Notes under the pieces: generated by a model
Seen by the model: only the letters and a program-made list of their open reading frames with translations
What the model was told of the DNA's origin: nothing
Database searches by the model: none
Position numbers and translations under genes: made by a program
In this document: positions 1 through 64,000 of the stretch, piece by piece
Numbering within the stretch: the first letter of the stretch is position 1
How the letters are laid out: every line of letters begins with the position of its first letter
From: Chthoniobacterales bacterium
Lineage (GTDB): Bacteria > Verrucomicrobiota > Verrucomicrobiia > Chthoniobacterales > JACTMZ01
Assembly (NCBI GenBank): GCA_018883245.1
Contig: VEQL01000003.1
Location: 80,478-144,477, forward strand
Direction: 5' to 3'
DNA length: 64,000 bases

Positions 1-132
1 TACACCGCGATCGCGTTCGTTCCCGGGAGGCCCGACAGCGTGGCGGAGGCGATTTTGCTGCCCCGCTGAAGTTTACGGGGCGGATTTCGATTTGACCGCA
101 ACGCGTAGCACGGCTTTATTCACGCGTTTTTG

Positions 133-744
133 ATGAGTGTCATCCGGACAGCTTTGCTCTTGGCCGTGCTCGCGGGCGCGCTCGGCGGTTGCGCCTCTTA
201 CGACCGCCGGCTCACCAGTTCCAGCACCCAATACCTCACTTCCGGCGGGCAGGTTGTTTCCAAGCCGTCGAACGTCGGCATCGCAGACACGGTTTCCTAC
301 TGGGACGGTGACGGTGTGCCGGGCGCGCCGTCCATCACCATCGATCTCGGGGAACAAAAGGCCTTTTTTTACAAGGGCGGCAAGCTCGTGGGGATCTCGA
401 TGATTTCTTCCGGCCGCGAGGGCTTTTCCACGCCGTCGGGCAACTTCAAGATCGTCCAAAAAAACAAAGACCACGTTTCCAACCTTTACGGCGATTACGT
501 GGACGGCTCCGGCACTGTTGTCGTTTCCAATGTCGGGGTGAAGAAGGACCCGAAGCCTCCGGGCACTTCTTTCCGCGGTGCGCCGATGCCTTATTTCATG
601 AGATTCGCCGGCGGGGTGGGGATGCATGCCGGTTTCCTGCCGGGATTTCCCGCTTCGCACGGATGCATTCGCATGCCGGAGCGCATGGCGGAAATCTTTT
701 TTGCCAACGTCTCGCACGGGACCCCGGTGACTGTGGTGAACTGA
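133..744 (+). CDS. L,D-transpeptidase (YkuD) family lipoprotein
   Basis: ATG at 133 (the track start at 130 is TTG). N-terminal signal peptide with lipobox LGGC|AS. C-terminal YkuD catalytic motif SHGCIRMP. Confidence 0.85.
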   Translation: MSVIRTALLLAVLAGALGGCASYDRRLTSSSTQYLTSGGQVVSKPSNVGIADTVSYWDGDGVPGAPSITIDLGEQKAFFYKGGKLVGISMISSGREGFSTPSGNFKIVQKNKDHVSNLYGDYVDGSGTVVVSNVGVKKDPKPPGTSFRGAPMPYFMRFAGGVGMHAGFLPGFPASHGCIRMPERMAEIFFANVSHGTPVTVVN

Positions 745-745
745 T

Positions 746-1648
746 CTACGCCCGCGGGTGGGCGTCATCGTAGGCCTTCTTCAGCCGCTCCGTCGTCACG
801 TGGGTGTAAATCTGCGTGGTCGAGAGACTCGCGTGGCCCAGCAGGCTTTGCACGCTGCGCAGATCGGCCCCCGCATCGAGCAGGTGCGTGGCGAAGCTGT
901 GGCGCAACTTGTGCGGACTTGCAGGCACGGGGATCTGCGCGAGGCGAAGGTATTTTTTGACCATTTTCCAGATGGACGAGGTGCCGAGGCGCTTGCGCAG
1001 CTTGTTGATGAACAGCGGGCCGGAGTCCACCCGCGCGCGGTGCCTGTATTCTTGGATGGCTTGGAGCGCGGGTTCGCCGACCGGCACCACGCGCTCTTTG
1101 GACCCTTTGCCCAGCACGCGGATGGTCTCGTTGAACGGGTCGATGCTGCGCACATCCAAAGCCGCGAGTTCCGCCAGCCGCAAACCGCTCGAGTAAAAAA
1201 GCTCGAGGATGGCAGCGTCGCGCCACGGCATCCAGACGGGCGCCTGCTTTTCAGGTTCGGTCTGGTGCGGGGCGCGCAGGAGAGACTCGATCTGCGACGT
1301 GGTCAGAAAGACCGGCAGCCGCTTCTCCGCCTTGGGCAGCGCGACGTCGAGAAGCGGATTCTTCGCGAGGCCTTTGCGCTCGCACAGAAACCTGTAAAAG
1401 CTGCGCAGCGCGGCGAATTCGAGGCGGATGGTCGCTCGCGACCGGTTGCGCTTCATCATCTCGAACAGGTGCGCGCGGAAATCCTCGGGTCCCGCGTCGT
1501 GCCAGGACTTTGCGCCCAGAAACTCCGCCGCCCCGCGGAGGGCGCGGTCGTAATTGTCCAACGTCCGCGGCGAGGCGTTGCGCTCGTCGCGCAAATAATC
1601 GAGGTAGGCGCCGGTCAGCGCATCATCAGGGGCGGGCACGCCCGTCAA
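746..1648 (-). CDS. xerC: Tyrosine site-specific recombinase XerC/XerD family
   Basis: 300 aa. N-terminal SAM-like core-binding region (YLDYLRDERNASPRTL). Catalytic region HKLRHSFATHLL ... LLGHASLSTTQIYTHV. Start is TTG at 1648 or GTG at 1639, so uncertain. Confidence 0.8.
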   Translation of the reverse strand: MTGVPAPDDALTGAYLDYLRDERNASPRTLDNYDRALRGAAEFLGAKSWHDAGPEDFRAHLFEMMKRNRSRATIRLEFAALRSFYRFLCERKGLAKNPLLDVALPKAEKRLPVFLTTSQIESLLRAPHQTEPEKQAPVWMPWRDAAILELFYSSGLRLAELAALDVRSIDPFNETIRVLGKGSKERVVPVGEPALQAIQEYRHRARVDSGPLFINKLRKRLGTSSIWKMVKKYLRLAQIPVPASPHKLRHSFATHLLDAGADLRSVQSLLGHASLSTTQIYTHVTTERLKKAYDDAHPRA

Positions 1649-1681
1649 TTTATCCGATCCGCTGCGCCCGGGAAAACAAAC

Positions 1682-2983
1682 TTACGCCTGCCGCCCGACC
1701 GGTGCGCCGAGAGACGGTTGCGCGGTGGATCCCACATCACCTTCGCGACCCGTGGTGCGTTCGAAGCGCAAAACCGCACGCCGCGTTTCCACGCCATCGG
1801 GCGACGTTGCCTCGACGGGGATCTCGTATTTCCCGTCGGGAAAGACGAAATGGTAGCGGAAGCTTCCGTCCGGACGCAGGGCGACGGGCTTGCCGTCGAT
1901 GGTGACTTTGGCATCGGGGTGCGTGCCCCCGTAAAAAATCACCTCGGCGTTCACATGCATGAAAAAGCCGCGTGGAGCGGTGCGCCAACTCGACAGCCAG
2001 CTGCTTTCCGCTCCCCAGCTTGCGCCGCTCCAGCTCGACATGGCGGAAAACGACCAGCTGGACAGGGCCGACGACCAGGCTCCGGCGCTGCTCCACGAGG
2101 CGCCGATCAAGCCGAACAATGCCAAAAAACCGCTGGAAACCCCGCCCGCTGCCTCCGTCCAGGAGCTTGGTGCCGGCCACGAAGTCGGTGCAAATCCGCC
2201 CGAGAACAGGCTCGCCCCGGGCGAACTGAGGAATCGCCCGAGGTCGCCGGAGGTGAGCGAGCCGAGTTCTGTCGAAAGCAGCGTGTCGAGCGAGATGCGC
2301 TGCGCCGCCGTGAGGTTCGAAACCGAGACATCGCCGCGCTTCTGCAGGCGAGCCAGCGCTTCGGCGAGGCTTTCGCCTTCGCGCATCTCGCCGCGCAACT
2401 TCTCCACGAGCTGCTGGAATGTTGCGTGGAAAGGCATGTTGGCGAAGACCGGATCACCGGGGCCGGCGAGCGAGTCTCTCGGGGTGAGGACCGCGCCGGA
2501 GCGGGTGAGGACTCGCCACTTTCCGTGGTCATAGACGCCCAATTCGACAACGTAGCCCGCATCGGCTTCACGCACTGCGAGATACCAGCTGTTGGATTCA
2601 CCCGGCACTGCCACTTCACCCTCGGCTTCGTCCGAGTCTTCCCGGCGATGGCGGAGGAAGACCTGCCCGTCAAGCCCGTCGGTCAGCGTGTAATCCCAAT
2701 AGCAAAAAAGGCGGTGCGGTTCCTGTGCGACGACGAAGATGCTGTCATCACCGTAGCTGCGCGGCAGTTCGCCGAGATTGTCGATGTCGGACTTCGGCCT
2801 CAGGACGCGCGCAGGCGCTTTGCGTCTTCCGGCCGGACGCGCGGCCTCGAACTTGTGCACGTCTTCGGGCGCCTTGGAGGCCTTCGTTTTCCTCCGCGCC
2901 GTTTTTTTCGCCGCGGCGGTCTTTGTCCTGCGGGGTGTTTTGGAAGCGGTCTTGGATGAGGTTTTGCTGGAAGATTTTTTCAT
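1682..2983 (-). CDS. DUF4912-like hypothetical protein with Lys-rich N-terminus and Ser/Trp-rich tract
   Basis: 433-aa ORF with ATG at 2983. Basic N-terminus, YWDY segment, and a C-terminal beta-rich module (FFMHVNAEVIFYGGTHPDAKVTIDG...). These resemble DUF4912 proteins from memory. Function unknown. Confidence 0.5.
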   Translation of the reverse strand: MKKSSSKTSSKTASKTPRRTKTAAAKKTARRKTKASKAPEDVHKFEAARPAGRRKAPARVLRPKSDIDNLGELPRSYGDDSIFVVAQEPHRLFCYWDYTLTDGLDGQVFLRHRREDSDEAEGEVAVPGESNSWYLAVREADAGYVVELGVYDHGKWRVLTRSGAVLTPRDSLAGPGDPVFANMPFHATFQQLVEKLRGEMREGESLAEALARLQKRGDVSVSNLTAAQRISLDTLLSTELGSLTSGDLGRFLSSPGASLFSGGFAPTSWPAPSSWTEAAGGVSSGFLALFGLIGASWSSAGAWSSALSSWSFSAMSSWSGASWGAESSWLSSWRTAPRGFFMHVNAEVIFYGGTHPDAKVTIDGKPVALRPDGSFRYHFVFPDGKYEIPVEATSPDGVETRRAVLRFERTTGREGDVGSTAQPSLGAPVGRQA

Positions 2984-3053
2984 GGACTCGTTGAAAAATT
3001 TCCCCGGTGGTGGTTCGGCAGGATTTTCGCGGGGTGACTACTTGTAAAGGATT

Positions 3054-3737
3054 TCATGGGAGCGAAGAAAGGTGGGTGAAGTCCTCCCGCGAATATTTCG
3101 CGCGGTGCAGGGCGCGCACCCTTTCCTCCAGCCCCGGTGGCGGAGTCCAAGCCTTCACTTCCTCCGCGAGCTGCGATGCGAGCGCCTCCGCCAAGCCGGA
3201 CGGCAGGTCCGGGATCTGGATCGAGCCCTGATGGAGCAGGCCCGACCTCGTCCGCCGCTGCGCGCCGCCGGCGATTTTTTGTCCCCCGGTCATGAGGTCG
3301 TGCGCTACCGGGCTGGCGAAGCATTCTTCTCCCGCGCCGGCCGTTTTTCCGGCCAGCGCCGCTGACACACCGAGCGCCCCGAGCGCCCGCGCCACGGCTT
3401 CGTGCAAAACGCGATAACTTTCGGCGGGGCGCATGGAAGCCCAGGATTCGCCGCGCGGCACGGCCAGGGAAAAAGTAAAGTCGCCCTCGTGCACCACGAC
3501 TCCGCCGCCGGTCCAACGACGGCACAGGGGCAGGTCGGGGCGCACGGCAGCGGCTCTTTGCAGCGGCACGAAATAGCCCGCGCTTACCCACGGTCCCGAC
3601 CAACGGAAGATACGCAGCACCGGTCCGGTCGCCTCCGCCAGAATCGCCTCGTCACAGGCCATCTGCTCCGGCCCGTTGCGGGCGTGTCTGTCCTCCCACA
3701 AGCCCAGACAAGCGAACATGCGGCCCCCGTTTTGCAT
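3054..3737 (-). CDS. Biotin/lipoate A/B protein ligase family protein (lipoate-protein ligase-like)
   Basis: 227 aa. The N-terminal pattern (...MACDEAILAEA...LRIFRWSGPWVSAGYF) and the GGAQRR-containing core are typical of the BPL/LPL catalytic domain. Confidence 0.6.
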   Translation of the reverse strand: MQNGGRMFACLGLWEDRHARNGPEQMACDEAILAEATGPVLRIFRWSGPWVSAGYFVPLQRAAAVRPDLPLCRRWTGGGVVVHEGDFTFSLAVPRGESWASMRPAESYRVLHEAVARALGALGVSAALAGKTAGAGEECFASPVAHDLMTGGQKIAGGAQRRTRSGLLHQGSIQIPDLPSGLAEALASQLAEEVKAWTPPPGLEERVRALHRAKYSREDFTHLSSLP

Positions 3738-3835
3738 CGAGCGGGAATTTTAACGGGAAACGTCTTCCGTGTCACCGCGCGCTTCGGTTTCGCGCGCTTC
3801 CCATCGGGGCGTGCGTCCGGTTAAACTGCGTGTCC

Positions 3836-4720
3836 ATGGCAAAACCGGCACTCGGACGCGGGCTCGGCGCCTTGATTGCGCCTTCCAAGACGTCTCCTGC
3901 AACCGCATCCGCGGCTGCCGGGGAAGATCGCGTGCTCTCGGTGTCTCTTGCCAAAGTCGTCCCCAGCCCTCTGCAGCCGCGGACCACGTTTCCGGCCGAA
4001 CATCTCTCGGAACTTGTCGAATCCATCCGCGAGAACGGCATTATCCAGCCCCTCATCGTCCGTCGCGTCAACGGCCTCTACGAATTGATCGCCGGGGAGC
4101 GCCGCTGGCGCGCCTCGGGGCAGGCAGGCCTCAAGGAAGTGCCGGTCATCGTCCGCGAGGCGACCGATCTCGAGGTTCTTGAATTCGCCTTGGTCGAGAA
4201 TTTGCAGCGAGAAGACCTCAATCCGATCGAGGAGGCGCAGGCTTACAAAAGGCTCGCCGAGGAGTTCCGGCTCAAGCAGGAAGACATCGCCAAAAAAGTC
4301 GGCAAAAGCCGCGCCGCCGTTGCCAACACCATGCGCCTTCTGGAGTTGGATGCCGGGTTGCAGGCGCATCTCGTGCAGGGGCGCTTGAGCGTCGGCCATG
4401 CCAAAGCCCTGCTGGCACTGCCCTCGCACGAGGACCAGCAGGCTCTGGCCGAGCAGGTGATGAAGAGAGGTCTCTCCGTGCGTGCGACCGAGGATTTTGT
4501 GTCCGCACATCTGCGCAAAGAACGTCGACCGAGGCGCGGAAGCCGGGGCGCGCGCGAAGTTCCCGCGGCCGTGCGGCACCTTGAGAACCGTCTCCAACAG
4601 CGTCTCTCCACGCGCGTCGAAATACGCCACGGCGAGCAAAAAGGCCACATTGTCATAGAATACTATGGCAACGACGACTTGCAGAGGCTGCTGCACGAGT
4701 TAGGTTTGCCGGAAGAATAG
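3836..4720 (+). CDS. parB: Chromosome partitioning protein ParB/Spo0J
   Basis: ATG at 3836 (the track start at 3830 is GTG). Motifs LGRGLGALI, IQPLIVR, ELIAGERRWRA, and an HTH region. Confidence 0.9.
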   Translation: MAKPALGRGLGALIAPSKTSPATASAAAGEDRVLSVSLAKVVPSPLQPRTTFPAEHLSELVESIRENGIIQPLIVRRVNGLYELIAGERRWRASGQAGLKEVPVIVREATDLEVLEFALVENLQREDLNPIEEAQAYKRLAEEFRLKQEDIAKKVGKSRAAVANTMRLLELDAGLQAHLVQGRLSVGHAKALLALPSHEDQQALAEQVMKRGLSVRATEDFVSAHLRKERRPRRGSRGAREVPAAVRHLENRLQQRLSTRVEIRHGEQKGHIVIEYYGNDDLQRLLHELGLPEE

Positions 4721-4724
4721 AGTC

Positions 4725-5687
4725 ATGCCTGCCGCGTCTGTCCCGCCCCTCCGCCGCTTCATCAATTTTATCGACAGCGATTATTTCGAGGGTGATCCCG
4801 ATGTCATCCGCAACCGGCCCGAGCGCATGGAATGGGGGCGTTTGGTGCCGTTCCTCTTCCTGCATCTCGGTTGCCTTGGCGTGATCTGGACCGGCTGGAG
4901 CTGGGTCGCGTTGGCCACGGCGGCGTTTCTTTATTTTGCGCGGATGTTCCTCATCACCGGATTTTACCACCGGTATTTCAGCCACAAGACGTTCGAGGTT
5001 TCGCGTCCCGTGCAATTTCTCGCCGCGTTCCTCGGCCTCACCTGCACGCAGCGCGGGGCGTTGTGGTGGGCGTGGGTGCACCGTCATCATCACAAACACT
5101 CGGACGAACTGGAGGATTTCCACTCGCCCGGCATGCAGGGCTTCATCTGGGCGCACATCGGGTGGCTGACCAGCAGCTGCAATTTTCCAACCGATTACTC
5201 GAAAATCAAAGACCTCGCGAAATATCCCGAGTTGGTTTTTCTGAACCGCTTCGACCTCATCGGTCCGATTTTCCTGGCTTCGGTGACGCTGTCGTGGGGA
5301 TGGTTCCTGCAGTCGTTTTTCCCGTCGCTCGGCACGTCGCCTCTGCAGATGCTCGTGTGGGGATTTTTCATCAGCACAACGGTGCTTTTCCACGGGACGT
5401 GCTTCATCAATTCGCTGGCGCACGTGCTGGGCAACAAGCGTTATCAAACGAAGGACGACAGCCGCAACAGCATGATTCTCGCGTTCATCACGCTCGGCGA
5501 GGGCTGGCACAACAACCACCACCGCTACCAGGCGACGGCGCGGCAGGGCTTCTACTGGTGGGAGTTCGACCCCACTTTTTACACCCTCAAGTTGCTCTCC
5601 TGGCTGGGGATCGTGCGAAAGTTGAAACCCGTGCCCGCTTCCGCCTACCGCGAGGAAGAGCACATCGGCGGGCGGGCCACGGCGTGA
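4725..5687 (+). CDS. Membrane fatty-acid (acyl-CoA/acyl-lipid delta-9 type) desaturase
   Basis: Three histidine boxes: HRYFSH, HRHHHKHSD, WHNNHH. Hydrophobic segments are present. Confidence 0.85.
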   Translation: MPAASVPPLRRFINFIDSDYFEGDPDVIRNRPERMEWGRLVPFLFLHLGCLGVIWTGWSWVALATAAFLYFARMFLITGFYHRYFSHKTFEVSRPVQFLAAFLGLTCTQRGALWWAWVHRHHHKHSDELEDFHSPGMQGFIWAHIGWLTSSCNFPTDYSKIKDLAKYPELVFLNRFDLIGPIFLASVTLSWGWFLQSFFPSLGTSPLQMLVWGFFISTTVLFHGTCFINSLAHVLGNKRYQTKDDSRNSMILAFITLGEGWHNNHHRYQATARQGFYWWEFDPTFYTLKLLSWLGIVRKLKPVPASAYREEEHIGGRATA

Positions 5688-5733
5688 GCGTGTTCATTGT
5701 CGCGGCGCCGTCCCCGGCGCTGCACCGGGCGGA

Positions 5734-7008
5734 ATGAACCGCGAAAGATTGGCCGTCATCGGCGGTGGCATCGCCGGGCTTGGTGCTGCGTGGTTGCTTC
5801 GCAAGCGCTACGATGTGGCGCTTTTCGAGCGCGAGAAACACATCGGCGGCCATTCCAACACGGTCGAAGTCCAAGAGGACGGCCGCGCTCTGCCGGTCGA
5901 TACCGGGTTCATGGTCTTCAACAAAGTGACGTATCCGCATCTCGTCCGCCTTTTCGACGAACTCCGCGTCCCGATCAAGCCGACCGAAATGAGCTTCAGC
6001 GTCCGTCACGAGGGGCTCGACCTCGAATACAACGGGATGGGCTTCAGCCGCGTCTTCGCCCAACGCGCCAACTTGGTCCGTCCACGCTTCCTCAAACTGC
6101 TCGCGCAAATCCTGCGCTTCTTCCGCGTGGCCAACGCGTCCTTGGACGACGACTCGCTGGAGTCGATGTCGCTCGACGAATTCGTCCGTCGCCACCGGCT
6201 CGGCGACGATTTCCTGCGGCTTTATCTTGTGCCCATGAGTGCTTCGATCTGGAGCATCACTCCCGGACGGACGTTGGACTTTCCCGCCGCCACGCTGGTC
6301 AGATTTTTTCACAATCACGGTTTTCTCGGTGTCACCACGCACCATCCTTGGTTCACCGTGGACGGCGGATCGCGCGAATATGTGAAGCGGATGCTGACCG
6401 GCCTGCCGCAAGCCCATGCATTGTCTCCCGTCGCTTCGGTGGAGGTCACGGCCGACCGGGTCAAAGTCCGCACCAAGGATGGCGCTTCGCATGACTTTGA
6501 CCGCGTGATTCTGGCCGCCCATGCCGACGAGTCGCTCGCGCTGCTTGCGAGACCGACGGAACTGCAGCGCAAACTCCTTTCGGCTTTCCGCTACCAAGCC
6601 AACGAAACTCTGTTGCACACCGACACGACCGTCATGCCGCGGCGCAAGCTGGCTTGGGCTGCTTGGAACTACCGCATGGAGCCGGGTGAGGAAGGGGAGC
6701 GCCCGTCCACGCACTACTACATGAACCGGCTGCAGGGCGTGTCCGACCGGCGGGATTATTTTGTCAGTCTCAACTATGCCGACCGCATCGACCCGTCGGC
6801 GGTGCTTTGGCGGACGAGCTACACGCACCCGATCTTCGACTGCGGGGCGCTGGCGGCGCAGCGCCATCTGCCGTCGATCAACGCCGAGTCGCGAGACCAG
6901 CGCGTGTTTTTCTGCGGCAGCTACTTCCGCTACGGTTTTCACGAAGACGCGCTGGCCTCTGCCGTGCAGTGCGCACACGCGGTTTGCGGCGAGGATCCGT
7001 GGACATGA
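5734..7008 (+). CDS. NAD(P)/FAD-dependent oxidoreductase (amine-oxidase/phytoene-desaturase-like)
   Basis: N-terminal Rossmann dinucleotide motif VIGGGIAGLGAAW. 424 aa. Stop overlaps the next start (ATGA at 7005-7008). Confidence 0.8.
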   Translation: MNRERLAVIGGGIAGLGAAWLLRKRYDVALFEREKHIGGHSNTVEVQEDGRALPVDTGFMVFNKVTYPHLVRLFDELRVPIKPTEMSFSVRHEGLDLEYNGMGFSRVFAQRANLVRPRFLKLLAQILRFFRVANASLDDDSLESMSLDEFVRRHRLGDDFLRLYLVPMSASIWSITPGRTLDFPAATLVRFFHNHGFLGVTTHHPWFTVDGGSREYVKRMLTGLPQAHALSPVASVEVTADRVKVRTKDGASHDFDRVILAAHADESLALLARPTELQRKLLSAFRYQANETLLHTDTTVMPRRKLAWAAWNYRMEPGEEGERPSTHYYMNRLQGVSDRRDYFVSLNYADRIDPSAVLWRTSYTHPIFDCGALAAQRHLPSINAESRDQRVFFCGSYFRYGFHEDALASAVQCAHAVCGEDPWT

Positions 7009-7805
7009 ACTCGTGCTTCTACGAGTGCGACGTCTTTCACCGGCGCCTGCGCCCGAAGCAGCACGAGTTCCTCTACCGTGTTTTTTATTTCTATCTCGAC
7101 CTGGGCGAATTGGATGAAGCGGCAAGGAAGCTGAAAATTTTCGGCACCAACCGGCCGGATATCTACAGCCTCTGGGACAAGGACCACTTCCAATACGGCG
7201 AGAGAGTCCGCCCGATCTCCGACAATGTCCGCGAGTTCCTCGAGCGCTCGGGGTGTCCGCTCGAGCCGGCCGGCTCGATCCGTATGCTCTGCTTCCCGCG
7301 CATGTTCGGATATGTGTTCAACCCGGTCACTCTCTACTTTTGCTTCAATGCCGACGGCACGCCGGAAACATGCGTCGTCGAGGTGGGCAACACCTTCCGC
7401 GAGCTGAAGCCCTATCTCGTTCCGCGTTCGGCCGAAGGCAAGTGCGACTTCGAGGTGCGTGTGCCCAAGGAGTATTACGTGTCGCCGTTCAGTCCGGTCG
7501 ATCTCGAGTTTCACTTCCGGTTGCACCTTCCCGACGAGCGCTTGCGCATCTTCATCGACGACTATGACGCGGAAGGGAAAGTTCTCGTCAGCACGCTCAC
7601 CGGAAAACGACGCGAACTGACCTTCGGCAATCTCGCGAAGTTCACGGCCAAATTCCCCTTCATCACGCTCAAAGTCATAACGCTTATCCACTGGCAGGCT
7701 TTCCGGCTCTGGCTCAAACGCGTTCCGTTTTTTTGGAAAGAAAGCCGCGCCGGGGACCAGCGCGACGTGTTCCGTCCGCACAAGTCATTGAGCAAGCGCC
7801 CCTAA
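7005..7805 (+). CDS. DUF1365 family protein
   Basis: The internal ATG at 7005 gives MNSCFYECDVFHRRLRPKQHEFLYRVFYFYLDL, a typical DUF1365 N-terminus. Translationally coupled to the upstream oxidoreductase. Confidence 0.75.
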   Translation: MNSCFYECDVFHRRLRPKQHEFLYRVFYFYLDLGELDEAARKLKIFGTNRPDIYSLWDKDHFQYGERVRPISDNVREFLERSGCPLEPAGSIRMLCFPRMFGYVFNPVTLYFCFNADGTPETCVVEVGNTFRELKPYLVPRSAEGKCDFEVRVPKEYYVSPFSPVDLEFHFRLHLPDERLRIFIDDYDAEGKVLVSTLTGKRRELTFGNLAKFTAKFPFITLKVITLIHWQAFRLWLKRVPFFWKESRAGDQRDVFRPHKSLSKRP

Positions 7806-7835
7806 AGCTCTTCCAGTGCCGACGGGCCTTGGCCT

Positions 7836-9086
7836 ATGATTATTTGGATGAATTTTGCATCGGTCCTGTTCTCGGCTCTGGGATGCATGCAGCGGGGGCG
7901 GTTGAGGATGGTGTTGCCCGGCGGCAGCGAGAAAATTTTCGGCGGTTTGGGAGAGGAGCCGCGCGCGGAGATCCGGGTGAAAGACGACAAGTTTTTCCGT
8001 GCGTGCGTTCTGGGCGGTCCGGTGGGATTCGGGGAGGCCTACATGGACGGATTTTGGGAGACCGACGATCTGGTTGCTGTGATCGCCTGGTTCATTCGCA
8101 ACGCGGATGAATCAACGGTCCTCGAGGGATCGGGCAGGACGGACCGGCGGATCGGGCTCATGAATCTGGCTCACCGCGCGGCACACCGGTTGCGTCCGAA
8201 CAGCCTGCGCATCAGCCGTCGCAACATCCGCGAGCATTACGACCTCAGCAACGAATTCTTCGCGCTGTGGTTGGATGCGACGATGACGTATTCGTCGGCC
8301 TACTGGGACAGCCGGGAGATGACCCTCGAGCAGGCGCAGGTGCGCAAATATGACGTGCTCTGCCGCAAGCTGCGTTTGGTGCCATCCGATCACGTCCTTG
8401 AAATCGGCAGCGGCTGGGGCGGATTTTCCATGCATGCGGCGAAGTATTTCGGCTGTCGCGTGACGACAGTGACCATTTCGCAAGCGCAGTTCGACGAGGC
8501 GTCGCGGCGGATAGCCGCGGCGGGATTGACGGACCGCATCGATTTGCGTTTGCAGGATTACCGCAAGCTGGACGGTCAATTTGACAAGATCGCGTCGATC
8601 GAAATGCTCGAGGCGGTGGGGGACAAATATCTCGATGGTTATTTCGCCCAGTGCCACCGCTTGTTGGCGCGCAAAGGGTTGCTCGGCTTGCAATACATCA
8701 CTTGTCCCGACTCGCAATACGACGTGTTGCGGCGCGGGACGGATTTCATCCAGCGGCATATTTTTCCCGGATCGCTGCTCAACAGCATCGGTCGCGTCAA
8801 CACGGCGCTCAATCGCACGGGAGACCTGTTTCTCCACGATTTGGACGACATGGGTCCTTACTACGCACGGACGCTCCATGTTTGGCGGCAGAATTTTCTG
8901 CGCGTGCTTGACGCGGTGCGGGCGCAGGGATTCGACGACACCTTCATTCGCAAGTGGGACTACTATCTCGCATATTGCGAGGCGGCGTTTGCCACGCGTC
9001 ATATCAGTGTGGTTCAGGCGATCTACACGCGGGCGGACAATGAGACGCTGGATCGCCCGAGCGGTTTGAGTAGGGGGTGCGCGTGA
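7836..9086 (+). CDS. cfa: Cyclopropane-fatty-acyl-phospholipid synthase family SAM-dependent methyltransferase
   Basis: GFGEAYMDGFW N-terminal motif. SAM-binding VLEIGSGWGG. About 416 aa. Start could be at 7836, 7848 or 7887. Confidence 0.85.
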   Translation: MIIWMNFASVLFSALGCMQRGRLRMVLPGGSEKIFGGLGEEPRAEIRVKDDKFFRACVLGGPVGFGEAYMDGFWETDDLVAVIAWFIRNADESTVLEGSGRTDRRIGLMNLAHRAAHRLRPNSLRISRRNIREHYDLSNEFFALWLDATMTYSSAYWDSREMTLEQAQVRKYDVLCRKLRLVPSDHVLEIGSGWGGFSMHAAKYFGCRVTTVTISQAQFDEASRRIAAAGLTDRIDLRLQDYRKLDGQFDKIASIEMLEAVGDKYLDGYFAQCHRLLARKGLLGLQYITCPDSQYDVLRRGTDFIQRHIFPGSLLNSIGRVNTALNRTGDLFLHDLDDMGPYYARTLHVWRQNFLRVLDAVRAQGFDDTFIRKWDYYLAYCEAAFATRHISVVQAIYTRADNETLDRPSGLSRGCA

Positions 9087-9889
9087 TGCCGGATTGGACC
9101 GAGTTCTGGCGGCTGATGGTTTTCGCATTGGTCATTCCAATGGTCATGATGGCCGGCGTCTGGTTGCTGGCGCGCGTGTTGAACAACGCGGGCATTGTCG
9201 ATGTTTTCTGGTCCTACGGATTCATTCCCGTGGTTGCGGTCTGTGCGGTGATTGGCGGCGGTGAGGTGACGCGAAGCTTTGCTCTGGTCCTGATGGTCAC
9301 GATTTGGGCGGCGCGGTTGGGGACTTATTTGCTCATCCGTGTGGCCAGGCATCATCCTAAGGAGGACGGACGCTACGCGGCGCTGCGCGGACAGTTTCCG
9401 CGTCACACGTGGCTTATGTTTTTCGGATTTTTCGAAGCGCAGGCGGCGCTGATTGCGCTGCTGAGCGTGCCGTTCGTGCTGGTTGCTATCAATGGTTCCG
9501 GCGGCATCGGCTTGTTCGAATACGCCGGCATGTTTCTGTGGTTGACCGGCATGCTCGGCGAGTCGGTCGCCGATGCGCAGCTCAACCGCTTCCGCGCGAA
9601 TCCCGCGAACAAAGCAAAGGCCTGCCGGATCGGGCTGTGGAACTACTCCCGTCACCCGAACTACTTTTGCGAGTGGCTGATCTGGTTGGCCTACTTTGTC
9701 TACGCGCTGGGCTCGCCGGGCGGGTGGATGGCGGTTTATGCTCCCGGCCTGATGTATTTCTTTCTCACGCGTGTCACCGGGATCAAGGCCACCGAGGAGC
9801 ACGCCCTGAAGTCCCGCGGCGAGGACTACCGTGAATACCAGCGGACCACGAATGCGTTTTTCCCGTGGTGGCCGCGGCGGATGCCATGA
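9086..9889 (+). CDS. DUF1295 family membrane protein (steroid 5-alpha-reductase-like fold)
   Basis: Multi-pass membrane protein with the [13 protein letters not shown] motif. ATG at 9086 overlaps the cfa stop by 1 nt. GTG at 9077 is an alternative start. Confidence 0.75.
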
Positions 9890-10917
9890 GCTTTCTCGAC
9901 CGCGTTCTCGAAAAAGGACTTCTCCCGGATTTTGTCATCCGCGCGGGAATCGACCATTTGCTCGCTCGCAAACTCAAGGACGAGGACCGCGGGGGCGTGG
10001 AGGGGCAGCAGCGCGCGCTTATGGATTTTGTGCGCGAGTTGAAGTCGATGCCCGTCGCGATCAAGACCAAGGAGGCCAACGAGCAGCATTACGAGGTGCC
10101 GACGGAATTTTTCAAATACGTGCTGGGCCCGCGCATGAAATACAGCGGTGGCCTTTGGCCCGGTCGCCACACGACGCTGGCGGAATCGGAGGAAGCGATG
10201 CTGGCTCTCAGCTGCGAACGTGCGCGGCTCCGGGACGGTCAGCGCGTGCTCGAGTTGGGGTGCGGATGGGGTTCGCTCACGCTTTGGATGGCGGAGAAGT
10301 ATCCGGCATCGCGGATTCTCGGTGTTTCCAATTCAAGGACGCAGAAGGAATACATCATGGGCGAGGCCGCGCGCCGCGGACTGGGCAACGTGGAGATCCA
10401 TACGGCGAATGTTGCGGAGCTGGACCTGCCGCGGGAGGAATTCGACCGCGTGGTGTCGGTCGAAATGTTCGAGCACATGAAGAATTACGAGCTGCTGCTG
10501 CGCAAGGTTGCCTCCTGGATGAAGCCCGGCGCCCTGCTTTTCGTGCACATTTTCACGCACAGGACGCTGGCGTATCATTTCGAGGGCAGGGATCCGAGTG
10601 ATTGGATCACGCGGTATTTTTTCGAGGGCGGGACGATGCCTTCGGACGACCTGCTCGCCTATTTTCAAGATGATCTCAAATTGCGGGATCACTGGTGCGT
10701 GAACGGAACGCATTACGCGCGCACATCCGAGGCTTGGCTGGCCAACATGGACCGCCACGAGAAAGAAATCACTCCGATTCTCGCTGCGACATACGGCCCG
10801 GAGAACGTCACCAAGTGGAGGGTTTACTGGCGCGTCTTTTTCATGGCATGCGCCGGTCTTTGGGGATACCGCTGCGGGGAGGAATGGATCGTCTCGCATT
10901 ATCTTTTCGCCAAGTGA
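9886..10917 (+). CDS. Second CFA-synthase-family SAM-dependent methyltransferase
   Basis: ATG at 9886 overlaps the upstream stop (ATGA). SAM motif [10 protein letters not shown]. Mycolic-acid/CFA synthase-like length (343 aa). Confidence 0.8.
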
Positions 10918-11663
10918 AGCTGTCTGCCGCCTGCGCTGCTTTGCTAGTGTTCGCGGCATGGCCCCTGCATGCCGCCGGCGACTGGATCGAGCAGGGCGAT
11001 CTTCTCGACAAGCAGTTCAAGTCCGCGGAGGCGCTCGCCGCCTACGAAAGAGCAGCCGCTGTGGACCCGAACGATGCGGAATTGCAGCGCAAAATCGCCA
11101 AGCAGTATGTCGAGTTGGTGCTCGACGCCTCGTCGCGCAAGGAGCAGTTGCGTTTGGCCCAACTCGGCTACGACCGCGCGCTGAAAGCGAAGACGCTTGA
11201 TCCTTCGGACGCCGAGACGCGTCTGACCGTGGCGGTGGCCGCGGGCCGTCTCGCTTACTACAGCAGCGATCCGCGCGTTAAGATGGAGCTTTCCCGCGTG
11301 GTCAAAAACGAATCGGACGAAGCCCTGCGTTTGCGTCCGCGGTATGCGCTGGCTTGGCATTTCATCGGGCGCTGGCATTACGAGATGGCTACCTTGAATC
11401 CTTTGCTGCGCAGGGTGGCGGAGGCGATCTACGGCAAGCTGCCGCCCGCCTCGCAGGACGAGGCGATCCGCAATCTCGCCAGGGCCGTCGAACTCGAGCC
11501 CGATAACGCGCTCTTCCACGCCGAACTGGGGCGGGCTTATCTCGCCGCCGGACGCAAGGCCGAAGCGCGGCGCGAGCTGGAGAAATCGCTGTCGTTGCCC
11601 AACCGCAACCGCGATGATGCGGGGGCCCGGCAGCGAGCCAAGCAAGCCCTCTCGGAACTTTGA
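10914..11663 (+). CDS. Secreted TPR-like repeat protein
   Basis: GTG at 10914 overlaps the upstream stop (GTGA). Signal peptide [20 protein letters not shown]|AG, followed by an Ala/Leu-rich helical repeat protein with TPR-like spacing. Confidence 0.55.
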
Positions 11664-11667
11664 ATTT

Positions 11668-12780
11668 ATGGCGGACAAAAAAATCCTCATTTTCACCACG
11701 GGATTCGGCGACGGCCACAACAGCGCGGCGCGCAACCTGAAAGACGCGTTCTCGCAGATGCCGGGATTCGACCCCGAAGTCCACGACCCCTACGTCGAGG
11801 TCAATCCGCGCGCGTCCAAGACACTGCAGGTGGCCTACAATTTTTCCATCCAGCGCGTTCCGGTGACGTGGAAAGCGTTTTTCTGGCTTTATGACAAAAC
11901 TCCGGTCTTTGACTGGACGCTGCCCACCCTGGGCAACTTGAAGAAGGCGATGGAGAAGCTGGTGCGCGAAAAGCAGCCGGCGGCCGTGATCACGACCTAC
12001 CCCGTTTACAGCTACATCCTGAACGACCTGATGAAGAGCGGAGCGGTTCCCGCCTGCCCGCATTTTATGGTGGTCACGGACTCCATCGTGATCAACCGCG
12101 TCTGGAATCTCGCGCCGGCCGATTGGGTGTTGGTGGCCAATGAGCCGACGCTCGAGGCCATGGTGCGTGGCGGCACGCCGCGCGAGAAGATCGTGGTCAT
12201 GGGTTTTCCGGTCAGTCCGCGCTTCGAGGAACTGGCCCGCCGTCCGTTGCCCCCGGGTCCGCCGTGGGAGTTGCTTTACCTGCCCTCGGCAAGCCGGCGG
12301 ACGGTGGCTCGCGTGGTGCAGGGCCTCACCTCGCTGCCCGGGGTGAAGCTTTCCGTGGTGACCGGAAGGCACAAGCACCTGCATGCGTTTTTGAAGAAGC
12401 TCGACGTGCCGATGGCCTCGTTCACTTTGCACGGTTGGACCGACCGCATGCCCGAGTTGCTCGCGGACAGCCACCTTTTCATCGGCAAAGCAGGCGGTGC
12501 GATTGTTCAGGAGACGCTGGCCATCGCCCGACCGATGATCATCAGCCACGTAGTAGCCGGCCAGGAGGAGGGCAATGTGGAATTGCTCGCCGACCTCGGG
12601 GCGGGGGCGCTGGCCACGTCGCCGGATGCGATTGTGGGCACGGTGCGCCGCGCCATGCTGGAAAACGGCGGCGCGGAGTGGGCGCGCTGGCGGGAAAATC
12701 TCCTGCGTGTCAGCCATCCCGCCGCGGCGCGCCAAACGGCCGAGTTTGTCGCGGGCAAGCTGTCTCAGAACGTCGAGTAA
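11668..12780 (+). CDS. MGDG-synthase/UgtP-family (GT28) diacylglycerol glycosyltransferase
   Basis: N-terminus MADKKILIFTTGFGDGHNSAARNL is typical of the monogalactosyldiacylglycerol synthase N-terminal domain. The C-terminal half is GT-B. Confidence 0.7.
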   Translation: MADKKILIFTTGFGDGHNSAARNLKDAFSQMPGFDPEVHDPYVEVNPRASKTLQVAYNFSIQRVPVTWKAFFWLYDKTPVFDWTLPTLGNLKKAMEKLVREKQPAAVITTYPVYSYILNDLMKSGAVPACPHFMVVTDSIVINRVWNLAPADWVLVANEPTLEAMVRGGTPREKIVVMGFPVSPRFEELARRPLPPGPPWELLYLPSASRRTVARVVQGLTSLPGVKLSVVTGRHKHLHAFLKKLDVPMASFTLHGWTDRMPELLADSHLFIGKAGGAIVQETLAIARPMIISHVVAGQEEGNVELLADLGAGALATSPDAIVGTVRRAMLENGGAEWARWRENLLRVSHPAAARQTAEFVAGKLSQNVE

Positions 12781-13667
12781 GCGGCGGAGCCGGCGGCGTA
12801 TGTGCTGCGGGGCGACCACCCCATCACGCGCTGTGCATCGTCGAAAATGTTGCGCGTTTTGCTGCCGAGCTGGACGAGGATGACTTCCCGACCGCCGAGG
12901 GTCCCGCTCGAGACGAGGCAGCGTCCGGCTGCGAAGGTGTATCCTGTTTTCATTCCGGTGAAGGCAGGCGAGCGTTCCAGGAGTTTGTTGGTCGCTTTGA
13001 GCACTGTGACGCGGCCGCTGTTGTGTCGGAAGTAGGCGCGTGGTTGGCGCATGAACGTGCGCAGCACCGGCACGCGATAGGCGGCAAAGGCGATACGGGC
13101 CATGTCACGCGCGGTGGAATACTGCGGGGCCGGCAGGCCGTGGCTGTTGAGGAAATACGAGTTGCGGGCGCCCAAGGCCCACGCCGTGCGGTTCATGTCC
13201 GCGGCGAATGCCGCATCGCTTCCGCTGTGGTCGCGGGCGAGGGCGGTGCAGGCATCGTTGCAGCTTTTGACCATGATGGCTTCGAGCAGCGAGCGTCGCG
13301 TGTAACGCTCGCCGGCTTTGATCCCGAGCTTGGTCGGTTCGACATGAGTGTCCTCCGCGGCGATGGCGACAGGGGCGCCGAGATTCCCGCGCCGCGCCAC
13401 GAGCTGCGCGGTGAGAAGCTTCTGCGTGCTGGCGACTTGGCGGCGCTGGTCGGCATTCTTCTGGAAAAGAACTTCGCCGTTCCGCGCGTCGATGAGGATT
13501 GCGGATTCCGCGGTGAGTCCGGGCGCGTCGGAGGGCCAGACGGGCGCGTCGGAGGGTGCTGATGCGACGGGGGGAGCGGCGGGCTCGGCTCGGCGGACTT
13601 CAGGCGGCGGCGCGGTCGCGCATCCGGTGACAAAGACGAGGGCAAGAAGGGCGAAAAAGTGTTTCAT
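12765..13667 (-). CDS. D-alanyl-D-alanine carboxypeptidase (S11 PBP5-like) lipoprotein
   Basis: The internal ATG at 13667 gives the lipoprotein signal MKHFFALLALVFVTGC. SxxK (STQK) and KTG (KTGYT) motifs. Start overlaps the folE2 stop by 4 nt. Confidence 0.8.
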   Translation of the reverse strand: MKHFFALLALVFVTGCATAPPPEVRRAEPAAPPVASAPSDAPVWPSDAPGLTAESAILIDARNGEVLFQKNADQRRQVASTQKLLTAQLVARRGNLGAPVAIAAEDTHVEPTKLGIKAGERYTRRSLLEAIMVKSCNDACTALARDHSGSDAAFAADMNRTAWALGARNSYFLNSHGLPAPQYSTARDMARIAFAAYRVPVLRTFMRQPRAYFRHNSGRVTVLKATNKLLERSPAFTGMKTGYTFAAGRCLVSSGTLGGREVILVQLGSKTRNIFDDAQRVMGWSPRSTYAAGSAAYSTF

Positions 13668-14464
13668 CGGTGCTTTTCCACGAGGGCGTAGGCGTTGTGG
13701 TTGTGGATGCTTTCGAAATTCTCCGCCTCGACCTGCCACCACGTGATGCGCGGGTCGGCGATGACGTGTGCCGCGACATTGCGGACCACATCCTCGACAA
13801 ATACGGGATTCGCGTAGGCACGCTCGGTCACCGCTTTTTCGTCCGGCCGTTTCAAGACGCTGTAAAGCTCGCTGCTGGCGGAGCGCTCGATGATGGAAAC
13901 CATCTCGTCGAGGGGCAGCGGTTTTTCCGAGCGCAGCCTCAGGGTGACCTGTCCGCGCTGGTTGTGCGCGCCGGAGGCGCTGATGGCTTTCGAGCACGGG
14001 CAGAGCGTGGTGACGTTGGCCACGACCGTCGTGACCAAATCGTGGCCTTTTTCGTCCGCCGTGGCGCTGAAGCGGGCCGTGTAATCAACCAGCCCGGGGG
14101 CTCCAGTGACCGGCGCTTTTTTTTCGAGGAAGAAGGGAAACTCGAACTCCAGATGCGCGCGTTTGCTGTGCAGGCGTTTGATCAGCGAGCGCAGCAGGTG
14201 GCCGATATCTTCGGGGTGGAGGACCGGTCCGTGCGCCTGCAGCACTTCGAGGAACCGGCTCATGTGCGTGCCTTTGAATTCGTGCGGCAGTTCGACGGTG
14301 AGCTGCACGGTGGCGATCGTGCTCTGCGGTTCGCCGGGACCCGCCTTCACGCGGATGGGAAAACGCAGGTTCTTGACCCCGACGCGATCGATGACGATGC
14401 GGCGGTGGTCGAGTTCGCTCTGCGTGTCACGCAGTGGGGCGGCGTCGTCTTCCGGATGCTTCAT
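13664..14464 (-). CDS. folE2: GTP cyclohydrolase I type 2 (FolE2/MptA family)
   Basis: 266 aa. The N-terminal segment (DTQSELDHRRIVIDRVGVKNLRFPI) and an internal CPCS motif are characteristic of FolE2. Confidence 0.85.
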   Translation of the reverse strand: MKHPEDDAAPLRDTQSELDHRRIVIDRVGVKNLRFPIRVKAGPGEPQSTIATVQLTVELPHEFKGTHMSRFLEVLQAHGPVLHPEDIGHLLRSLIKRLHSKRAHLEFEFPFFLEKKAPVTGAPGLVDYTARFSATADEKGHDLVTTVVANVTTLCPCSKAISASGAHNQRGQVTLRLRSEKPLPLDEMVSIIERSASSELYSVLKRPDEKAVTERAYANPVFVEDVVRNVAAHVIADPRITWWQVEAENFESIHNHNAYALVEKHR

Positions 14465-14551
14465 CGGAGCTGGAATCTAACCGCGCCGGCGTGCCGGCAA
14501 AAGTGATTTGTCCGTTTGGCCGGCGGTCCGGGACCCGCTACAGTCGACGGG

Positions 14552-15199
14552 GTGGGAAAACTGACGGTCAATGAAATCTACCAATCGGTGCAAGGTGAAA
14601 GCACCTGGGCGGGACTCCCGTGCGTGTTTGTGCGGCTCACCTTTTGCGACCTGCGCTGCACCTACTGCGACACGGAATACGCTTTTTATGAGGGGCGCAA
14701 GATGCCGGTTGAAGAAATTCTCGCCAAAGTGCGCGCGTTCTCTTGTCCGCTGGTCGAAGTGACCGGCGGGGAGCCGCTGCTGCAGCCCGGCTGTGTGCCC
14801 CTCCTCGCCGCGCTCTGTGACGAGGGCCGCACCGTCTTGCTGGAAACAAGCGGTGCGCACGACATCTCTGCGGTGGACCCGAGGGTGCACCGGATCATGG
14901 ATATGAAAACTCCGTCGAGCGGGGAATGCGGACGCAATCTCCACGCGAATATCGCGCATCTCGGCCCGCGCGATGAGGTGAAGTTCGTCATCGGTTCGCG
15001 CGAGGACTACGAATGGTCGCGCACGAAAATCCGCGAACACGAATTGGCCGCAAAGGTGCGCGCGGTGCTGCTCAGCCCTGTGTTCGGCAAAATCGCGCCG
15101 GCGGATATTGTTTCTTGGATGCTTGAGGACGGGTTGCCCGCGCGTTTCCAGTTGCAGATGCACAAGTTCATCTGGGAACCGAGGGCGAGGGGCGTTTGA
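14552..15199 (+). CDS. queE: 7-carboxy-7-deazaguanine synthase QueE (radical SAM)
   Basis: NEIYQSVQGES N-terminal motif and CDLRCTYCDT radical-SAM cluster. GTG at 14552 is preferred; TTG at 14516 is the alternative start. Confidence 0.85.
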   Translation: MGKLTVNEIYQSVQGESTWAGLPCVFVRLTFCDLRCTYCDTEYAFYEGRKMPVEEILAKVRAFSCPLVEVTGGEPLLQPGCVPLLAALCDEGRTVLLETSGAHDISAVDPRVHRIMDMKTPSSGECGRNLHANIAHLGPRDEVKFVIGSREDYEWSRTKIREHELAAKVRAVLLSPVFGKIAPADIVSWMLEDGLPARFQLQMHKFIWEPRARGV

Positions 15200-15240
15200 C
15201 CGTTTGCCGGGCGCGTGGCGGGACGCTACAAAGAGGGGCA

Positions 15241-15600
15241 ATGACAGCGACTCTGACCAAAACTTTCCACTTCGAGGCGGCGCACACGCTGCCCCGCGTG
15301 GCGCCCGACCACCAATGTGCACGCATGCACGGTCACAGCTACAAAGTAGAGATTTCGGTGACCGGGCCGGTAGGCTCTGACACCGGTTGGGTGATGGACC
15401 ATGCGGAGATTGGTGCGGCTGCCAAACCTCTCATCGCCCGCCTCGATCACCGCTATCTCAACGACATCCCCGGACTCGAGAACCCGACTTTCGAGAATAT
15501 CGCGGCCTGGCTCTGGCGCGAACTCAAGCCGTCGATTCCTTTGCTCAGTGCGATCAGCGTCCATGAAACGCCGACCTCCTGTTGTGTTTATCGCGGCTAG
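15241..15600 (+). CDS. queD: 6-carboxytetrahydropterin synthase QueD
   Basis: ATG at 15241 gives MTATLTKTFHFEAAHTLP...HGHSY, the PTPS/QueD zinc-binding and catalytic motifs. 119 aa. Confidence 0.85.
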   Translation: MTATLTKTFHFEAAHTLPRVAPDHQCARMHGHSYKVEISVTGPVGSDTGWVMDHAEIGAAAKPLIARLDHRYLNDIPGLENPTFENIAAWLWRELKPSIPLLSAISVHETPTSCCVYRG

Positions 15601-16466
15601 TTGCGCAGGGTGATGTCCCGCAGCCGGGCCACGAGAAAACGGCTCAGCGCGAGGTAAAGCACAAGGACCGGCACGGTGACTACCAGTGCGCCGGCGGCAA
15701 AGATGCCGGGTTGTCCGTGCAGACTTTCGGTGTGGAGCATTCGCAAGCCGAGCGGAAGGGTGAAGAGAGAGGAGTCTTGGAGCAGGATTGCGGCGACGAC
15801 ATATTCGTTCCACGCGGCGGCGAAAGAGAACAGTGCCGTGACGGCCAGACCGGAGGCCGAAACGGGCAGGACCACGCGGAGGAATGTCTGCCCCGGGGTG
15901 CATCCGTCCATCGCCGCCGCTTCCTCGAGGCTCTCCGGAATGGTGTCATAGAAATTTTTCATCTGCCAGATGCAGAACGGCAGGATGGTCGCGAGGTAAA
16001 CGAGGATGAGTCCGAAAAAAGTGTCGGTCAGGCGCAGTTTGACCAAGACGAGAAAAATCGGCAGAAGCAGCATCGTGGCCGGAAAAATCTGGGTGACGAG
16101 CAGGGCGCGCAGGACGGTGAGTCGGCCGAAGAAATGAAAGCGGGACAGCGCGTAGCCTGCGGTGGCCGAAAGAGCGACGCCAACCAGCGTCACGGCAAGC
16201 GATACCAGCAGGGAATTCGCCAACCACCGGACGAACCCGGTTTCGGTGGCGAGCTGCACGAAATTGTCCATGCTGGCGTGCGCCGGCCAATGCCACGAGG
16301 TGGCGCCTGCGGGCATTGTCGGTGCGAGTGCGGCGACGAGGATGTGCCAGAGGGGAACCAGTGCCACGAGCGATGCCGCAACGAGTGCGAAATACGAGAA
16401 AATGCGGGCCACAGCGCCGTGGGCAAGCAGGCTCTTCGGGGCAGGGGCGGAACTGTCGGTCGCCAT
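15597..16466 (-). CDS. Carbohydrate ABC transporter permease (MalG/BPD_transp_1 type)
   Basis: Six-TM permease with the EAA loop (LEEAAAMDGCTPGQTFLRVVLP). ATG at 16466 (the track start at 16484 is GTG). Confidence 0.8.
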   Translation of the reverse strand: MATDSSAPAPKSLLAHGAVARIFSYFALVAASLVALVPLWHILVAALAPTMPAGATSWHWPAHASMDNFVQLATETGFVRWLANSLLVSLAVTLVGVALSATAGYALSRFHFFGRLTVLRALLVTQIFPATMLLLPIFLVLVKLRLTDTFFGLILVYLATILPFCIWQMKNFYDTIPESLEEAAAMDGCTPGQTFLRVVLPVSASGLAVTALFSFAAAWNEYVVAAILLQDSSLFTLPLGLRMLHTESLHGQPGIFAAGALVVTVPVLVLYLALSRFLVARLRDITLRN

Positions 16467-16575
16467 GACGCGGATTGAGCGCACCAGAAAATCCGTCGTT
16501 TGTGCAAGGAAGAAGCGTGCCCCGCGTCCGCATATCTTGACAGCGCCGGACGCAGCGCTTGAAATTTTCGTTCCG

Positions 16576-19104
16576 ATGCGCCGTGCCGTCCTGCTTTTTT
16601 GGCCCCTGCTTTTCGCCGCGAGCGTCTGCGCGGAAAAAAGCGTCTATGACGCGTCCGGGGCGGACGGCGTGCGCTACCGGATCAGCCGCGCGTCCGACGC
16701 ATGGGAAATCCGCGTCACAGGTGCGGGGGTTGACGGGCCGGACCAGAGACTGTTTGCCGCCGCGGGAGCGCGGGGTAAGTCCGGCAGTCCGTTGCTTCCG
16801 CCGGATCTGTCCTCGGGTGCAGTGTGGCTGCCTTTTCCCGCGGATCTCGTGCTTGTTTCCGGTGCGTCGCAGCCGGGGGGCGGAACCGTCCTTTATCGCT
16901 GGAAGCAAACGCAATGGGGCGCGGCTGAAAAAGCGGACGGAGTTTCCGTGGCGCGCGAGCCGGCGCAACTCGTTATGCGCATCCCGTTTTCTCTCATTGG
17001 TGGCGACGCGAGCTTCGATCTGTCCGTTTTCCTCAAAGACATGGCGGCGGACGCGGGGCGCGGACGCTTTTACGGCTCGCTCGATCCGGCGGACGGCGCG
17101 GGTTCGGGCGAGCGCGTGGTCCGGCATCATCTCGCTGTGGAGTCCGCAAAGAGCGGCGTCCGTTTCCGCACGGGCGGGCGCACCGATCCCGCGTCCCCGA
17201 AGGTGCGCATTTACCAGCTCTTGCCGCGCTTGTTCGGCAACACCAACGAAACCCGCAAACCGAACGGGAAGCTTGAAGAAAACGGGACGGGAAAATTTGC
17301 CGACATCAACGCGGCGGCGCTCGACGGGCTGAAAGCCATGGGATTCACGCACCTCTGGCTCACGGGAGTGATGCAGCAGGCGACCGCCACGGACTACACC
17401 GCGATCGGTGAACCCGCCGACGACGCCGATCTGCTCAAGGGCTTGGCCGGAAGTCCCTATGCAGTCAAAGACTGGTTCGATGTCTGTCCCGATTACGCGG
17501 TCGATCCCGCGAAACGACTGGAGGAATTCAAGGCGTTGGTCGGGCGCGCGCATGACCGCGGTCTCAAGGTGCTGGTGGACTTTGTTCCCAACCATGTGGC
17601 GCGCAGCTACGCATCGACCGTCAAGCCGGAGCTTTCCTTCGGCGCGAAGGATGACCGCGGAAAATTTTTCAGTCCCGGGAACAATTTCTATTACCTCACT
17701 GCCGATTCGCATGCCGAGGGTCCGGGTGCGCCGTTGCGGCTGCCGACCGTCGATGGCGACGGGCGCGCAACCAGTCCGACCGTGCTTGCCGCGGGCGGTG
17801 GGGATGGTCTTTTCGATGGCGAGAAAGACCACGGCCGGGTCACCGGGAACAATGTGGTGAGTTGGTCGCCCGGTCCGGATACCTGGTATGAAACGGCGAA
17901 GCTCAATTACGGCTACAACTTCCGCGCGGCGGAAAAGGACGCACGGGCTTACCCCCACGGATCCCGTCCGGACATCGCGGTGCCGGACACATGGGAAAAA
18001 ATGGATGCCGTCGTTGCCTATTGGCAAGGGCTCGGCGTGGACGGGTTCCGCGCGGACATGGCCCACATGGTTCCTCCGGAATTCTGGAGTTGGCTGATCT
18101 CTCGCGCGCGCGAACGCAATCCGCAGGTTTACTTCGTTGCCGAAGCCTACAACGACGACGAGGCGAAAGTTGCGTCGGGGGATTCGCAGGCCGCGAAAGC
18201 GACCGGGGGCAATGTCCTGTTGGAGTTGCTCAAGAGCGGATTCGACGCGGTTTATGACGATCCGTCCTATGACACCTTGAAGAATGTCTATCTCGGCAAA
18301 GCCACGGCCAACGACCTGGACAGTGCGGCGCGGCGCCCTTTCCTCTTCGACAATTCGCTCCGTTACGCGGAGAACCACGACGAAGTGCGCCTGGCGTCGC
18401 CGTCCCAATGGGGCGGTCTGGGGCCGCGCGTCGGCATGCCGGTGTCCGCGCTCCTGTTCGGAATGTCGCGGGGTCCGGTGATGGTTTACCACGGCCAAGA
18501 GGTCGGGGAACAGGCCGCGGACTCCGAGGGTTTCGGCAAGGATGATGCGCGCACCACGATTTACGATTACTGGTCCATGCCGGAATTCACCAAGTGGGTG
18601 AACGGCGGGAAATTCGATGGGGGCAAGCTGTCGGCAGAGCAGCATTCTTTGCGCGATTTTTACCGCCGGTTGCTTGCCGCTGTTGATGCCCCTGCCTTTC
18701 GCGACGGCGGCTTTTATCCGCTCAACCCGGACAACCTGGACAATCCCGGTTTCGGCCGCGTCGATGGAGGGAAGAGCGGCGAGTGGCTCTACGCCTATCT
18801 GCGCCATGACAGCGCAAGCGGCCAGCGGATGTTGGTGGTGGTGAACCTCAATCCCGGCAAAGCATTGCGCGATGTGCGCATCCGTTTTCCGAAAACGGCC
18901 ATGCGTTTCCTCGGCTGGGATGCGCTTGCCGGATCGGAAAAAGCCGGCGTGGTTGCCCAAGATCGGCTCGGCGAAGTTCCCGGGGAAACAGCCGAGTTGG
19001 TTTCGACGCCCGCCGAGATGGAAAATCCAGGTCTTCTCATCAAAGAGCTTCAACCCCTCACCGCGGCGTATTACGAATTGTCGGCTCCTGCGGCCTCGCA
19101 TTGA
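16576..19104 (+). CDS. GH13 alpha-amylase family glycoside hydrolase with long N-terminal non-catalytic region
   Basis: ATG at 16576 gives the signal peptide MRRAVLLFWPLLFAASVCA. GH13 conserved regions VDFVPNHVA, GVDGFRADMAHMV, YFVAEAY, AENHDEVR. Confidence 0.8.
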   Translation: MRRAVLLFWPLLFAASVCAEKSVYDASGADGVRYRISRASDAWEIRVTGAGVDGPDQRLFAAAGARGKSGSPLLPPDLSSGAVWLPFPADLVLVSGASQPGGGTVLYRWKQTQWGAAEKADGVSVAREPAQLVMRIPFSLIGGDASFDLSVFLKDMAADAGRGRFYGSLDPADGAGSGERVVRHHLAVESAKSGVRFRTGGRTDPASPKVRIYQLLPRLFGNTNETRKPNGKLEENGTGKFADINAAALDGLKAMGFTHLWLTGVMQQATATDYTAIGEPADDADLLKGLAGSPYAVKDWFDVCPDYAVDPAKRLEEFKALVGRAHDRGLKVLVDFVPNHVARSYASTVKPELSFGAKDDRGKFFSPGNNFYYLTADSHAEGPGAPLRLPTVDGDGRATSPTVLAAGGGDGLFDGEKDHGRVTGNNVVSWSPGPDTWYETAKLNYGYNFRAAEKDARAYPHGSRPDIAVPDTWEKMDAVVAYWQGLGVDGFRADMAHMVPPEFWSWLISRARERNPQVYFVAEAYNDDEAKVASGDSQAAKATGGNVLLELLKSGFDAVYDDPSYDTLKNVYLGKATANDLDSAARRPFLFDNSLRYAENHDEVRLASPSQWGGLGPRVGMPVSALLFGMSRGPVMVYHGQEVGEQAADSEGFGKDDARTTIYDYWSMPEFTKWVNGGKFDGGKLSAEQHSLRDFYRRLLAAVDAPAFRDGGFYPLNPDNLDNPGFGRVDGGKSGEWLYAYLRHDSASGQRMLVVVNLNPGKALRDVRIRFPKTAMRFLGWDALAGSEKAGVVAQDRLGEVPGETAELVSTPAEMENPGLLIKELQPLTAAYYELSAPAASH

Positions 19105-19129
19105 CGGCCGTTTCCCGCCGCCCGATGAC

Positions 19130-21631
19130 ATGAAATTTCCACGAGCACTCCGAAGCTGCCCACTGGCCCGTTTCGCCTTCGTATTTCTCGTTTTGCCCGC
19201 GGTGCTCCGCGCGCAATCCGCGGCTCCGGCGCAAATCCCGAGTTTCCTCGGATGGATCCCCATGCAACCGGTCACCGCAGGACAAACGATCGAATTGGAC
19301 ATGCACCGGTTTTATTTTGCGGGGGGGAGCGACTTGGGGCTGGCCCTGCCGGGACCCGTCACGGGGCAATACAGTGCGGCTTTCGATGATCAGACCTTCG
19401 CCTTGCAAGTCGCTTTGGACAAAAAGGCGTCGGGGCTGATCGAGATCCCGCTCCGGTTTTTCAGTCACCCGCCCGAGGGGCCTGCGCTCGGGCGCAAGGA
19501 GACAGGCGTCGCGAGCATGGCTGCGGGTGGCGCGGCGGAGAAACCGGTGCTCGAGGGTGTGCTGCTCATCGGCGTGCGTCCCGCCGACGGCAATCACTTC
19601 GTTTACCGGCCCAAAGGGCGCAAAGTTGGCAAAGTCTGCGTGGCCGGCCAATTCAACGGCTGGAACACCACGTCGCATGAACTCAAGCCCGCGCCCGACG
19701 GATCATTCGAGCTTTTCGTTCCCATGTCCCCGGGTGCGCAGCAATACAAGTTCGTGGTCGATGGCGAATGGACGTTGGATCCCGAGAATCCCGAACAGGC
19801 CGACGACGGATCCGGCGGGCGCAACTCGGTGGCGCGCGTGGCTGCGACCGACCGCGGGAAACCCCCGGTTGTCTTTGCGCGCTCCGCGGAGAGCGGAAAA
19901 GTCGTCTTCCGTGCTGTGCGCGGCGGAAGCGGCATTGTGCAGGCTTCCACTGTCCTCCAGTTGCCGGATGGCAATAGCCGGCCGGTCCCGCACGAGATTT
20001 CCGGCGAGGATGTTGTCGTCGATGCCGCGGGCGCGCCCCCGGGTTCCTGGGTTCGTGCGGTGGTGAGTGATGCCAAAGGCAATGTGAGCAACGCTGCCCG
20101 CGCGCCGGTGCAAACGCCGGCGGAATTCCAATGGCAGGATGGCATCATCTACTACGCTTTCACCGACCGATTTGCCAACGGCGACCAGTCCAACGACCGA
20201 CCGGTCAACGACGAACGCGTGCCCCCGCAGGCCAACTATCAGGGCGGCGACTTCCAAGGTATCCGGCGCAAGATCGACGAAGGCTATTTCTCCGATCTCG
20301 GCGTCAATGTGCTCTGGTTGGCCCCGCTCAACCGGAATCCGGACGGCGCGTGGCAGGAATATCTCCCGCCTTACCGCTTTTACACCGGCTACCACGGTTA
20401 TTGGCCCGTTTCGCACACCGAGGCCGAGCCGCGCTTCGGGGGTGATGCGGCCCTCGAGGAAATGATCAGCGCGGCCCACGGCGGAGACATTTACGTCATC
20501 GCCGACCTTGTCCTTAAGCATGTCCATGCCGACCATCCTTTGCGCAAGGAGCGCCCGGAGCTTTTCGGGGCTCTCGAATTACCCGACGGCAGCAAGAATC
20601 TGCGGCGCTGGGACGACCACCAGTTCACCACATGGTTCGAGGAATGGCTGCCCGCGTTCGACTTCGACCGGCCCGAGGCGGTCAAATTCCTGATCGGCAA
20701 CGCGGTCGATTTTGCCGTGCGCTACAAACTCGACGGCTACCGTCTTGATGCGGTCAAACACATCAAGCCTTCCTTCTGGTGGCGCTACCGCACCGCCATG
20801 CGCACGGCGGTCGATCCCGGACGCAAGGTTCCGCTCTACAGCGTGGGGGAGACCTTCATGGACCGCGAAGGCATAATGCGTTTCGTCGGTCCCAACATGC
20901 TCGACGGCCAGTTCGACTTTCCGCTCTATGACACCATCATCGACGTCTTCGCCAAACGGAAAAGCGGTTTCGAGGAGTTGGAGAAATCGCTTTCGTCGTC
21001 GGAGTCGGTTTACGGCAAGGAAACGCTGATGTCGCCGCTGCTCGGCAACCACGACAAGGCCCGGTTCATGGCCTATGCGGACGGCGATTTGCCCGATCCC
21101 TCGGAGTCCGACGAGGAGGAAGTCGGCTGGAAAAATCCGCCGAAGGTCGATGACCCGGCGGCCTACGAGCGCCTCAAGCTCGGCCTCACCTTCGTGCTGG
21201 GTATCGACGGCGTGCCGATGATCTACTACGGAGACGAAATCGGGATGAGCGGCGCGGGCGATCCCGACAACCGCCGGATGATGCGATGGGGCGACGGGGT
21301 GACCGCGGAGGAAAACAGCGTGCGCTCGCACTTTAGCAAGGTGGCCAAGGCGCGACGGGAGCACCCGTCCTTGCGCTACGGAAGCAGGCGGCCGCTGGTG
21401 GCCGACGGCGACCGCTACGCATTTGTCCGCGCACACCTCGGCGACAGCGCGCTGCTTGCCTGGAACCGCGGCGACAATGTGACCGAATACAAATTCGACG
21501 TTGCGCCCGAGATGGCCGACGGAACCTACGCGGATGTGCTTTCGGGCCGGGAGATCGAGGTCAAGAACGGCGAGACCGCATTCAAGCTCGAGCCGATGAA
21601 GTCGGCGCTGTTTGTCGCCAAGAAAGACTGA
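19130..21631 (+). CDS. GH13 alpha-amylase family glycoside hydrolase with CBM48/E-set module
   Basis: ATG at 19130 gives a signal peptide (MKFPRALRSCPLARFAFVFLVLPAVLRA). CBM48-like segment VCVAGQFNGWN...YKFVVDGEWTLDPENP. GH13 regions KLDGYRLDAVKHI, YSVGETF, LLGNHDKARF. Confidence 0.8.
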   Translation: MKFPRALRSCPLARFAFVFLVLPAVLRAQSAAPAQIPSFLGWIPMQPVTAGQTIELDMHRFYFAGGSDLGLALPGPVTGQYSAAFDDQTFALQVALDKKASGLIEIPLRFFSHPPEGPALGRKETGVASMAAGGAAEKPVLEGVLLIGVRPADGNHFVYRPKGRKVGKVCVAGQFNGWNTTSHELKPAPDGSFELFVPMSPGAQQYKFVVDGEWTLDPENPEQADDGSGGRNSVARVAATDRGKPPVVFARSAESGKVVFRAVRGGSGIVQASTVLQLPDGNSRPVPHEISGEDVVVDAAGAPPGSWVRAVVSDAKGNVSNAARAPVQTPAEFQWQDGIIYYAFTDRFANGDQSNDRPVNDERVPPQANYQGGDFQGIRRKIDEGYFSDLGVNVLWLAPLNRNPDGAWQEYLPPYRFYTGYHGYWPVSHTEAEPRFGGDAALEEMISAAHGGDIYVIADLVLKHVHADHPLRKERPELFGALELPDGSKNLRRWDDHQFTTWFEEWLPAFDFDRPEAVKFLIGNAVDFAVRYKLDGYRLDAVKHIKPSFWWRYRTAMRTAVDPGRKVPLYSVGETFMDREGIMRFVGPNMLDGQFDFPLYDTIIDVFAKRKSGFEELEKSLSSSESVYGKETLMSPLLGNHDKARFMAYADGDLPDPSESDEEEVGWKNPPKVDDPAAYERLKLGLTFVLGIDGVPMIYYGDEIGMSGAGDPDNRRMMRWGDGVTAEENSVRSHFSKVAKARREHPSLRYGSRRPLVADGDRYAFVRAHLGDSALLAWNRGDNVTEYKFDVAPEMADGTYADVLSGREIEVKNGETAFKLEPMKSALFVAKKD

Positions 21632-21640
21632 CGCCGCGGG

Positions 21641-21991
21641 TCAGGCGGGCAGATTCTTCCAGACAAAAACGAGCACCGCGGCGAGAACCAGGCAAAGAAG
21701 CCAGAACTTCACCTGGGCCATCCGCACGTCCGGCTTCGCCCGGCGCCTCGAGCGCGCGTGCCGCATCGGTGTCGCGCCGCCGAGATAACGGTGATCCTTG
21801 GGACGCGGCAGGTCGATGGCCGCGACGTTGGCGGCCCGTAGCTTGACTTCCTGGACGGGCTTGGGTTTCGGCGCCTTCGGTTTGCGGCGCAGATTTTTTT
21901 CCATCTCGGCCATTTCGCGGACGAGCCGGTCATGCTCGTCCTGCAGACGCTGCACATGCTCGGATAGCGGATTGGTCGGCCGGCGGGGCAT
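21641..21991 (-). CDS. Hypothetical tail-anchored membrane protein with N-terminal coiled coil
   Basis: 116-aa ORF with ATG at 21991. Charged helical N-terminus (QRLQDEHDRLVREMAEMEKNLRRK), basic linker, and a single C-terminal TM (FWLLCLVLAAVLVFVW). No family recognised. Confidence 0.45.
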   Translation of the reverse strand: MPRRPTNPLSEHVQRLQDEHDRLVREMAEMEKNLRRKPKAPKPKPVQEVKLRAANVAAIDLPRPKDHRYLGGATPMRHARSRRRAKPDVRMAQVKFWLLCLVLAAVLVFVWKNLPA

Positions 21992-21994
21992 GGC

Positions 21995-22600
21995 TCAGGA
22001 CGCGAGCTGCAGGAACCAGAGAACGAGACCCAAGAGGACGAGAGCGCAGAGCGGCAGGGTGAATGCGAATCCCGCCATGAGCCAGTAGCCGAAGCCTTGG
22101 CCGCCGCCCTCGGTGTCGAAGGGGCTCGCCTCGCCGCCGGTCTCGGTGTCCGCGCCGATTTGAGCCTGGGCTTTGACAAAAACAGAACGCGCATCCTCCA
22201 CCGCGCCGAGCGCTTTCGAAAGTTCCTTGTTCAACTCCTCCGGGGCCCAGTCCTTGGGATTGATCGCTTCGAGCTCGTGCAGGTAATCGGTGAAACTCGT
22301 CTGCACGTTCTTGAGGATTTCCAGGCGCTTGAGTGTCTGGTCGGTCTCGCGTTGGATGGCGACGAGCGAGGAGGTGAACTTGTCCACCATCTCGTTGCGC
22401 CCGTTGTCGAACTGTTCCTGGCGACGGCTCAATTCTTCGAGCTTCGCTTTCTCCCGCTCCAGTTGCTCGGCTTGGCGCTTCAGCGCGATCAGGCGCTCTT
22501 GCGCCTGCGCGACTTGGTCGTCGATTTGTTCGATGCCGGGCGCTGCGGTGTCTTCATCGAGATTAAGGAAATCTTCGCGGGATGAGCGGTGTTCGGTCAT
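21995..22600 (-). CDS. Hypothetical tail-anchored membrane protein with long coiled coil
   Basis: The ATG at 22600 gives a 201-aa protein. Heptad-rich region (QAQERLIALKRQAEQLEREKAKLEELSRRQEQ) and a C-terminal TM (YWLMAGFAFTLPLCALVLLGLVLWFL). It lies 3 nt upstream of the 21641..21991 gene. Confidence 0.45.
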   Translation of the reverse strand: MTEHRSSREDFLNLDEDTAAPGIEQIDDQVAQAQERLIALKRQAEQLEREKAKLEELSRRQEQFDNGRNEMVDKFTSSLVAIQRETDQTLKRLEILKNVQTSFTDYLHELEAINPKDWAPEELNKELSKALGAVEDARSVFVKAQAQIGADTETGGEASPFDTEGGGQGFGYWLMAGFAFTLPLCALVLLGLVLWFLQLAS

Positions 22601-22802
22601 AGGTCGGTCTCCGACCGGAAGGTAGGTTCCACGCCGCGTGTCAGGCGAGAAAAAATTCGACGCGTTGGCCCATCCCACAGGCCTCGCGGAGCACACGGGC
22701 TTCGCCCGGCATTCATGAATGAAAGAGTCGTCGAAGAGGGCAGCCGATGACCATGGCGGCGCAGGCTTGCGCCCTTCGGCAGCAAATCCGAGAGTATGCG
22801 TC

Positions 22803-23165
22803 ATGGTCACGCTCTCACTCGATCAAGCCTCGGGCGTCCTTTTGCTGCACCCCGCGGGTCCTTTGACCGCGGAAGATTTCACGCAAATTGCCGCGACCGC
22901 CGACCCGTTCATCGAATCCAACGGCAGTCTCAAGGCCGTTGTCATCGAGGCCGCGCATTTTCCCGGATGGGAAAACTTCGGCGCGGCGGCGAGCCACTTC
23001 CGCTTCATCCGCGATCACCACCAAAAGATCCGCAAGGTTGCCATCGTCACCGATTCGCCGCTCGGCGCCGCGGCCGAACACCTGGGCTCTCACTTCGTGG
23101 CCGCCGAGATAAAGCATTTCCCGTCGTCCAGATCGTCCGAGGCGAAAGCCTGGGCTTCTGCATAA
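22803..23165 (+). CDS. STAS/SpoIIAA-like (DUF3478-type) domain protein
   Basis: ATG at 22803. The 120-aa protein with the pattern ...LKAVVIEAAHFPGWENFGAAASHFRFIRDHHQKIRKVAIVTDS... is typical of SpoIIAA-like STAS_2 proteins. Confidence 0.6.
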   Translation: MVTLSLDQASGVLLLHPAGPLTAEDFTQIAATADPFIESNGSLKAVVIEAAHFPGWENFGAAASHFRFIRDHHQKIRKVAIVTDSPLGAAAEHLGSHFVAAEIKHFPSSRSSEAKAWASA

Positions 23166-23266
23166 CCACACGATCCCCAACGGCGTTGAATCACGCGGGC
23201 GTTCGCAGACCGTCCGGGCCAGCGCTCGGGTGTTGGTTGTCGACGCGGGATGCGCGTTGAAACTTC

Positions 23267-25516
23267 TCAGGCTTTCTTCGACCGGCGCCAGCGAACAAAG
23301 CCCGCGCCGCCGAGCAGCATCGCGGCGGCAGCCCACGTGCCGGGTTCGGGGATGATGCCGAACTTGAGGTCCAAGTTGTTGCCGTTCTGGACCAGATAGA
23401 AGCTGCCCTCGCCGAGCGGGTTGAGGAACCCGCCCGTTCCGTTGAAGGCTGCGACGTTCAGATTGAAGTTAGTGCTGTTGAAGCCATTGATGCCGCCGGC
23501 CGCGTTGAGGATGGTCCAAGTGTAGGTGGTCAACTTGTTCGTGGGTGCGGTGAAATTGACCGCGTTACCGTTGGTGTCGGGTGAAACGCCGGAGAGCGAC
23601 CAGAGGTTGATGTTGAACTTGTTCGTATCCGAAAGGCCGGTCAGGTCGAGCGCGCCCGTGATATTGATCAAGTCCCAGCCGGTCGAACTGCCCGCCGCGC
23701 CGGTCGCGTCATGGATTTGCCAGTTGTAGTTGCCGCCGCCGTCCCACGTGGCGTTGCCGGCGATGGTTTGCGTGCCGGGTGAATTGCCCGGGCTGATCGT
23801 GCCGCCGGAGCCGACGATGAGGCCTCCGATCGATCCCGAACCACCGAGGGTGGCTCCGCTTTCCACGGTGAAAATGCTGCTATTGACCGCCCCGTTCACC
23901 ACCATGGTCCCGCCGCTCACGGTCGTCGCGCCGGAATAAGTGCTGGTGCCGGAGAGGGTGAGTGTGCCCGCGCTGTTTTTCGCCAGGCTTCCCGCGCCCG
24001 AGATCGCGCCGGACGAATTGCCCGATTGGACGGTCACGACTGTCGCGTTGCTGATGTTGATGTTGCCGCCGGTGTAGGATTTCACGGCAGTGTTGGCTCC
24101 GGTGACATTGACCGTGCCACCCGAGACGTTGGTGATCGTGGTGTTGTTGCCCGCCACGTTGAGTGTCGCGGTGCTGGTGACGGAAGCCACCGTGCTGTTC
24201 GCCGAGGAGAGTGTCGTCGTGCCCGCGTTGAACTGCGCGCCGCTGACGGTGCCGGCATTGGTCAGCGTGCCGCCGTTGATGATCAGGGCATTGGCGATGC
24301 TGAAGTTGGCGAGGTCCAGCGTGGTGCCGCTGGCCAGCGTGACCGAACCGGACCCGAAGGCCGACGCGTGGCCCGCCGTCAGTGTCCCCCCGTTGAGCAA
24401 CGTGCCGCCGCTGAAGGAATTGGAGGCCGCCAGCGACAATTCGCCGTCACCGGTTTTGGTCAGGCCGCCGGCGCCGCTCATGGCGCCGCTCACGGTCGTG
24501 TTGTTGCTGCCGCTGATGGTGAGCTGGTTGCCGTTGTTGTTGATGGCGCCCGCGAAAGTGAGTTCGCCCGCGGAGGCGTCGAAGGTTTGCGCCGCTCCCA
24601 ACGTGACCTGGTTGGAGAAGGTCTGGCCGTTGGCACTGAGGTTGACGATGCCGTTCGAAACCGTCATGGCATTGCCTGAAATGGAGAAATTTCCGGCGGT
24701 GTTGGTGAAGATGATGCTTTTGAGCTGCAGCGACGAGGAGGAGTTGGTGGTGTTGGTCATCCACGCACCCGCAAAGACCAGCGTGTCGCCGTTCATCGGC
24801 GTGTTGTTGCCGTTCCAGTTGCCATAGGCATTGGTGCTTTCGTAATCATTCCAATTCCCGGTGAAGAGGTCGCCGATCCAAGTCAAAGTGGAGGCCGCGC
24901 GGAGGGTGGCGGTGCCGCTCAGACTGGGGTTCTGGTTGGTTCCGCCTGTCGCGCTGATGGCGGTAGCTCCCTGGTTCCAGCCGTCTCCCCAGGCGGCGGC
25001 ACGAAACGTAGTCATCGTGGTGGCCGCGTTGGATGCGAAAGTGACGTTGAGCGGAGCACCGCCCGCATTCGTGCTGACCGAGTCGGTCGAGGCCAGTGCG
25101 GTGGCGTAATTGTCCCTGTTCCAATACCAACCGGCGCTGGTTCTGCCGTTTGTGGTCCGGTAGAAAATACTGTCGAGGGCCGAGAAACTGAGGGAGTAGT
25201 TGGCCGCCGGCGAGACGGTGAATTGGAAATAATCGCCATTGAGCAATGCCATGGAAGCGCTGCTCGCGCCGAAGCTGTTGGCGGCGAGCGTGTTCAGGAC
25301 ATTGACGGGAGAGATGCCGTAGCCCAGAGTCAGGGGCGTCGCCGCTACACCTGTGGCCGCGTAATTCGTGGCAGCGCTGGCTTGGCCGCCTGTGTCGTAA
25401 ACGCCCCATCTCACGAGATTCGACTGCGCCCAGCCCGGAGAACTTGCGGTGGCAAGCAGCAGAGTGGCGAGGAGGAGACTGCGGTGGAGACCGCTCGGCT
25501 TGGGCTTCGTAGTCAT
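23267..25516 (-). CDS. Autotransporter-associated beta-strand-repeat protein with PEP-CTERM sorting signal
   Basis: 749 aa with a signal peptide. Repeated G-x-L-x-L/T-G-x-N-T-Y-S-G-x-T units (e.g. GTLTLSGTSTYSGATTVSGGTMVVNG). C-terminal IPEPGTWAAAAMLLGGAGFVRWRRSKK (PEP motif, TM, basic tail). Confidence 0.8.
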   Translation of the reverse strand: MTTKPKPSGLHRSLLLATLLLATASSPGWAQSNLVRWGVYDTGGQASAATNYAATGVAATPLTLGYGISPVNVLNTLAANSFGASSASMALLNGDYFQFTVSPAANYSLSFSALDSIFYRTTNGRTSAGWYWNRDNYATALASTDSVSTNAGGAPLNVTFASNAATTMTTFRAAAWGDGWNQGATAISATGGTNQNPSLSGTATLRAASTLTWIGDLFTGNWNDYESTNAYGNWNGNNTPMNGDTLVFAGAWMTNTTNSSSSLQLKSIIFTNTAGNFSISGNAMTVSNGIVNLSANGQTFSNQVTLGAAQTFDASAGELTFAGAINNNGNQLTISGSNNTTVSGAMSGAGGLTKTGDGELSLAASNSFSGGTLLNGGTLTAGHASAFGSGSVTLASGTTLDLANFSIANALIINGGTLTNAGTVSGAQFNAGTTTLSSANSTVASVTSTATLNVAGNNTTITNVSGGTVNVTGANTAVKSYTGGNINISNATVVTVQSGNSSGAISGAGSLAKNSAGTLTLSGTSTYSGATTVSGGTMVVNGAVNSSIFTVESGATLGGSGSIGGLIVGSGGTISPGNSPGTQTIAGNATWDGGGNYNWQIHDATGAAGSSTGWDLINITGALDLTGLSDTNKFNINLWSLSGVSPDTNGNAVNFTAPTNKLTTYTWTILNAAGGINGFNSTNFNLNVAAFNGTGGFLNPLGEGSFYLVQNGNNLDLKFGIIPEPGTWAAAAMLLGGAGFVRWRRSKKA

Positions 25517-25578
25517 GGTAGTAGTTCAGAAATTGCTGCGCTCATGATCGCAGCTTGAGAAAGATGCACGAGATTTTT

Positions 25579-25609
25579 GGGACGAATCGGTGGAAAAGCG
25601 GGACGAATC
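25579..25609 (-). promoter_or_regulatory. Candidate LytTR-type operator: two GATTCGTCCC repeats (read on the minus strand) with 21-bp periodicity
   Basis: The plus strand reads GGGACGAATC at 25579-25588 and again at 25600-25609. The reverse complement matches the element at 28270-28300 at 26 of 31 positions, including the spacer. It lies in the divergent intergenic region between 23267..25516(-) and the HK gene. Confidence 0.5.
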
Positions 25610-25688
25610 TGCGGAAGGTCACGGTGTGGTGCGCGATGACCTTTACGCGGTCTTGTCTTTTGCGTCCTCCGCGCGTTACGTGCGCGTG

Positions 25689-27524
25689 ATGTCACGACCG
25701 GTCCGGATCACGCCTTGGTGTTTGTGCGTCGCGCTGTTTGTGTGGTTGCCGGCGATGGCGCGTGCGGCGGAACCGTCGCCGGTGGTCATCGACGGGCAGC
25801 CTTTTCTCGCCGAGCTCGGACCGCATCTCGCGTTGCTGCAGGACCCCTCGGGCGCGCTGACGATCGATGACGTGCTGACACCGGGGCAGGCTTCGCAGTT
25901 CGTGCCCGCATCCGTGCCGGTGCCGACGTTCGGCTTCACCAAGGCCGCGGTCTGGATGCGCTTCGAGATCGAATCGCGCAGCGCGCGTGACGAACCGCTA
26001 ATGGTCGAGTTGGGTATGGCGCGGATGAGCCGGTTCGAATGGTATGTGGTGGCCGACGGCCGGCTCGAGCAGGGCAGGCAAACGAACCACCGACCGGGTT
26101 CATTGCGGAGCGGGGATGGCTGCCGATATCCGACGTTGTCGCTGGTTGTGCCGGCCGGCGGGAAACGGACGGTCTTGGCGCGTGCGCAGACGGATACCTC
26201 GATGTGGTTGCCCTTGACCGTGGGGTCGCCGCTGGAGTTCGACAATTTCACCGCGCGGCGCGACTTCCGCGATTTCGTGCAGGTGGGATTTTGTGCCGCG
26301 TTGTCTTTGCTCGGATTCGGGCTCTGGCTGGCGGGCGGGCGCAACCGGCAATTCCTCGGCGTGGGGGTGGCCATGGCCTTCGGGTTGCTGCATGCGATGA
26401 TCTTCAACGGTCTCTATGTCTGGTTCGGTGGCCCGTGGCCTGAGTGGTTCTCGCGTCAGGGTGCGCTGCTCTGCTCCATGCTCTTCACCATCGTCTTCAT
26501 CAAATTCAACGAAGACTTCCTCGGCTGGAACGCATTGTGCGCGGCGCAGAGGCGGGTGTTGGCGGCCAGCTATGTCGTGGGCGCTATCGCGTTGGCCATC
26601 GGACTTTTTCTGCCCTACGGCATCGCGGTGAAATTCCAGTTGCCGCTGCAGCTTCTCGCTCTCGGCGGTGCGGCCGGCGTGGCCGCGACGCAGTGGGTCC
26701 GTTGCCGGGGTGCACGCCTCGGCTTGTTCACCACCGCGTGGCTCATTTTTCTCGGATCGCTCGGTCTGCTCGTCATGCAGTTCAACGGCCTTCTTCCCGT
26801 GCTCCTGTCGCCGGCCGACGTGATGCGCATTATTGTGCCTTCGGTCTTCGTGGTTTTCCTGCTGGCCAGCGCCAATTCCTACCGCGCCGTCCTGCAGATG
26901 CAGACGCAGGTGGCGGAATTGCGCGAGGCCGAGACGTCGGCTCGTCTCGAGTCGCTGCGCTACCAGCTCAATCCGCATTTTCTGTTCAACACGCTCACCT
27001 CGATCCAGGAACTTGCGCACGAGGCACCGGCGCGCATCCCGCCTCTCGTCGCGCGTCTGGCCGACTTCCTGCGTCTACGACTCAAGCCGGAGCCGTTGCC
27101 CGTCATCACTCTGGCGAAGGAGTTGGAATCGGTGCGCTCCTACCTCGAGATCGAGCAGGTGCGCTTCGAGGAGCGGCTGAAGGTCGACTATGACATCTCT
27201 GCCGAGGCCGCCGCCTGTGCGTTGCCCGAGATGGTGCTCATGCCTCTCGTCGAGAATGCCGTGAAATACGGCTTCGAAGATTCCGACCGCGTCGGGATCC
27301 GCCTGATGGCGCGCGTGCAGGACGGCCGCTTGAACATTCGGGTGGAGAACAACGGTTCGTTGCACGAGGGGCGTCGCCGCGGCTCCGGCGCCGGGGTGGG
27401 GGTGGAAAACATCCGGCGGCGCCTCGAACTGCGCTACGGCAGCGCGGCCCGTTTCGATTTGCGGCAGGAGGGCGGACACGTGGTGGCGGAGGTGGAAATT
27501 CCGGCACAGACCCCGCAAGTATGA
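25689..27524 (+). CDS. Sensor histidine kinase, 7TMR-DISM-type N-terminus with LytS/His_kinase + HATPase C-terminus
   Basis: ATG at 25689 gives a signal peptide. A periplasmic beta-rich domain is followed by about 7 TM helices, then LNPHFLFNTL (LytS-type phosphoacceptor) and an ATPase with the NAVKYG box. Stop overlaps the RR start (ATGA). Confidence 0.85.
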   Translation: MSRPVRITPWCLCVALFVWLPAMARAAEPSPVVIDGQPFLAELGPHLALLQDPSGALTIDDVLTPGQASQFVPASVPVPTFGFTKAAVWMRFEIESRSARDEPLMVELGMARMSRFEWYVVADGRLEQGRQTNHRPGSLRSGDGCRYPTLSLVVPAGGKRTVLARAQTDTSMWLPLTVGSPLEFDNFTARRDFRDFVQVGFCAALSLLGFGLWLAGGRNRQFLGVGVAMAFGLLHAMIFNGLYVWFGGPWPEWFSRQGALLCSMLFTIVFIKFNEDFLGWNALCAAQRRVLAASYVVGAIALAIGLFLPYGIAVKFQLPLQLLALGGAAGVAATQWVRCRGARLGLFTTAWLIFLGSLGLLVMQFNGLLPVLLSPADVMRIIVPSVFVVFLLASANSYRAVLQMQTQVAELREAETSARLESLRYQLNPHFLFNTLTSIQELAHEAPARIPPLVARLADFLRLRLKPEPLPVITLAKELESVRSYLEIEQVRFEERLKVDYDISAEAAACALPEMVLMPLVENAVKYGFEDSDRVGIRLMARVQDGRLNIRVENNGSLHEGRRRGSGAGVGVENIRRRLELRYGSAARFDLRQEGGHVVAEVEIPAQTPQV

Positions 27525-28255
27525 AGCCGGTGCGTTGCCTCGCTGTCGATGACGAGCGCCTTGCGCGCCGGCATGTCGTGCGTTTGCTTTCCACGCGCCC
27601 GGACATCGTGGTGGTGGGCGAAGCGGGCAGCAAAGCCTCCGCCCTGCGGGCCATTCGCGAGCACCAACCGGAATTGCTCCTGCTCGATGTGCAGATGCCG
27701 CGCGGTGGCGGTTTCGACGTGCTTGCCGCCTTGGACAACCCCCCGCATGTGATCTTCGTCACCGCATTCGACCGTCACGCCACCCACGCCTTCGAGGTCA
27801 ACGCGATCGACTTCCTCCTCAAACCGATCAACGAGGAACGTTTCCACCGTTCCCTCGATCGCGCGGTGCGGCTCATCCGCAGCGGCGCACTCGATGTCGC
27901 GGCGGTCAGGCCGCAATTGCAACCGGACGATCTCGCGCTCGTGCCGCTCGGCGGATCGGGGCGCTTTGTCGGCGTGGACGACATTGTTCTTGTCGAAGCC
28001 CAGGGAAATTACTCGCGCATCACCACGCGCGACGGGAAACACCTCACCGCGCGGCAGACGCTCAAGCAGTGGTCTGCCTGCCTGCCGCCGGAAATGTTCG
28101 TGCAGCTCGATCGCGGGCTTATCGTCAATCGTCACTGCATCCGCACGGCCGAATTTTCCGTGCGCTCGGCGCTGGTCAGGCTCGGGGAGCACGGCCAGAA
28201 ACTGCATTTGGGTGCGGCCGCGGCCTCGCGCTTGCGCGAATTGCTCGCGCCTTGA
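27521..28255 (+). CDS. LytTR/AlgR-family response regulator
   Basis: Receiver domain (VDDERLAR..., LLLLDVQMP, FVTAFD). C-terminal LytTR DNA-binding domain (LVEAQGNYSRITTRDGKHLTARQTLKQW). Confidence 0.9.
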   Translation: MKPVRCLAVDDERLARRHVVRLLSTRPDIVVVGEAGSKASALRAIREHQPELLLLDVQMPRGGGFDVLAALDNPPHVIFVTAFDRHATHAFEVNAIDFLLKPINEERFHRSLDRAVRLIRSGALDVAAVRPQLQPDDLALVPLGGSGRFVGVDDIVLVEAQGNYSRITTRDGKHLTARQTLKQWSACLPPEMFVQLDRGLIVNRHCIRTAEFSVRSALVRLGEHGQKLHLGAAAASRLRELLAP

Positions 28256-28269
28256 GACATTATCGCGCC

Positions 28270-28300
28270 GATTCGTCACGGTTTTACGCCGATTCGTCAC
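28270..28300 (+). promoter_or_regulatory. Candidate LytTR-type operator: two GATTCGTCAC repeats with 21-bp periodicity
   Basis: CGCCGATTCGTCAC occurs perfectly at 28266-28279 and 28287-28300. The element sits between the RR stop (28255) and the PEP-CTERM gene start (28342). An ATAAAT -10-like hexamer lies at 28320-28325. Confidence 0.5.
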
Positions 28301-28341
28301 ATGTTTTTCGACGACACAAATAAATCGCGCTTCAGTGAAGC

Positions 28342-29049
28342 ATGCGCAAGTTGCCCATTTTCCTCGCCGCTGTAGCCACACTGGCCTTCGTTCCCGTGCA
28401 AGCCGCGATCATTTTCACCGTCAACGGCACCGTGACGACAGCGGCCGCCGGATGGAACCTCAACGACCCGGTGACGTTCACTTGGACATTGGCCGGCAAC
28501 ACGCCCGAAGCATCAGCCGGCGCCACGACCATGACCTGGTCTGAGGAACTGTCCACGCAACCGGTCCTTTTCGCCAATGTGACCGGCACCGGACTGACGG
28601 GGACTTATACCCGGCCCGTCCAATTCCTCGGCAGTCCGTATTCTTTTCTCCAAGTGAATCTCGAGCCAGCGACCCTCATTTACGCAGGAACCGATGCGGA
28701 GTTTATCGGGCTCTACGCGCCGAACAGCTCTCAAGTGTTCAGGGTCTTTGCCAACGTAGGAGCCGCGTTCGGTTATGCCATGCAAAATCCCGCGCCGTCG
28801 CCCGATACCTACTTTCCGAGCTATTTGGGAACATACAGCTCGGTCACGACTTCATCCTATCCCATCCAAAGTTCCGTCAGCACCGCGAGCGGAACGATGG
28901 AGTTTAGCCCGACCTCATTCACCATTTCCCAAGTCACAGAACCCGTTCCCGAACCCGGCACCTGGGTCGCCGCGGCGCTGCTCGCCGGCGGTGCGGCTTT
29001 CGTGCGCTGGCGCAAACGCCGCGACGAAGGGCCGAAAGAAGCAGCCTGA
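28342..29049 (+). CDS. PEP-CTERM sorting-domain secreted protein (hypothetical)
   Basis: Signal peptide MRKLPIFLAAVATLAFVPVQA. C-terminal VPEPGTWVAAALLAGGAAFVRWRKRR. No other recognised domain. Confidence 0.75.
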   Translation: MRKLPIFLAAVATLAFVPVQAAIIFTVNGTVTTAAAGWNLNDPVTFTWTLAGNTPEASAGATTMTWSEELSTQPVLFANVTGTGLTGTYTRPVQFLGSPYSFLQVNLEPATLIYAGTDAEFIGLYAPNSSQVFRVFANVGAAFGYAMQNPAPSPDTYFPSYLGTYSSVTTSSYPIQSSVSTASGTMEFSPTSFTISQVTEPVPEPGTWVAAALLAGGAAFVRWRKRRDEGPKEAA

Positions 29050-29052
29050 ACG

Positions 29053-31341
29053 ATGCGCGCCCGCAACCTGAAAACCCCGCGCAAGTTCAGCGTTGTCATG
29101 GCGCCGCCTTCCGCGATCGCCGGTTTTTTCCTTGCGGCCTTTCTCTTTCTTGCTCCCGCCGCGCAAGCGGCGGACGGGACATGGAGCGGGGGTTCGGGCA
29201 GCTTGTGGAGCGACACTGGCAATTGGAGCGCGTCGCCGGTGCCGGGTTCGGGCAACACGGCGACGTTCAATAGTGCCGGCAACGGCAACACCACCATCGA
29301 TTTGGGCGTGGGTGTGACGATCAGCAACCTTGCGTTTGATACCGCGAATGCCGCGGCTTACACGATCGGTTCGGGTGCGGTCGGTTCACAGACGAACACC
29401 CTCAATAACAGCAACGCTGTCATCGCGGTGGCCGGAACGGTCGCCAATAGCCAAGTCATCAACGCCAACATCGTGCTGGGCACCGCGATCACGGGCACGA
29501 CGCGCATTGCCAATGACGCTTCTGGCGCCAGTGGTGTGGCTCTGAATTTGGCCGGCAACATCACCGGCGGCACGGGAGGAACGGCAGGGACAAAAACCGT
29601 GATTGTTTCCGGGACGGGTGCGGTGAACCTCCAAGGCGCCATAACCAGAGGCGGAGCGAGCAGCCTCAATTTGTTGAATCTCGGAACAGGAACTATGACG
29701 CTCAGCGGCAGTGCCACCAGCGTTCTCAGCACCCTGCGGGCCACGAACTCAAGTGGTCGCATCATCGTGGATGGTCAAACCGTCAACGTGAGCTCTAACT
29801 CACAATTCGGAAATAGCAGCGGCAACGGAGGAAGTTTTGAACTGAGATCGGGAAGCGCAACATTCTCCAATGGCCTCACAGGCACCGGTGCCTACGCTGC
29901 CCAGGAAGTTAAAATCACCGGCGGAACATTCACTGCCAGCACCGTCTCCGCGACCAACATCGTGGTCAACGGCGGAACTTTTTCCAGCGGCATCACGCGA
30001 GGTGCGTTCACGCTCGATGGTTCAGCGGCTGCCGCCTACATCGGCGCCAACATTGCGTCGAACACTCCCCTCGTAAATCTCGTGCAGGGCACGCTCGGCG
30101 CGAAGGTGGCATCCGTTGTCATCAATAACCCCAGTCTCACTTTGTCTGGCGCAGAAGTGACAATTAAGGCTGCCGATGCCGGCGATGTGGCACGCACCAT
30201 AAGCATCTGGAGCCCCGTTTCCGGAGCCTATGGATTTACGAAGACGGGCGGTGGAGCGCTGAAGATCGAGACAGCTGCCACTAATGCGATCGATAGTCCG
30301 GCGACACTCAACACCTACAGCGGCACGACCACGCTGGAAGCCGGGCAGCTGATTCTAAACAAACCCACGGCTTTGGGCACTGGCGCCTTCGTCATTCTCG
30401 GGGGCTCTATTGACTGCACGACCTTCATGTATACGAACGTCACTCTCAGCAACAACAATGCGCAGAGCTGGAACGGTGACTTCGCCTACGTCGGTTCCGT
30501 CACAAATTTGAACCTCGGCGCAGGCGCGGTGACGATGAACGCCAGCCGCACGGTCACCGTGAGTAACAACGAACTCACCGTGGGCGGCGCGATCAGCGGA
30601 TCCGGCTACGGTTTGACAAAGGCGGGCGCGGGCACGCTGAACCTTACCGGCGCGAGCACCTATTCGGGCGCCACGGCGGTGAACGCGGGCACGCTCAAGG
30701 TGAACGGATCGGTGGACAGCAGCGTGACCGTGAACAGCGGCGGCACGCTGGCCGGCAGCGGCTATGTCGGCGGGCTCATCGTCGGTTCGGGTGGCACGAT
30801 CAGTCCGGGCAACTCTCCGGGCACGCTCACGGCCACCAACGCGGTGTGGAATGCCGGCGGCAACTACAACTGGCAGATCTATAACGCCACGGGCGCGGCC
30901 GGTTCGGGTTGGGACTTGCTGACCGTCACCGGAACACTCGACCTGTCCGCACTTTCCGTCGGCAGCGAATTCAACATCAACATATGGTCCTTGTCGCAGG
31001 TCACACCCGACGTGGACGGCGAGGCGATCAACTTCAACCCGGCGCAAAATTACTCTTGGACCATCGCCACCGCGTCGGGCGGTATTACCGGCTACAGCGG
31101 CACCAGCCAGTTTTTGATCAACACCAACGCCACCAAAGGCGCCGCCGGTTTTGCCAACCTGCTTGATGGCGGTAACTTCTCCGTCGTTAAGAGCGGAAGT
31201 AATCTCAACCTTGTCTTCACCTCGGCCAGCGCCGCGGTCCCCGAACCCGGCCCATGGGCGGCGGCAGCGCTGCTCGCCGGCGGCGCAGGCTTCGTGCGCT
31301 GGCGCAAACGCGCGAATGTTTCCCAAGGGCAGGGAACGTAG
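29053..31341 (+). CDS. Autotransporter-associated beta-strand-repeat protein with PEP-CTERM sorting signal
   Basis: 762 aa with a signal peptide. Same repeat type as 23267..25516 (e.g. GTLNLTGASTYSGATAVNAGTLKVNG). A paralogous C-terminal module (GGLIVGSGGTISPGNSPGT...NYNWQI...) is followed by VPEPGPWAAAALLAGGAGFVRWRKR. Confidence 0.8.
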   Translation: MRARNLKTPRKFSVVMAPPSAIAGFFLAAFLFLAPAAQAADGTWSGGSGSLWSDTGNWSASPVPGSGNTATFNSAGNGNTTIDLGVGVTISNLAFDTANAAAYTIGSGAVGSQTNTLNNSNAVIAVAGTVANSQVINANIVLGTAITGTTRIANDASGASGVALNLAGNITGGTGGTAGTKTVIVSGTGAVNLQGAITRGGASSLNLLNLGTGTMTLSGSATSVLSTLRATNSSGRIIVDGQTVNVSSNSQFGNSSGNGGSFELRSGSATFSNGLTGTGAYAAQEVKITGGTFTASTVSATNIVVNGGTFSSGITRGAFTLDGSAAAAYIGANIASNTPLVNLVQGTLGAKVASVVINNPSLTLSGAEVTIKAADAGDVARTISIWSPVSGAYGFTKTGGGALKIETAATNAIDSPATLNTYSGTTTLEAGQLILNKPTALGTGAFVILGGSIDCTTFMYTNVTLSNNNAQSWNGDFAYVGSVTNLNLGAGAVTMNASRTVTVSNNELTVGGAISGSGYGLTKAGAGTLNLTGASTYSGATAVNAGTLKVNGSVDSSVTVNSGGTLAGSGYVGGLIVGSGGTISPGNSPGTLTATNAVWNAGGNYNWQIYNATGAAGSGWDLLTVTGTLDLSALSVGSEFNINIWSLSQVTPDVDGEAINFNPAQNYSWTIATASGGITGYSGTSQFLINTNATKGAAGFANLLDGGNFSVVKSGSNLNLVFTSASAAVPEPGPWAAAALLAGGAGFVRWRKRANVSQGQGT

Positions 31342-31446
31342 AGGGCCGTGGCCCGCGATCGGTTCCGCCTTTCGAATTCGCGGCCAAGCTGTCCACCATT
31401 TGCCATATGGTGACAGCGCGTTAAGGTGCGGGGGATTTTTTGTTCC

Positions 31447-33258
31447 ATGGAAAACGAAGAGCCGAACATTTTTGTAAAGACGGGATCCGCGGTGGCCGAC
31501 TTTTTCACCCGCTGGTGGCGCGAGGCGACGGGCCCGATCGAATGGCATCACGCGCAGACGCCATTCCATGCGGTTTTGCGTCGCGTTCTGCTGTGGGTTC
31601 CGGTGGCGGTTTTGGCGGCTGTGGTTTTCGGCTCGATCGGGTTGCACTTTTTTGTCGGCTGGCGGGCGCGCGATCTGGCACGCAAGGCGGTGGCCAGTGC
31701 GGAGGAGGGGCGGTGGCCGGCGGCGCAGGTGCAGATCGGTTCGGCCCGCAACCTCCGCCCTGAGGATCCGGCCGTGCAATGCGCGCTCGCGGTCATCGAG
31801 ACGAAGATGGGGTTGCCTTCGGCCGCAAAGACGTGGAGTCAATTGCCCGAAGGTTTTCAACTGACCAAGGAGGAACTCGAAGCGCGGGCCTTGGCCATGA
31901 TGCGCAACGGCGACGAACCGCAATATGCCGAGGCTCTGGCTGCGCTGGAGGAGGCCGGGTTCGGGGCCGAGGCTGCGGCCATCCGGGTGGAGAGGAATGT
32001 GTCCCGCGGCAATTTGCAGCAGGGTATCGCCGAAGCGCGTGCGGCTGTGCGGTCCTCTGACACCCCGGCCCACCGACTCACTTTGGCGCGTCTTCTGTTG
32101 GCCCGGCATGGTGTTTTCCTGCAAAGCTCGAACTCGCCCGGGCCCGAAGATCTCGCGGGTGCGAAGGAAATTTCGGACATCGCGGACTCTCTGCTGGGCG
32201 CACCCGAAGGCGAGCAACTCTTGGCTTTGATCTTCGCCAATTTGCGTCTTACGGGGAGCCAACGGCAGCGCTGGTCCGCCGCCGCATGGAAACGTCCCGC
32301 CCCGGACAACCCCGCTTTGCTCCCCGCCGCCACGGCTATGATCGCTGCCGGCGATGCCACAAGGGAGGAAATGACCAACCGGCTCAAAGCCGTGTATGCA
32401 GGGGCCGAGCCTTCACGGAAAACCGCCTTGGCCGCATGGCTGGTCATGCACGGCGGCGATCCCGAGGGTGCCCTGGTTTATCTGCCACCCGCGGAAGCAA
32501 CGCGCCATGCCAACGCGTTCCTCGCGCGCTGCGCAGCGTTGTCCTCGTTGGGCCGATGGGAGGAGTTGCGTGCGCTGGCCGAAGGACCTGGCAGCGTGCC
32601 TCGCAGCTTGATGTCCGCCGTGGCGGCGCAGGCGAACGCCAAACTTGATCGCGGAGCGCAGGCCGAGAAATTTGCGCAGGACGCCGTGCGCACCGCCGCC
32701 CGCGAAGGCACCATCGTCATGACCCTGCGCCTGCTCGACGAATCGGGATTCCGCGAACTGGTCGACAGGGAGGTTGTTGCGCTGTGCGGCGAAACCGGGA
32801 CATCGGAGCTTTTCTTCCGCTTGGCGCGCGAACGCTTCGGCCGCGGGGGGCAACCGGCAAGCCTGCAAGCCGCTTACGAACGTGCCGCCGGAGCTTCCCC
32901 GCACGCCACGGCCGTCCAGAGCCAACAACTTTATGACAGACTGCTCTCCGGGTCTCCTGTCGATCCACAGCAAACCGCCGCCGCGCTGGCCGCGTCGCCC
33001 ACAGATGTGAATCTTCGCCTGACGCACGCCCTCGCTCTGCTCAAAACCGGCCGTGCGGCCGAAGCCCTGGCCGTCTTCGATGAATTCGACGTTTTCGTCG
33101 AACAGTTGCCGCCCGGCCAGCAAGCCATCGCCGCCGCCATTCTCGGTGCCAACGGCCAAGGAAAGGCGGCAGAGCAACTGGCTCGCTCGCTCGACCCCGA
33201 CTATCTTGCCCCCGGTGAGTATGCCCTCATTGCGGAATGGCGGGCGGCCAAAGACTGA
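31447..33258 (+). CDS. Hypothetical N-terminally anchored, Ala-rich helical-repeat (TPR-like) protein
   Basis: ATG at 31447 (the track start at 31426 is GTG). One TM (VLLWVPVAVLAAVVFGSIGLHFFVGW) is followed by about 520 aa of Ala/Leu/Arg-rich helical repeats. No catalytic motif recognised. Confidence 0.5.
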   Translation: MENEEPNIFVKTGSAVADFFTRWWREATGPIEWHHAQTPFHAVLRRVLLWVPVAVLAAVVFGSIGLHFFVGWRARDLARKAVASAEEGRWPAAQVQIGSARNLRPEDPAVQCALAVIETKMGLPSAAKTWSQLPEGFQLTKEELEARALAMMRNGDEPQYAEALAALEEAGFGAEAAAIRVERNVSRGNLQQGIAEARAAVRSSDTPAHRLTLARLLLARHGVFLQSSNSPGPEDLAGAKEISDIADSLLGAPEGEQLLALIFANLRLTGSQRQRWSAAAWKRPAPDNPALLPAATAMIAAGDATREEMTNRLKAVYAGAEPSRKTALAAWLVMHGGDPEGALVYLPPAEATRHANAFLARCAALSSLGRWEELRALAEGPGSVPRSLMSAVAAQANAKLDRGAQAEKFAQDAVRTAAREGTIVMTLRLLDESGFRELVDREVVALCGETGTSELFFRLARERFGRGGQPASLQAAYERAAGASPHATAVQSQQLYDRLLSGSPVDPQQTAAALAASPTDVNLRLTHALALLKTGRAAEALAVFDEFDVFVEQLPPGQQAIAAAILGANGQGKAAEQLARSLDPDYLAPGEYALIAEWRAAKD

Positions 33259-33440
33259 GCGCAGGACCGCACTGCGCGGCAAGATTGTCCCTGTGCTGGG
33301 TAATCGGGCTTTTTCGGTTTCTGCTGCTTCGCCGCAAGCGACTTCGATGACGCGCGGCTTTCCTGTGTCCGGAATTCCATGATCTCGGCGCTGCGGAAAG
33401 AGTTTGACCGCCGAATTACGGTGCTTAGTTTGTGCACCTC

Positions 33441-33761
33441 ATGAGCCTTGGGCGCCGCTTCCGTATCCTTTGGATGGCCGGTCTGTCGCTGTTGGCGGTG
33501 ACTCAACTCACCCATGCGTTCGAGCATTGGGAGATCGCCGCCAATGCGGATTGCGTGTCTCACGCCCATGCCGATGCAGACCATGGCGACGGCGGTTCGC
33601 GCCACGATCACGGCTGCACTTCGCATGACCACGCACCAGCGCTTCCGGGCGGCATCTTTCTGCTCACCGTCACCGAAACGGTCGCCGTCGTGTCGTCGGA
33701 TCATCTCGGAGTGCCTGCGCCGCGATCGTCTTCGATCGATCACCCGCCTCAATTGTCCTGA
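33441..33761 (+). CDS. Small His/Asp/Cys-rich putative periplasmic metal-binding protein (CzcI-like position)
   Basis: ATG at 33441. Signal-like N-terminus (RILWMAGLSLLAVTQLTHA), then HWEIAANADCVSHAHADADHGDGGSRHDHGCTSHDHAP. Located directly upstream of the czcC-like gene. Confidence 0.45.
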   Translation: MSLGRRFRILWMAGLSLLAVTQLTHAFEHWEIAANADCVSHAHADADHGDGGSRHDHGCTSHDHAPALPGGIFLLTVTETVAVVSSDHLGVPAPRSSSIDHPPQLS

Positions 33762-33880
33762 CCTGCGACAGGCGAAGTGTGCCTGTCGCCCCGGCGTGTC
33801 TGCCGGACCCGCGCATCTCTTGCCGGATGCGTTCATGCCGCCGACCGGCGCGGCTCGAGTATCTGCCGGTCATCAGGACC

Positions 33881-35191
33881 ATGAAAACACAATCAACATT
33901 CGGGAAAATTGCGATCGCGCTCTGCGCGGTGGTCGCATCGGAAGGCGCCGCTGCGGAGTTGTCGCTGCAGGATGCGGTCAACACCGCGCTGATGAACAAC
34001 CGCGAACTTGCCGCGGCACGCCATGTGGTGGGGCAGGGGCAGGGGCGCTTGCGCCAGGCGGGCCTGCTGCCCAATCCCGAGGTGGAGTTCAACGGCTACG
34101 GCGATTTTGTTTCCGGCTCCGAAGGCGAGGGGGCTTTCGTCATCGGGCTGCACCAGTGGTTCCCGCTGACGGCGCGGCTCGGCTTGGCGCGGCAGGTGGC
34201 CCGCGTCGATGTGGCCATGGCGCTCCGCGAAGTGCGCAACCGCGAACGTCTGCTGGTCGCCGAGGTGCAGAAAGTTTACGCGCGCGCCCAGGCGGCCCGC
34301 CGTCGTGAGCAATCCTCGGCCCAGGCACGCAACGATTCGTCCGACCTCGTGTCGCTCGCGGGAGAGCGGCTCGCCTCGGGTCAGGGTTCGCTCGCCGAGT
34401 CCGCACTCGCCCGTGTGGACGAGCAGCGCTGGGGAAATGCGGCTGATGTCGCGGCGGCCGAAGCGGAAAAATGCCTCCTCGAAATGAAAACGGCGCTCGG
34501 CCTGGGCGCCGACGCTCCGCTCTCTCTCACCCAGTCGCTGAAGTCGGTGGTCGATGAGTTGCGCGACAAAGCGCGGAGCGGGCGCATTTCCTGCCGTCCC
34601 GACATGGAACTGGCCATGCTGGCCGCGGACAAATCGTCCGCCGAAGTCGCGTTGGCCAAGGCGGGCGCGTGGGAGGGAATTCGTCTCGGCATCGAATACA
34701 TGCAGGATCGAAGCGTGGACCAACCGGGCGGGATTTCCACCGGGGATTTTCTCGGCGTGAAAGTCACGCTTCCTTTGCCGGTGTGGGACCGCAAGGTGGG
34801 CGAAACACAGGAGCGTCAGGCTGCGGCGGAAGCCAAAGCTGCGCAGTTGCGCGCGCTCGAACTCGAGGTGGCCAACGACATCGCTGCCGCGCGCCAACAG
34901 GCGGCTTTGTTCGAGAAGCAGTGGTCGCGATACCGCGGGACAACAGAACCGCTGGTCGAGTCGGGAAGCCGCGAAATTTCGCAGGGATTCAGCGAGGGCC
35001 GCGTCGATGCGCGCGATCTCCTGATGGTCCGGGCGCAGAACGCGAGCCTGCGCGTCGAATCAACAGCCATGCTGGAAAACCTTGCCCTCGCGCTCATCGA
35101 TCTTGAAGCGGCGGCGGGAAGTCATCCGGCCATGTCCGCGCCGTATTTGCAAGAGGCGCCGCTGCACCGCAGGAAGAAAACGAAATCATGA
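33881..35191 (+). CDS. czcC: TolC-family outer-membrane efflux protein (CzcC-like)
   Basis: ATG at 33881 gives a signal peptide. Two OEP repeats (LSLQDAVNTALMNNRELAAAR...). 436 aa. Stop overlaps the following ATG (ATGA). Confidence 0.85.
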   Translation: MKTQSTFGKIAIALCAVVASEGAAAELSLQDAVNTALMNNRELAAARHVVGQGQGRLRQAGLLPNPEVEFNGYGDFVSGSEGEGAFVIGLHQWFPLTARLGLARQVARVDVAMALREVRNRERLLVAEVQKVYARAQAARRREQSSAQARNDSSDLVSLAGERLASGQGSLAESALARVDEQRWGNAADVAAAEAEKCLLEMKTALGLGADAPLSLTQSLKSVVDELRDKARSGRISCRPDMELAMLAADKSSAEVALAKAGAWEGIRLGIEYMQDRSVDQPGGISTGDFLGVKVTLPLPVWDRKVGETQERQAAAEAKAAQLRALELEVANDIAAARQQAALFEKQWSRYRGTTEPLVESGSREISQGFSEGRVDARDLLMVRAQNASLRVESTAMLENLALALIDLEAAAGSHPAMSAPYLQEAPLHRRKKTKS

Positions 35192-35192
35192 A
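35158..35192 (+). repeat. Direct repeat copy 1 (35 bp) covering the czcC 3' end, stop and overlapping ATG
   Basis: gccgctgcaccgcaggaagaaaacgaaatcatgaa is identical to 37614-37648. Checked base by base. Confidence 0.95.
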
Positions 35193-37596
35193 CCTCCCGG
35201 CTTCGCACTCACCGGCGACGATGGGGAAACCCGCTCCCGCATTCGTGTTCGATCCGCTTCCCGAATGGCCGAAAGACGCCGCCCCATCTGTTTATCCCTT
35301 CGTTCGACCGAATCTGCCGGGCGAGGCACCAACCCCCGACCCGCTGCGGAACACGAGCTTCGACGCCGACCTCGCGCATCGCGCGTGCACGGAGCTGGTC
35401 TCCTACGCGCTGAGGCCGGTCGCACACCATGCGTCCCCCGCAGGAAGTTTCGTTGTCCACGACGCCGGCCTCGAAATCGAAGTGCGCGGCCCCGGCGAGT
35501 TGCGCTTGGACTTCGGCGTCGTAAGTGCAGGCTGGCTGGAGTTCGAGTGCGATTCGCTCCCGGAAGGCGTGACGCTCAGCATCAGCGAATACCTGCGTCC
35601 CGCCTTGGTGAACGCCGGGGCGGTCAATCCGGTGAAGACCGCCCGGCCCATGCGGGTCGCGGGCTCGACCTGGCGCCTGACGCTCAACCCCGAGTTCTAC
35701 GAAGGCGTGCGCTTTGGCTGGCTGCACGCCCCCGAAGTAGCCCCGTGGCGGCTGCGCAACCTCCGCCTTGTCTGCCAAGCCCGGCCCGCGAACTACCTCG
35801 GCTCCTTCTCGTGCGACGATCCCATCTTGGAACAGATCTGGGAGGTCGGAGCCACGACGGTGCGGCTCAATTTTCTCAAGGACTACATCGGCGCGATCCT
35901 CATGGAACGCAGCGACCGCCACTCGTGGACAGGAGACGCCCATGTTTCCCAGGCCGTGGCCATGCCGGTGTTTGGCAACTTCGGCTTTGTGCGCGCCAAC
36001 CTCGACCGCACCGCGGGCGACACCAACGGGATCGAGGGCTTCTCGCTGTATTGGATTCTCTCGCTCCTCGACTACGTGTTGTGCTCCGGCGATCGCGAAG
36101 CGCTCCGCCACTACCTGCCGACCGTGCGCGCGAAGCTCGACCACGCCATGTCGGTCGTCTCCAAGCGGCTCCCGCTGGTCTTTTGCGGACACGACGACCG
36201 GACAGGTGGCGCCTTCGAAGAGCCCGACATCGAGGAGAACCGCCGCTTCTTTCACTATCTCGCTTGGAGAACCGTGCGGGCGGTGCGAGATGTGCTCGAC
36301 TGGATCGACGGCGACGCCAAGACGGCGGAATGCTGCGACCGGTGCGAGTCCTTGCTCTCCGTCAATCGTCCCCCCGCGATTGAGGCGGGGCTGCACGAGG
36401 GAACCGAGGCGATCCTCGCCGGCCAGCCAGTGGATGCCGCGTTCCTGGAACGTGAATACCAAAACCCCGCGCGTTTCGTCTCCTACTCGCCATTCAACAA
36501 TTTCTTCGTGCTTCAGGGCATGACCGCGGCGGGCTGCCACACCTCCGCGCTCGCTTTGCTCAAGCGATGCTGGGGTGAGATGCTCGCGCTCGGTGCCACG
36601 ACGTTCTGGGAATCGTTCCGGCCGGAGTGGCGCGACTTTCTCCCCGCCTGCGAGCAGATCCCCAACGGCATGCATGGCTTCACCAGCCTCTGCCATCCGT
36701 GGAGCGCCGGCCCGACACGCTGGCTGACGGATCATGTGCTCGGCATCCGCCCGATCTCCCCGGGCTACGCCGACTTCGTGTTCGATCCGATTTCCGACAG
36801 GCCCCGCATCGTTTCAGGATCGGTGGCCACGCCGCATGGAGTCATTCGCGCGGGCATTGATGACGACGTCGCTTGGGTCGAGGTGCCCGCAGGCTGCCGC
36901 TGTCATGTGAACGGCCGCGCCTGCCCGGCCGGGCGGCACGAGGGCCTGTCCCTGCCTCGCTCGAAATCGTCGAACACGGCCGCGCCCGAGCCGCGATACG
37001 CCGGCCGCTGGGAACCGGACGGCACGCTGGCGGACGCGATGTCGGGAGGAGCCGAGTGGATCGCGTTCTCGGCCCAGGCGCCAGACGCGGACCTGAGCAA
37101 AATCCGCTCCGCCACCGAGGTCATCGTGCCCGACCAGCGCCCCCACGGTCGGGCCTGGAGACACCATTACGCCGATGTGCAAGGCCCCTTCTCCGGAGCG
37201 CTTCGCACCTGTTATCCCTCCGTGGTTCAACAAACCTTCACAGTGGATGTGCGGCGTCCGAAGAGCGTTGCCTACCGCCTTGGCATCTATTGCCGGGACC
37301 TGCACCGCGAAGGGATTCGCCAAACGGTGGAGGTCCTCGGGCTCGACAGCAAAACCCTGCTCGCCCCGACTCGCCTGCTTGAAAATTTCCAAGACGGGCT
37401 AGTCCTCTGGATCGGCTGCACCGGCGGCGTGCGTATCCGCATCTGCGACTTCCCGGGCATAAACGCTTCCCTCAACGGGCTCTTCTTCTCAACCCAGACC
37501 ATGCCACATGGCCACCCACCCAACACCGGCAGAGTTTGCCAAGCCAACGAACCAGTTTCGTCCCTGGCTGTTTCTGGTCCTCAACGACGAGCATGA
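35188..37596 (+). CDS. GH78-like (alpha-L-rhamnosidase family) six-hairpin glycosidase with C-terminal extension
   Basis: 802 aa. ERSDRHSWTGDAHVSQ resembles the GH78 R-D-E-R-x-G-W-T-G-D-A motif. TTFWESF...SLCHPWSAGPTRWLTDHVLGIRP resembles the (alpha/alpha)6 catalytic domain end. No signal peptide seen. Confidence 0.6.
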   Translation: MNLPASHSPATMGKPAPAFVFDPLPEWPKDAAPSVYPFVRPNLPGEAPTPDPLRNTSFDADLAHRACTELVSYALRPVAHHASPAGSFVVHDAGLEIEVRGPGELRLDFGVVSAGWLEFECDSLPEGVTLSISEYLRPALVNAGAVNPVKTARPMRVAGSTWRLTLNPEFYEGVRFGWLHAPEVAPWRLRNLRLVCQARPANYLGSFSCDDPILEQIWEVGATTVRLNFLKDYIGAILMERSDRHSWTGDAHVSQAVAMPVFGNFGFVRANLDRTAGDTNGIEGFSLYWILSLLDYVLCSGDREALRHYLPTVRAKLDHAMSVVSKRLPLVFCGHDDRTGGAFEEPDIEENRRFFHYLAWRTVRAVRDVLDWIDGDAKTAECCDRCESLLSVNRPPAIEAGLHEGTEAILAGQPVDAAFLEREYQNPARFVSYSPFNNFFVLQGMTAAGCHTSALALLKRCWGEMLALGATTFWESFRPEWRDFLPACEQIPNGMHGFTSLCHPWSAGPTRWLTDHVLGIRPISPGYADFVFDPISDRPRIVSGSVATPHGVIRAGIDDDVAWVEVPAGCRCHVNGRACPAGRHEGLSLPRSKSSNTAAPEPRYAGRWEPDGTLADAMSGGAEWIAFSAQAPDADLSKIRSATEVIVPDQRPHGRAWRHHYADVQGPFSGALRTCYPSVVQQTFTVDVRRPKSVAYRLGIYCRDLHREGIRQTVEVLGLDSKTLLAPTRLLENFQDGLVLWIGCTGGVRIRICDFPGINASLNGLFFSTQTMPHGHPPNTGRVCQANEPVSSLAVSGPQRRA

Positions 37597-37613
37597 ACGC
37601 GGTCCTGGCGAAA

Positions 37614-37648
37614 GCCGCTGCACCGCAGGAAGAAAACGAAATCATGAA
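37614..37648 (+). repeat. Direct repeat copy 2 (35 bp) immediately 5' of and including the czcB start
   Basis: Identical 35-mer, 2456 bp downstream of copy 1. In the czcC reading frame it again encodes PLHRRKKTKS-stop. Confidence 0.95.
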
Positions 37649-38597
37649 ACTCATCCTAACCATCGCCATCATTGCCGTCGCCGCGTCAGCGCTGAATGCC
37701 GGGCCCGGCCACGATCATCCCGAAGAACCGGGCGGAGCCGCAGTGCAGGGCGGGCCTGTGGAGTTGACGCAACAACAGGCCGACAATCTCGGCCTGCAGA
37801 CTGTTGAAGCGGAAATCACCGAACTGGCGCCGACCTTGGAAGTGCCGGCCGTCTTCGTTCTGCCGCCCGAACGCCACGCGCGCATCACGGCGCCGTTTGC
37901 GGGTCGCGTCACCGCGCTCCTGGCCAAGCTCGGCGATCACGTGCAGCGCGAACAACCGCTTTTGCGTGTCACTCCGTTGGCCGTGGGAAGTCCGCCGCAG
38001 GAAATCAAAGCCCCGCTCGACGGGGTCATATTCGAACAGGATGCGGTCATCGGCCTCCCTTTCACTCCGGAAACCACGCTCATGCAGACAGGCGATTACC
38101 GCGAGTTGCTGGCACGCGGGAGTTTTTACCAATCGCCCGAACTGACGCGCGTCGAGCCCGGGCAAAAGACCGTGGTCTTGCTCGACGTTTTCCCGGGCGA
38201 ACGCTTCGAGGGCAAGGTGCAGCGCGTTGATCCCGGGCACACGGATGGCAGCGCGTTCTTCCACATTTACGCGCTGGTGCCGAATCCCGAAGACAAGCTG
38301 CATCCGAACTATCGCGGACGCATGCTCATCGAAACCGGCGCGCCCCAGACCGTTGTGGCCGTGCCGCGACGTGCCGTCCTCGGCCGATTGGGAGCGAAGT
38401 TCGTCTATGTGCAGACCGCACCGCTGCATTTCGAGCGGCGCGAGGTGGTCGCCGGTCTGGTCTCGGGCGACCGCGTGGAAATTGTCGAGGGCGTGCTGCC
38501 CGGCGATGCGGTTGTGACCAACGGCCACTACCAACTGCAATACACCGGGGGCGGCGGGGCACCCGCCGAAGAAGCCGGTCACGATCACGCGCACTGA
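37644..38597 (+). CDS. czcB: Efflux RND periplasmic adaptor (CzcB/HlyD family)
   Basis: ATG at 37644 gives the signal/anchor MKLILTIAIIAVAASALNA. Barrel-sandwich hybrid and beta-barrel regions. HDH motifs at both ends (GHDHPEE, GHDHAH). Confidence 0.85.
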   Translation: MKLILTIAIIAVAASALNAGPGHDHPEEPGGAAVQGGPVELTQQQADNLGLQTVEAEITELAPTLEVPAVFVLPPERHARITAPFAGRVTALLAKLGDHVQREQPLLRVTPLAVGSPPQEIKAPLDGVIFEQDAVIGLPFTPETTLMQTGDYRELLARGSFYQSPELTRVEPGQKTVVLLDVFPGERFEGKVQRVDPGHTDGSAFFHIYALVPNPEDKLHPNYRGRMLIETGAPQTVVAVPRRAVLGRLGAKFVYVQTAPLHFERREVVAGLVSGDRVEIVEGVLPGDAVVTNGHYQLQYTGGGGAPAEEAGHDHAH

Positions 38598-38601
38598 TCC
38601 C

Positions 38602-41744
<3,143 letters not shown>

Positions 41745-41748
<4 letters not shown>

Positions 41749-42170
41749 AAAACCTCGTATTTATCGTCACATCCATCTTCGCGCTCGCGCTGTGTCTGCG
41801 CGCCGGAGAAAACCACGACCACGGCCACAGCCACGAACACATTGCCATCCCGCCGACCTTGCCAGAGGTGCGCGTCGAGATTGCTGCGCAACAGAAAAAG
41901 CTGTCCGAGTCCCTGGCCGCACGTGATGCCAAAGCCGCCCACGAGGCGACAGATGTGATGGCCGCCTTGGTGCTGGCCATTCCGGGAAAAGCGGAGGGGT
42001 TGGATGAAACAACCCTGCAGCGACTCAAAGGTATGGCAAGCAACGCGGCCAGGGCCTGGGGGAATGTGGCGCACGACGCCGAGCATGGCGACTATGACAA
42101 AGCCGGACGCGAAGCGGTCAAAGCGGATGCCGCCTATCGGCTCATCGAGGCAAGACTGGCGAGGCAGTGA
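41745..42170 (+). CDS. Small secreted His-rich helical protein (putative metal-binding accessory protein)
   Basis: ATG at 41745 overlaps the czcA stop (ATGA). Signal peptide MKNLVFIVTSIFALALCLRA, then GENHDHGHSHEH and an all-helical Ala-rich body with a further HDAEHGD. Confidence 0.5.
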
Positions 42171-42191
42171 TGCAAGGCGGGGGAAGGCGGG

Positions 42192-43361
42192 CTATCGCCC
42201 CGGGGCCATTTCGAGAAGGTGGCCTTTGAGGTAGGAGGATTCGGGGATGCCGAGGATGACGGGGTGGTCGGCGCGCTGGGTGTAGCTCGCGCGGAGGCGG
42301 GCGGTTTTCCTGGCATCGACCATGGCATCGCGGATGACGTCGAGGAAGATGGCGTCGCTGACGTGGTGGGAGCAGCAGAAGGTGGCAAGCAAGCCGCCGT
42401 TGCCGAGGAGCTGGGCGGCACGGAGATGGATTTCTTTGTAGCCGCGGAGGGCATCGTTCAACCGCGCGCGGTCGCGGGTGAAACTCGGCGGATCAAGGAT
42501 GATGAGGTCGTAGGCTTCGCCGCGGCTCACCGCGGTTTTCAGCCAGTCGAAGACGTTGGCTTCGGTCACATTCAAGCGGACGTTATTGCGTTTCGCGTTG
42601 GCTTCGATGGTGGCGCAGGCGTCGGCGGAAATATCGAGGGCCGTGACTTCGCTTGCACCGGCCAGGGCGGAGGCAAGGGCGAAACCGCCTTGGTTGCTGA
42701 AGCAGTCGAGAACGCGTTTGCCTTTGGCGAGCTGTGCCACGAGGGCATAGTTGTCCGCTTGGTCGAGGTAGAGTCCGGTTTTTTGTCCGCCGGGGAGATC
42801 GATGCCGAAATTTATGCCGCCGAGAGGGACCTCGAAGGGCCCGGGGGCTTTGCCGCGAAGGATCGAGGTTGTCAGTTCGAGGCCCTCGGCTTTTCGCACC
42901 GGTGCGTCGTTGCGCTCGATGATGCAGGTCGGCTTGAGAATTGCTTCGAGGGCATCGGCGATGAGATCTTTGCGCCGATCCATCGCGAGGGTGAGCGTCT
43001 GCATCACGACGCAATCCCCGTAGCGGTCGAGGATGACTCCCGGGAGTCCGTCGCTTTCACTCCAAACTTCGCGGCGGGCTCGGGGATCGAGGCCGAGCTT
43101 GTCGCGGTATTCCGATGCCATTGCGATGCGGCGCGCGAAAAAATCGCCATCGAGGTCTTGGCGCTGACGCGAGAATCGGCGGGCGGGGATTTTGGAGCGG
43201 CTGTTGTAGATCGCGCTGCCGACAAAGCGGTCTCGCTGGTCTTTCAGTCCGACCACGGAGCCGTCCTCCGGATTTCCGGTGACTTTGAGAACCTCGTTGT
43301 CATGGACCCAGTCGTGTCCGTGAAAAACGCGCGCACGGGGGCGGACGATGACGTTCGCCAT
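42192..43361 (-). CDS. rlmI: Class I SAM-dependent rRNA (cytosine-C5) methyltransferase, RlmI-like
   Basis: The ATG at 43361 gives MANVIVRPRARVFHGHDWVHDNEV (PUA-like N-terminus). SAM-binding VLDCFSNQGGFAL and ILDPPSF motifs. Confidence 0.8.
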   Translation of the reverse strand: MANVIVRPRARVFHGHDWVHDNEVLKVTGNPEDGSVVGLKDQRDRFVGSAIYNSRSKIPARRFSRQRQDLDGDFFARRIAMASEYRDKLGLDPRARREVWSESDGLPGVILDRYGDCVVMQTLTLAMDRRKDLIADALEAILKPTCIIERNDAPVRKAEGLELTTSILRGKAPGPFEVPLGGINFGIDLPGGQKTGLYLDQADNYALVAQLAKGKRVLDCFSNQGGFALASALAGASEVTALDISADACATIEANAKRNNVRLNVTEANVFDWLKTAVSRGEAYDLIILDPPSFTRDRARLNDALRGYKEIHLRAAQLLGNGGLLATFCCSHHVSDAIFLDVIRDAMVDARKTARLRASYTQRADHPVILGIPESSYLKGHLLEMAPGR

Positions 43362-43366
43362 ACTGT

Positions 43367-44542
43367 TCAGTATTCGAGGATGGCCTCGGGGCGGACCACA
43401 GCCGAGGTGTCGCCCGGTTTTTCCGGATATTCGAAGACGCGGCCCTCGTAGTTGCGCAGGACAATTTTTTCTTTGTCGTGATAGAGGACGTATCCGGGGC
43501 TGACCGGCACTTTTCCGCCGCCGCCGGGGGCGTCGATGACAAACTGGGGCACGGCGTAGCCGGTGGTGTGGCCGCGCAAAGCCTCCATGATCTCGAGTCC
43601 TTTGGCCACGCTGGTGCGCAGGTGCGCCGAGCCGTGGATGAGATCGCACTGGTAAAGGTAATACGGACGCACGCGGCAGCGCAGGAGTTTGTGGATGAGC
43701 GCGCGCATCGTGTCGGCGTCGTCGTTCACCCCGGCGAGCAGAACACTCTGGTTGCCGAGAGGGATGCCGGCGTCGGCGAGGCGTCCGAGCGCGTCGCGCA
43801 CCTCGCTGGTCAGTTCGCGCGGGTGGTTGACGTGCACGCTCATCCACAGCGGGTGGAATTCCCGGAGCATCGCGCACAGTTCCGGCGTGATTCGCTGGGG
43901 GAGGAAGATCGGGACGCGCGAGCCGATGCGGAGGAATTCGATATGCGGGATGGCGCGCAGTCGTGAAAGAATTTTCCGGAGCTTGTCGTCCGAGAGCAAA
44001 AGCGCGTCGCCTCCGGAAAGGAGGACGTCGCGGACTTCGGTGTGTTTTCCCAGATAGTCGAAGGCCTGCTCGAAATCGGTGTCCAAATCCTGACCAGAGG
44101 CGCCGCTGACCACGCGGCTTCGCGTGCAATAGCGGCAATAGCTGGCACAGCGGCTGGTGACGAGGAACAGCACGCGGTCGGGATAGCGGTGCACCAAGCC
44201 CGGCACCGGCATGTGGGAGTCCTCCCCGCAGGGGTCGGCCATTTCGCCCGGCTTCACCGTGGCCTCGCCCGGCAGAGGGATGACCTGGCGGCGTATCGGG
44301 CAGTCCGGGTTGTCAGGCTCGATCAGGTTGAAGTAGTGAGGGGTGACGGCGAAAGCCAGCTTGTGCGAGGTGAGCAGCAATCCTTCGCGCTCGGCCGGGG
44401 TGAGGCGCAGGTGCTTGTCCGCCTGGTCGAGCGTCATTACGCGGTTGCGCAACTGCCAGCGCCAGTCGTTCCACTCGGCTGCGGGTGTGCCCGGCCAGAA
44501 GCCCGGCGCGTGGCTGGCGAATTCGCGTTCGGGTGCGCTCAT
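43367..44542 (-). CDS. kamA: KamA-family radical SAM aminomutase (lysine 2,3-aminomutase-like)
   Basis: W-x-DW-x-WQLRNR N-terminal motif and CASYCRYCTRS cluster. The ATG at 44542 is chosen because the longer ORF would overlap murA. Confidence 0.8.
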   Translation of the reverse strand: MSAPEREFASHAPGFWPGTPAAEWNDWRWQLRNRVMTLDQADKHLRLTPAEREGLLLTSHKLAFAVTPHYFNLIEPDNPDCPIRRQVIPLPGEATVKPGEMADPCGEDSHMPVPGLVHRYPDRVLFLVTSRCASYCRYCTRSRVVSGASGQDLDTDFEQAFDYLGKHTEVRDVLLSGGDALLLSDDKLRKILSRLRAIPHIEFLRIGSRVPIFLPQRITPELCAMLREFHPLWMSVHVNHPRELTSEVRDALGRLADAGIPLGNQSVLLAGVNDDADTMRALIHKLLRCRVRPYYLYQCDLIHGSAHLRTSVAKGLEIMEALRGHTTGYAVPQFVIDAPGGGGKVPVSPGYVLYHDKEKIVLRNYEGRVFEYPEKPGDTSAVVRPEAILEY

Positions 44543-44561
44543 GGATGCGACGTTCGACGAT

Positions 44562-45821
44562 TCAGGCGACAACGCGTTCAATCCGTGCCCCGACATCGTT
44601 GAGTTTTTCGTCGATGTGCTCATAGCCGCGGTCGATGTGGTAAACGCGGTTGATTTCGGTGATGCCCTCCGCAGCCAGGCCGGCCAGCAGAAGGGCGGCC
44701 GACGCGCGCAGGTCGCTGGCCATCACGGGGGCGCCGCTGAGTTTCCCGTTGCCGGAGATGACAGCGGTCGGGTGCTGGAGTTTTATCTGCGCCCCCATGC
44801 GGGAAAGTTCGGCCACGTGCATGAAGCGCTGCGGAAAGACGTGGTCCGTCACCACGCTCACGCCGGGCGCGCGGACGAGGAGGGCGCACATTTGGGCCTG
44901 CATGTCGGTCGGGAAGCCGGGGTAGGGGCTGGTCTCGAGGTGCAGCGGCTTGACCGCGCCGTTCGGACGGATGGTGGCGGATCTTTGCGTAGTCTCGACG
45001 TGGAAACCGGCGCCGCGCAGGGGTTCGATCACCGCGTCGAGATGGTCCGGGCGGACATTGTTCACGGTGAGTTCCTCGGCCGCGATGGCCCCTGCCACCA
45101 ACATGGTGCCGGCCTCGATGCGGTCGGGAATCACCGTGTAATCCGTGCCGTGCAGTTCCTTCACGCCTTCGATCGTGATGTGGCGCGTTCCGGCGCCGCT
45201 GATTTTCGCGCCCATGGAAACGAGGAAATTGGCCAGATCGACGACTTCGGGTTCCTCGGCGGCGTCGTGGATTTCCGTGACGCCGTCGGCTAGCACCGCG
45301 GCCATCATCACGTTGTCCGTGCCCAGCACCGTGGTGCCGTGGGTGCCGCGCATGTTGACTCCGTTGCCGCGCAGTGCGGGGGCAAAAAGTTTGACGTTGC
45401 CGCCCTGCACGCGCACGGCCGAGCCGAGCGCCTCGAATCCGCGCAAGTGAAGGTCGATGGGGCGGTCGCCTATGACACATCCTCCGGGCAGCGACACGCA
45501 GGCCTCGTGTTCGCGTCCGAGGAGCGGGCCGAGCACACAGACCGAGGCGCGCATTTTCCGGACCAGCTCGTAAGGCGCCTCGGTGCGGATTTTCTCCGCC
45601 TTGATGCTGACGGTCCCGCTGGCCCGTTCCACTTCACAGCCGAGGTGGCTGAGGATGGTGAGCATGTAGTGGATGTCGCTGAGGTCGGGCACGCCGCGGA
45701 TGACGCAGCGTTCGCGGGTGAGGAGTGCCGCTGCAAGGATCGGGAGGGAGGAATTTTTCGATCCGCTCACGCGCACCGAGCCGCGGAGTTTGTGCCCGCC
45801 GTGAACGAGAATTTTATCCAT
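44562..45821 (-). CDS. murA: UDP-N-acetylglucosamine 1-carboxyvinyltransferase
   Basis: 419 aa. MDKILVHGGHKLRGSVRVSGSKNSSLPILAAALL is the canonical MurA N-terminus. Full-length EPSP-synthase fold. Confidence 0.93.
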   Translation of the reverse strand: MDKILVHGGHKLRGSVRVSGSKNSSLPILAAALLTRERCVIRGVPDLSDIHYMLTILSHLGCEVERASGTVSIKAEKIRTEAPYELVRKMRASVCVLGPLLGREHEACVSLPGGCVIGDRPIDLHLRGFEALGSAVRVQGGNVKLFAPALRGNGVNMRGTHGTTVLGTDNVMMAAVLADGVTEIHDAAEEPEVVDLANFLVSMGAKISGAGTRHITIEGVKELHGTDYTVIPDRIEAGTMLVAGAIAAEELTVNNVRPDHLDAVIEPLRGAGFHVETTQRSATIRPNGAVKPLHLETSPYPGFPTDMQAQMCALLVRAPGVSVVTDHVFPQRFMHVAELSRMGAQIKLQHPTAVISGNGKLSGAPVMASDLRASAALLLAGLAAEGITEINRVYHIDRGYEHIDEKLNDVGARIERVVA

Positions 45822-46665
45822 GGAAGCCGAGCGCGAAGCGCGGGATGTTTTGATAATCCGTCTGCACGGAAATGTCGCGCAATTTGCGCTGGTTCATCAA
45901 GGCGCCCACTGCATCGGCTTGTCCCGCACCGATTTCCATCAGAATCGCCCCGCCCGGCGAAAGGCGCTGCCCGGCCGCATCGACCAGTCGCCGGATGATA
46001 TCCAAGCCGTCGGCGCCACCGTCCAAGGCTGTTACCGGGTCATGGCGGACCTCACCCGGGAGAGCGGCGATTTCGGCTGACGGAATGTAGGGAAGGTTGG
46101 CGACAACAAGGTCGGGCGCGGTGTCTTCGTCCGGCAGCAGGTCGGCCGCGGAGAAAACCACGCGTGCGGAAACACCGTGCCTTGCGGCATTCTCCGCTGC
46201 GAGGGAGAGAGCCTCGGCGGAGATGTCGGTTGCGCGCACGTCGGCATCCGGAATCTCCAAAGCCATGGTGATCGCAATGACGCCGCTGCCGGTGCCGACA
46301 TCGAGAACTTTGCGTGCACCGCGATCTTTGGCGATCCGCAGGGCGATCTCGACGAGCTGCTCGGTCTCGGGGCGGGGAACCAGGGCGCGTTTGTCGCACA
46401 AAAATGTCCGGCCGTGGAATTCCACCGTGCCGAGGATGTGTTGGAGCGGCTCGCGCGCGCCGCGGCGCTTGATCATCTCGCGGAGCGGCGCGCGTTCCGC
46501 CTCGCCAAGCGGCCGGTCGAATTGGAGGTAAAGCTCCATGCGCTTCAGGCCGAGCACATGGGCAAGCAAGTGCTCGGCGTTGAGGCGGGGGCTCTCGACG
46601 CCTCGACCCGCGAGATAGGACTCCGCGCCGCGGAGGACTTCCAAAAGTGGAAGGGTGTCAGGCAT
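45814..46665 (-). CDS. prmC: Release-factor glutamine N5-methyltransferase PrmC/HemK
   Basis: 283 aa. SAM motif VLDVGTGSGVIA. Catalytic tetrapeptide reads NLPY rather than NPPY. Located immediately downstream of prfA. Confidence 0.85.
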   Translation of the reverse strand: MPDTLPLLEVLRGAESYLAGRGVESPRLNAEHLLAHVLGLKRMELYLQFDRPLGEAERAPLREMIKRRGAREPLQHILGTVEFHGRTFLCDKRALVPRPETEQLVEIALRIAKDRGARKVLDVGTGSGVIAITMALEIPDADVRATDISAEALSLAAENAARHGVSARVVFSAADLLPDEDTAPDLVVANLPYIPSAEIAALPGEVRHDPVTALDGGADGLDIIRRLVDAAGQRLSPGGAILMEIGAGQADAVGALMNQRKLRDISVQTDYQNIPRFALGFHG

Positions 46666-46716
46666 GGCGATTTGTCGCCGGAGAATGCTTCATTCCAAGA
46701 AGCACGGCTGCCGTTT

Positions 46717-47793
46717 TCATGCGAGCCCGGCCTCGGTCAGGCGGTCCTGCATGTCCTGCTGTTGCAAGGCGCCGACCATCTCGTCCAAGTCGCCTCCGAC
46801 GAAACGGTCGAGGCTGTAAAGCGTGAGGCCGATGCGGTGGTCGGTGACGCGGTTCTGCGGGTAATTGTAGGTGCGGATCTTTTCTTCCCGTCCCGCGCGT
46901 CCGATGAGACTGCGGCGGTGGGCCGAATATTTCGCTTCCTCCTCGTTGCGTTTGTCCTCGAGCAGCCGGGTGCGCAGGATCTCCAGCGCTGCGGCCTTGT
47001 TTTTTTGCTGCGAACGCCCGTCCTGGCAGCGGACGATTTTTCCAGTCGGAATGTGTAGGATTTGCACCGCGGAGTCGGTGGTGTTGACCCCCTGTCCTCC
47101 GGGTCCCCCGGACCGGCAAACTTCGATGCGCAAATCTTGTGGGCGCAGCTCGATATCGACCTCCTGCGCCTCCGGAAGCACGGCGACCGTCGCGGTGGAG
47201 GTGTGGATGCGGCCCTGCGCCTCCGTGGCCGGAACGCGCTGGACGCGGTGCACCCCGCTTTCATAGCGCAGGCGGCGGAACACCGACTCGCCCGTCACTT
47301 TGAAGATGACTTCCTTGAACCCGCCGAGGCCGGACGGGCTGGAGTCGACCGGTTCGACGCGCAGGCCGTGCGACTCCGCGTAGCGCTGATACATGCGGTA
47401 AAGGTCCGCGGCGAAAAGCGCGGCTTCGTCACCGCCCGTGCCGGCGCGTATCTCGACGATGGCGTTGCGTTCCTCGCTTTCGTCTGGCGGCAGGAGGGCG
47501 AACTGGATCTCGCGCTCGAGCGAGGCGATGCGATCTTTCATCTGCGGGATTTCCACCGCGGCCATCTCCGCCATTTCGGCGTCGGTCCCTGCGGCGATTT
47601 CCGCGTTTTCCACCAGCTGAGTGCGCAGGCGTGCCGCTTCATCATCCGCCGCGGCCAGTTCCTTGAGCCGCGCGTGCTCGCGCATCACGTCGCGCGCCTT
47701 GGCGGGGTTGGTGTAGAAGTCGTCGGAATGGACCAATTTCTCCAACTCGGCCAGGCGCTCGCGTTTTTTGACGATGAGCGGGGCGAGATCCAT
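46717..47793 (-). CDS. prfA: Peptide chain release factor 1
   Basis: 358 aa. PATE tripeptide-anticodon region (RVPATE) and GGQ motif (GGPGGQGVNTTDSAV). Confidence 0.95.
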   Translation of the reverse strand: MDLAPLIVKKRERLAELEKLVHSDDFYTNPAKARDVMREHARLKELAAADDEAARLRTQLVENAEIAAGTDAEMAEMAAVEIPQMKDRIASLEREIQFALLPPDESEERNAIVEIRAGTGGDEAALFAADLYRMYQRYAESHGLRVEPVDSSPSGLGGFKEVIFKVTGESVFRRLRYESGVHRVQRVPATEAQGRIHTSTATVAVLPEAQEVDIELRPQDLRIEVCRSGGPGGQGVNTTDSAVQILHIPTGKIVRCQDGRSQQKNKAAALEILRTRLLEDKRNEEEAKYSAHRRSLIGRAGREEKIRTYNYPQNRVTDHRIGLTLYSLDRFVGGDLDEMVGALQQQDMQDRLTEAGLA

Positions 47794-47853
47794 GGAAAGA
47801 AAAACGGCGACCGGCCGCGGTGCGGCGCGATCACCGTGTCAGGCGGATACCAG

Positions 47854-48078
47854 CTAAGCCTTTTTGACGCGGGCGGCTTTCACCGAACCGTAGCGCCGCG
47901 AGAATTTTTCCACGCGGCCGGCGGTGTCGATGAATTTCTGCTCGCCGGTGAAGAACGGATGGCAAGCCGCGCAAATGCCGATCTTGATGTTCTTGCGGGT
48001 GGAGCGGGTGTGATAAACCGCCCCGCAGGTGCAGGTGATCGTGGTTTCGGCGTAATCAGGATGGAGACCGGCTTTCAT
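47854..48078 (-). CDS. rpmE: 50S ribosomal protein L31
   Basis: 74 aa: MKAGLHPDYAETTITCTCGAVYHTRST...CAACHPFFTG. Only the 3' end of the 866-aa track ORF is real. Confidence 0.92.
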   Translation of the reverse strand: MKAGLHPDYAETTITCTCGAVYHTRSTRKNIKIGICAACHPFFTGEQKFIDTAGRVEKFSRRYGSVKAARVKKA

Positions 48079-48180
48079 GAAAATCGAGAAGACTGGCCAA
48101 AATACCGCCATCTTCCGGCCTCTGGCAAGGAAAAGCCGCCCCCATATTGCCGATGCGGCATGGCGCTGGCAGGATAAGGC

Positions 48181-50361
48181 GTGCCTACCCACTCGCGAGA
48201 ACCCGCCGACGGGCTGTCCGGCCTGGTCGAGCGCGTGACTTTCCACAACGAGGATACCGGGTTTGCGGTGCTCAAGGTGAAAGTCAAGGGACGGCGCGGT
48301 CTGGTGCCGGTGGTCGGGGCGGTAGCCGCCGTTTCCCCGGGTGAATGGATCACCGCCGAGGGGCATTGGGAGCGGAATCGCGACCATGGCATGCAACTGC
48401 GCGCGGCGACCATCCGTTGCCAGCCTCCGAACTCGCTCGAAGGCATCGAGAAATACCTCGGCAGCGGGCTGATCCGCGGGATCGGTCCGGTTTACGCGAA
48501 AAAGATGGTGGCAAAATTCGGGACCGAAATTTTCAACATCATCGAGAACGCCTCGGCGCGGCTGCAGGATGTCGAAGGCATCGGCGCGGGGCGGCGGCAG
48601 CAGATCAAAGCGGCATGGGCCGAGCAGAAGGTAGTGCGCGACATCATGGTTTTTCTCCACGGCCACGGCATCAGCACGAGCCGTGCGTTGCGCGTTTACA
48701 AACTTTACGGCGAGGAGGCCATCGCGCGGGTGCGCGCCAATCCCTACCTGCTCGCGCGCGACATTCCGGGCATCGGTTTCAAGTCGGCTGACGCCGTGGG
48801 TGCGAAGCTCGGCTTCGGCCATGATTCCATCCTGCGCGCGCGCGGCGGTTTGCAGCATGTTTTGTCCGAGGCCACCGGCGAGGGGCATACGGCATTGCCG
48901 GAAAGGTTGCTCCTTTCCGCCGCCGCGGAACTTCTCGGGGTGGATGAAAGCGTGGTGGCCGGCGCTCTCGAACGCGAGATCGCTGACGAGCAACTGGTCG
49001 CTGAAAAGATCGCCGGGGAGTCCATGGTGTTCCTGCCGGCTTTGCACGCCGCGGAGGTCGTGGTGGCCGGAGCCATGCGAAGGCTCGGGGCAGCTCCGGC
49101 GAACTATCCGCAGATCGATTTCGACAAAGCGCTCGTCTGGGTGCAGGAAAAAACCGGGAAGACCCTTTCGCCCAGTCAGGTCGAAGCCCTCCGCCGTGCG
49201 CTCGGCTCCCGTGTGTGCGTGGTCACCGGAGGCCCGGGTGTCGGCAAAACAACACTGCTCGACAGCCTCCTGAAAATTCTCGCCGCCAAAAAAGTGAGGT
49301 TCCAGCTCTGCGCGCCGACTGGACGCGCGGCCAAGCGGATGGGCGAGTCCACCGGTTGCCAAGCGCAGACGATCCACCGCCTGCTCGAGGTTTTTCCGTC
49401 CGGCGGCTTCAAGCGTGGCACAAAACATCCTCTCGATACCGACCTTGTTGTGGTGGACGAGTTTTCGATGGTCGATGTGCAGCTCATGGCCTCGCTTTGC
49501 CGCGCTTTGCCCGCGCGGGCTTCGCTCATTCTCGTGGGCGATCCGGACCAGTTGCCGAGCGTCGGACCGGGATCGCTTTTGTCGGACATCCTCGCCAGCG
49601 GGGTGGTCCCCTCGGTGCGGCTGACGGAGATTTTCCGCCAAGCCGAGGCCAGCTCCATCGTCCGCGTCGCACACGACGTGCGTCACGGGCGCATGCCCGA
49701 TGATCCCGAGGAAAAAGGCGGCGACTTCGCGTTCATGCACCGCGAAGAGCCGGAAGAAATCGCGGAGCTTGTGCTCCGGCTCGCGCGCACCGAGATCCCG
49801 CGCCGGCTCGGACTCGATCCCGTGCGCGACGTCCAAGTCCTTGCCCCCATGCACCGCGGCAGCCTCGGGATCCGCGAACTCAACACCGCCCTGCAGGCCG
49901 CGCTGAATCCGCCGCGCCAAGACCGCGCCGAAGTCGAGCGCTTTGGAACGAAATTCCGCACGGGCGACAAAGTTCTCCAGACGCGGAACAACTACGACAA
50001 AGAGGTCTTCAACGGCGACATCGGACGTATTTCCTCGATCGATCCGGAAGAGCGCCAAGTCGCCGTGGATTTCGACGGACGGCGTGCGGTTTACGAATTC
50101 GGCGAATTGGACGAGATCGAGCCGGCCTACGCGATCAGCATCCACAAAAGCCAGGGGTCGGAATTTCCGGCGGTGGTGATTCCGCTGGCCATGCAGCATT
50201 TTCTGCTCCTGCAGCGCAACCTGCTTTACACCGGGATCACGCGCGGGAAAAAGCTCGTCGTGGTGGCCGGTCAGCGCAAAGCGTTTGCCACGGCCGTGCG
50301 GCAGAATGACACGCGTCGCCGGCACGGGGGATTGCTGGCGCGGCTCAAGGAATCGTCGTGA
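48181..50361 (+). CDS. recD2: SF1B ATP-dependent RecD-like DNA helicase (RecD2)
   Basis: GTG start. N-terminal OB/HhH region. Walker A GGPGVGKTT, Walker B VVDEFSMVD, and C-terminal SIHKSQGSEF. Confidence 0.85.
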   Translation: MPTHSREPADGLSGLVERVTFHNEDTGFAVLKVKVKGRRGLVPVVGAVAAVSPGEWITAEGHWERNRDHGMQLRAATIRCQPPNSLEGIEKYLGSGLIRGIGPVYAKKMVAKFGTEIFNIIENASARLQDVEGIGAGRRQQIKAAWAEQKVVRDIMVFLHGHGISTSRALRVYKLYGEEAIARVRANPYLLARDIPGIGFKSADAVGAKLGFGHDSILRARGGLQHVLSEATGEGHTALPERLLLSAAAELLGVDESVVAGALEREIADEQLVAEKIAGESMVFLPALHAAEVVVAGAMRRLGAAPANYPQIDFDKALVWVQEKTGKTLSPSQVEALRRALGSRVCVVTGGPGVGKTTLLDSLLKILAAKKVRFQLCAPTGRAAKRMGESTGCQAQTIHRLLEVFPSGGFKRGTKHPLDTDLVVVDEFSMVDVQLMASLCRALPARASLILVGDPDQLPSVGPGSLLSDILASGVVPSVRLTEIFRQAEASSIVRVAHDVRHGRMPDDPEEKGGDFAFMHREEPEEIAELVLRLARTEIPRRLGLDPVRDVQVLAPMHRGSLGIRELNTALQAALNPPRQDRAEVERFGTKFRTGDKVLQTRNNYDKEVFNGDIGRISSIDPEERQVAVDFDGRRAVYEFGELDEIEPAYAISIHKSQGSEFPAVVIPLAMQHFLLLQRNLLYTGITRGKKLVVVAGQRKAFATAVRQNDTRRRHGGLLARLKESS

Positions 50362-51277
50362 CCAGAACGGCGCAGCGACCTTCCGCGGGCGCGACGGGCG
50401 GCGCGCCGGAGGCCGGAAGCAGGAAAAAGTCGCCCGGCGCGAACGACCGTCCACCGCACTCCGCGCGTCCTCCGACCACCGTCACGATGGAAAAATCGCC
50501 CGGTTGCCGGAGCTCTTCCGGTCCCGACAGGATTTTTTTCGCAACGTGGAAATGGTCGCACTCCGCCACCGTGCCCGATTCGGCATGGGTGAGAGGCGGG
50601 GCGAAGTCGGCGAAGTCCGTGGAAACCATCGACTCCTCGAGGTGGAGTTCGCGTGGTTTGCCGTCGAGGCCCGCGCGGTTCCAGTCGAACACGCGGTAAG
50701 TCGTATCGCTGTTCTGCTGGATCTCGACGATGATGTTGCCTTCCCCGATGGCGTGGAGCCTTCCGCTCGGGATGAAAATGCTGTCCCCCTCGCGCGTCGG
50801 CAAGATGTGGAGGCATTGTTCGACGTCCCCGGCACGCAACTTTTTCTCGAACTCCGCGCGCGTGGTGCCCGGCGCAAGCCCGGCGTAGATGCGGCTTCCG
50901 GCATCGCAGGCCAGAAAATACCACATTTCCGTTTTTGGTTCGCCTCCGAGACCGGCTGCCACCGAGGCCGGCGGATGGACCTGCACGGAAAGCCGGTCGC
51001 GCGCATCGAGCAATTTGCAAAGCAGAGGAAAACGCGGGCCCGCCGAAGCGTGGCGTTCGCCGAAGATTTCCGCGCGACGCATCGTCCAAAGTTCGTGCAG
51101 CGTCTTCCCGCGCAGCGGACCGTCCGCCACCGCGCTTTGCGCCTCCGCCCGATCGACGATTTCCCAAGACTCGCCGATCGGGCTCTCCCCGGGGAGTGAG
51201 CGGCCGAGTCTGGATGACAGTTCGCGCCCGCCCCAGACGCGTTCCATGTAGAGCGGCACAAAAGAAACCGGGTTCAT
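50345..51277 (-). CDS. manA: Type I phosphomannose isomerase (class I mannose-6-phosphate isomerase, cupin)
   Basis: The ATG at 51277 gives MNPVSFVPLYMERVWGGREL... with the SVQVHPP metal-binding motif. Start overlaps the ubiE stop (ATGA). Confidence 0.75.
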   Translation of the reverse strand: MNPVSFVPLYMERVWGGRELSSRLGRSLPGESPIGESWEIVDRAEAQSAVADGPLRGKTLHELWTMRRAEIFGERHASAGPRFPLLCKLLDARDRLSVQVHPPASVAAGLGGEPKTEMWYFLACDAGSRIYAGLAPGTTRAEFEKKLRAGDVEQCLHILPTREGDSIFIPSGRLHAIGEGNIIVEIQQNSDTTYRVFDWNRAGLDGKPRELHLEESMVSTDFADFAPPLTHAESGTVAECDHFHVAKKILSGPEELRQPGDFSIVTVVGGRAECGGRSFAPGDFFLLPASGAPPVAPAEGRCAVLVTTIP

Positions 51278-51945
51278 TTTTGCGCAGTGTAGATCGACAC
51301 GACGCCCGCAGCGAGCGGGATGCAGCGGGGGTCGCGGAAACCGCAATCCGAGACGAGCGTTTGCATGGACTCGCCGGAGGGGAACGACTCGATCGACTCC
51401 CCGAGATATACGTAGCCGGCGCGGTTGCCGGTGATGATGCCCGCGGCCAGCGGCAGGATGCGGTGGAGGTAAAAGCGGTAAGGTGCGGCGAGCGGCGGAC
51501 GCGGCATGGAAAAATCCAGGACCAGCAGATGCCCTCCGGGTCCGAGCACGCGCCGCATCTCGCGCAGGGCTCCGGGCCACGATTCCATGTTGCGCAGTCC
51601 GAACGCGACGGTGACGGCATCGAACGCATTGTCGGCAAACGGCAAGCGTGTGCCGTCGGCCGCCACGAGGGATTGCACGCCTTTGCGCGCCGCGATTTTC
51701 AGCATCGGCAGGCAGAAGTCGGCGCCGATGACATGCGCATCGGGCAGCGATTTCTTCAGCGCCAGCGCCAGATCGCCGCTTCCGGTCGCGAGATCGAGCA
51801 CGCGGTGGGGGTGCCAGGAAGACACGATGCGGACCGCGCGTGCGCGCCAGAAAAAATCGAGGCCGCCGGACAGCAGGTGGTTGGCGAGGTCGTAGCGCGC
51901 GGCGATCGCACTGAAAATTCCGCGGACCTTGGCGGGGTTTTGCAT
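51274..51945 (-). CDS. ubiE: Demethylmenaquinone/ubiquinone C-methyltransferase UbiE/MenG
   Basis: IFSAIAARYDLANHLLSGGLDFFWR N-terminal signature. SAM motif VLDLATGSGDLA. Confidence 0.85.
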   Translation of the reverse strand: MQNPAKVRGIFSAIAARYDLANHLLSGGLDFFWRARAVRIVSSWHPHRVLDLATGSGDLALALKKSLPDAHVIGADFCLPMLKIAARKGVQSLVAADGTRLPFADNAFDAVTVAFGLRNMESWPGALREMRRVLGPGGHLLVLDFSMPRPPLAAPYRFYLHRILPLAAGIITGNRAGYVYLGESIESFPSGESMQTLVSDCGFRDPRCIPLAAGVVSIYTAQK

Positions 51946-51954
51946 CGTGAAAAA

Positions 51955-52036
51955 TGCTCACGAGAGGACTCGAACCTCCACGGGTCACCCCATGCGCTTC
52001 TGAGACGCACGCGTCTGCCAGTTCCGCCACGTGAGC
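51955..52036 (-). tRNA. tRNA-Leu (anticodon CAG), type II with long variable arm, CCA not encoded
   Basis: The reverse complement folds by hand. Acceptor GCTCACG/CGTGAGC plus A. Anticodon arm TGCGT-CTCAGAA-GCGCA. Variable arm GGG-TGA-CCC. T arm GGAGG-TTCGAGT-CCTCT. 82 nt. Confidence 0.9.
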
Positions 52037-52135
52037 AGCAGGAAATTCCAAAATGCACGGCCGCATGATGCTTGTCCACCGGGAAGTGTCGCGCGGCGGC
52101 TTGTCACGGCCCGCGACCTCGGCAATCTTGGAGGC

Positions 52136-53137
52136 ATGAAGAAATCCGGATGTGCGCTCCTGGCGGTTTTTCTCGCCCTTTGCGCGAGCATGTTTTTCAA
52201 CCTCGTCCTCATCGGTCTCCTGGGTGCGGGCGGCGCGGAAAACATTGCCTCCAGCCACTCGTTTCCGCCGGAGTTGCGTGAAATGGTCGTGGAAGAAGGC
52301 GATCCTTCGCAGGGAAAAATCGCGGTCATTCCCGTTCAAGGGGTCATCCAGACGGCGGATGCGAGCGAGTGGGGAACCTCGATGGTGGACGACATCAAGA
52401 AGGCTCTGCGTGTGGCGGCCGCGGACGACAACGTGAAAGCGGTGGTTCTTTCCATCGACTCGCCCGGCGGGGAGGTCACAGCTTCCGACATCATCTACAA
52501 CGAGGTCCTCAAGGTGCAGAAAGAGAAGCCCGTGGTGGTGGCGATGTCCTCGCTCGCCGCGTCCGGCGCCTACTACATCGCGTGCGCCGCCGACTGGATC
52601 GTGGCCAACGACACAACCTTCACCGGAAGCATCGGCGTCATCATCCAGTCGCTCAATTACGAGGGGCTCTTCGACAAGGTCGGGCTCGACGAGGTGGTTT
52701 TCAAAAGCGGCAAGTTCAAGGACATGCTCAGCGGGGCGCGGCCGATGACGCCGGAGGAGAAAGCTTACATCGAGGGCATGGTGAAGCAGGTTTACGAGCG
52801 GTTCCTCGGCATCGTTGCGCAGTCGCGGGATCTGGATGCGGGCAAATTGCGCGAAGGGATTGCGGACGGCCGCATTCTCACGGGCAAAGACGCGCAGCAG
52901 GCGGGGTTGGTCGATCAGCTCGGCTATATCGAGGATGCTTTCGACAAGGCCCGGAAACTTGCCAAGGTGCCGGAGGCCGAGGTGATCCGCTACGAACCTT
53001 CGCTCAATTTCTCGCGTCTGCTGCATCTGCTCGGGGCAAGCGCGCAGTCGCGCCTTCAGCTCAATGTCGGACCCGCCCCCGCCTTCCGTCTCCAGCCCGG
53101 GCGCGCCTATCTGCTGCCCGAGTTCTACGCGTGGTGA
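52136..53137 (+). CDS. sppA: Signal peptide peptidase SppA, 36K type (S49)
   Basis: ATG at 52136 gives an N-terminal TM. S49 motifs LAASGAYYIA and TGSIGV. Confidence 0.85.
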   Translation: MKKSGCALLAVFLALCASMFFNLVLIGLLGAGGAENIASSHSFPPELREMVVEEGDPSQGKIAVIPVQGVIQTADASEWGTSMVDDIKKALRVAAADDNVKAVVLSIDSPGGEVTASDIIYNEVLKVQKEKPVVVAMSSLAASGAYYIACAADWIVANDTTFTGSIGVIIQSLNYEGLFDKVGLDEVVFKSGKFKDMLSGARPMTPEEKAYIEGMVKQVYERFLGIVAQSRDLDAGKLREGIADGRILTGKDAQQAGLVDQLGYIEDAFDKARKLAKVPEAEVIRYEPSLNFSRLLHLLGASAQSRLQLNVGPAPAFRLQPGRAYLLPEFYAW

Positions 53138-53925
53138 GCAACGCCGGCACCTGGGCGGCGGTTGCCGGGCTTGTGCTGCTCACCGCGGCCGGCCTGCGTT
53201 TTTACCTGCCGCTCGCACGCGAGGTTTTTGTCCTGCGGCGCGGGTTGGTCGGCACGGATTGGGTGCGTTGGAGCGATGCGGCGGTTGCGATTCTGCTCGG
53301 CGCATGGCTCGTGTCCCTCGGGCGTGATGCGTTGCTTTCGAGCGGGGAGCGGAGCATCGAATTCCGTTCTCTGGTCACCGGGGCGCTGGTTTACGGCGCC
53401 GTCGTTTTGTTTTTGCTCGGCGGTTTCATTTACCGCGACCTCTCCCCGATGCGTGTGTTCGGACTCGCAACCAGCCCCTTTTTCCGCGCCCTCGGGCAGG
53501 CCCTGCTCGCGCTTGTGGCCGCATACCCCGTCCTGATGCTCGTTCAGTCCATGGTTTACGGCGTTTCCGGAGGCGATCCGAGCATGCAGGATGTCGTGCG
53601 TTTCCTCCAGGAATCGCAGTCGCCGCGCGACCGGTGGGCCGTCCTTCTCATGGCCGTCGTCGTCGCCCCGGTCGCGGAGGAAATCATTTTCCGCGGTTTC
53701 CTTTATCCCGTCGGCAAAAAATTCGGCGGGGCCTTCGTGTCGGCCCTGCTCACGAGTCTTCTTTTTGCCGCGTTGCACGGGCATGCTCCCTCCGTCCCGG
53801 CGCTTTGCACCTTGGCCCTGTGTCTTGTCCTCGCCTACGAAAAATCCGGATCCCTGCTCGTCCCGATGATCATGCATGCCGTGTTCAACGCGATCTCGGT
53901 CTCGGCTATTTTGCTCCTGGCATGA
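53134..53925 (+). CDS. CPBP-family intramembrane glutamic endopeptidase (CAAX protease-like)
   Basis: GTG at 53134 overlaps the sppA stop (GTGA). Multi-TM protein. Motifs EEIIFRGFLY, FAALH, HAVFN. Confidence 0.8.
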   Translation: MSNAGTWAAVAGLVLLTAAGLRFYLPLAREVFVLRRGLVGTDWVRWSDAAVAILLGAWLVSLGRDALLSSGERSIEFRSLVTGALVYGAVVLFLLGGFIYRDLSPMRVFGLATSPFFRALGQALLALVAAYPVLMLVQSMVYGVSGGDPSMQDVVRFLQESQSPRDRWAVLLMAVVVAPVAEEIIFRGFLYPVGKKFGGAFVSALLTSLLFAALHGHAPSVPALCTLALCLVLAYEKSGSLLVPMIMHAVFNAISVSAILLLA

Positions 53926-54824
53926 AATCCGCCCGTCTTTCCGGTGAAGACGCACTCGTTGCGCGCATCGCACGATTTGTCGGCGTCAAAGATCCGCGCC
54001 TTGTGGCGGGAATCGGGGACGACTGCGCGGCGGTGCGCACGTCCGCGGGCGCAAGGTTGCTTCTGCTCAAGACCGACTGCGTGGTCGAGCGGCGGCATTT
54101 CCGTGCTTCGGATGATCCCCGCGCGGTCGGCTGGAAGGCCGCTTGCCGCGCGGTGAGCGACATCGCGTCCTGCGGCGGCGAACCGCGCTGGGCGGTGGTG
54201 ACGTGCGTCCTTCGTCCCGCGCACGGCGGCCGCTGGGTGGACGACTTTTATCGCGGCATGCAGAAAGCCGCGAAGCGGTTCGGATTCTCCGTCGTGGGTG
54301 GTGAACTTGCCTCGACCGATGGTCCGGCTGTGCTGAGCGTGGCGATGGCGGGGGAGGTTGCGCCGCGCGATTTTGTCACCCGCGGCGGCGGAAAGCCCGG
54401 CGATGTTCTTTTTGTCAGCGGCGCGCTGGGTGGCTCGCTGGAATCGGGCTGGCACTTGCGTTTTGTCCCGCGGCTCGAGCAGGCCCGGTGGCTTGTGCGC
54501 CATTTCCGGGTGCGGGCCATGATGGATTTGAGCGACGGGCTGGCCGCTGATTTGCCGCGGTTGGCTTGCGCCAGCGGCACGGGATTCCGCGTCGATCCCG
54601 GCCTTGTTCCGCGCCGGCGCGGCGCTTCGCTGCGCCGAGCGCTCGGCGAAGGCGAGGACTTCGAACTGCTTTTCGCCGTTGCGCCCAATGTGGCGTCGCG
54701 CCTGGCCACAGCTTGGAGGCGGAAATTTCCGCGGCTGCGTCTGACCCGCATCGGAGAACTCGCTCCTCGCGGCGTTGCCGAGGGGCTCGGACATGCCCGG
54801 GGTTTCGATCATTTCAACCGTTGA
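53922..54824 (+). CDS. thiL: Thiamine-monophosphate kinase
   Basis: ATG at 53922 overlaps the upstream stop (ATGA). GIGDDCAAV motif and AIR-synthase-like fold. Confidence 0.85.
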   Translation: MKSARLSGEDALVARIARFVGVKDPRLVAGIGDDCAAVRTSAGARLLLLKTDCVVERRHFRASDDPRAVGWKAACRAVSDIASCGGEPRWAVVTCVLRPAHGGRWVDDFYRGMQKAAKRFGFSVVGGELASTDGPAVLSVAMAGEVAPRDFVTRGGGKPGDVLFVSGALGGSLESGWHLRFVPRLEQARWLVRHFRVRAMMDLSDGLAADLPRLACASGTGFRVDPGLVPRRRGASLRRALGEGEDFELLFAVAPNVASRLATAWRRKFPRLRLTRIGELAPRGVAEGLGHARGFDHFNR

Positions 54825-55423
54825 AACCGGAAGCTTTCATTTTTGACATCGGCAATGTGCTCCTGCGCTTCGATTACGGGCGCGCCTGGGAGAGTCTCCG
54901 CGCGCGGGGGGCGATGATGCCGGACCCCGCCGCCGTCGAAGAGTTGGCGAAGCGATACGAACGTGGCGAGGTTGCACGGACCGAATTTCTCGGGCGGCTC
55001 GCGGGCTTGTTCTCGCACAGTGTTTCCGCGGCGGAGCTGACGGCGGCATGGCAGGACATTTTCGAGCCGAACGAGCCGATGTGGAAGACGGTCGCGCAAC
55101 TGTCGGACGATTACCCGCTTTATCTTCTTTCGAACACCAACTGCCTGCAGCACGACTTCATCGTGGAGCGGTATCCGGTCTTCGGCCGCTTCCGCGACGG
55201 TGTTTTTTCCTATCGGGCCGGGATGCTCAAACCCGAGGCCGGGATATTCCGTGAGGCGATCCGGCAATTCGGCGTGCGGCCGGAGACAACCGTCTATCTC
55301 GACGACCTCGAACCGAATGTCGCCGCCGCCCGTGCCGAGGGACTGCGCGCCTTCCATTACCATCCGGACCGGCATGCGCAGTGTATCGGCTGGCTGCGCG
55401 GCGAGGGTGTGCAATGCGTTTGA
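54821..55423 (+). CDS. HAD-superfamily hydrolase (subfamily IA-like)
   Basis: The putative TTG start at 54821 overlaps the thiL stop. Motif I IFDIGNVL, LLSNTN (motif II), and YLDDLEPN (motif IV-like). Start uncertain. Confidence 0.65.
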   Translation: MKPEAFIFDIGNVLLRFDYGRAWESLRARGAMMPDPAAVEELAKRYERGEVARTEFLGRLAGLFSHSVSAAELTAAWQDIFEPNEPMWKTVAQLSDDYPLYLLSNTNCLQHDFIVERYPVFGRFRDGVFSYRAGMLKPEAGIFREAIRQFGVRPETTVYLDDLEPNVAAARAEGLRAFHYHPDRHAQCIGWLRGEGVQCV

Positions 55424-55461
55424 CTTGGGTCGGCACGGATTTACGCTCGCACCCGGTGAAA

Positions 55462-56424
55462 ATGACGTTCGACCGTTTGCGGCAAATTTACGACCGTCCG
55501 TTTTTCGAGCTGATCGAGGAAGCGCGGCGGATCCACAAAAAGCATTGGCCCGGGCAGGAAGTGCAGCTCTGCACTTTGCTGAGCATCAAGACCGGCGCGT
55601 GCAGCGAGGACTGCGGCTACTGCTCGCAAAGCGCGCATCACGATACCGGGGTGAAACCGCAACCGCTGATGTCCACCGAGGAGATTCTGCCCCATGCGCG
55701 CGCGGCGAGGGAAAACGGCGCCACGCGGTTCTGCATGGGCGCGGCGTGGAAGGGTGTGCGCGAGGGTGACCGCCGGTTCGAGTCCGTGCTCGATACCATC
55801 CGCGAAGTCAGCAAGCTGGGCATGGAGGTCTGCGTGACGCTGGGACAACTCAACGACGCCGAGGCGAAAAAACTCAAGGAAGCCGGCGTCACGGCCTACA
55901 ACCACAACATCGACACCTCGCCGGAGCATTACCGGAAAATCGTCTCCACCCACACATTCCAGGACCGCCTCAACACCATCTCCGCCGTGCAGCGCGCGGG
56001 GATGTCGGTCTGCTGCGGTGGCATTCTGGGCATGGGTGAAACGGTGGACGATCGCCTGCGCATGCTCGAGGTTCTGGCCAATTTCGATCCGCCGCCGGAA
56101 AGCGTCCCCATCAATTGCCTCGTGCCCGTGGAAGGCACGCCGCTCGAGGATGCGCAGCCGGTGAAAATTTTCGAACTTGTGCGGATCATCGCCACCGCGC
56201 GAATCGCTTTGCCTCACTCGAAAATCCGGCTTTCCGCCGGGCGCACTTCGATGAGCAAGGAAGGTCAAGCGCTCTGCTTCTTCGCCGGTGCGAATTCGTT
56301 TTTCTACGGGGACAAGCTGCTTACCACGCCCAACCCGGACGAAAACGAGGATCTCGACCTGCTCTCGACGCTCGATCTTGAACCTCTCCAACCGCACTCG
56401 CCGGCGTCGGTGCCGGTGGCCTGA
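55462..56424 (+). CDS. bioB: Biotin synthase
   Basis: Radical-SAM cluster CSEDCGYCSQS. MGAAW, YNHNIDTS and GGILGMGE motifs. Alternative ATG at 55414. Confidence 0.9.
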   Translation: MTFDRLRQIYDRPFFELIEEARRIHKKHWPGQEVQLCTLLSIKTGACSEDCGYCSQSAHHDTGVKPQPLMSTEEILPHARAARENGATRFCMGAAWKGVREGDRRFESVLDTIREVSKLGMEVCVTLGQLNDAEAKKLKEAGVTAYNHNIDTSPEHYRKIVSTHTFQDRLNTISAVQRAGMSVCCGGILGMGETVDDRLRMLEVLANFDPPPESVPINCLVPVEGTPLEDAQPVKIFELVRIIATARIALPHSKIRLSAGRTSMSKEGQALCFFAGANSFFYGDKLLTTPNPDENEDLDLLSTLDLEPLQPHSPASVPVA

Positions 56425-56427
56425 GTT

Positions 56428-57573
56428 TCAGAGCGCCAGTTCCGCCACGCGCCGCGCGAGTTTTTCCGCGCTGAAATATTCCTCGGCCATCTGCCGCGCC
56501 GAGGCTGCGTGGTGCGCAGGGGCTTCGGCGATGCGTTCCAGCGCGCATGCCGCCCCGCGCGTGTCGGTGAAGCGCAAAAGGCCGTCGCCTGTGGGCAGTC
56601 CGACGGGACCGGTGTCCTGCACGACGCAGGGTCTTCCGCTCGCGAGGTAGCAGACGGTGCGGTCGCTGATCCACCCCGTGTCCATTTTGACGTAGCCGGG
56701 TTTGGCCACGCCGAACTCTCCCGCGCTCCCTTGGATGTAGCGGCGATAGTCGCCCGGAGTGGAAGAAACATCGTGGCTGTGGACGACGCGCCATCCCAGC
56801 GAGCGCAGACGTTCGGTCTCGGTCGCGTTGTCGCGTCCGAAGCACAGCGCCAGCTCGAGCGCAGCCGGGGTGTGCGACGGCAAATCCAGCAACGGTTCGA
56901 ATCCCGCGCGCTTGGAGTTGTCATAGAACCCGCCGTCGCGCAGCGTGATGTATTCCGCGGCGTCCCAGTGGGAGATGGCGGTGAAGGCGGCATCCCGGGG
57001 AGCCGGAAGCACGGGCCACGAGGGAAGGTGCACAGCGGGACGCACCTGCTCCCATCGCAAACCGAGCTGCGGAACAAGGGGGTTGGACGGTTTGATGTTG
57101 CCGCCCACGGTGACGTAAACGTCGTGCGGCGCGACGGTGAAATAGCCGTTGTCCACCCAGTGATGCAGGAGCCCGGGGTCGATATCGACGAGAACGGAAC
57201 GGCGGAAAGCGCCGACCGGCGCGGCCGGGAAACCGTAGCGGAAGTTGACGAAAAGGTCCGCGCGGTCCTTGCATTCGTGGAGGCTCAATGCCCCGAGTTC
57301 CGGAAGCCCGGCCAGCGGGCCGCCGTCCTCTTTGCAAAGTGCGATATGGAAGTGCGCTTCTTCGGTCGCCAGGCGGCGGCGCAGCGCGATCACCGCGCGA
57401 TGCAGAGCGTCGGTCGCGCGGAATTTGTCGCCTACGGGTTCGAGCCAGATGACATGGAACCCGGCTGCGTCGAAGCCGAGTGCCCAGTTGTAGTAGCACC
57501 AGAAATGCCCTCCGCCCTCGGGATAGCCGAGCGTTTGCGCCAGGAGGCAGACAACCGGGCGGCGGCCTTCCAT
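56428..57573 (-). CDS. Hypothetical GT-B-like glycosyltransferase-related protein
   Basis: 381 aa. The C-terminal half (WISDRTVCYLASGRPCVVQDTG...LRF...) resembles the Glyco_trans_1_2/CgeB-type C-terminal domain. No donor or acceptor assignment possible. Confidence 0.4.
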   Translation of the reverse strand: MEGRRPVVCLLAQTLGYPEGGGHFWCYYNWALGFDAAGFHVIWLEPVGDKFRATDALHRAVIALRRRLATEEAHFHIALCKEDGGPLAGLPELGALSLHECKDRADLFVNFRYGFPAAPVGAFRRSVLVDIDPGLLHHWVDNGYFTVAPHDVYVTVGGNIKPSNPLVPQLGLRWEQVRPAVHLPSWPVLPAPRDAAFTAISHWDAAEYITLRDGGFYDNSKRAGFEPLLDLPSHTPAALELALCFGRDNATETERLRSLGWRVVHSHDVSSTPGDYRRYIQGSAGEFGVAKPGYVKMDTGWISDRTVCYLASGRPCVVQDTGPVGLPTGDGLLRFTDTRGAACALERIAEAPAHHAASARQMAEEYFSAEKLARRVAELAL

Positions 57574-57576
57574 GGC

Positions 57577-58965
57577 TCAGGCGATCAGCGCGACGTGCCC
57601 GCGCTCCGCGGGTCGCGGGTTGGCCGCGTAAAGGGTGAAACCCGCGGTCTCGGTGATGTCGATATCGACCAACTCTCCTGCCAGGCGGTCCGGTCCTTCG
57701 AAAACGGCGATCTTGTTCCCCCGCGTGCGTCCGGTGAGGCGTGCATCGTTGTGGCGGCTGGAGCCGGTGCACAGCACCTCGACGGTGCGCCCGACCATGT
57801 CCTGCAACTTCTGCTGCGCGTGACGGTTCACTACGGAAAGCAGATCTTGGTTCCTCTCCTCCCTGACCTCCTCCGGCACCTGTGCATGCATTGTTGCGGC
57901 CGGCGTGTCTTTGCGCGGCGAGTAGCGGAAGACAAAAGCATTATCGAAGGAAATCTCGTCCGCGAGCGTGCGCGTGGCCGAGTAGTCCTCGTCGGTCTCG
58001 CCGGGAAAGCCCACGATGATGTCCGTGGTGATCGCGATATCCGGGCGGGCGGCGCGGAGTTTGCCCACGAGCGCACGGAACTTGTCCGCCGTGTAACCGC
58101 GGTGCATGGCTTTGAGGATCCTGTCCGAACCCGATTGCAACGGCAGATGCACGTGCTCCGCGAGCTTGGGCAGACGCGCGAAACACTCGATGAGGTCTTC
58201 GCGGAATCCGATTGGGTGGGGGGAGGTGAAGCGCAGACGCTCGAGCCCCTCCACCTCGTGCACCGCCTCCAGCAACTGGACGAACGGGCTGTGCCCGCCG
58301 ACCTTCGGGAATTCGTGGCGTCCGTAAAGATTCACGATCTGTCCCAGCAGAGTGACTTCCTTGCATCCGCGCCCCGCGATTTCGCGCACTTCGCCGACGA
58401 TGCTTCCAATCCGCCGGCTCCGCTCGGCCCCGCGGGTGTCGGGCACGATGCAGAATGTGCAGCGCATGTTGCAGCCCTGCATGATGGAAACAAAAGCGCT
58501 GGCCGGGACGGACGCATGATCCCGGATCGTTTCCTGCGAGCCTGCCTCCTCGTCCGTATCGACGATGGAAAAGCGCGGGTCGTCGATCGCGCTGTCATGC
58601 GCCATCTTGCGGCGCAGGATCGCGTCCACATGGTCGGCCACGCGGTGGAATTTCTGCGTGCCGACGACAAGGTCGAGGTGGGGGATTTCGGAAAGCAAAG
58701 ACGAGCCGCGGCTCTGGGCCATGCAGCCGAGAAACCCGAAGACCGTGTGCGGGCGCTTTTTCTGCAGGCGGCGCAACGTTCCCATCTTGCCGAGCGCTTT
58801 CTGCTCGGCCATGTCGCGCACGCTGCAGGTGTTGAGCAGCACGACGTCGGCGTCGCTCGCATCATCGGTGACCTCGTATCCGCGCGCCACGAGCATCTGC
58901 GCGACCTGCTCCGAGTCGCGCTCGTTCATCTGGCATCCGTAAGTCTTGAGGAACACCTTGGGCAT
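57577..58965 (-). CDS. miaB: tRNA-2-methylthio-N6-dimethylallyladenosine synthase
   Basis: MPKVFLKTYGCQMNERDSE (UPF0004 domain). Radical SAM CNMRCTFCIVP. C-terminal TRAM domain. ATG at 58965 is preferred over 58980. Confidence 0.9.
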   Translation of the reverse strand: MPKVFLKTYGCQMNERDSEQVAQMLVARGYEVTDDASDADVVLLNTCSVRDMAEQKALGKMGTLRRLQKKRPHTVFGFLGCMAQSRGSSLLSEIPHLDLVVGTQKFHRVADHVDAILRRKMAHDSAIDDPRFSIVDTDEEAGSQETIRDHASVPASAFVSIMQGCNMRCTFCIVPDTRGAERSRRIGSIVGEVREIAGRGCKEVTLLGQIVNLYGRHEFPKVGGHSPFVQLLEAVHEVEGLERLRFTSPHPIGFREDLIECFARLPKLAEHVHLPLQSGSDRILKAMHRGYTADKFRALVGKLRAARPDIAITTDIIVGFPGETDEDYSATRTLADEISFDNAFVFRYSPRKDTPAATMHAQVPEEVREERNQDLLSVVNRHAQQKLQDMVGRTVEVLCTGSSRHNDARLTGRTRGNKIAVFEGPDRLAGELVDIDITETAGFTLYAANPRPAERGHVALIA

Positions 58966-59046
58966 CGCGGCCGCAAACATACGGATGACGAGCGGTCATT
59001 TCCAGCGCGGCTTGCTTTTTGCCGCGCGGTCGGAAAAGTAGCGGCC

Positions 59047-60087
59047 ATGCCGATGCCAGCCGAAGAGGGATTCCGCATGCCCGCGGAGTGGGAGCCGCAA
59101 GAAGCCGTGTGGTTTTCCTGGCCGCGCCCGGACGGAATCAGTTTTCCGGGCGCCTACGCACCGATCCCCGCGGCGATGGGCGCGCTGATCCGCGCCGCGG
59201 CGGAGTTCGAACCGGTGCGGGTCAATGTGCGCGATGACGGCGAGGAGGCCATCGCGCGCCGGAATGTCGGGCCGAACGACCGGGTGGAGTATTTCCGTAT
59301 CCCGACCGACGAGCCGTGGTGCCGCGACCATGGTCCGATTTTTCTCGTCAACGATGCGACGGGCGAGGTCGCGGTGGCGGATTTCGATTTCAACGCCTGG
59401 GGCGGGAAATACGGCGGGACGGAGCGCGATCGCAAGGTGCCCTCTTCGGTCGCGCGCCTTCTAGGCCTGCGCTGTTTCACCAACCCGATGGTGCTGGAGG
59501 GCGGTTCGATCGAGGTCAATGGCTCGGGTTCGTTGCTGACCACGCGCAGTTGCCTGCTCAATCCGAACCGCAATCCTTCCATGACGCCGCAGCAGGTCGA
59601 AGACAACCTGCGCGGGTGGCTCGGCGTCCGCAACATCCTCTGGCTCGGAGACGGCATCGAGGGCGACGACACGGACGGACACATCGACGACCTCACGCGA
59701 TTCGCCGGCAAGTCGCGCGTTGTCACCGTGGTCGAGGACAACCCCGCCGATGCCAATCATGAGATTCTCGGCGAAAACCTGCGCGCGCTGCGGCAGTTGC
59801 GCGACGAGGATGGCGATCCGCTGGAAATCGTCACGCTGCCGATGCCGGCCAACCGGCTCGACTACGAGGGGCAGCGCCTGCCGGCCAGCTACGCGAATTT
59901 CCTCGTGCTCAACGGCGGCGTGCTCATGCCGTCTTTCCGCGATCCGCGTGATGACGAGGCGGCCGCGATTCTTGCCCCGGTTTTTCCCGGACGCAAAGTC
60001 GTCCCCGTGGATTGCCGGGATATCATCGTCGGTCTCGGCACCGTGCATTGCCTGAGCCAGCAGCAACCCGCGGCGCCGAGGTCTTGA
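59047..60087 (+). CDS. aguA: Agmatine deiminase
   Basis: [22 protein letters not shown], and the C-terminal catalytic Cys motif GTVHCLSQQ. Only the 3' third of the 1192-aa track ORF is real. Confidence 0.85.
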
Positions 60088-60122
60088 CTCGAAAACGGCG
60101 CGGACCCATCCTCCCAAATCCC

Positions 60123-60593
60123 ATGAAAAGGAAGGAGCCCATCGTGGATATCAAAGAAATCAAGACACTCATCGATCTGATGAACAAAAACGGCCTCACG
60201 GCCTTCGAGATGGAAAAGGACGGATTCCGTATCTCGCTGGCCAAGGAGTCCGGCTTCGCCCCTGGCGTTGCCTACGCGGCCGCTCCGGTCGCTGTCCCCG
60301 CAGCAGCCTCCGCGCCGGGTTCGTCCGCGCCTGCGGCGGAAACGAAATCCGCGCCGGCCGGCAAAGAGATTGTCTCGCCCATGGTCGGCACCTTCTACCT
60401 TGCGCCTTCGCCGGAGTCGCCCCCGTTCGTCACGGTCGGCCAGGAAGTCACTCCCGACACCGTGGTCTGCATCATCGAGGCCATGAAAGTGATGAACGAG
60501 ATCAAGGCCGAGCAGGCCGGGGTCATTACCGAAGTCGCGGCCGAGAACGGACAACCGGTGCAGTTCGGCCAGGCGTTGTTCCGCCTCAAATAA
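60123..60593 (+). CDS. accB: Acetyl-CoA carboxylase biotin carboxyl carrier protein
   Basis: ATG at 60123. Ala/Pro linker. Biotinyl-lysine motif [12 protein letters not shown]. Confidence 0.9.
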
Positions 60594-60621
60594 CCGGCCC
60601 CTTGCGCCGGTCCGTCCTGCA

Positions 60622-61979
<1,358 letters not shown>

Positions 61980-61983
<4 letters not shown>

Positions 61984-62603
61984 AACCGCTGGCCGCGGCC
62001 CGTCTCTACGGGATCGTCGATCTGGGATATGTTGCCGCAGACCAAGCTGCCGTAGTCGCGGAGAAGCTCATCGTCGGCGGTGTCGATGTCCTTCAGTTGC
62101 GAGCGAAAGAACTCGCGGTAGGCGAGGTGGCGCGCCTGGCGGTCGCCATTCATCGCATCACGGCCGCGGCAGGCGTTCCGCTAATCATCAACGACTATCC
62201 GGAGTTGCTGCGCGAAGTGCCGGCCGAGGGTGTGCATGTCGGACAGGATGACATGGCGGTGGAGGACGCCCGTGCAGCCGCAGGTCGACCGGTGATTGTG
62301 GGAAAATCGACCCACAGCATCACCCAAGCTTGTGCCGCTGCGGGCGAGGGTGCCGACTACATCGGGTTCGGCCCGCTTTTCGCAACGCCGACCAAACCCG
62401 GACGTCCGGCCATCGGTCTTGGCGAAATTGCCGCGACGCACGAAAAAGTCTCGATTCCCGTCTTCTGTATCGGGGGCATCAAGTTGTCGAACTTGGGGGA
62501 CGTAGCCGCCGCCGGCGCGCAACGCGTGGTCATTGTTTCGGGTTGGTTGCAGGCGGACGACATTGCCGCTGCCGTGCGCGAATCGCGCGCCCTGTTGGGA
62601 TAG
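61980..62603 (+). CDS. thiE: Thiamine-phosphate synthase
   Basis: GTG at 61980 overlaps the accC stop (GTGA). [20 protein letters not shown], and IGGI motifs. Confidence 0.9.
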
Positions 62604-62671
62604 ACGTCTTGCGCCGGGTGCTGCGGGACGCTCCCTTGACCGGCGGACTTTCTGCATCTTTATTTGGGCGC

Positions 62672-64000
62672 ATGTTCCATGCGCCCCGACGTTGGCTTGC
62701 GGCGCTTCTTATTACGGTTGTTCCCGTTGCGCCCGGTCGCTCGCAGCCGGCGACTAATGCCTTCTATGCCGCGCCGATCGTCGGTGGCCAAGCGGAGTGG
62801 GTTGTTTTCGCCAACGATGTGGTCGGTTGGCGTCCATTCGCGAACGCCGGATTTTTCGGGTCGAGCACCGTAATCGCCAACATCGAGGCCGGTTTGATCT
62901 GGCCCGGGCACGAGGTCTTCATCCGCCCGCCCGGTTCGACCAACGGCTTTGCCGCATTCCAAAACACGAATGCGCTCAACGAATACGACTTCCACGCGAC
63001 CATGGTCGGGCACGTTCTTGCGGGAAGCGGCTACAATGGCAGCGGCTACACCTTTACCGGCCTCGGCATGGCTCCGCAGGCGTCGGTTGTCTCGGCGGGC
63101 ATTGCCACGGATTTTTCCACGAACAATGTGGGATCATTCGAAACCAGCTACGGGTCGGTAGTCACCGCTTACAAAGCTCTTTTCACCGGAACCGGTGGTT
63201 CCGTGCGGGCAGACGTCATCAACAGCAGTTGGGGCGGATATGATCCCTCGGCGGAATCCCTCGAAGCCCTCGCATTGGACGGCCTTGCGGCGCAAAACCC
63301 GAACACGAGCTTTGTTGTCTCCGCGGGGAATTCGGACGTGTCACCCGTCGGTTGGCCGGCATCCGGGTTCAACAACATCGGCGTTGGCTCGGTTGGCAGC
63401 CCGAATTTTCTCGTGCCTTCGGCATTCAGTTCGCGCGGGCTTGACGATTTCTACAATCCGGTCACGGGCCTGACGGTCGTGGACGCGCGCGTCGGAGTGG
63501 ATGTCTCCGCCCCGGGCGAAGTTCTTTACCTTGCCGCGTATCTCGGAGACTCGGGCGGAATCGGAGCGGGGGCGCCGTCTCTGGTGCAGCAACCGCCGCC
63601 GACGAATCTTTATTTTTACAACATGGACGGCACGAGCTTTGCCGCACCGGTGGTCGCAGGCGGTATCGCGGTTCTCAAAGACGTGGCGAATCGCGATGCG
63701 ATGGTGAACCTCGTTGGCATCACCAACGCGCAGGATTCGCGGGTGGTGAAATCCGTGGTCATGGCCGGGGCGATCGAGACCGTCGGCTGGAACAACGCGC
63801 AGTCGCGCGGGACAAACGGCGCCATGTCAACCGCCATGGGTCTCGATCCGGCGACGGGTGCGGGGAGCCTCGATCTCGGGCGTTCGTCCGATGCCTATTT
63901 CTTCGGCACGCGGGATATCGGCGGATCGGGTGGCGGAGTGATTGCCGACGCTGGATGGGATTTCGGCTCGGTCGGCCTTCATGGAACGAACGACTACCAG
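62672..64000 (+). CDS. Subtilisin-like S8 serine peptidase, 5' partial (runs off the window end)
   Basis: Not in the ORF track because no stop falls in the window. I translated frame 2 from the ATG at 62672 by hand. It stays open for 443 codons. Signal-like N-terminus. His box HATMVGHVLAG, oxyanion INSSWG, Ser box GTSFAAPVVAG. Confidence 0.8.
   Translation, partial: MFHAPRRWLAALLITVVPVAPGRSQPATNAFYAAPIVGGQAEWVVFANDVVGWRPFANAGFFGSSTVIANIEAGLIWPGHEVFIRPPGSTNGFAAFQNTNALNEYDFHATMVGHVLAGSGYNGSGYTFTGLGMAPQASVVSAGIATDFSTNNVGSFETSYGSVVTAYKALFTGTGGSVRADVINSSWGGYDPSAESLEALALDGLAAQNPNTSFVVSAGNSDVSPVGWPASGFNNIGVGSVGSPNFLVPSAFSSRGLDDFYNPVTGLTVVDARVGVDVSAPGEVLYLAAYLGDSGGIGAGAPSLVQQPPPTNLYFYNMDGTSFAAPVVAGGIAVLKDVANRDAMVNLVGITNAQDSRVVKSVVMAGAIETVGWNNAQSRGTNGAMSTAMGLDPATGAGSLDLGRSSDAYFFGTRDIGGSGGGVIADAGWDFGSVGLHGTNDYQ

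Follow-up and report, generated by a model that had tools for sequence, protein, structure and literature searches.

A predicted LytS/LytTR regulatory module with a 7TMR-DISM sensor for PEP-CTERM surface-protein genes in Chthoniobacterales

Introduction

In proteobacteria, PEP-CTERM genes are under two-component control by the sigma-54-type PrsK/PrsR/PrsT system (Haft 2006, PMC1569441), for which genetic support has been obtained in floc-forming Aquincola (PMC9850573). PrsK, PrsR and PrsT are absent from V. spinosum (Haft 2006 Table 1, PMC1569441). Among LytTR systems, regulators of the AgrA type bind as dimers to two direct repeats that directly precede a promoter requiring activation (PMC4227749). 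The sensor domain of the kinase RetS adopts a carbohydrate-binding-module fold (PMC7695008).

Here, we analyse a 64-kb stretch of DNA (hereafter, the window) from a Chthoniobacterales MAG (phylum Verrucomicrobiota), in which a LytS-type sensor kinase (HK) and a LytTR response regulator (RR) lie between genes for PEP-CTERM surface proteins. We propose, with a probability of about 0.72, that the locus is dedicated to regulating exosortase-sorted surface proteins in this Chthoniobacterales bacterium, and that its HK/RR pair would switch PEP-CTERM genes on via a shared operator.

Results

Gene content of the locus

A first-pass annotation of positions 23267–33258 had described six genes as a self-contained island, and all six were found in the order and on the strands claimed. 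Gene A (23267..25516, minus strand), transcribed divergently from the kinase gene, encodes a 749-aa protein with a signal peptide, PATR beta-strand repeats and a PEP-CTERM tail, as assigned by Pfam, NCBIfam and pattern searches. Its PATR/TIGR02601 repeats score 52.1 bits in Pfam (cutoff 27), and its C-terminal tail, IIPEPGTWAAAAMLLGGAGFVRWRR, reaches 17.6 bits under Pfam PEP-CTERM, below the 20.7 cutoff. Gene S (28342..29049, plus strand) encodes a small secreted PEP-CTERM protein of 235 aa, identified by TIGR02595 PEP_CTERM (18.2 bits, cutoff 16) and the tail pattern, in which no domain besides PEP-CTERM was recognisable. Gene B (29053..31341, plus strand; 762 aa) combines PATR beta-strand repeats with a PEP-CTERM tail that was missed by PEP-CTERM HMMs at E<=0.01 and that shares 85% DNA identity with the S tail (repeat search, pair D3). 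Because B starts 3 nt past S, the two genes probably form one operon. The large flanking proteins A and B are paralogs, as had been claimed, with 44% identity over the C-terminal ~420 residues (BLASTP E=2e-74).

Strict and loose patterns gave the same answer, that A, S and B carry the only PEP-CTERM tails in the 64-kb window. As the annotation had also stated, no exosortase was found there; the polytopic ORFs of the window encode an ABC permease, a DUF1295 protein and a desaturase. Judged by their tails, A, S and B would be processed by an exosortase encoded elsewhere. The term self-contained did not hold, since the exosortase lies elsewhere and both gene T and, often, a SpoIIAA-like gene (22803–23165) are part of the conserved module. 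No mark of a mobile island was seen, and GC content is even across the region. A terminator-like hairpin followed by a T-run (33283..33305, plus strand), detected by consensus scan only, lies 25 nt past the T stop codon and probably marks the end of the unit.

The HK protein (25689..27524, plus strand) comprises a signal/TM segment, a periplasmic 7TMR-DISMED2 domain, seven TM helices and a LytS-type His_kinase plus HATPase_c core. Pfam scores were 78.7 bits for 7TMR-DISMED2 (cutoff 22), 32 for 7TMR-DISM_7TM (cutoff 29) and 80.3 for His_kinase (PF06580), with HATPase_c also matched; the PDB match covers the kinase core only. The ORF had been listed from a GTG at 25590, a position that falls within operator 1 (see below); full-length homologs (n=36) measure 602–627 aa, and with homolog lengths of 602–611 aa for comparison the ATG at 25689 is most likely the true start. 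The RR protein (27521..28255, plus strand) consists of REC (Pfam, 71 bits) and LytTR DNA-binding (49.8 bits) domains. Its gene shares a 4-nt overlap with the HK stop codon, and RR is predicted to be translationally coupled to HK. The top NCBIfam match of RR is BtsR, which at 125 bits against a cutoff of 246 is sub-threshold, and LytR scores lower. As ligand of HK, carbohydrate is a family-level guess only; calcium is bound by LadS, a kinase that shares this sensor domain (PMC7695008).

A direct-repeat operator faces the PEP-CTERM genes

The operator is the decisive feature of the module. Its putative consensus, GATTCGTCMC-N11-GATTCGTCMC, consists of two direct 10-bp half-sites with a 21-bp period. 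Operator 1 (GATTCGTCCC-N11-GATTCGTCCC; 25579..25609, minus strand) faces gene A, with its end 62 nt from the A start codon, and operator 2 (GATTCGTCAC-N11-GATTCGTCAC; 28270..28300, plus strand) faces S-B, starting 15 nt past the RR stop and ending 41 nt short of the S start. Shared operator-like elements had been suspected at this locus, and exact copies do lie upstream of A and of S-B: the pattern GATTCGTC-N13-GATTCGTC is matched perfectly (0 mismatches) at 25581-25609 (-) and 28270-28298 (+) and at no other position of the window, the chance expectation for the exact 16-base pattern in 64 kb being ~3e-5 copies (arithmetic). These two copies also emerged from an independent repeat search, where they form inverted repeat I7. 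Moreover, the operators occupy the only two intergenic regions of the 64 kb that precede PEP-CTERM genes, each facing its gene. The half-site core TTCGTC is also the core of the AlgR site CCGTTCGTC (PMC4064291).

Conservation among kinase loci

The close set comprised eight loci with HK identity of at least 48%, namely the window, L001, L003, L005, L087, L088, L091 and L092. PEP-CTERM genes were present in the HK-RR locus in 8/8 and directly flanked the pair in 7/8, the exception being L005, where they lie 3.5 and 9 kb away; in none of the seven loci besides the window was the pair found without PEP-CTERM genes nearby, and there too these genes are preceded by the operator in the same direction. 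The L001 orthologue of gene A is 47–56% identical and likewise divergent from HK. Across loci, the cargo proteins are unrelated except for their tails, while the operator is conserved. A scored operator scan of 295 kb (the window and 12 kinase loci) returned 13 sites, every one intergenic and within HK-RR modules. Eleven of them sit 41–78 nt upstream of called PEP-CTERM start codons, and the remaining two lie upstream of the L003 kinase and before a gene cut by the locus end. L092 holds a perfect proximal half-site ahead of its PEP-CTERM gene, and with this half-site counted, 12/14 operator copies are upstream of PEP-CTERM genes; the L005 PEP-CTERM gene at 5671-6438 has no operator. In distant homologs (HK 33–37%, RR 36–49% identity), a variant of the operator, likewise with a 21-bp period, separates RR from the gene that follows; this gene encodes a PEP-CTERM protein in L093 and a giant surface protein (3,700 to >6,900 aa) in L089, L090 and L094. 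The ends of the giant genes fall outside the fetched loci, and so would any sorting tail of their products.

When the 13 promoters were aligned, a TTGAC-like hexamer was seen by eye 6–8 nt past the proximal half-site in ~8/13. This -35-like hexamer is weak at two PATR genes (A of the window and its L001 counterpart), no -10 element was recognisable, and a consensus scan found no consensus sigma-70 promoter in the region. The hexamer spacing, together with the missing consensus promoter, fits an activator-dependent promoter.

Metagenome scan by operator alone

The operator alone identified at least 120 operator-bearing stretches in metagenomes. Among the matches listed, arrays contained up to six half-sites with an exact 21-bp period, and a PEP-CTERM ORF started within 300 nt downstream of the array in 49/77 cases, compared with 1/56 in the opposite direction. 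The other 28/77 arrays listed had no detectable downstream PEP-CTERM ORF; some of them sit on contigs that are truncated or frameshifted, and others, on low-GC contigs, are probably single matches that arose by chance. A LytS kinase and a LytTR regulator lie directly beside the operator in 5/80 metagenome loci (among the matches listed), and these five show the same two arrangements as the window.

In metagenome loci, the regulators beside exact copies of the operator share only 33–39% identity with the window RR, which implies that a broad LytTR clade recognises the half-site; paralogs within one genome could share or compete for operator sites. This divergence favours a reading, unlikely overall, in which the operator controls PEP-CTERM genes but is read by another regulator (a paralogous LytTR protein or a master elsewhere), or in which RR represses. 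Several LytTR regulators per locus point the same way (two HK-RR pairs in L003, extra LytTR regulators in L088 and L091), and arrays of four to six half-sites suggest cooperative multimer binding, with either direction of control possible. Under a different reader, the local HK-RR pair would be one of several inputs. However, the operator lies directly after RR or divergent from HK in all members of the family, down to 33% HK identity, and in L088 the repeat behind the non-cognate LytTR regulator, whose partner is a HisKA kinase, is a different one, TTGGCT. Furthermore, the sites are upstream of the -35 position and not over the -10 or start site, an activator geometry that argues against repression.

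Gene T and the SpoIIAA-like neighbour

Gene T (31447..33258, plus strand) encodes the TM-anchored helical-repeat protein that the annotation had proposed, in which a single TM helix at the N-terminus precedes a TPR-like alpha solenoid of ~540 residues by AF2 structure prediction. The AF2 model (pLDDT 89.4) is an all-alpha solenoid, its Foldseek matches are generic TPR scaffolds, and a comparison with TIGR02917 (PrsT) gave no match. T homologs adjoin HK-RR in L001, L003, L005, L087, L088 and L091, that is, in 7/8 close loci with the window included, and the T family counts ~115 clusters, whose named members are all Chthoniobacterales. An operator in T's own orientation is not consistently found upstream of T (L003, L087, L088, L091). 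Judged from this sequence context, T is a conserved third component of the module and not an output. The SpoIIAA-like gene (STAS, PF11964; 22803..23165, plus strand; Pfam E=4e-16), whose ORF had been listed from 22719 and whose homologs align from residue 28-29, has homologs of 61–65% identity adjoining HK-RR in L003, L005 and L087 and is possibly a module accessory.

The retention of T beside HK-RR while the cargo varies, and its lack of a consistent operator of its own, would also suit an envelope-stress or surface-sensing circuit with HK-RR-T as its core and the PEP-CTERM genes as one part of a larger mixed regulon. Such a regulon would accommodate the giant adhesin-like genes driven by distant homologs and the ~1/3 of metagenome arrays, among the matches listed, that precede ORFs without a PEP-CTERM tail. 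T could in that case act as a co-sensor, or else scaffold the exosortase or the export of polysaccharide. Nevertheless, stress-response genes (for example, for proteases, chaperones or sigma/anti-sigma pairs) are not a conserved part of the module across the loci examined, and an HK-RR-T core is largely compatible with a dedicated PEP-CTERM module; as a separate account, we consider this circuit improbable.

Lastly, a coincidental neighbourhood, in which HK-RR has other targets and the motif recurs incidentally, could appeal to the 65 PEP-CTERM proteins of V. spinosum (PMC1569441), which indicate that such genes are common in the phylum, and to the L005 gene without an operator, but is very improbable in view of just three tails in 64 kb, all adjoining the HK-RR pair, the association kept in all close loci despite rearrangements, the conserved operator before otherwise unrelated cargo, and the orientation control among the metagenome matches listed.

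Discussion

The synteny and the regulon scan support the central proposal of the first-pass annotation, namely that HK/RR switches the flanking PEP-CTERM genes via shared operators. The data show the domain content, the paralogy of A and B, the operator with its orientation-specific link to PEP-CTERM genes, and the conserved synteny. In the dedicated module that we infer from them, an extracytoplasmic cue would be sensed by the periplasmic 7TMR-DISMED2 domain of the kinase, whose LytS-type core would phosphorylate the co-translated LytTR response regulator. An RR dimer would then bind the two direct 10-bp half-sites GATTCGTCMC, whose starts are 21 bp apart and which closely precede a weak -35, and would activate, rather than repress, gene A divergently and the S-B operon downstream, possibly with read-through into T. 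The A, S and B products, with their signal peptide and PEP-CTERM tail, would be processed by an exosortase encoded elsewhere. The module points to an apparently new on-switch for sorted surface proteins in Verrucomicrobia-type bacteria.

Control of PEP-CTERM genes by a LytS/LytTR/7TMR-DISM system appears undescribed so far, and no published description was found in the literature searched. The earlier remark that this wiring was undescribed stands for that version and fails for two-component control generally, given PrsK/PrsR/PrsT (Haft 2006, PMC1569441). The Prs system follows the same logic, with a TM histidine kinase, a response regulator and a TPR protein tied to PEP-CTERM genes and, likewise, a conserved upstream DNA motif common to these genes. 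However, none of its components is homologous to the module described here: PrsK is TIGR02916, whereas the present kinase is of the 7TMR-DISM/LytS type; PrsR is TIGR02915, whereas the present regulator is a REC-LytTR protein without a sigma-54 AAA+ domain; and the Prs motif is an enhancer with a -24/-12 promoter, in contrast to a direct repeat of 21-bp period before a sigma-70-like -35.

AlgZ(FimS)/AlgR of Pseudomonas aeruginosa has the same kinase class (PF06580) and regulator architecture as HK/RR, and its outputs, alginate and type IV pili, are surface structures, as the products of the present module are surface proteins. Unlike these, AlgR targets are not PEP-CTERM proteins; AlgZ is not known to have a 7TMR-DISMED2 sensor, and in place of a fixed 21-bp pair AlgR often uses single sites, distant upstream sites or sites of either orientation. 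AgrC/AgrA and the other peptide-quorum LytTR systems of Firmicutes resemble the module in their direct-repeat layout before the promoter and differ in sensor, signal, phylum and regulon. The passengers of type Va autotransporters also contain PATR/TIGR02601 beta-helix repeats, and the passenger regions of EprS and ShdA align with the C-terminal module common to A and B. Instead of a beta-barrel translocator, none of which was detected in A or B by Pfam and NCBIfam searches, the C-terminus of both proteins holds the PEP-CTERM tail. Finally, RetS and LadS of P. aeruginosa, which control surface and biofilm lifestyle, share the periplasmic sensor domain and 7TM module of HK. Both are hybrid kinases feeding the Gac/Rsm pathway, and we know of no LytTR partner or dedicated operator for either, whereas HK of the present locus joins its 7TMR-DISM module to a LytS-type core.

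A predicted LytS/LytTR two-component system lies among PEP-CTERM genes

The region spanning positions 23267 to 33258 comprises six genes in the order A, HK, RR, S, B and T, an arrangement proposed in the first-pass annotation and borne out by the ORF list and by Pfam and NCBIfam scans. Gene A (23267-25516, minus strand) encodes a 749-aa protein with PATR/TIGR02601 beta-strand repeats that ends in the tail IIPEPGTWAAAAMLLGGAGFVRWRR. The plus strand carries the kinase gene HK (25689-27524), the regulator gene RR (27521-28255), S (28342-29049), encoding a 235-aa PEP-CTERM protein, B (29053-31341), encoding a 762-aa protein with PATR repeats and a PEP-CTERM tail, and T (31447-33258), encoding a TM-anchored TPR-like protein whose start agrees with the NCBI record.

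The HK protein matches 7TMR-DISMED2 (PF07696, 78.7 bits; cutoff 22), the seven-helix 7TMR-DISM_7TM module (PF07695, 32 bits; cutoff 29) and the LytS-type His_kinase family (PF06580, 80.3 bits; cutoff 25.2). A HATPase_c domain is also present, although its score of 21.4 bits falls under the Pfam cutoff of 26.4, and the kinase core matches PDB entry 6swj (E=1e-17). With a predicted extracellular 7TMR-DISMED2 domain followed by the seven-helix module, HK has the architecture of a 7TMR-DISM receptor. RR combines a REC domain (PF00072, 71 bits) with a LytTR domain (PF04397, 49.8 bits; cutoff 22.6), and scores under the curated NCBIfam cutoffs for BtsR and LytR, so that it is not an equivalog of either. 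The RR gene overlaps the HK stop codon by 4 nt, which is suggestive of co-translation, and it is this overlap that points to a cognate pair with predicted phosphotransfer from HK to RR. Together, the two proteins display every sequence-level hallmark of a LytS/LytTR two-component system with a 7TMR-DISM sensor, the class to which we assign them. The public annotation of HK (FGM15_01945, 644 aa) begins at a GTG codon at 25590, a position inside the operator described below, and the full-length homologs (n=36) measure 602-627 aa. On both grounds ATG 25689 is the most likely start codon, and the deposited annotation probably extends the gene by 33 codons at its 5' end.

A mobile genomic island was discarded as an explanation for the region, given its uniform GC content (0.60-0.65) and its housekeeping flanks (an amylase gene, and an OEP/TolC-like gene with an AcrB-type RND pump). 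The upstream neighbour (18872-21631) encodes a 919-aa secreted alpha-amylase family protein with CBM48/AMPK1_CBM glycogen-binding modules, and its position beside the module is not conserved in relatives. Downstream, positions 33432-41748 hold an apparent metal-efflux RND cluster that includes a His-rich 109-aa protein (HAHADADHGDGGSRHDHGCTSHDH), the OEP/TolC-like gene (33779-35191) and the AcrB/CzcA-like pump (38602-41748, 876 bits); no membrane-fusion protein was identified in this cluster. Its gene calls are uncertain, since the 802-aa ORF at 35188-37596 shows a weak rhamnosidase-domain match only and the ORF at 37686-38636 (minus strand) has no match. An Rfam scan of the window returned a single tRNA gene (51955-52036, minus strand) as its only match, and no riboswitch or leader RNA in the module.

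The putative cargo proteins carry PEP-CTERM-like tails

Protein S passes the TIGR02595 model (18.2 bits; cutoff 16), the tail of A reaches 17.6 bits on the Pfam PEP-CTERM model, under its cutoff of 20.7, and the tail of B is reported by neither HMM library (Pfam, NCBIfam). All three tails nevertheless show (I/V)PEPG(T/P)W, a hydrophobic stretch and RWR(K/R), and the same tail is seen again in relatives. Putative N-terminal signal peptides were read straight from the translations (A, MTTKPKPSGLHRSLLLATLLLATASSPGWAQ; S, MRKLPIFLAAVATLAFVPVQA; B, including ...FFLAAFLFLAPAAQA). A and B had been considered paralogs, a relationship that is confirmed by 44% identity across their C-terminal ~420 residues (E=2e-74); the likeness is also seen in the DNA as repeats I1-I6 of a repeat search. 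Both were considered as type Va autotransporters and rejected, because Pfam and NCBIfam detected just PATR repeats and partial passenger-region matches, and no C-terminal beta-barrel translocator.

Using both a strict and a loose pattern, PEP-CTERM tails were found within the 64-kb window in A, S and B only; their clustering is thus not due to a high background density. The window contains no exosortase gene, as had been noted from the sequence, its polytopic ORFs being only an ABC permease, a DUF1295 protein and a fatty-acid desaturase.

A directional direct repeat precedes the PEP-CTERM genes

Two perfect copies of GATTCGTC-N13-GATTCGTC were located in the module, one in the A-HK intergenic region (25581-25609, minus strand) and one in the RR-S intergenic region (28270-28298, plus strand). 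Written as 10-mers, the element reads GATTCGTCMC-N11-GATTCGTCMC (25579-25609 and 28270-28300), a direct repeat of two half-sites whose period is 21 bp. Both copies face the PEP-CTERM gene downstream of them, with gaps of 62 nt (A) and 41 nt (S) to the start codon, which substantiates the shared operator-like elements suggested earlier. When up to 3 mismatches were allowed, the window yielded no further copies save one weak match within the HK gene, and an unsupervised repeat search independently recovered the pair as inverted repeat I7 (36 nt, 83% complementary). This putative operator has the classic geometry of LytTR systems, in which direct repeats of ~9-10 bp with a ~21-bp period lie immediately 5' of the promoter. 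Furthermore, its TTCGTC core is shared with the AlgR site CCGTTCGTC (PMC4064291).

The module and its putative operator are conserved in relatives

Genomic context was retrieved for 12 HK homologs, and eight loci with HK identity of at least 48% (L001, L003, L005, L087, L088, L091, L092 and the window) were compared. All eight retain an intact HK-RR pair together with PEP-CTERM genes, which directly flank the pair in seven and lie 3.5 and 9 kb off in L005. The cargo proteins are otherwise unrelated, their matches to A, S or B being confined to the tails, plus a PATR protein in L001. A scored operator scan of the window and the 12 loci (295 kb) yielded 13 copies, all intergenic and all within HK-RR modules, and 11 of them are situated 41-78 nt 5' of PEP-CTERM start codons. 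The remaining two precede a small ORF and the kinase gene (L003) and a 1,039-aa gene running off its locus, respectively. Ahead of its PEP-CTERM gene, L092 has the proximal half-site GCAGATTCGTCAC in perfect form, together with a TTGGAC hexamer. The operator of L005 marks the PEP-CTERM gene located 9 kb from the kinase, indicating that the element follows the cargo genes and not merely the kinase. An operator is also present 5' of the kinase gene in L087 and L003, from which positive autoregulation is predicted in some relatives; the nearest site in the window faces away from HK.

More distant homologs (HK 33-37% and RR 36-49% identity) carry, between the regulator and the next gene, a variant operator that keeps the 21-bp period and consists of GATTCATGCC-N11-GATTCGTGAC in L089 and L094 and of TCAC-ending pairs in L090 and L093. 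The gene that follows encodes a PEP-CTERM protein in L093 and a giant surface protein (3,700 to >6,900 aa) in the other three loci: L089 (operator 12800-12830, gene from 12923), L094 (operator ~12664-12694, gene from 12807) and L090 (gene from 12681). The lengths encoded by these giant genes are 4,874 aa (with TIG, Kelch and MBG domains), >3,738 aa, and 6,961 and 19,263 aa, with C-termini beyond the loci. Since the distant homologs keep the layout, we propose a family-wide rule that joins sensor and regulator, a directional repeat and a secreted surface protein, of which PEP-CTERM cargo is the Chthoniobacterales version.

Further LytTR regulators occur in the same neighbourhoods of L088 (18333-21373) and L091 (21442 to the end). 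In L088, one such regulator has a HisKA-type kinase as its partner and another PEP-CTERM gene behind it, and the intergenic region there contains a different short repeat, TTGGCT (12-nt spacing). PEP-CTERM genes in these genomes may therefore be served by several LytTR circuits in parallel. A genome-collection scan with a full-length kinase alignment, run on the generic LytS motifs PHFLFNTL and PLVENAVK, gave unrelated LytS kinases; among the matches listed, L007 alone was full length.

Alignment of the 13 promoters on the operator revealed, by eye, a TTGAC-like hexamer 6-8 nt past the proximal half-site in approximately eight. A consensus scan based on the E. coli sigma-70 promoter found no match in the region, a result that we read as activator dependence or a non-E. 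coli consensus and not as the absence of a promoter. The predicted regulator site, placed just 5' of a weak -35 sequence, would correspond to an activator geometry. No suitably placed GG-N10-GC sigma-54 -24/-12 element was detected in the two promoter regions of the module, where the TTGAC-like hexamer is found instead. S and B are separated by 3 nt, and T begins 105 nt beyond B and is followed by a terminator-like hairpin (33283-33305; consensus scan).

The operator alone retrieves PEP-CTERM genes from metagenomes

The exact pattern GATTCGTCMC-N11-GATTCGTCMC, with 18 fully specified bases and a rough chance expectation of about ten matches, was searched against a metagenome collection. At least 120 stretches contained the operator, and 80 of them were loaded. 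Downstream sequence of 700 nt or more was available for 77 arrays, and in 49 of these a PEP-CTERM ORF started within 300 nt; in the opposite direction, such an ORF was found in just 1 of 56. These counts use a relaxed tail pattern, a stricter one having miscalled many true tails. The opposite-orientation control replaced a random-position control (30% match rate), in which positions inside PEP-CTERM ORFs counted as matches. Several of the misses correspond either to truncated or frameshifted PEP-CTERM genes (L125, L170) or to single matches in low-GC contigs, which are probably due to chance. Together with the conservation in relatives and the directional operator, the orientation control lends solid comparative support to the regulatory link between HK/RR and the PEP-CTERM genes that the first-pass annotation had proposed.

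Many of the stretches were tandem arrays with an exact 21-bp period, with six half-sites in L106 (3884-3998, minus strand) and four each in L107 (4855-4927, minus strand), L163 (4828-4900, plus strand) and L096 (983-1055, plus strand). Their half-site is GATTCGTCCC, and most of these arrays lie 5' of PEP-CTERM genes with the tail type VPEPSTYAMALAGLACGGYSLFRRRKRA, unlike that of the window. Arrays of this kind would imply cooperative binding of several regulator dimers.

In five loci (L111, L127, L140, L143 and L167) a LytS-type kinase and a LytTR regulator directly adjoin the operator, which occupies one of the two positions known from the window, either immediately 3' of the regulator gene or in divergent orientation to the kinase. 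The regulators adjoining exact operator copies in the metagenomes are only 33-39% identical to RR, which rules out strict co-evolution of regulator and operator and argues that the half-site may be read by a broad LytTR clade. Paralogous LytTR regulators may, in turn, cross-talk at these half-sites. Some secreted proteins encoded after the operator bear a VPEID/IPEID-type tail (...VPEIDPAGFGSVAALLTGVLGLIERRR) and not a PEP tail, as in L167 (operator 3720-3750, ORF 3633-4721) and L144 (operator 11301-11331), so the operator may serve more than one exosortase cargo class.

T is a candidate accessory component

T homologs (25-43% identity) adjoin HK-RR in L001, L003, L087, L088 and L091, and a partial one in L005. 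These homologs differ among loci in position and strand, and usually no operator of matching orientation precedes them, which suggests that T behaves as a component of the system and not as an output. The family comprises ~115 clusters, lacks any Pfam domain and has named members from Chthoniobacterales exclusively; T matched no family in the NCBIfam scan. The AlphaFold model of T (26 homologs; pLDDT 89.4) displays one N-terminal TM helix and then ~30 helices in a TPR-like solenoid, so that the modelled fold class is clear. A Foldseek search with this model retrieved generic TPR scaffolds only (Ctr9, IFT70, Ski3, OGT and APC subunits; TM-scores 0.2-0.3) and no functional lead. The topology of T is ambiguous because basic residues lie on both sides of the TM helix. 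The same MAG encodes a second T, P0122 (FGM15_10860; 70% identical), on another contig of 30.5 kb, a sign that this genome may contain a second such module. Four of the eight loci also have a SpoIIAA-like STAS gene (22803-23165 in the window; PF11964) with the module.

Proposed mechanism

We propose that an extracytoplasmic cue would be perceived by the 7TMR-DISMED2 domain of HK, a family that includes RetS, with the fold of a carbohydrate-binding module, and the Ca2+-binding LadS (PMC7695008). The LytS-type core would then phosphorylate RR, and an RR dimer occupying both half-sites would recruit RNA polymerase to the weak promoters, leading to divergent transcription of A and downstream transcription of S-B. 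The exported products would finally be passed to an exosortase encoded elsewhere.

Comparison with known systems

PEP-CTERM/exosortase proteins are abundant in environmental bacteria and, to our knowledge, their regulation is known only for Proteobacteria, via PrsK/PrsR and sigma-54. A full-text literature search found no paper joining PEP-CTERM or exosortase with LytTR or 7TMR-DISM. The module does not represent a new principle, as each of its elements has precedents: LytTR systems, 7TMR-DISM sensors and the control of PEP-CTERM genes by two-component systems. For Verrucomicrobiota it provides a concrete candidate, in which the kinase and the regulator are named, the operator is precisely defined and a TPR protein is conserved as an accessory. 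The regulon thereby becomes predictable by sequence alone, the HK sensor offers a defined target for ligand screening, and the timing of surface decoration with sorted proteins in these bacteria becomes directly testable.

The closest functional analogue is PrsK/PrsR/PrsT, with which the module shares a three-part logic. In Proteobacteria, a kinase, a sigma-54 regulator and a TPR protein phyletically match a DNA motif 5' of PEP-CTERM genes (Haft et al. 2006; PMC1569441), and floc-forming Betaproteobacteria have provided genetic support for this system (PMC9850573). Haft et al. (2006) also reported that V. spinosum, with 65 PEP-CTERM proteins, is devoid of PrsK, PrsR and PrsT, and that further regulators and motifs outside Proteobacteria were still to be discovered (PMC1569441). 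Membership of the module in the proteobacterial system is ruled out, since HK, RR and T match none of the NCBIfam models for its kinase (TIGR02916), sigma-54 AAA+ regulator (TIGR02915) and TPR lipoprotein (TIGR02917), RR lacks the Pfam Sigma54_activat domain, and the module lacks the -24(GG)/-12(GC) promoter. In the most far-reaching reading, at a probability of roughly 0.45 and hence somewhat short of even odds, the module would be an independently evolved verrucomicrobial counterpart of PrsK/PrsR/PrsT, in which a LytTR regulator is combined with a kinase of the 7TMR-DISM-LytS type and a TPR protein anchored in the membrane, and exosortase cargo would be switched mainly by this system. The GATTCGTCMC operator with its 21-bp period, expanded in places to as many as six half-sites, would then identify a large regulon that crosses taxa and includes PEP-CTERM and VPEID-CTERM surface proteins as well as giant adhesins of bacteria from freshwater and soil.

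Follow-up and report, generated by a model that had tools for sequence, protein, structure and literature searches.

A phased direct repeat beside a LytS-type kinase/LytTR regulator operon as a probable operator of PEP-CTERM genes in a Chthoniobacterales genome

Proteins that carry the PEP-CTERM sorting signal belong to the largest and least understood surface-protein families of soil and freshwater bacteria. To our knowledge, regulation of these proteins has so far been proposed for Proteobacteria only, by way of sigma-54 and the PrsK/R/T proteins. The proteobacterial motif upstream of PEP-CTERM genes (Haft et al. 2006) was tied to a two-component system and a TPR protein, PrsK/PrsR/PrsT, in which PrsR is an NtrC-type sigma-54 activator whose motif includes a -24/-12 site; this motif was found only in Proteobacteria, and Verrucomicrobium was listed as lacking PrsK/R/T (PMC1569441). 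Regulators with a LytTR DNA-binding domain recognise paired direct repeats, each 9-11 nt long, with 11-13 nt between them; in the case of YpdB, the repeated sequence is GGCATTTCAT (PMC4847170). AgrA occupies such repeats as a dimer directly ahead of the promoters it controls, the centre of the proximal repeat being near -60 (PMC4227749), while the core recognised by AlgR is CCGTTCGTC (PMC4064291).

In the 64-kb stretch of Chthoniobacterales DNA analysed in this study (64,000 nucleotides, hereafter the window), the sequence GGGACGAATC occurs at 25579-25588 and again at 25600-25609, i.e. with a period of 21 bp. Read on the minus strand, the resulting 31-bp element (25579..25609) is GATTCGTCCC-gcttttccacc-GATTCGTCCC, a repeat pair of the form GATTCGTCCC-N11-GATTCGTCCC which aims at the gene 23267..25516, so oriented that 25600-25609 is the distal and 25579-25588 the proximal half-site. 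A twin repeat pair, GATTCGTCAC-N11-GATTCGTCAC, lies in inverted orientation at 28270..28300 on the plus strand, where it reads GATTCGTCAC-ggttttacgcc-GATTCGTCAC and is situated 15 nt past the stop codon of a response regulator gene and 41 nt ahead of the ATG at 28342. Both elements had been reported in a first-pass annotation of this DNA, and its coordinates, its minus-strand reading and its sequence of the twin were found to be correct when re-read from the sequence, as were the distances it gave from element to start codon (62 nt to the ATG at 25516, 41 nt to that at 28342 and 79 nt to the kinase ATG at 25689); a comparison by eye also agreed with its count of 26 shared positions out of 31, including 8 of the 11 in the spacer. 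A repeat search returned the 21-nt spacing for both pairs and extended the repeated unit beyond 10 nt, namely to 17 nt in the element at 25579..25609 (25579-95 / 25600-16) and to 14 nt in the twin (28266-79 / 28287-300). Additionally, the two elements constitute the longest inverted pair in the region 25000-29000, at 36 nt and 83% complementarity.

The degenerate 31-nt pattern matched twice in the window, at the two elements, and in none of 100 shuffles, which upholds the first-pass view that paired copies with a kept spacer exceed chance. Exact 10-mers repeated at a 21-nt offset were observed four times against 0.095 expected per window; two of these are the elements, and the other two are unrelated and located inside long ORFs. 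Exact direct repeats with a 21-nt offset and a sequence unlike the box were noted on the plus strand at 13520-13556 (16 nt, CGGGCGCGTCGGAGGG-ccaga-CGGGCGCGTCGGAGGG, within overlapping long ORFs) and at 2482-2512 (10 nt, GGGTGAGGAC, within long ORFs). A third, degenerate copy at 18239-18268 (plus strand; GATTCGACGC-ggtttatgac-GATCCGTCCT) was judged to be a chance occurrence, having a 20-nt offset and lying in the alpha-amylase-family ORF 16162..19104. A PWM scan of the 64-kb window detected no additional site above threshold, indicating that it holds only the two boxes. The bare 8-mer GATTCGTC is not enriched: its single copies outside the elements number four (at 32737, 34334, 39232 and 63601), as chance predicts, against about 4.5 expected in total, and the earlier figures of two single copies and an expectation of about two had to be revised accordingly.

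The two elements bracket a two-gene operon for a histidine kinase and a response regulator, and both of them face outward from it. The sensor histidine kinase (25689..27524, plus strand) is composed of 7TMR-DISMED2, 7TMR-DISM_7TM, LytS-type His_kinase and HATPase_c domains, and its ATG at 25689 is backed by conservation with the closest orthologous locus, L019. Relative to the window, the kinase orthologue of L019 bears an in-frame insertion of 165 nt (4016-4181) right after the conserved ATG, and the gene caller placed the start of this orthologue past the insertion. The response regulator (27521..28255, plus strand), which is the presumed binder of the box, is 100% identical to an NCBI protein from a Chthoniobacterales MAG (Verrucomicrobiota) and consists of REC and LytTR DNA-binding domains only (LytTR: PF04397, E=4e-13), with no sigma-54 domain. 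Its best NCBIfam match was BtsR, at 125 bits and thus under the cut-off of 246 for that model, while a PDB sequence search yielded matches to the receiver domain only and none to the LytTR domain at E<=1e-5, the latter domain being too divergent at this threshold.

The gene at which the element at 25579..25609 is aimed (23267..25516, minus strand) encodes a secreted protein of 749 aa, its presumed target, with a signal peptide, autotransporter-associated beta-strand (PATR) repeats and a PEP-CTERM sorting tail, IIPEPGTWAAAAMLLGGAGFVRWRR. The presumed first target of the twin is 28342..29049 (plus strand), encoding a signal-peptide protein of 235 aa with a PEP-CTERM tail, and the second gene of the same unit (unit 28342..31341; gene 29053..31341, plus strand) encodes a PATR-repeat protein of 762 aa, which again ends in a PEP-CTERM tail. 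The tails of all three proteins take the form VPEPGTW...GGAGFVRWRKR, and the three genes account for 3/3 of the genuine PEP-CTERM ORFs of the window, all of which stand behind the two boxes.

Relative loci were fetched through homologues of the response regulator, among them six Chthoniobacterales orthologues of 56-77% identity. Absence of the element from relatives had been named beforehand as an outcome that would speak against it; a box was present beside 6/6 of the orthologous regulator genes, in the form G[ATG]TTCGTC[AC]C repeated at 21 bp and in one or more copies per locus. These boxes are all intergenic and aimed at a start codon 41-78 nt downstream, and the first gene past the box encodes a signal-peptide PEP-CTERM protein in nearly all cases, the one exception being the box at 3797-3827 of L021, which precedes a 70-aa ORF and then the kinase gene. 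The earlier claim that each element is aimed at a gene for a beta-strand-repeat or PEP-CTERM protein thereby holds in the window as well as in the relatives. In L019, too, the box stands in the divergent region that separates the kinase gene from a PATR/PEP-CTERM gene, and pairwise alignment of this locus with the window revealed that the half-sites and the following CCCAAAAnTCTCG are kept, while the spacer and most other intergenic sequence have diverged. Retention of the half-sites together with divergence of the spacer is the footprint expected of a protein-binding site, and these comparisons indicate that the element is a real, conserved regulatory site.

A conserved accessory gene (31447..33258, plus strand) is located on the same strand as the unit behind the twin, 105 nt past the PEP-CTERM genes (85 nt if measured from an alternative GTG at 31426). 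The predicted structure of its product is that of a membrane-anchored, all-helical TPR-like solenoid protein of approximately 600 aa: the AlphaFold model (mean pLDDT 90.6) displays an N-terminal membrane helix followed by an all-helical solenoid, and all of the structural neighbours belong to the TPR-type repeat proteins. No Pfam or NCBIfam family, the PrsT model included, matched this protein. A homologue was identified in every fetched Chthoniobacterales locus of the kinase/regulator system, that for L023 being counted from an overlapping stretch of the same contig, L021. The accessory TPR-like protein may represent a functional analogue of PrsT. A gene for a 120-aa SpoIIAA-like protein (PF11964) also recurs in Chthoniobacterales loci, downstream of the PEP-CTERM genes that follow a box (L025 7400-7762; L021 9186-9548; L023 855-1217 and 10918-11280; L026 9825-10187); none was noticed among the window ORFs examined.

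Beyond the Chthoniobacterales, a genome scan with the regulator protein returned relatives of at most 39% identity, none of which is an orthologue, and it was of use only for Dyella. In two Dyella genomes (Gammaproteobacteria; regulators 37-39% identical), a small secreted-protein gene and a LytS-type kinase/LytTR regulator pair are divergent, and GATTCGTCAC-N11-GATTCGTCCC lies in the region that separates them. Arrays were furthermore present next to kinase/regulator genes in 3/3 Planctomycetia loci fetched via the regulator protein, and these loci include divergent arrangements in the order target, array, kinase. One planctomycete array aims at a VPEID-CTERM gene, another lies upstream of such a gene and one aims at an FGE-sulfatase-domain gene; since arrays precede VPEID-CTERM (PF27847) and FGE-sulfatase-domain genes, the box is not confined to classical PEP-CTERM tails. 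Planctomycetia arrays were recorded at 11612-11682, 3674-3743 and 13334-13406 of L147 and at 7536-7565 of L149, with half-sites of the form (C/G)(A/G)TTCGTCCC, and in both loci the arrays flank genes for LytS-type kinases and LytTR regulators, one of which encodes a kinase-regulator fusion. In L150, a regulator of 53% identity stands beside a classical autotransporter without a box, which weighs against the operator reading proposed below.

An exact-pattern scan of metagenome contigs returned at least 120 loci, mostly on GC-rich freshwater contigs that appear to derive from Planctomycetia, and the regulator from one of these contigs is annotated as a Planctomycetia MAG protein. Among the matches listed, arrays were composed of two half-sites in 42 cases, three in 11, four in 53, five in 2 and six in 1, and the steps between neighbouring half-sites measured 21 bp in 195/236 instances and 20 bp in 27/236. 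When a tailed ORF starting within 300 nt downstream was counted, a PEP-CTERM ORF was located downstream in the orientation of the box in 67 of the 101 evaluable cases among the matches listed, as opposed to 2 of 71 in the opposite orientation; these calls were made by a regular expression on crude ORFs and are approximate, yet the orientation contrast is nonetheless large. From array end to first start codon the median distance was 93 nt (among the matches listed), and some loci exhibited the kinase-regulator-box-target order of the window. Four to six phased half-sites were observed, among the matches listed, at 3884-3998 of L038 and in 55 other arrays (e.g. in L028, L033 and L039), implying the binding of more than one dimer. 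We know of no description of such four- to six-membered arrays for LytTR regulators. In another lineage (L072, L075 and L128), a box adjoining a kinase/regulator pair precedes a gene for a 162-aa protein that is not a PEP-CTERM protein and whose C-terminal sequence, as judged by eye, presumably resembles the small subunit of a [2Fe-2S]-binding oxidoreductase. The matches at L046, L108, L109, L119 and L124 are not regarded as regulatory boxes, having the look of unrelated, probably coding tandem repeats on low-GC contigs.

The 31-bp element is in our judgement probably the operator of the adjacent LytTR regulator (27521..28255), through which the adjacent PEP-CTERM gene would be activated; here we infer the regulator 27521..28255 as the binder, activation rather than repression, and the positions of the promoters. 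According to the proposed mechanism, the 7TMR-DISM kinase (25689..27524) would phosphorylate the regulator, two molecules of which would bind head-to-tail on the two 10-bp half-sites, and as these are 21 bp apart, corresponding to two helical turns, both would be presented on the same face of the DNA. The bound regulator, positioned just upstream of a weak promoter, would activate the PEP-CTERM/PATR gene 23267..25516, and the twin at 28270-28300 would act likewise on the unit 28342..31341 and possibly also on the TPR-like gene that follows it. The kinase/regulator pair and its two boxes would in this manner form a local switch for PEP-CTERM (exosortase-sorted) proteins. The first-pass proposal of paired regulator-binding repeats in the two promoters flanking the kinase/regulator pair agrees with all of the computational tests applied.

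A sigma-70 consensus scan of 25300-28500 found no promoter, and the proposed promoter positions therefore rest on the alignment of relatives. Downstream of the element at 25579..25609 the sequence is weakly promoter-like (TCGTGC ... GATCAT); weak promoters are common where an activator is required. In the aligned downstream sequences of several Chthoniobacterales sites, a TTGAC-like hexamer begins 7-8 nt past the proximal repeat, and TCGACG takes up this offset in the twin at 28270..28300. The aligned planctomycete set presents a positional TT at +18/19 and TAnAAT at +40-45, which would place the centre of the proximal repeat near -57, and the Chthoniobacterales geometry is approximately one helical turn closer. 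It is unlikely, though conceivable, that the box is a real operator at which the adjacent regulator represses, or both represses and activates, by occluding the PEP-CTERM promoter: the gap of only 41 nt between the twin and its ATG means that this site could overlap the promoter, in particular its -35 region, neither box is followed by a clear sigma-70 promoter, and AlgR, which has a similar half-site, represses some promoters, e.g. rhlI and rhlA (PMC4064291), but the TTGAC-like -35 hexamer of the relatives starts only past the proximal repeat, the planctomycete -35-like and -10-like signals are found entirely on the downstream side of the array in an AgrA-type activation geometry, and an array of as many as six half-sites ahead of a weak promoter is better suited to recruitment than to occlusion.

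The kinase gene may possess a promoter of its own. A candidate block at 25653..25688 (plus strand; TTGTCT, 17 nt, TTACGT, 7 nt, ATG), which is conserved with L019, directly precedes the kinase ATG and stands apart from the repeat element; it could serve as a constitutive kinase promoter, possibly giving rise to a leaderless transcript. The same geometry, with a -10-like hexamer about 7 nt ahead of the ATG, was observed at several PEP-CTERM genes in relatives (L021 6838 and L025 6848). Autoregulation of the kinase operon from the copy at 25579..25609, which had been raised on account of its proximity to the kinase start, is possible but unsupported, since in both the window and L019 the box is directed away from the kinase, yet L021 and L025 each have a box directed into the kinase operon.

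The identity of the binding protein may be approached from the regulators that accompany the box. A LytTR regulator is the only DNA-binding protein common to all box-bearing loci, and the regulators found next to a box represent at least three LytTR clades, between which the DNA-binding domain is only 27-33% identical. How closely the LytTR domain resembles that of the window regulator was tried as a predictor of the box and rejected, as regulators without a box are no less similar; similarity of regulator sequence hence does not explain the common motif. This diversity would suit a scenario in which the box is bound by a protein encoded elsewhere, either a LytTR paralogue or an unrelated global PEP-CTERM regulator, and in which adjacency to the kinase/regulator operon is incidental. 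We regard this as very unlikely, since the box flanks the operon in all six orthologous loci, all three planctomycete loci and both Dyella genomes, and since the 21-bp phasing is specific to LytTR sites (PMC4847170). Among the matches listed, a LytTR regulator was encoded on 13/120 of the metagenome loci and a LytS-type kinase on 9/120, and the 107/120 without a nearby LytTR gene would favour a distant binder, as would the presence, on another contig of the same MAG, of accessory TPR-like paralogues, which makes paralogous systems likely; against this, at least 13 regulator-bearing loci in 707 kb would be well above a rough estimate for a family of few copies per genome. Boxes with no regulator in view are either far from any regulator gene or on contigs too short to show one. 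Finally, that the repeats are non-regulatory, whether as coincidental repeats, as mobile-element remnants or as an RNA or terminator structure, is scarcely credible and effectively refuted by conservation and orientation bias: the two other exact 10-mers at a 21-nt offset in the window might suggest coincidence, but they reside in long ORFs and are unrelated in sequence, the shuffles never produced the 31-nt pattern, in dozens of loci belonging to two phyla the box is kept, lies between genes and has a direction, the region has no match in Rfam, and the repeats, being direct, form no hairpin.

A full-text literature search found no paper linking PEP-CTERM or exosortase to LytTR or LytR regulators, and the one paper found to mention 7TMR-DISM and LytTR together has the pyruvate sensor BtsS as its subject. 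Binding of the element by the adjacent LytTR regulator being the preferred reading, the element is of an ordinary kind, namely a further LytTR operator; that this box is linked to PEP-CTERM genes across Verrucomicrobia and Planctomycetes has apparently gone unreported. With moderate confidence, we further propose a LytTR-dependent 'PEP-CTERM box' across the Planctomycetes-Verrucomicrobia-Chlamydiae (PVC) superphylum, whereby phased GATTCGTCMC arrays would control the exosortase-sorted families, meaning PEP-CTERM and VPEID-CTERM surface proteins, and would be read by LytS-type-kinase/LytTR systems that in Chthoniobacterales come with a membrane-anchored TPR-like protein. If true, the PVC box would parallel the proteobacterial sigma-54 PrsK/PrsR/PrsT system without being homologous to it, with one class of sorted proteins brought under two unrelated regulatory systems by convergence, and it would close the gap that the 2006 work left for phyla outside the Proteobacteria. 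It would supply a concrete candidate regulator and a directly testable DNA motif, together with a kinase that, in the Chthoniobacterales loci, carries an extracellular 7TMR-DISMED2 sensor domain, and motif scanning could predict the regulon in uncultured genomes. The gene arrangement of the window would likewise be explained, as a sensor/regulator pair placed between two outward-facing, co-regulated surface-protein units.

Compared with the PrsK/PrsR/PrsT system, the locus is alike in possessing a conserved DNA motif upstream of many PEP-CTERM genes, and in that a kinase, a regulator and a TPR-like solenoid protein travel together. It differs in that its regulator is of the LytTR type without a sigma-54 domain, in that its TPR-like protein matches no NCBIfam model, that of PrsT included, and in the lack of a -24/-12 site: no TGGCAC-N5-TTGCW-like sequence was detected in 25517-25688 or 28256-28341, and the window-wide count of such sequences is below chance. 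The possibility that the box is the proteobacterial PEP-CTERM motif was therefore ruled out, there being no sigma-54 site and no NtrC-type regulator. The resemblance to AlgR of Pseudomonas aeruginosa lies in the pairing of a LytTR regulator with a LytS-type kinase and in the half-site, which shares TTCGTC; the window half-sites, (C/A)GATTCGTC, match CCGTTCGTC at 6-7 of 9 positions, and exact CCGTTCGTC is contained in some planctomycete half-sites. However, AlgR sites are often single, distant and orientation-independent rather than direct repeats with 12-bp spacing (PMC4064291), whereas the sites described here come as pairs or arrays with strict phasing, have a direction and are near the predicted promoter.

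The closest correspondence is with the LytTR operators of AgrA (P2/P3), ComE, PlnC/D and YpdB (at yhjX), which are likewise composed of two direct repeats of 9-11 nt with a period of approximately 21 bp. The element at 25579..25609 has exact 10-nt repeats, the very length of those of YpdB, an 11-nt spacer and a 21-bp period, its half-sites are kept while the spacer varies, and a LytTR regulator is encoded between the two boxes. As in the known systems, the site would be located just upstream of the regulated (here, predicted) promoter, and the regulator gene adjoins it in an operon with a membrane kinase. Conversely, the half-site in the present case is GATTCGTCMC, the kinase has a 7TMR-DISM sensor rather than a peptide-sensing or 5TM-Lyt sensor, the presumed targets are genes for PEP-CTERM surface proteins and not for quorum sensing, bacteriocins or transporters, and the relatives carry up to six phased half-sites.

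Follow-up and report, generated by a model that had tools for sequence, protein, structure and literature searches.

Direct-repeat pairs as predicted LytTR operators of PEP-CTERM genes in a Chthoniobacterales bacterium

Binding sites of LytTR regulators have been described as two repeats of 9-11 nt with spacers of 11-13 nt (PMC4847170), or as a pair of 9 bp direct repeats with a spacing of 10-13 bp, and most of these regulators bind just 5' of the -35 element and activate (PMC11347149). At the agr promoters P2 and P3 of Staphylococcus aureus, the AgrA pair lies immediately upstream with its centre at about -60 (PMC4227749); these promoters have suboptimal core elements, and the DNA is bent (PMC4227749, PMC4847170). 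Escherichia coli YpdB (PyrR) recognizes a direct repeat of the 10-nt GGCATTTCAT with cooperative binding at two sites (PMC4847170). AlgR of Pseudomonas aeruginosa recognizes the 9-mer CCGTTCGTC (PMC4787818, PMC4064291), and its sites are not arranged in 12-bp-spaced direct repeats (PMC4064291). Operators of CoxC and RcoM, which are one-component sensors (MHYT or haem-PAS) with the motif TTNNNGCN, consist of direct repeats of approximately 8 nt with a spacing of 12-13 bp, sometimes three in a row, and the CoxC operator overlaps the -35 element and represses (PMC11347149).

PEP-CTERM proteins are abundant in Verrucomicrobia, with 65 in V. spinosum, and they have been tied to exopolysaccharide and to floc or biofilm formation (PMC1569441, PMC9850573). 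Regulation of PEP-CTERM genes has been described for Proteobacteria only, via PrsK, PrsR and PrsT together with sigma-54 (PMC1569441, PMC9850573). Working on this group, Haft et al. (2006) reported a conserved cis site 5' of PEP-CTERM genes, matched in phylogenetic profile by the kinase PrsK, the sigma-54-type regulator PrsR and the TPR protein PrsT; they listed V. spinosum without these three proteins and stated that further PEP-CTERM regulators and motifs were still to be found (PMC1569441). In the literature searched, we found no paper mentioning both PEP-CTERM and LytTR.

Two repeat pairs around a kinase and regulator gene pair

The window analysed here is the whole stretch of 64,000 nucleotides from Chthoniobacterales bacterium (GCA_018883245.1 VEQL01000003.1:80478-144477), whose host is an uncultured verrucomicrobium from soil or freshwater. 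The repeat pairs and the genes next to them are as follows; the names operator A and operator B stand for the predicted function.

23267-25516, minus strand: gene of a 749-aa PATR protein ending in a PEP-CTERM tail, predicted target of operator A
25579-25592, minus strand: operator A, promoter-proximal half-site CACCGATTCGTCCC, 62 nt from ATG 25516
25600-25613, minus strand: operator A, distal half-site CGCAGATTCGTCCC, between the divergent PATR/PEP-CTERM and kinase genes
25689-27524, plus strand: sensor histidine kinase with 7TMR-DISMED2, 7TMR-DISM 7TM, LytS-type His_kinase (PF06580) and HATPase domains (Pfam)
27521-28255, plus strand: response regulator with a Response_reg receiver and a LytTR domain (PF04397; Pfam E 1.2e-19 and 4.2e-13)
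28266-28279, plus strand: operator B, distal half-site CGCCGATTCGTCAC, fitting the half-site of related loci, GC(C/A)GATTCGTC(A/C)C
28287-28300, plus strand: operator B, promoter-proximal half-site CGCCGATTCGTCAC, an exact copy 21 bp downstream
28342-29049, plus strand: gene of a secreted PEP-CTERM protein of 235 aa with a signal peptide and the tail VPEPGTWVAAALLAGGAAFVRWRKRR, predicted target 1 of operator B
29053-31341, plus strand: predicted target 2 of operator B, sharing the operon of target 1; 762-aa PATR beta-strand-repeat protein that ends in a PEP-CTERM tail
31447-33258 (tested as ORF 31426-33258), plus strand: membrane-anchored TPR-like solenoid protein of 603-610 aa, right after the PEP-CTERM operon

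The gap of 86 bp between the regulator stop at 28255 and the ATG at 28342 holds the exact 14-nt direct repeat CGCCGATTCGTCAC, at 28266-28279 and 28287-28300 and thus 21 bp from start to start. Operator B begins 10 nt after the stop codon of the regulator gene, and the order in the window is TGAGACATTATCG CGCCGATTCGTCAC GGTTTTA CGCCGATTCGTCAC ATGTTTTTCGACGACACAAATAAATCGCGCTTCAGTGAAGC ATG. Because GTTTT comes after both copies, the 21-bp units 28266-28286 and 28287-28307 are identical at 17/21 positions. A first-pass annotation of this DNA had described the exact copies, their spacing and the 86-bp gap, and all of its coordinates are correct.

A mismatch search of the window with the 14-mer brought up a second, non-identical pair, which the first-pass annotation had missed, on the minus strand at 25579-25613. 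The period of this operator A is also 21 bp and its core is the same as that of operator B; the T-rich spacers of operators A and B are alike (GCTTTTCC vs GGTTTTAC). Operator A faces the divergent PEP-CTERM/PATR gene at 23267-25516.

The start of the kinase gene is almost certainly ATG 25689, not the mechanically assigned GTG 25590, because the resulting protein of 611 aa resembles its orthologues in length (604-611 aa); the start at 25590 would overlap operator A. The regulator shows 100% identity to one from a metagenome-assembled genome of the Chthoniobacterales (Verrucomicrobiota). Residues D10, D11, D56 and K101 of its receiver do not vary among 32 relatives, and a PDB sequence search with the regulator matched the receiver domain alone, which is uninformative as to DNA recognition.

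Chance expectation, conservation and comparison with known LytTR operators

The 64-kb window has two exact direct repeats that are 14 nt or longer and have a period no greater than 40, vs 0.03 expected from a first-order Markov simulation. The other one, at 13520 and also with a 21-bp period, is unrelated to operator B and corresponds to a coding repeat of 7 residues. The pattern GATTCGTCNC-N9-13-GATTCGTCNC matched at two places in the window, operator B and 25579-25609 (minus strand), and in none of 100 shuffles. We also searched the window, with filters off, using a sequence-only model (R1) trained on 15 sites from metagenomic loci other than the window. This model recovered operator B (28267-28301, 34.7 bits, E 8.8e-10) and operator A (25578-25612 on the minus strand, 32.4 bits, E 4.5e-9). 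The third-best match in the window was a lone half-site (6.9 bits, E 0.52), so that only A and B were significant.

As a control, we used 449 kb around 80 LytTR regulators that are 30-44% identical to that of the window (among the matches listed), plus the related loci L184 and L185. Model R1 found nothing in the 80 loci with these 30-44% identical regulators (among the matches listed), and its sole weak match in the 449-kb set was in L184, where the regulator is 53% identical (E 0.033). The count of core pairs over the 449-kb control loci was at background levels. Since the model found nothing in the distant loci and the core-pair count there was no higher than background, the element is specific to the clade of the window regulator and to its neighbourhood, and such clade specificity is what would be predicted of an operator of the adjacent regulator. 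Among the observations that the first-pass annotation had named as counting against its proposal, two, pairs equally common in coding sequence and absence from orthologous promoters, are contradicted by the sequence that was available. The pair is present beside 9 of 10 related modules.

These modules, 10 including the window, come from metagenomic contigs with regulators 56-77% identical to that of the window. The nine that the element adjoins carry 17 sites in all, including the two in the window, and its period is 21 bp in 17/17. The claim of a classical LytTR geometry in the first-pass annotation is thus borne out by 14-nt copies with a period of 21 in operators A and B and throughout the sites of related loci. 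Within the family half-site, GC(C/A)GATTCGTC(A/C)C, the core columns TTCGTC(A/C)C vary little or not at all across sites and are preceded by GC(C/A)G(A); the distal copy is followed by G and the proximal copy by A, with a T-rich spacer between the copies, and columns beyond the element carry essentially zero information. The element is always directed at the downstream gene. The first downstream gene encodes a PEP-CTERM-tailed protein at 14/17 sites, and at one more site the second gene does.

Sites in the related loci are tightly linked to the modules, being either in the divergent region or no more than approximately 30 nt from the stop of the regulator gene. The exception among the modules is L185, where a PEP-CTERM gene follows the regulator gene and no recognisable pair is present; this contig ends inside another PEP-CTERM gene just 5' of the kinase gene, at the place where L182 has its site. 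In L003/L005, paralogous regulators reside on one contig in modules 8 kb apart with near-identical operators, and because these paralogues share near-identical operators, the adjacent regulator need not be the sole binder.

In repeat length, in spacer, in the LytTR regulator gene next door and in conservation in orthologous regions, the element corresponds to a LytTR direct-repeat operator. It resembles the agr arrangement in that the pair would lie immediately upstream of the core promoter and be centred at a similar position, and we count the suboptimal core elements and the DNA bending at P2 and P3 as a likeness. By contrast, AgrA is from a firmicute, its half-site sequence is unrelated, its kinase is the peptide-sensing AgrC and not a 7TMR-DISM/LytS-type protein, and its targets are the quorum-sensing operon and RNAIII, whereas PEP-CTERM proteins are the targets predicted here. 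YpdB and BtsR (YehT) of E. coli are LytTR regulators paired with the same His_kinase PF06580 core family; however, the YpdB motif differs from that of the window, and the targets of YpdB and BtsR are transporters, unlike those predicted for the window regulator. The input of BtsS comprises 5TMR-LYT and GAF domains (PMC10653868), whereas that of the window kinase is 7TMR-DISMED2/7TM. The best NCBIfam match of the window regulator is BtsR, with 125 bits and below the cut-off of 246 bits, and because of this score and the 7TMR-DISM, not 5TMR-LYT, input, the window pair of kinase and regulator is not an orthologue of BtsS/BtsR.

The AlgR 9-mer has a 6-nt core, TTCGTC, that is identical to the core of the half-sites. 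In the half-sites of the window (CCGATTCGTC or CAGATTCGTC), however, CCG is offset by one base relative to the AlgR 9-mer, and the half-sites do not match the 9-mer, for which one or two mismatches are tolerated. Moreover, the pair geometry is invariant here, unlike in AlgR sites. Judged on the published site, by 9-mer and arrangement, the likeness to AlgR appears to be one of resemblance and not of membership. As in the threefold repeats of some CoxC/RcoM operators, a third half-site is present in the related locus L187, but a one-component sensor and its motif are unlike the window, and an operator that overlaps the -35 element and represses is unlike the activator geometry proposed here.

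Promoter geometry and rival explanations

For the comparison of promoters, we anchored the 17 sites at the end of the proximal half-site and counted positions from there. In the first 13 sites, positions +8 to +10 are T (12/13), T or C, and G (11/13), and a TTGnnn hexamer begins at +8 in at least 10 of the 17 sites. In approximately 13 of the 17, the best -10-like hexamer (TAGTTT, TATATC, TAATTT, TAGCTT, GATCAT and others) begins between +28 and +31, and across the comparison -10-like hexamers are located 16-17 nt after the -35-like hexamer. A consensus promoter scan of 23000-33500 gave no sigma-70-type promoter, as is expected of a generic scan for activator-dependent promoters, and because of this blank the elements proposed below were placed by comparison across sites. 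The elements considered in the window are as follows.

28308-28313, plus strand: putative, weak -35-like TCGACG, 7 nt past operator B; TCGACGAC aligns with TTGACGAC of the homologous L186 promoter
28331-28336, plus strand: putative -10-like TTCAGT, a weak match at the family-conserved distance
28320-28325, plus strand: ATAAAT, the -10 element of the first-pass annotation, at +20 to +25 and unconserved in the other 16 sites
25566-25571, minus strand: putative -35-like TCGTGC, 7 nt past operator A
25544-25549, minus strand: putative -10-like GATCAT, 29 nt past operator A, starting at +30 and 16 nt after the -35-like hexamer

The 7 bp between the pair and the -35-like hexamer would place the centre of the pair near -60. 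With TTCAGT as the -10 element, the transcript from operator B is predicted to begin with the A of ATG 28342 or right beside it and to be nearly leaderless; the ORF cannot extend further upstream of this ATG because of an in-frame TGA at 28336-28338. The ATG is at +42 in operator B and at +44 in L003 +6766 and L182 +5776, and these short distances between operator and ATG suggest leaderless or near-leaderless mRNAs. The palindrome GCTTCAgTGAAGC (28329-28341) was considered as a second operator and rejected because it is unconserved in related promoters.

We consider it very probable that the repeat is the operator of the adjacent LytTR regulator and controls the PEP-CTERM genes. This agrees with the operator predicted in the first-pass annotation and draws on the second site in the locus, the presence of the pair in 9 of 10 modules, the independent detection by the model, the absence from loci with distant regulators and the geometry known from the literature. 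The kinase (25689-27524) would sense an extracellular signal, possibly a carbohydrate-type ligand, as we presume from its DISMED2 domain, and would phosphorylate Asp56 of the regulator. Two regulator molecules would then bind the half-sites head to tail; given the period of 21 bp, both would sit on one face of the helix. With the proximal half-site ending 7 bp 5' of a weak -35-like hexamer and the centre of the pair placed as at agr P2/P3, the bound dimer may recruit RNA polymerase. Operator B would drive the gene of the 235-aa PEP-CTERM protein and the PATR/PEP-CTERM gene, and probably the TPR-like gene, in a transcript whose start coincides with ATG 28342 or is a few bases away, and the divergent PATR/PEP-CTERM gene would be under the control of operator A.

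The first-pass annotation had assigned the promoter differently, and we regard its version as unlikely. In that version the same regulator binds, ATAAAT (28320-28325) is the -10 element, and the proximal half-site, ending at approximately -32, takes the place of the -35 element, as in a class II activator; on published precedent, the regulator could equally be a repressor of a basal promoter GTCACA-17/18-AATAAA/ATAAAT. ATAAAT is indeed present 19 nt past the second copy, AATAAA/ATAAAT is the best -10-like match between operator B and the ATG, and there is hardly space for a leader in the 41 nt from operator B to the ATG. Moreover, ATAAAT lies 11 bp, or one helical turn, nearer the operator than the -10 position of the family, so that helical phasing would be kept. 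However, operator B is the only site with its best -10 match (AATAAA/ATAAAT) at +19/+20; the other 16 sites have no -10-like element at +19 to +25, where information is approximately 0, and across all 17 sites positions +20 to +25 are unconserved. The geometry of the family instead has the -35-like hexamer at +8 and the -10-like hexamer at about +30 (+28 to +31 in most sites), and in the homologous L186 promoter TTGACGAC is kept at +8 and ATAAAT is absent. The documented case of a LytTR operator lying over the -35 element is a repressor, CoxC (PMC11347149), and not class II activation.

A different possibility, which we judge improbable, is that the pairs do serve as LytTR operators but that their main binder is a paralogue of the adjacent regulator from elsewhere in the genome, or that several regulators share them, so that the adjacent system is just one input of a cross-regulated network. 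The paralogous modules on one contig in L003/L005 have the same operator consensus, and two paralogues of the TPR-like protein on another contig of the source metagenome-assembled genome (MAG) suggest further modules; the tight linkage of sites to each module, however, is most simply read as cis-linked control. We give practically no credence to a functionless repeat, arising from recent tandem duplication or slippage, from chance or as a remnant of a mobile element. The copies of operator B are exact, as in a young duplication, but operator A is non-identical and has the same core and spacing, and the element is kept down to 56% regulator identity while the flanks diverge; chance is opposed by the E value of the model for operator B and by the 0.03 such repeats expected. 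Exceedingly improbable, too, is an RNA element, acting either in termination or attenuation behind the regulator gene or as a structure in the 5' leader of the PEP-CTERM mRNA, as might be imagined from the repeat starting 10 nt past the regulator stop and from the T run after each copy. The RNA fold of 28236-28345 is no more stable than that of shuffled sequences (z = -0.09), Rfam gave no match for an intergenic RNA, and the T runs have no preceding G+C-rich hairpin; furthermore, operator A and several orthologous sites are in divergent promoter regions, where no upstream transcript ends.

Read as the operator of the adjacent regulator, the repeat would place a so far anonymous two-component system from an uncultured member of the Chthoniobacterales in a concrete circuit with a 35-bp predicted operator, two promoters and a small PEP-CTERM/PATR regulon. 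The site model can be used for mapping regulons in metagenome-assembled genomes, and the near-invariant geometry (21-bp period, T-rich spacer, 7 bp to the -35-like hexamer) provides a natural series for studying how a LytTR dimer reads DNA.

Predicted PEP-CTERM targets, a TPR-like neighbour and wider distribution

The PEP-CTERM model TIGR02595 scored 18.2 bits with the protein encoded by 28342-29049, vs a cut-off of 16, and the next gene starts, at 29053, 3 nt past the stop of this one. The PEP-CTERM tails of the proteins encoded by 29053-31341 and 23267-25516 were recognised by eye and by pattern. A search for the tail pattern in all ORFs of the 64 kb returned only three genes, exactly those behind operators A and B. 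The 749-aa PATR protein and the target of the L001 operator share 52-56% identity. No exosortase (EpsH/Xrt) was found among the 26 window ORFs run against Pfam.

The TPR-like protein encoded after the PEP-CTERM operon has homologues in five related loci, beside operator-bearing intergenic regions, and its gene is a probable third component of the module or a co-regulated gene. It has one N-terminal transmembrane helix, and Pfam TPR matches are sub-threshold only. Its AlphaFold (AF2) model is all-alpha with a pLDDT of 90.5. The best Foldseek matches in the PDB, where identifiable, are TPR superhelices, among them Ctr9, IFT70, Naa15, APC/C subunits and the OGT TPR domain; their TM-scores are low, as is usual for solenoids. 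ORF 31426-33258 had no NCBIfam match at E <= 0.01, PrsT (TIGR02917) included. Because it has a TPR-like fold but no NCBIfam match, we regard the protein as an analogue of PrsT and not as a member of that family. Genes for two paralogues of it reside on a different contig of the source MAG, suggesting further modules.

A kinase, a regulator, a TPR protein and a DNA site ahead of PEP-CTERM genes are also the parts of the PrsK/PrsR/PrsT system, which has the same logic and the same class of targets. The proteins differ: PrsR is a sigma-54 enhancer-binding protein acting at -24/-12 promoters, whereas the window regulator consists of receiver and LytTR domains only, with sigma-70-like -35/-10 spacing at the sites. 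The window module has PrsK/PrsR/PrsT logic built from non-homologous parts. More tentatively, though as a plausible reading, the operators, the 7TMR-DISM kinase, the LytTR regulator and the TPR-like protein may together form a verrucomicrobial sigma-70/LytTR counterpart of PrsK/PrsR/PrsT. This would be a module dedicated to PEP-CTERM proteins (exosortase cargo); each genome would contain several paralogous copies with a common operator sequence, and some target mRNAs would be leaderless. If true, such a counterpart would answer the point left open in 2006 regarding control of PEP-CTERM genes outside Proteobacteria. The type of regulatory element is well known; the added interest lies in the second operator, the predicted clade-wide PEP-CTERM regulon, the TPR-like third gene and the parallel to PrsK/PrsR/PrsT.

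To address the wider distribution of the element, we scanned 185,579 species genomes with the exact pattern TTCGTCMCGNTT-N9-TTCGTCMC. The scan gave 94 stretches (the source genome is not among them), many of which are chance or coding matches, for example, six near-identical ones from Rhizobium, and we use the result qualitatively only. Several are evident extended direct repeats in intergenic positions, from other Verrucomicrobiota, Firmicutes, Acidobacteriota, Myxococcota, Bacteroidota and Gammaproteobacteria. No PEP-CTERM tail was found among the downstream genes of the more distant verrucomicrobial matches, and the PEP-CTERM link is therefore restricted to the close clade. An ORF with a LytTR domain is present in 14/94 stretches by HMM search, and 8/94 contain both a LytS-type kinase and a LytTR regulator inside the 8-kb stretch by tblastn; by a rough estimate of how common these genes are per genome, this co-occurrence of LytTR with the pattern is well above chance. 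In the LytTR-bearing stretches, the pair immediately precedes the kinase/regulator operon, immediately follows the regulator gene or lies in a divergent region. The pairs from Firmicutes (L056, L058 and L022) end 6-8 nt ahead of a textbook TTGAAA-17-TATAAT promoter.

Sites flanking the kinase/regulator module

The mechanical start of the histidine kinase gene, GTG 25590, makes the ORF 33 codons too long and would take in operator A, the predicted LytTR operator before the PATR/PEP-CTERM gene. From ATG 25689, the kinase has 611 amino acids and a signal-anchor-like N terminus, as in its orthologues. Operator A is positioned 75 nt upstream of this ATG in the opposite orientation, and from this arrangement in the sequence it is possible that operator A mediates bidirectional autoregulation.

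A different type of element abuts the start codon of the PEP-CTERM gene following the regulator gene:

28329-28341: perfect palindrome GCTTCA-g-TGAAGC, directly before ATG 28342

This palindrome overlaps both the inferred -10 element and the inferred transcript start of the PEP-CTERM gene, and it was not seen in related promoters. It could be the site of a second regulator, or it could be incidental.

Occurrence and variation of the half-site pair

Further phyla, among them Firmicutes, Acidobacteriota, Myxococcota, and Bacteroidota, also carry the pattern TTCGTC(A/C)C-N13-TTCGTC(A/C)C in the form of an extended direct repeat. Among the loci identified in species genomes are the following:

L056, 4430: pair
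L058, 5214: pair
L022, 6107: pair
L079, 7192: pair
L091, 759: pair

In these other phyla, LytTR genes often adjoin the pairs, and a canonical -35/-10 promoter often follows 6-8 nt downstream. Judged by sequence, this recurrence suggests that the TTCGTC pair represents a widespread LytTR specificity class, the core of which is common to AlgR.

Two paralogous kinase/regulator modules (L003 and L005), which are 8 kb apart on one 212,855-bp contig carrying five sites in all, possess near-identical operators. This arrangement prompts one to ask what prevents cross-talk. At a further related locus, L187 (5578-5628), a pair is preceded by a third half-site at a distance of exactly 21 bp. At L184, where the module is 53% identical and located on a 1.56-Mb contig, the one pair observed is weak and degenerate, TTCACC / TTCGTC (13.4 bits):

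L184, 5767-5799, minus strand: degenerate pair, oriented away from the downstream gene

This downstream gene encodes a classical autotransporter, not a PEP-CTERM protein.

Besides the operator B repeat before the PEP-CTERM gene, only CGGGCGCGTCGGAGGG (13520-13556; 16 nt, 21-bp period) is repeated exactly and in direct orientation over 14 nt or more in the window. It is coding: the encoded unit (PSDAP...) is 7 residues long and falls within the N-terminal linker of a lipoprotein:

12765-13997, minus strand: Peptidase_S11 (D-Ala-D-Ala carboxypeptidase) lipoprotein ORF

Genes neighboring the module and its relatives

An RND efflux cluster is present 3' of the module (33779-41748):

33779-35191: outer-membrane efflux protein
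35188-37596: one of the longest ORFs between the efflux genes, weak rhamnosidase-domain match
37686-38636, minus strand: another of the longest ORFs between the efflux genes
38602-41748: AcrB-family pump

The calls of the two intervening ORFs may be wrong because a membrane-fusion protein is expected between the efflux genes.

No SpoIIAA-like (PF11964) gene was seen beside the module in the window. At related loci, small SpoIIAA-like genes of 120 amino acids recur directly 3' of the PEP-CTERM target genes:

L003, 9186-9548: SpoIIAA-like gene
L005, 10918-11280: SpoIIAA-like gene
L182, 6400-6762: SpoIIAA-like gene
L183, 8825-9187: SpoIIAA-like gene

Directly 3' of the PEP-CTERM operon in the window is a gene for which no family was assigned in Pfam or NCBIfam:

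31447-33258, plus strand: TPR-like solenoid protein with one transmembrane helix

This protein is conserved, its homologues adjoin related kinase/regulator modules, and two paralogues (FGM15_10860 and FGM15_10880) are encoded on one 30.5-kb contig of the same MAG. It is possibly a functional analogue of PrsT, the TPR protein of the proteobacterial PrsK/PrsR/PrsT PEP-CTERM regulatory system.

Follow-up and report, generated by a model that had tools for sequence, protein, structure and literature searches.

Comparison with related loci indicates that a 2,421-bp segment (35193..37613, + strand) lying between the czcC-like and czcB-like genes of a metal-efflux operon is a real, lineage-specific insertion at the ATGA overlap of these two genes. 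The segment carries a glycosidase gene and is bordered by an exact 35-bp direct repeat of the junction. We consider it likely that transposase-independent illegitimate recombination placed this piece of a glycosidase cluster at the czcC/czcB junction. The event looks like a one-off DNA-repair accident and not like a new kind of mobile element. The insertion comes from one metagenome-assembled contig, of which a stretch of 64 kb (hereafter the window) was analysed.

The first conserved gene of the efflux locus encodes a small His-rich protein (33432..33761, + strand, located by tblastn) with an uncertain start, as an ATG is found at 33441. By tblastn, this protein has 53-73% amino acid identity to proteins that clade-B relatives encode in this position but just 28% to those of clade A, and it matched no family in Pfam or NCBIfam. 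Next comes the czcC-like gene for a TolC-family outer-membrane factor (33827..35191, + strand; outer-membrane efflux protein family PF02321, E 4.6e-23), which is annotated by NCBI from 33827 (MBU3664635.1), while relatives use the ATG at 33881. The protein collection contains an exact match to its product. On the far side of the insert, the czcB-like gene (37644..38597, + strand) encodes a periplasmic adaptor of 317 aa, which has a signal peptide and is His-rich at its ends, assigned to the RND adaptor family TIGR01730 (114.6 against a cut-off of 94.9), PF13437 and PF16576; no protein more than 88% identical to it was present among 5.8 billion proteins. The czcA-like gene (38602..41748, + strand) encodes a heavy-metal RND pump of the CusA/CzcA family (TIGR00914, 791.6 against a curated 701.45; PF00873, E 4e-263). 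The last conserved gene (41745..42170, + strand, tblastn), whose ATG overlaps the czcA stop as ATGA, encodes a small secreted His-rich protein without a family match; the open reading frame containing it (41613-42170) is 48-67% identical at the amino acid level, by tblastn, to sequences at the same position in relatives. Together, the HME-family pump, adaptor and outer-membrane factor form a CzcCBA-type set with the same gene order as in 22 relatives. The His-rich adaptor ends and the two small His-rich proteins are the only features that point to metal binding; Co/Zn/Cd would be the putative substrates.

The 35-mer GCCGCTGCACCGCAGGAAGAAAACGAAATCATGAA is found at 35158-35192 and 37614-37648 on the + strand with a spacing of 2456 bp, exactly as in the original prediction. 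No further match with three or fewer mismatches exists in the 64-kb window, and 100 dinucleotide-preserving shuffles gave 0 matches. Other comparable repeats in the 64 kb are limited to a PEP-CTERM coding repeat and a 22-mer, and no other long flanking duplication was found there. Copy 1, the left target duplication (35158..35192, + strand, exact 35-mer), comprises the last 31 nt of czcC and the overlapping ATG within ATGAA. It had been proposed that this copy holds the last czcC codons and a new start, and it does: the reading frame ends in PLHRRKKTKS followed by the TGA stop at 35189-35191, and the ATG at 35188 opens an open reading frame of 802 codons. Copy 2, the right target duplication (37614..37648, + strand, identified as an exact 35-mer and by blastn against relatives), likewise contains the ATG of the adaptor gene at 37644 and gives czcB its native 30 nt upstream, AGGAAG included. 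The two repeats thereby restore the end of czcC and the start of czcB. The sequences flanking the copies had been described as unrelated, which holds overall except for a CTC common to both, one base past the 35-mer; here CCTC faces ACTC, so that the similarity reaches 39 nt at 38/39. The 35-mer also contains a small CTGC-ACC-GCAG palindrome and an A-rich tail.

Alignment with the czc loci of relatives had been named beforehand as the test of an insertion. The comparison covered 22 loci, namely 15 from related Chthoniobacterales genomes (L004-L019) and seven from JGI metagenome contigs (L025-L031). All 22 have czcC directly followed by czcB, with an ATGA overlap in 19 and a 3-nt gap in three, and none has anything in between. 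In blastn, the single junction of L025, L029 or L014 matches the window at 33955-35196 and again from 37614 onwards, so one ancestral copy corresponds to both copies in the window. The predicted duplication of the junction by an insertion exactly at the ATGA is thus borne out, as every relative has an empty site and the one junction of the closest relatives matches both copies, which supports a true lineage-specific insertion with a 35-bp target duplication. Copy 1 matches the junction of L025 at 33 of 35 positions. Both copies carry a window-specific AGG where clade A has AAA, and the duplication therefore arose on the window's own allele. A 28-mer from the repeat was absent from the JGI metagenome contigs, and no empty site from the same species and no further case of the insertion was seen in the protein collection or these contigs. 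The same comparison bears on the idea of an ancient, vertically inherited czcC-glycosidase-czcB architecture in which selection or gene conversion kept the repeat. Since functional signals (the czcC tail and stop, and the czcB start) overlap the two copies, divergence between these could be slowed by purifying selection. However, the gene is missing from 22 of 22 related loci in both clades, each with one junction, and homologues of the inserted gene never occur in efflux operons. The uninterrupted single junctions of the relatives refute this architecture, which we regard as next to impossible.

From left to right, the insert holds 28 bp of 5' flank, then the GH78-like gene, which is intact, and finally the opening 35 codons of a GH106-like gene that is truncated; no other domains were found in it. 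The GH78-like open reading frame (35188..37596, + strand) encodes a six-hairpin, rhamnosidase-related protein of 802 aa as now read and ends 17 bp before copy 2. Its native start is probably M12 at 35221, just after the 28 bp of flank, and the present N-terminus takes two codons from the duplicated czcB start and then nine from the former 5' flank. The protein matches PF17389 with 44.1 bits (cut-off 24.5), covering only profile positions 3-74 of 339, and gives partial matches to rhamnosidases in the PDB (3cih, E 1.5e-33; 2okx, E 5e-14), with no match in NCBIfam. It is best called GH78-related, rhamnosidase activity being a prediction only. An alignment of 10 sequences including the window protein has ~150 invariant residues, and retention of every family-invariant residue is consistent with a recent event. 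The nearest homologues are 66-67% identical at the amino acid level and lie in rhamnosidase/glycosidase clusters; all of the closest ones sit within glycoside-hydrolase clusters and none in an efflux operon. No protein more than 67% identical was present in the collection of 5.8 billion. The gene had been called foreign, which fits its locus but not its composition: the proposed check of codon usage and GC3 revealed no departure, both being in the middle of the host distribution. The five closest homologues, by contrast, have codon usage at the lower limit of the host range or beneath it.

The GH106-like stump (37508..37613, + strand; 35 codons, MATHPTPAEFAKPTNQFRPWLFLVLNDEHERGPGE) overlaps the tail of the GH78-like open reading frame in another frame and is cut by the right junction. 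It was detected by tblastn of the whole window with a 1030-aa protein from locus L003 (18/31 identical, E 6e-7, residues 9-39), which itself matches PF17132 with 39.8 bits against a cut-off of 29 and is encoded two genes downstream of the closest homologue of the inserted gene. The right end of the insert thus falls 106 nt inside a truncated gene and the left end 28 bp before a probable start, which makes both ends arbitrary. Judged by these ends, the insert is an arbitrary chromosomal fragment without defined cassette ends. Cassette-like capture, one of the mechanisms first suggested, is opposed by the truncated second gene, which argues for capture of an arbitrary fragment instead. A donor locus was searched for, and none was found.

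The sequence next to the insertion is itself mosaic. Sliding-window identities, the alignment and identity matrices revealed a clade-A-like recombinant tract, whose left part spans 33960..35192 and which resumes at 37614 to ~37670, comprising copy 2 and the first czcB codons. Its boundaries are fuzzy (~33870-33966 and ~37670-37690), and it ends ~50 bp or less from the insertion. The czcC body (33966-35157) shares 81-85% of its nucleotides with clade A (L025, L014) and 65% with clade B; for czcB, nucleotide identity is 81-82% with clade B and 71% with clade A. By these identities, the window has a recombinant allele of the czcC body that stems from another clade. Such a mosaic could in principle reflect strain mixing, and this is relevant to the possibility of an assembly or scaffolding artefact, in which czcC and czcB are truly contiguous and a 2.4-kb contig was misplaced between contigs overlapping by 35 bp. 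That the sequence is a contig of a metagenome-assembled genome, and that its novel junctions are reproduced in no other sample, would also fit an artefact. However, the insert and the czc locus share no k-mer-sized sequence except the duplicated 35-mer, so no de Bruijn path would exist without reads spanning both junctions. With usual assembler settings, 35 is neither k nor k-1, which counts against an artefact too. The region contains no Ns, and at the mosaic boundaries the alleles of clades A and B share only ~65% identity, too little for chimeras through shared k-mers. Taken together, an artefact appears quite unlikely, although it is the main caveat to the insertion.

Features of mobile elements were sought at several levels. 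The insert ends (CCTCCCGGCTTCG... and ...GGTCCTGGCGAAA) carry no terminal inverted repeats, neither the insert nor any sizeable open reading frame of the 64 kb contains a transposase domain, and the window holds no second copy of the insert. The claimed lack of a transposase or integrase nearby was correct, with none within 30 kb of the insertion, and the sole recombinase in the 64 kb is Xer-like and 34 kb away (746-1648). Insertion of an IS or transposon is not supported on these grounds, namely no inverted repeats, no transposase and no second copy in the window, together with a duplication of 35 bp against the 2-14 bp typical of such families. A site-specific element or cassette is not supported either: the insert has no associated recombinase, the Xer-like gene being as distant as it is, and no att- or attC-type site at its end, since the right end lies inside the truncated gene. 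The window contains neither cas genes nor a CRISPR array, and the insert comprises 2.4 kb of ordinary genes; with no cas1, no CRISPR array and no spacer-sized or casposon-type insert, Cas1-Cas2 or casposase integration was not recognised.

A dedicated enzyme acting in trans with long staggered cuts could have inserted the 2.4-kb segment as non-autonomous cargo, and candidates would be an IS4/IS1634-type transposase, which makes long variable duplications, a Cas1-family integrase or an unknown integrase. Staggered-cut integration classically leaves flanking direct duplications, 35 bp is within the length range of CRISPR repeats (28-37 bp), and the palindrome and A-rich tail of the 35-mer would suit such an enzyme. 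Yet this proposal is unlikely, as the insert lacks both terminal inverted repeats and conserved end motifs, has its right end within a truncated gene and is ~70 times the length of a spacer, while transposase, cas gene, CRISPR array and second copy are all absent from the 64 kb and the DNA of the empty site is structurally ordinary (z = +2.1). It could further be speculated that the duplication is the footprint of an unrecognised integration activity in trans, for example an off-target Cas1-like or ruler-type integrase, a highly improbable reading. Such an activity would cut ~35 bp apart and install promoterless chromosomal fragments at operon junctions, where cargo and downstream gene would stay expressed because the translation-initiation region is duplicated.

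Homologous recombination offers another route, by which circular DNA with the glycosidase fragment and one copy of the 35-bp junction would have integrated through a Campbell-type single crossover. Such a crossover would leave the shared segment, and nothing else, as perfect direct repeats, and 35 bp is just above the minimum for RecA-dependent recombination in E. coli. However, this presupposes an earlier event that linked the glycosidase fragment with the czc junction at both ends, which only moves the problem back, and the insert contains no plasmid or element genes; this route is very unlikely.

Illegitimate recombination is thus preferred, and the empty site in 22 of 22 relatives and the arbitrary insert ends agree with it. 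Two versions may be considered. In the first, nicks ~35 bp apart on opposite strands would produce a break with long 5' overhangs, which would be filled in and then end-joined to a captured DNA fragment. In the second, a replication or repair polymerase would leave the czc template once the junction had been copied, copy 2.4 kb at an ectopic locus and resume on the czc template 35 bp behind the place where it had left. The CTC one base past the left junction, and a GH106 alignment that runs 2-4 residues into copy 2, are weak hints of junction microhomology. A stagger of 35 nt is long for a spontaneous break, which counts against this explanation. Since the codon usage of the cargo is host-like, the fragment probably came from the same genome or from that of a close relative. 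The promoterless cargo gene gains a start codon coupled to czcC. We also infer a selective filter: thanks to the duplication, czcC still ends at its own stop, and czcB keeps its own ATG together with the 30 nt upstream of it, which would be why the insertion was retained.

The locus presents a clean natural case of a bacterial operon gaining a gene without a mobile element, in which a long target duplication at a translationally coupled junction leaves both neighbouring genes intact. Insertion scars of this type are seldom documented in bacteria, and they are relevant to operon growth and to the entry of non-homologous DNA into genomes. The case also carries a warning for annotation, as the czcB start given by NCBI (ATG 37593, 334 aa) sits in insert-derived sequence, while full-length relatives mostly have 315-320 aa. 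A single event cannot establish the mechanism as general; the case reveals no new system, and its basis is one metagenome-assembled contig.

Among known systems, E. coli alternative end-joining also captures ectopic fragments at double-strand breaks. In Streptomyces ambofaciens, when I-SceI breaks were repaired by end-joining, pieces of the cell's own genome as long as 18.8 kb were captured where the break healed (PMC5869714). As in end-joining capture, a kilobase-scale arbitrary chromosomal piece, probably of endogenous or closely related origin, is found here at an unrelated site with no element-encoded enzyme, defined ends or homology. Unlike those inserts, the present one is flanked by a 35-bp target duplication, so either a break with a long stagger would have to be filled in, or the polymerase would have to switch templates; moreover, capture was observed in Streptomyces, whereas the natural event here is deduced from sequence. 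We know of no report of a 35-bp target duplication in bacterial end joining. Microhomology-mediated break-induced replication, or fork stalling and template switching, reportedly described by Hastings and colleagues in 2009 and for E. coli by Slack and colleagues in 2006, resembles the event in combining an ectopic templated insertion with a short duplication when the polymerase returns upstream of its departure. Template switching could explain, in one event, why the clade-A tract ends so close to the insertion, but no other signature of complex rearrangement is visible here. The IS1634/IS1549 group of the IS4 family makes target duplications that vary in length and, at tens of bp, are unusually long; its members carry a transposase gene as well as terminal inverted repeats, whereas the present insert has neither and ends in a truncated gene. 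Finally, some integrative elements and cassettes, such as tRNA-gene islands and Xer-dependent modules, bring along a copy of the end of their target gene, so that the gene they interrupt is restored and perfect direct repeats of 15-60 bp result. The present repeats likewise restore the interrupted gene, and the downstream gene stays functional; however, the insertion has no integrase or recombination-site architecture, its target is a poorly conserved operon junction, and its cargo is a promoterless gene with a gene stump.

The 35-bp direct repeat GCCGCTGCACCGCAGGAAGAAAACGAAATCATGAA is present exactly where the original prediction had placed it, at 35158-35192 (copy 1) and 37614-37648 (copy 2), and similarity between the copies extends to 39 nt with one mismatch. 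No third site was found in the window even at three mismatches, shuffled sequence gave no matches, and the 64 kb hold no further long flanking duplications. Copy 1 comprises the end of a 470-codon open reading frame (ORF; ...PLHRRKKTKS, stop TGA at 35189-35191) together with the ATG at 35188, from which an 802-codon GH78-like ORF, here termed the cargo, runs to 37596. The next gene starts within copy 2, at ATG 37644, and the insert between the copies measures 2,421 bp (35193-37613). The ORF upstream of the insert encodes a TolC-family outer-membrane factor (czcC-like; PF02321; NCBI MBU3664635.1, "MAG: Chthoniobacterales bacterium"), the gene after it an RND adaptor (czcB-like; TIGR01730, above cut-off), and the second gene after it a CusA/CzcA-family heavy-metal pump (TIGR00914, 791.6 bits vs 701.45). 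Two small His-rich genes without family assignment bracket czcCBA and keep the same positions in relatives, one upstream (33432-33761) and one downstream (41745-42170), the latter encoding a secreted protein and overlapping the pump stop with its ATG (ATGA). Their products may be metal-binding accessories of this Chthoniobacterales efflux locus.

Using the adaptor protein as query and one genome per species, 16 close loci were retrieved, all from Verrucomicrobia and labelled for the most part as Chthoniobacterales MAGs, of which 15 include the upstream region. Seven JGI metagenome contigs with the closest outer-membrane alleles were added, for a total of 22 loci. In every one, the outer-membrane gene adjoins the adaptor gene, by an ATGA overlap in 19 and across a 3-nt gap in three, with no gene in between. 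An uninterrupted, single czcC/czcB junction is what insertion predicts, and an ancient three-gene architecture is refuted by the same 22 relatives. In a blastn comparison, a single stretch of metagenome contig L025 (2384-2422) aligns to the window up to 35196 and again from 37614, so that one ancestral copy corresponds to both window copies, i.e., a target duplication. Both window copies read AGG where relatives of clade A, one of two groups of related efflux loci resembling the window's genes, have AAA, which places the origin of the duplication on the window's own allele. Since czcC differs from these relatives by ~15% at the nucleotide level, about five differences would be expected between 35-bp copies of that age, and there are none; we infer that the insertion took place well after the split from clade A, although selection on both copies weakens this dating. 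The event is probably recent.

The main caveat is an assembly artefact, in which case the insertion would not be real. The genome is a MAG, and neither the cargo nor a locus of the same species turned up in any other sample: no JGI metagenome contig contained a 28-mer taken from the repeat, hence neither a same-population empty site nor a second occurrence was seen, and a protein search returned no same-species czcB and nothing above 88% amino acid identity. Yet the insert and the czc locus share only the duplicated 35-mer, so no assembly-graph path exists without reads across both junctions; moreover, the region is free of Ns, and 35 is, to our knowledge, not a usual assembler k or k-1. An artefact is thus highly improbable, and the insertion reading holds overall, with an empty site in relatives and one ancestral junction matching both copies.

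The 802-aa cargo protein carries a six-hairpin rhamnosidase-type domain (PF17389; the score exceeds the cut-off, though the match is partial), matches the crystallised rhamnosidases 3cih (E 1.5e-33) and 2okx (E 5e-14), and has all of the ~150 residues invariant across a 10-sequence alignment. Its closest homologues, only 66-67% identical, are neighboured by GH65, GH95, GH106, GH116, and further GH78-like genes and by AraC regulators. Conservation in the family alignment starts at W27, and the spacing of M12 agrees with where the closest homologue begins, which makes 35221 (M12) the probable native start. The 28 bp before it would be former 5' flank, now by chance in frame from the duplicated ATG. 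At the 3' end of the insert, a second frame from ATG 37508 encodes MATHPTPAEFAKPTNQFRPWLFLVLNDEHERGPGE, which, with the whole window searched, aligns with residues 9-39 of a GH106-family protein of 1030 aa (18/31 identical, E 6e-7) encoded at L003, the locus of the cargo's closest homologue, two genes downstream of that homologue. This GH106-like stump (37508-37613, 35 codons) overlaps a 34-aa C-terminal tail of the cargo that most homologues lack; either there was an 89-nt overlap between the two genes in the donor, or the original stop of the cargo has been lost. With flank retained before the probable native start and the next gene cut after 35 codons, the insert is a slice of a rhamnosidase cluster with arbitrary ends rather than a cassette. 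Within the cargo, 35237-35270 and 36770-36803 form a 34-nt repeat (82% identity, 15 nt exact; AFVFDPLPEW / DFVFDPISDR), which is probably not a rearrangement and fits chance plus codon bias, as homologues have a similar N-terminal motif.

The cargo had been called foreign, which is borne out by its context, as none of the closest homologues lies in an efflux operon, but not by its composition. GC, GC3 (0.79), and synonymous codon choice are mid-range among 30 host genes, while the five closest homologues, from other organisms, are at or below the low end of the host range; compositional foreignness is accordingly rejected. The fragment probably came from the same genome or from that of a near relative. 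Protein searches found nothing above 67% identity to the cargo apart from one partial match (72% over 57% of the length), and no match to a 40-aa query from the GH106-like stump. The window holds no second copy of the insert, and no exact cargo protein is on record on other contigs.

At the right junction, NCBI places the adaptor start at ATG 37593 (334 aa), overlapping the cargo stop as another ATGA. As most full-length relatives of the adaptor have 315-320 aa and begin at the equivalent of 37644, the annotated start probably lies in insert-derived sequence, adding 17 residues before the signal peptide. Past its TGA stop, the cargo frame reads TRSWRKPLHRRKKTKS and a stop (37597-37646), ending at the czcB ATGA, and reading through that single stop would again give a direct stop/start overlap with czcB; this continuation is probably a coincidence, a 1-in-3 frame match. 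A promoter and terminator scan of 33000-42500 gave no sigma-70-like promoter, and terminator-like matches did not exceed the expected number, making the scan uninformative for polarity.

The adjoining czcC is itself mosaic, as tested by sliding-window identities and identity matrices against clade A (L014 and L025-L031) and clade B (L004, L006, and L007). Nucleotide identity is 78-85% to clade B vs 52-74% to clade A for the small gene upstream, the pump, and the adaptor from ~37,700 onwards; it is 81-85% to clade A vs 65% to clade B for the body of the outer-membrane gene (33,966-35,157), the two copies of the repeat, and the adaptor's first codons. The clade-A-type tract covers 33,870-35,192 and 37,614-37,690 and is closest to L025 and L014; the rest of the locus is closest to L004, L006, and L007. 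Rate variation does not account for an outer-membrane gene with greater similarity to clade A than the pump has to clade B, since among clade B members it is the outer-membrane gene that changes faster (L006-L004 identity 73% vs 85% for the pump). On these identities, the window czcC is a recombinant allele produced by allele replacement. The right edge of the tract falls at ~37,670-37,690, 25-45 bp past copy 2, and its closeness to the insertion may be coincidental. Replacement and insertion may also have occurred together, in a single complex repair that switched template several times, which would account for two identical copies that are both of clade-A type.

No transposase or integrase had been seen nearby, and the sole recombinase in the 64 kb is Xer-like and 34 kb from the insert, which has no terminal inverted repeats. 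This tyrosine recombinase (746-1648, minus strand), just under the XerC/XerD equivalog cut-offs, and a ParB gene near the window start (3830-4720) are housekeeping chromosome-maintenance genes outside the finding. In domain scans, the sizeable ORFs across the 64 kb were housekeeping genes, PEP-CTERM/autotransporter-repeat proteins, and a two-component system. Two adjoining genes share a 75-nt direct repeat (28945-29019 and 31237-31311, 85%) encoding C-terminal ...PEPG...AAALLAGG..FVRWRKR tails; the first matches a PEP-CTERM sorting-domain model just over cut-off, and the second, like a third gene (23267-25516, minus strand), has autotransporter-type beta-strand repeats. An exact 22-nt direct repeat, ACGGCGAGGAGGCCATCGCGCG, probably reflects chance and codon bias; one copy (48707-48728) falls within a RecD2-like helicase gene, the other (59237-59258) within an unrelated long ORF (56509-60087) whose C-terminus carries a PAD_porph (peptidyl-arginine deiminase-type) domain.

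It could be speculated that a dedicated long-stagger enzyme acted in trans, such as an IS1634-type transposase, a Cas1-family integrase, or another integrase; the sequence lends this no support, and it is very unlikely. If a circle with the 35-mer had integrated by a Campbell-type crossover, the question would only be shifted; this is extremely unlikely. A retro-copy (cDNA) origin was set aside, as there is no reverse transcriptase and the fragment covers parts of two genes. Folding of the reconstructed empty site was no better than that of shuffled sequence, and no structure causing breakage was found there.

Among the mechanisms originally considered, cassette-like capture loses ground because the insert ends inside a gene, while two novel junctions, the 35-bp target duplication, arbitrary ends, and the lack of element-encoded functions point to illegitimate recombination. 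A break with ~35-nt 5' overhangs may have been filled in and end-joined to a captured fragment, or replicative template switching may have returned 35 bp upstream of its departure point, a type known as MMBIR/FoSTeS. Weak hints of microhomology are a CTC one base beyond the left junction and a GH106 alignment running on into copy 2. Only insertions sparing the operon would be likely to survive; here, the duplication leaves the czcC stop and the czcB ATG with its native 30-nt upstream region, including AGGAAG, and the promoterless cargo gains a start codon overlapping the czcC stop. By minimal recombination lengths, repeats of 35 bp would be long enough for occasional precise excision.

What the locus shows is a real insertion scar, confined to one lineage, whose target duplication is unusually long. 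It is one event in an unvalidated MAG and is best filed under illegitimate fragment capture instead of being counted as a new kind of mobile element or system. As an example it is neat and somewhat unusual, and the mosaic beside it is of interest. Literature searches gave no direct match for a long duplication of this sort arising naturally in bacteria, the only relevant work being fragment-capture experiments in Streptomyces. There, endogenous fragments of up to 18.8 kb were captured at repaired breaks (PMC5869714), and the present case would be alike in that a kb-scale fragment was joined at a break.
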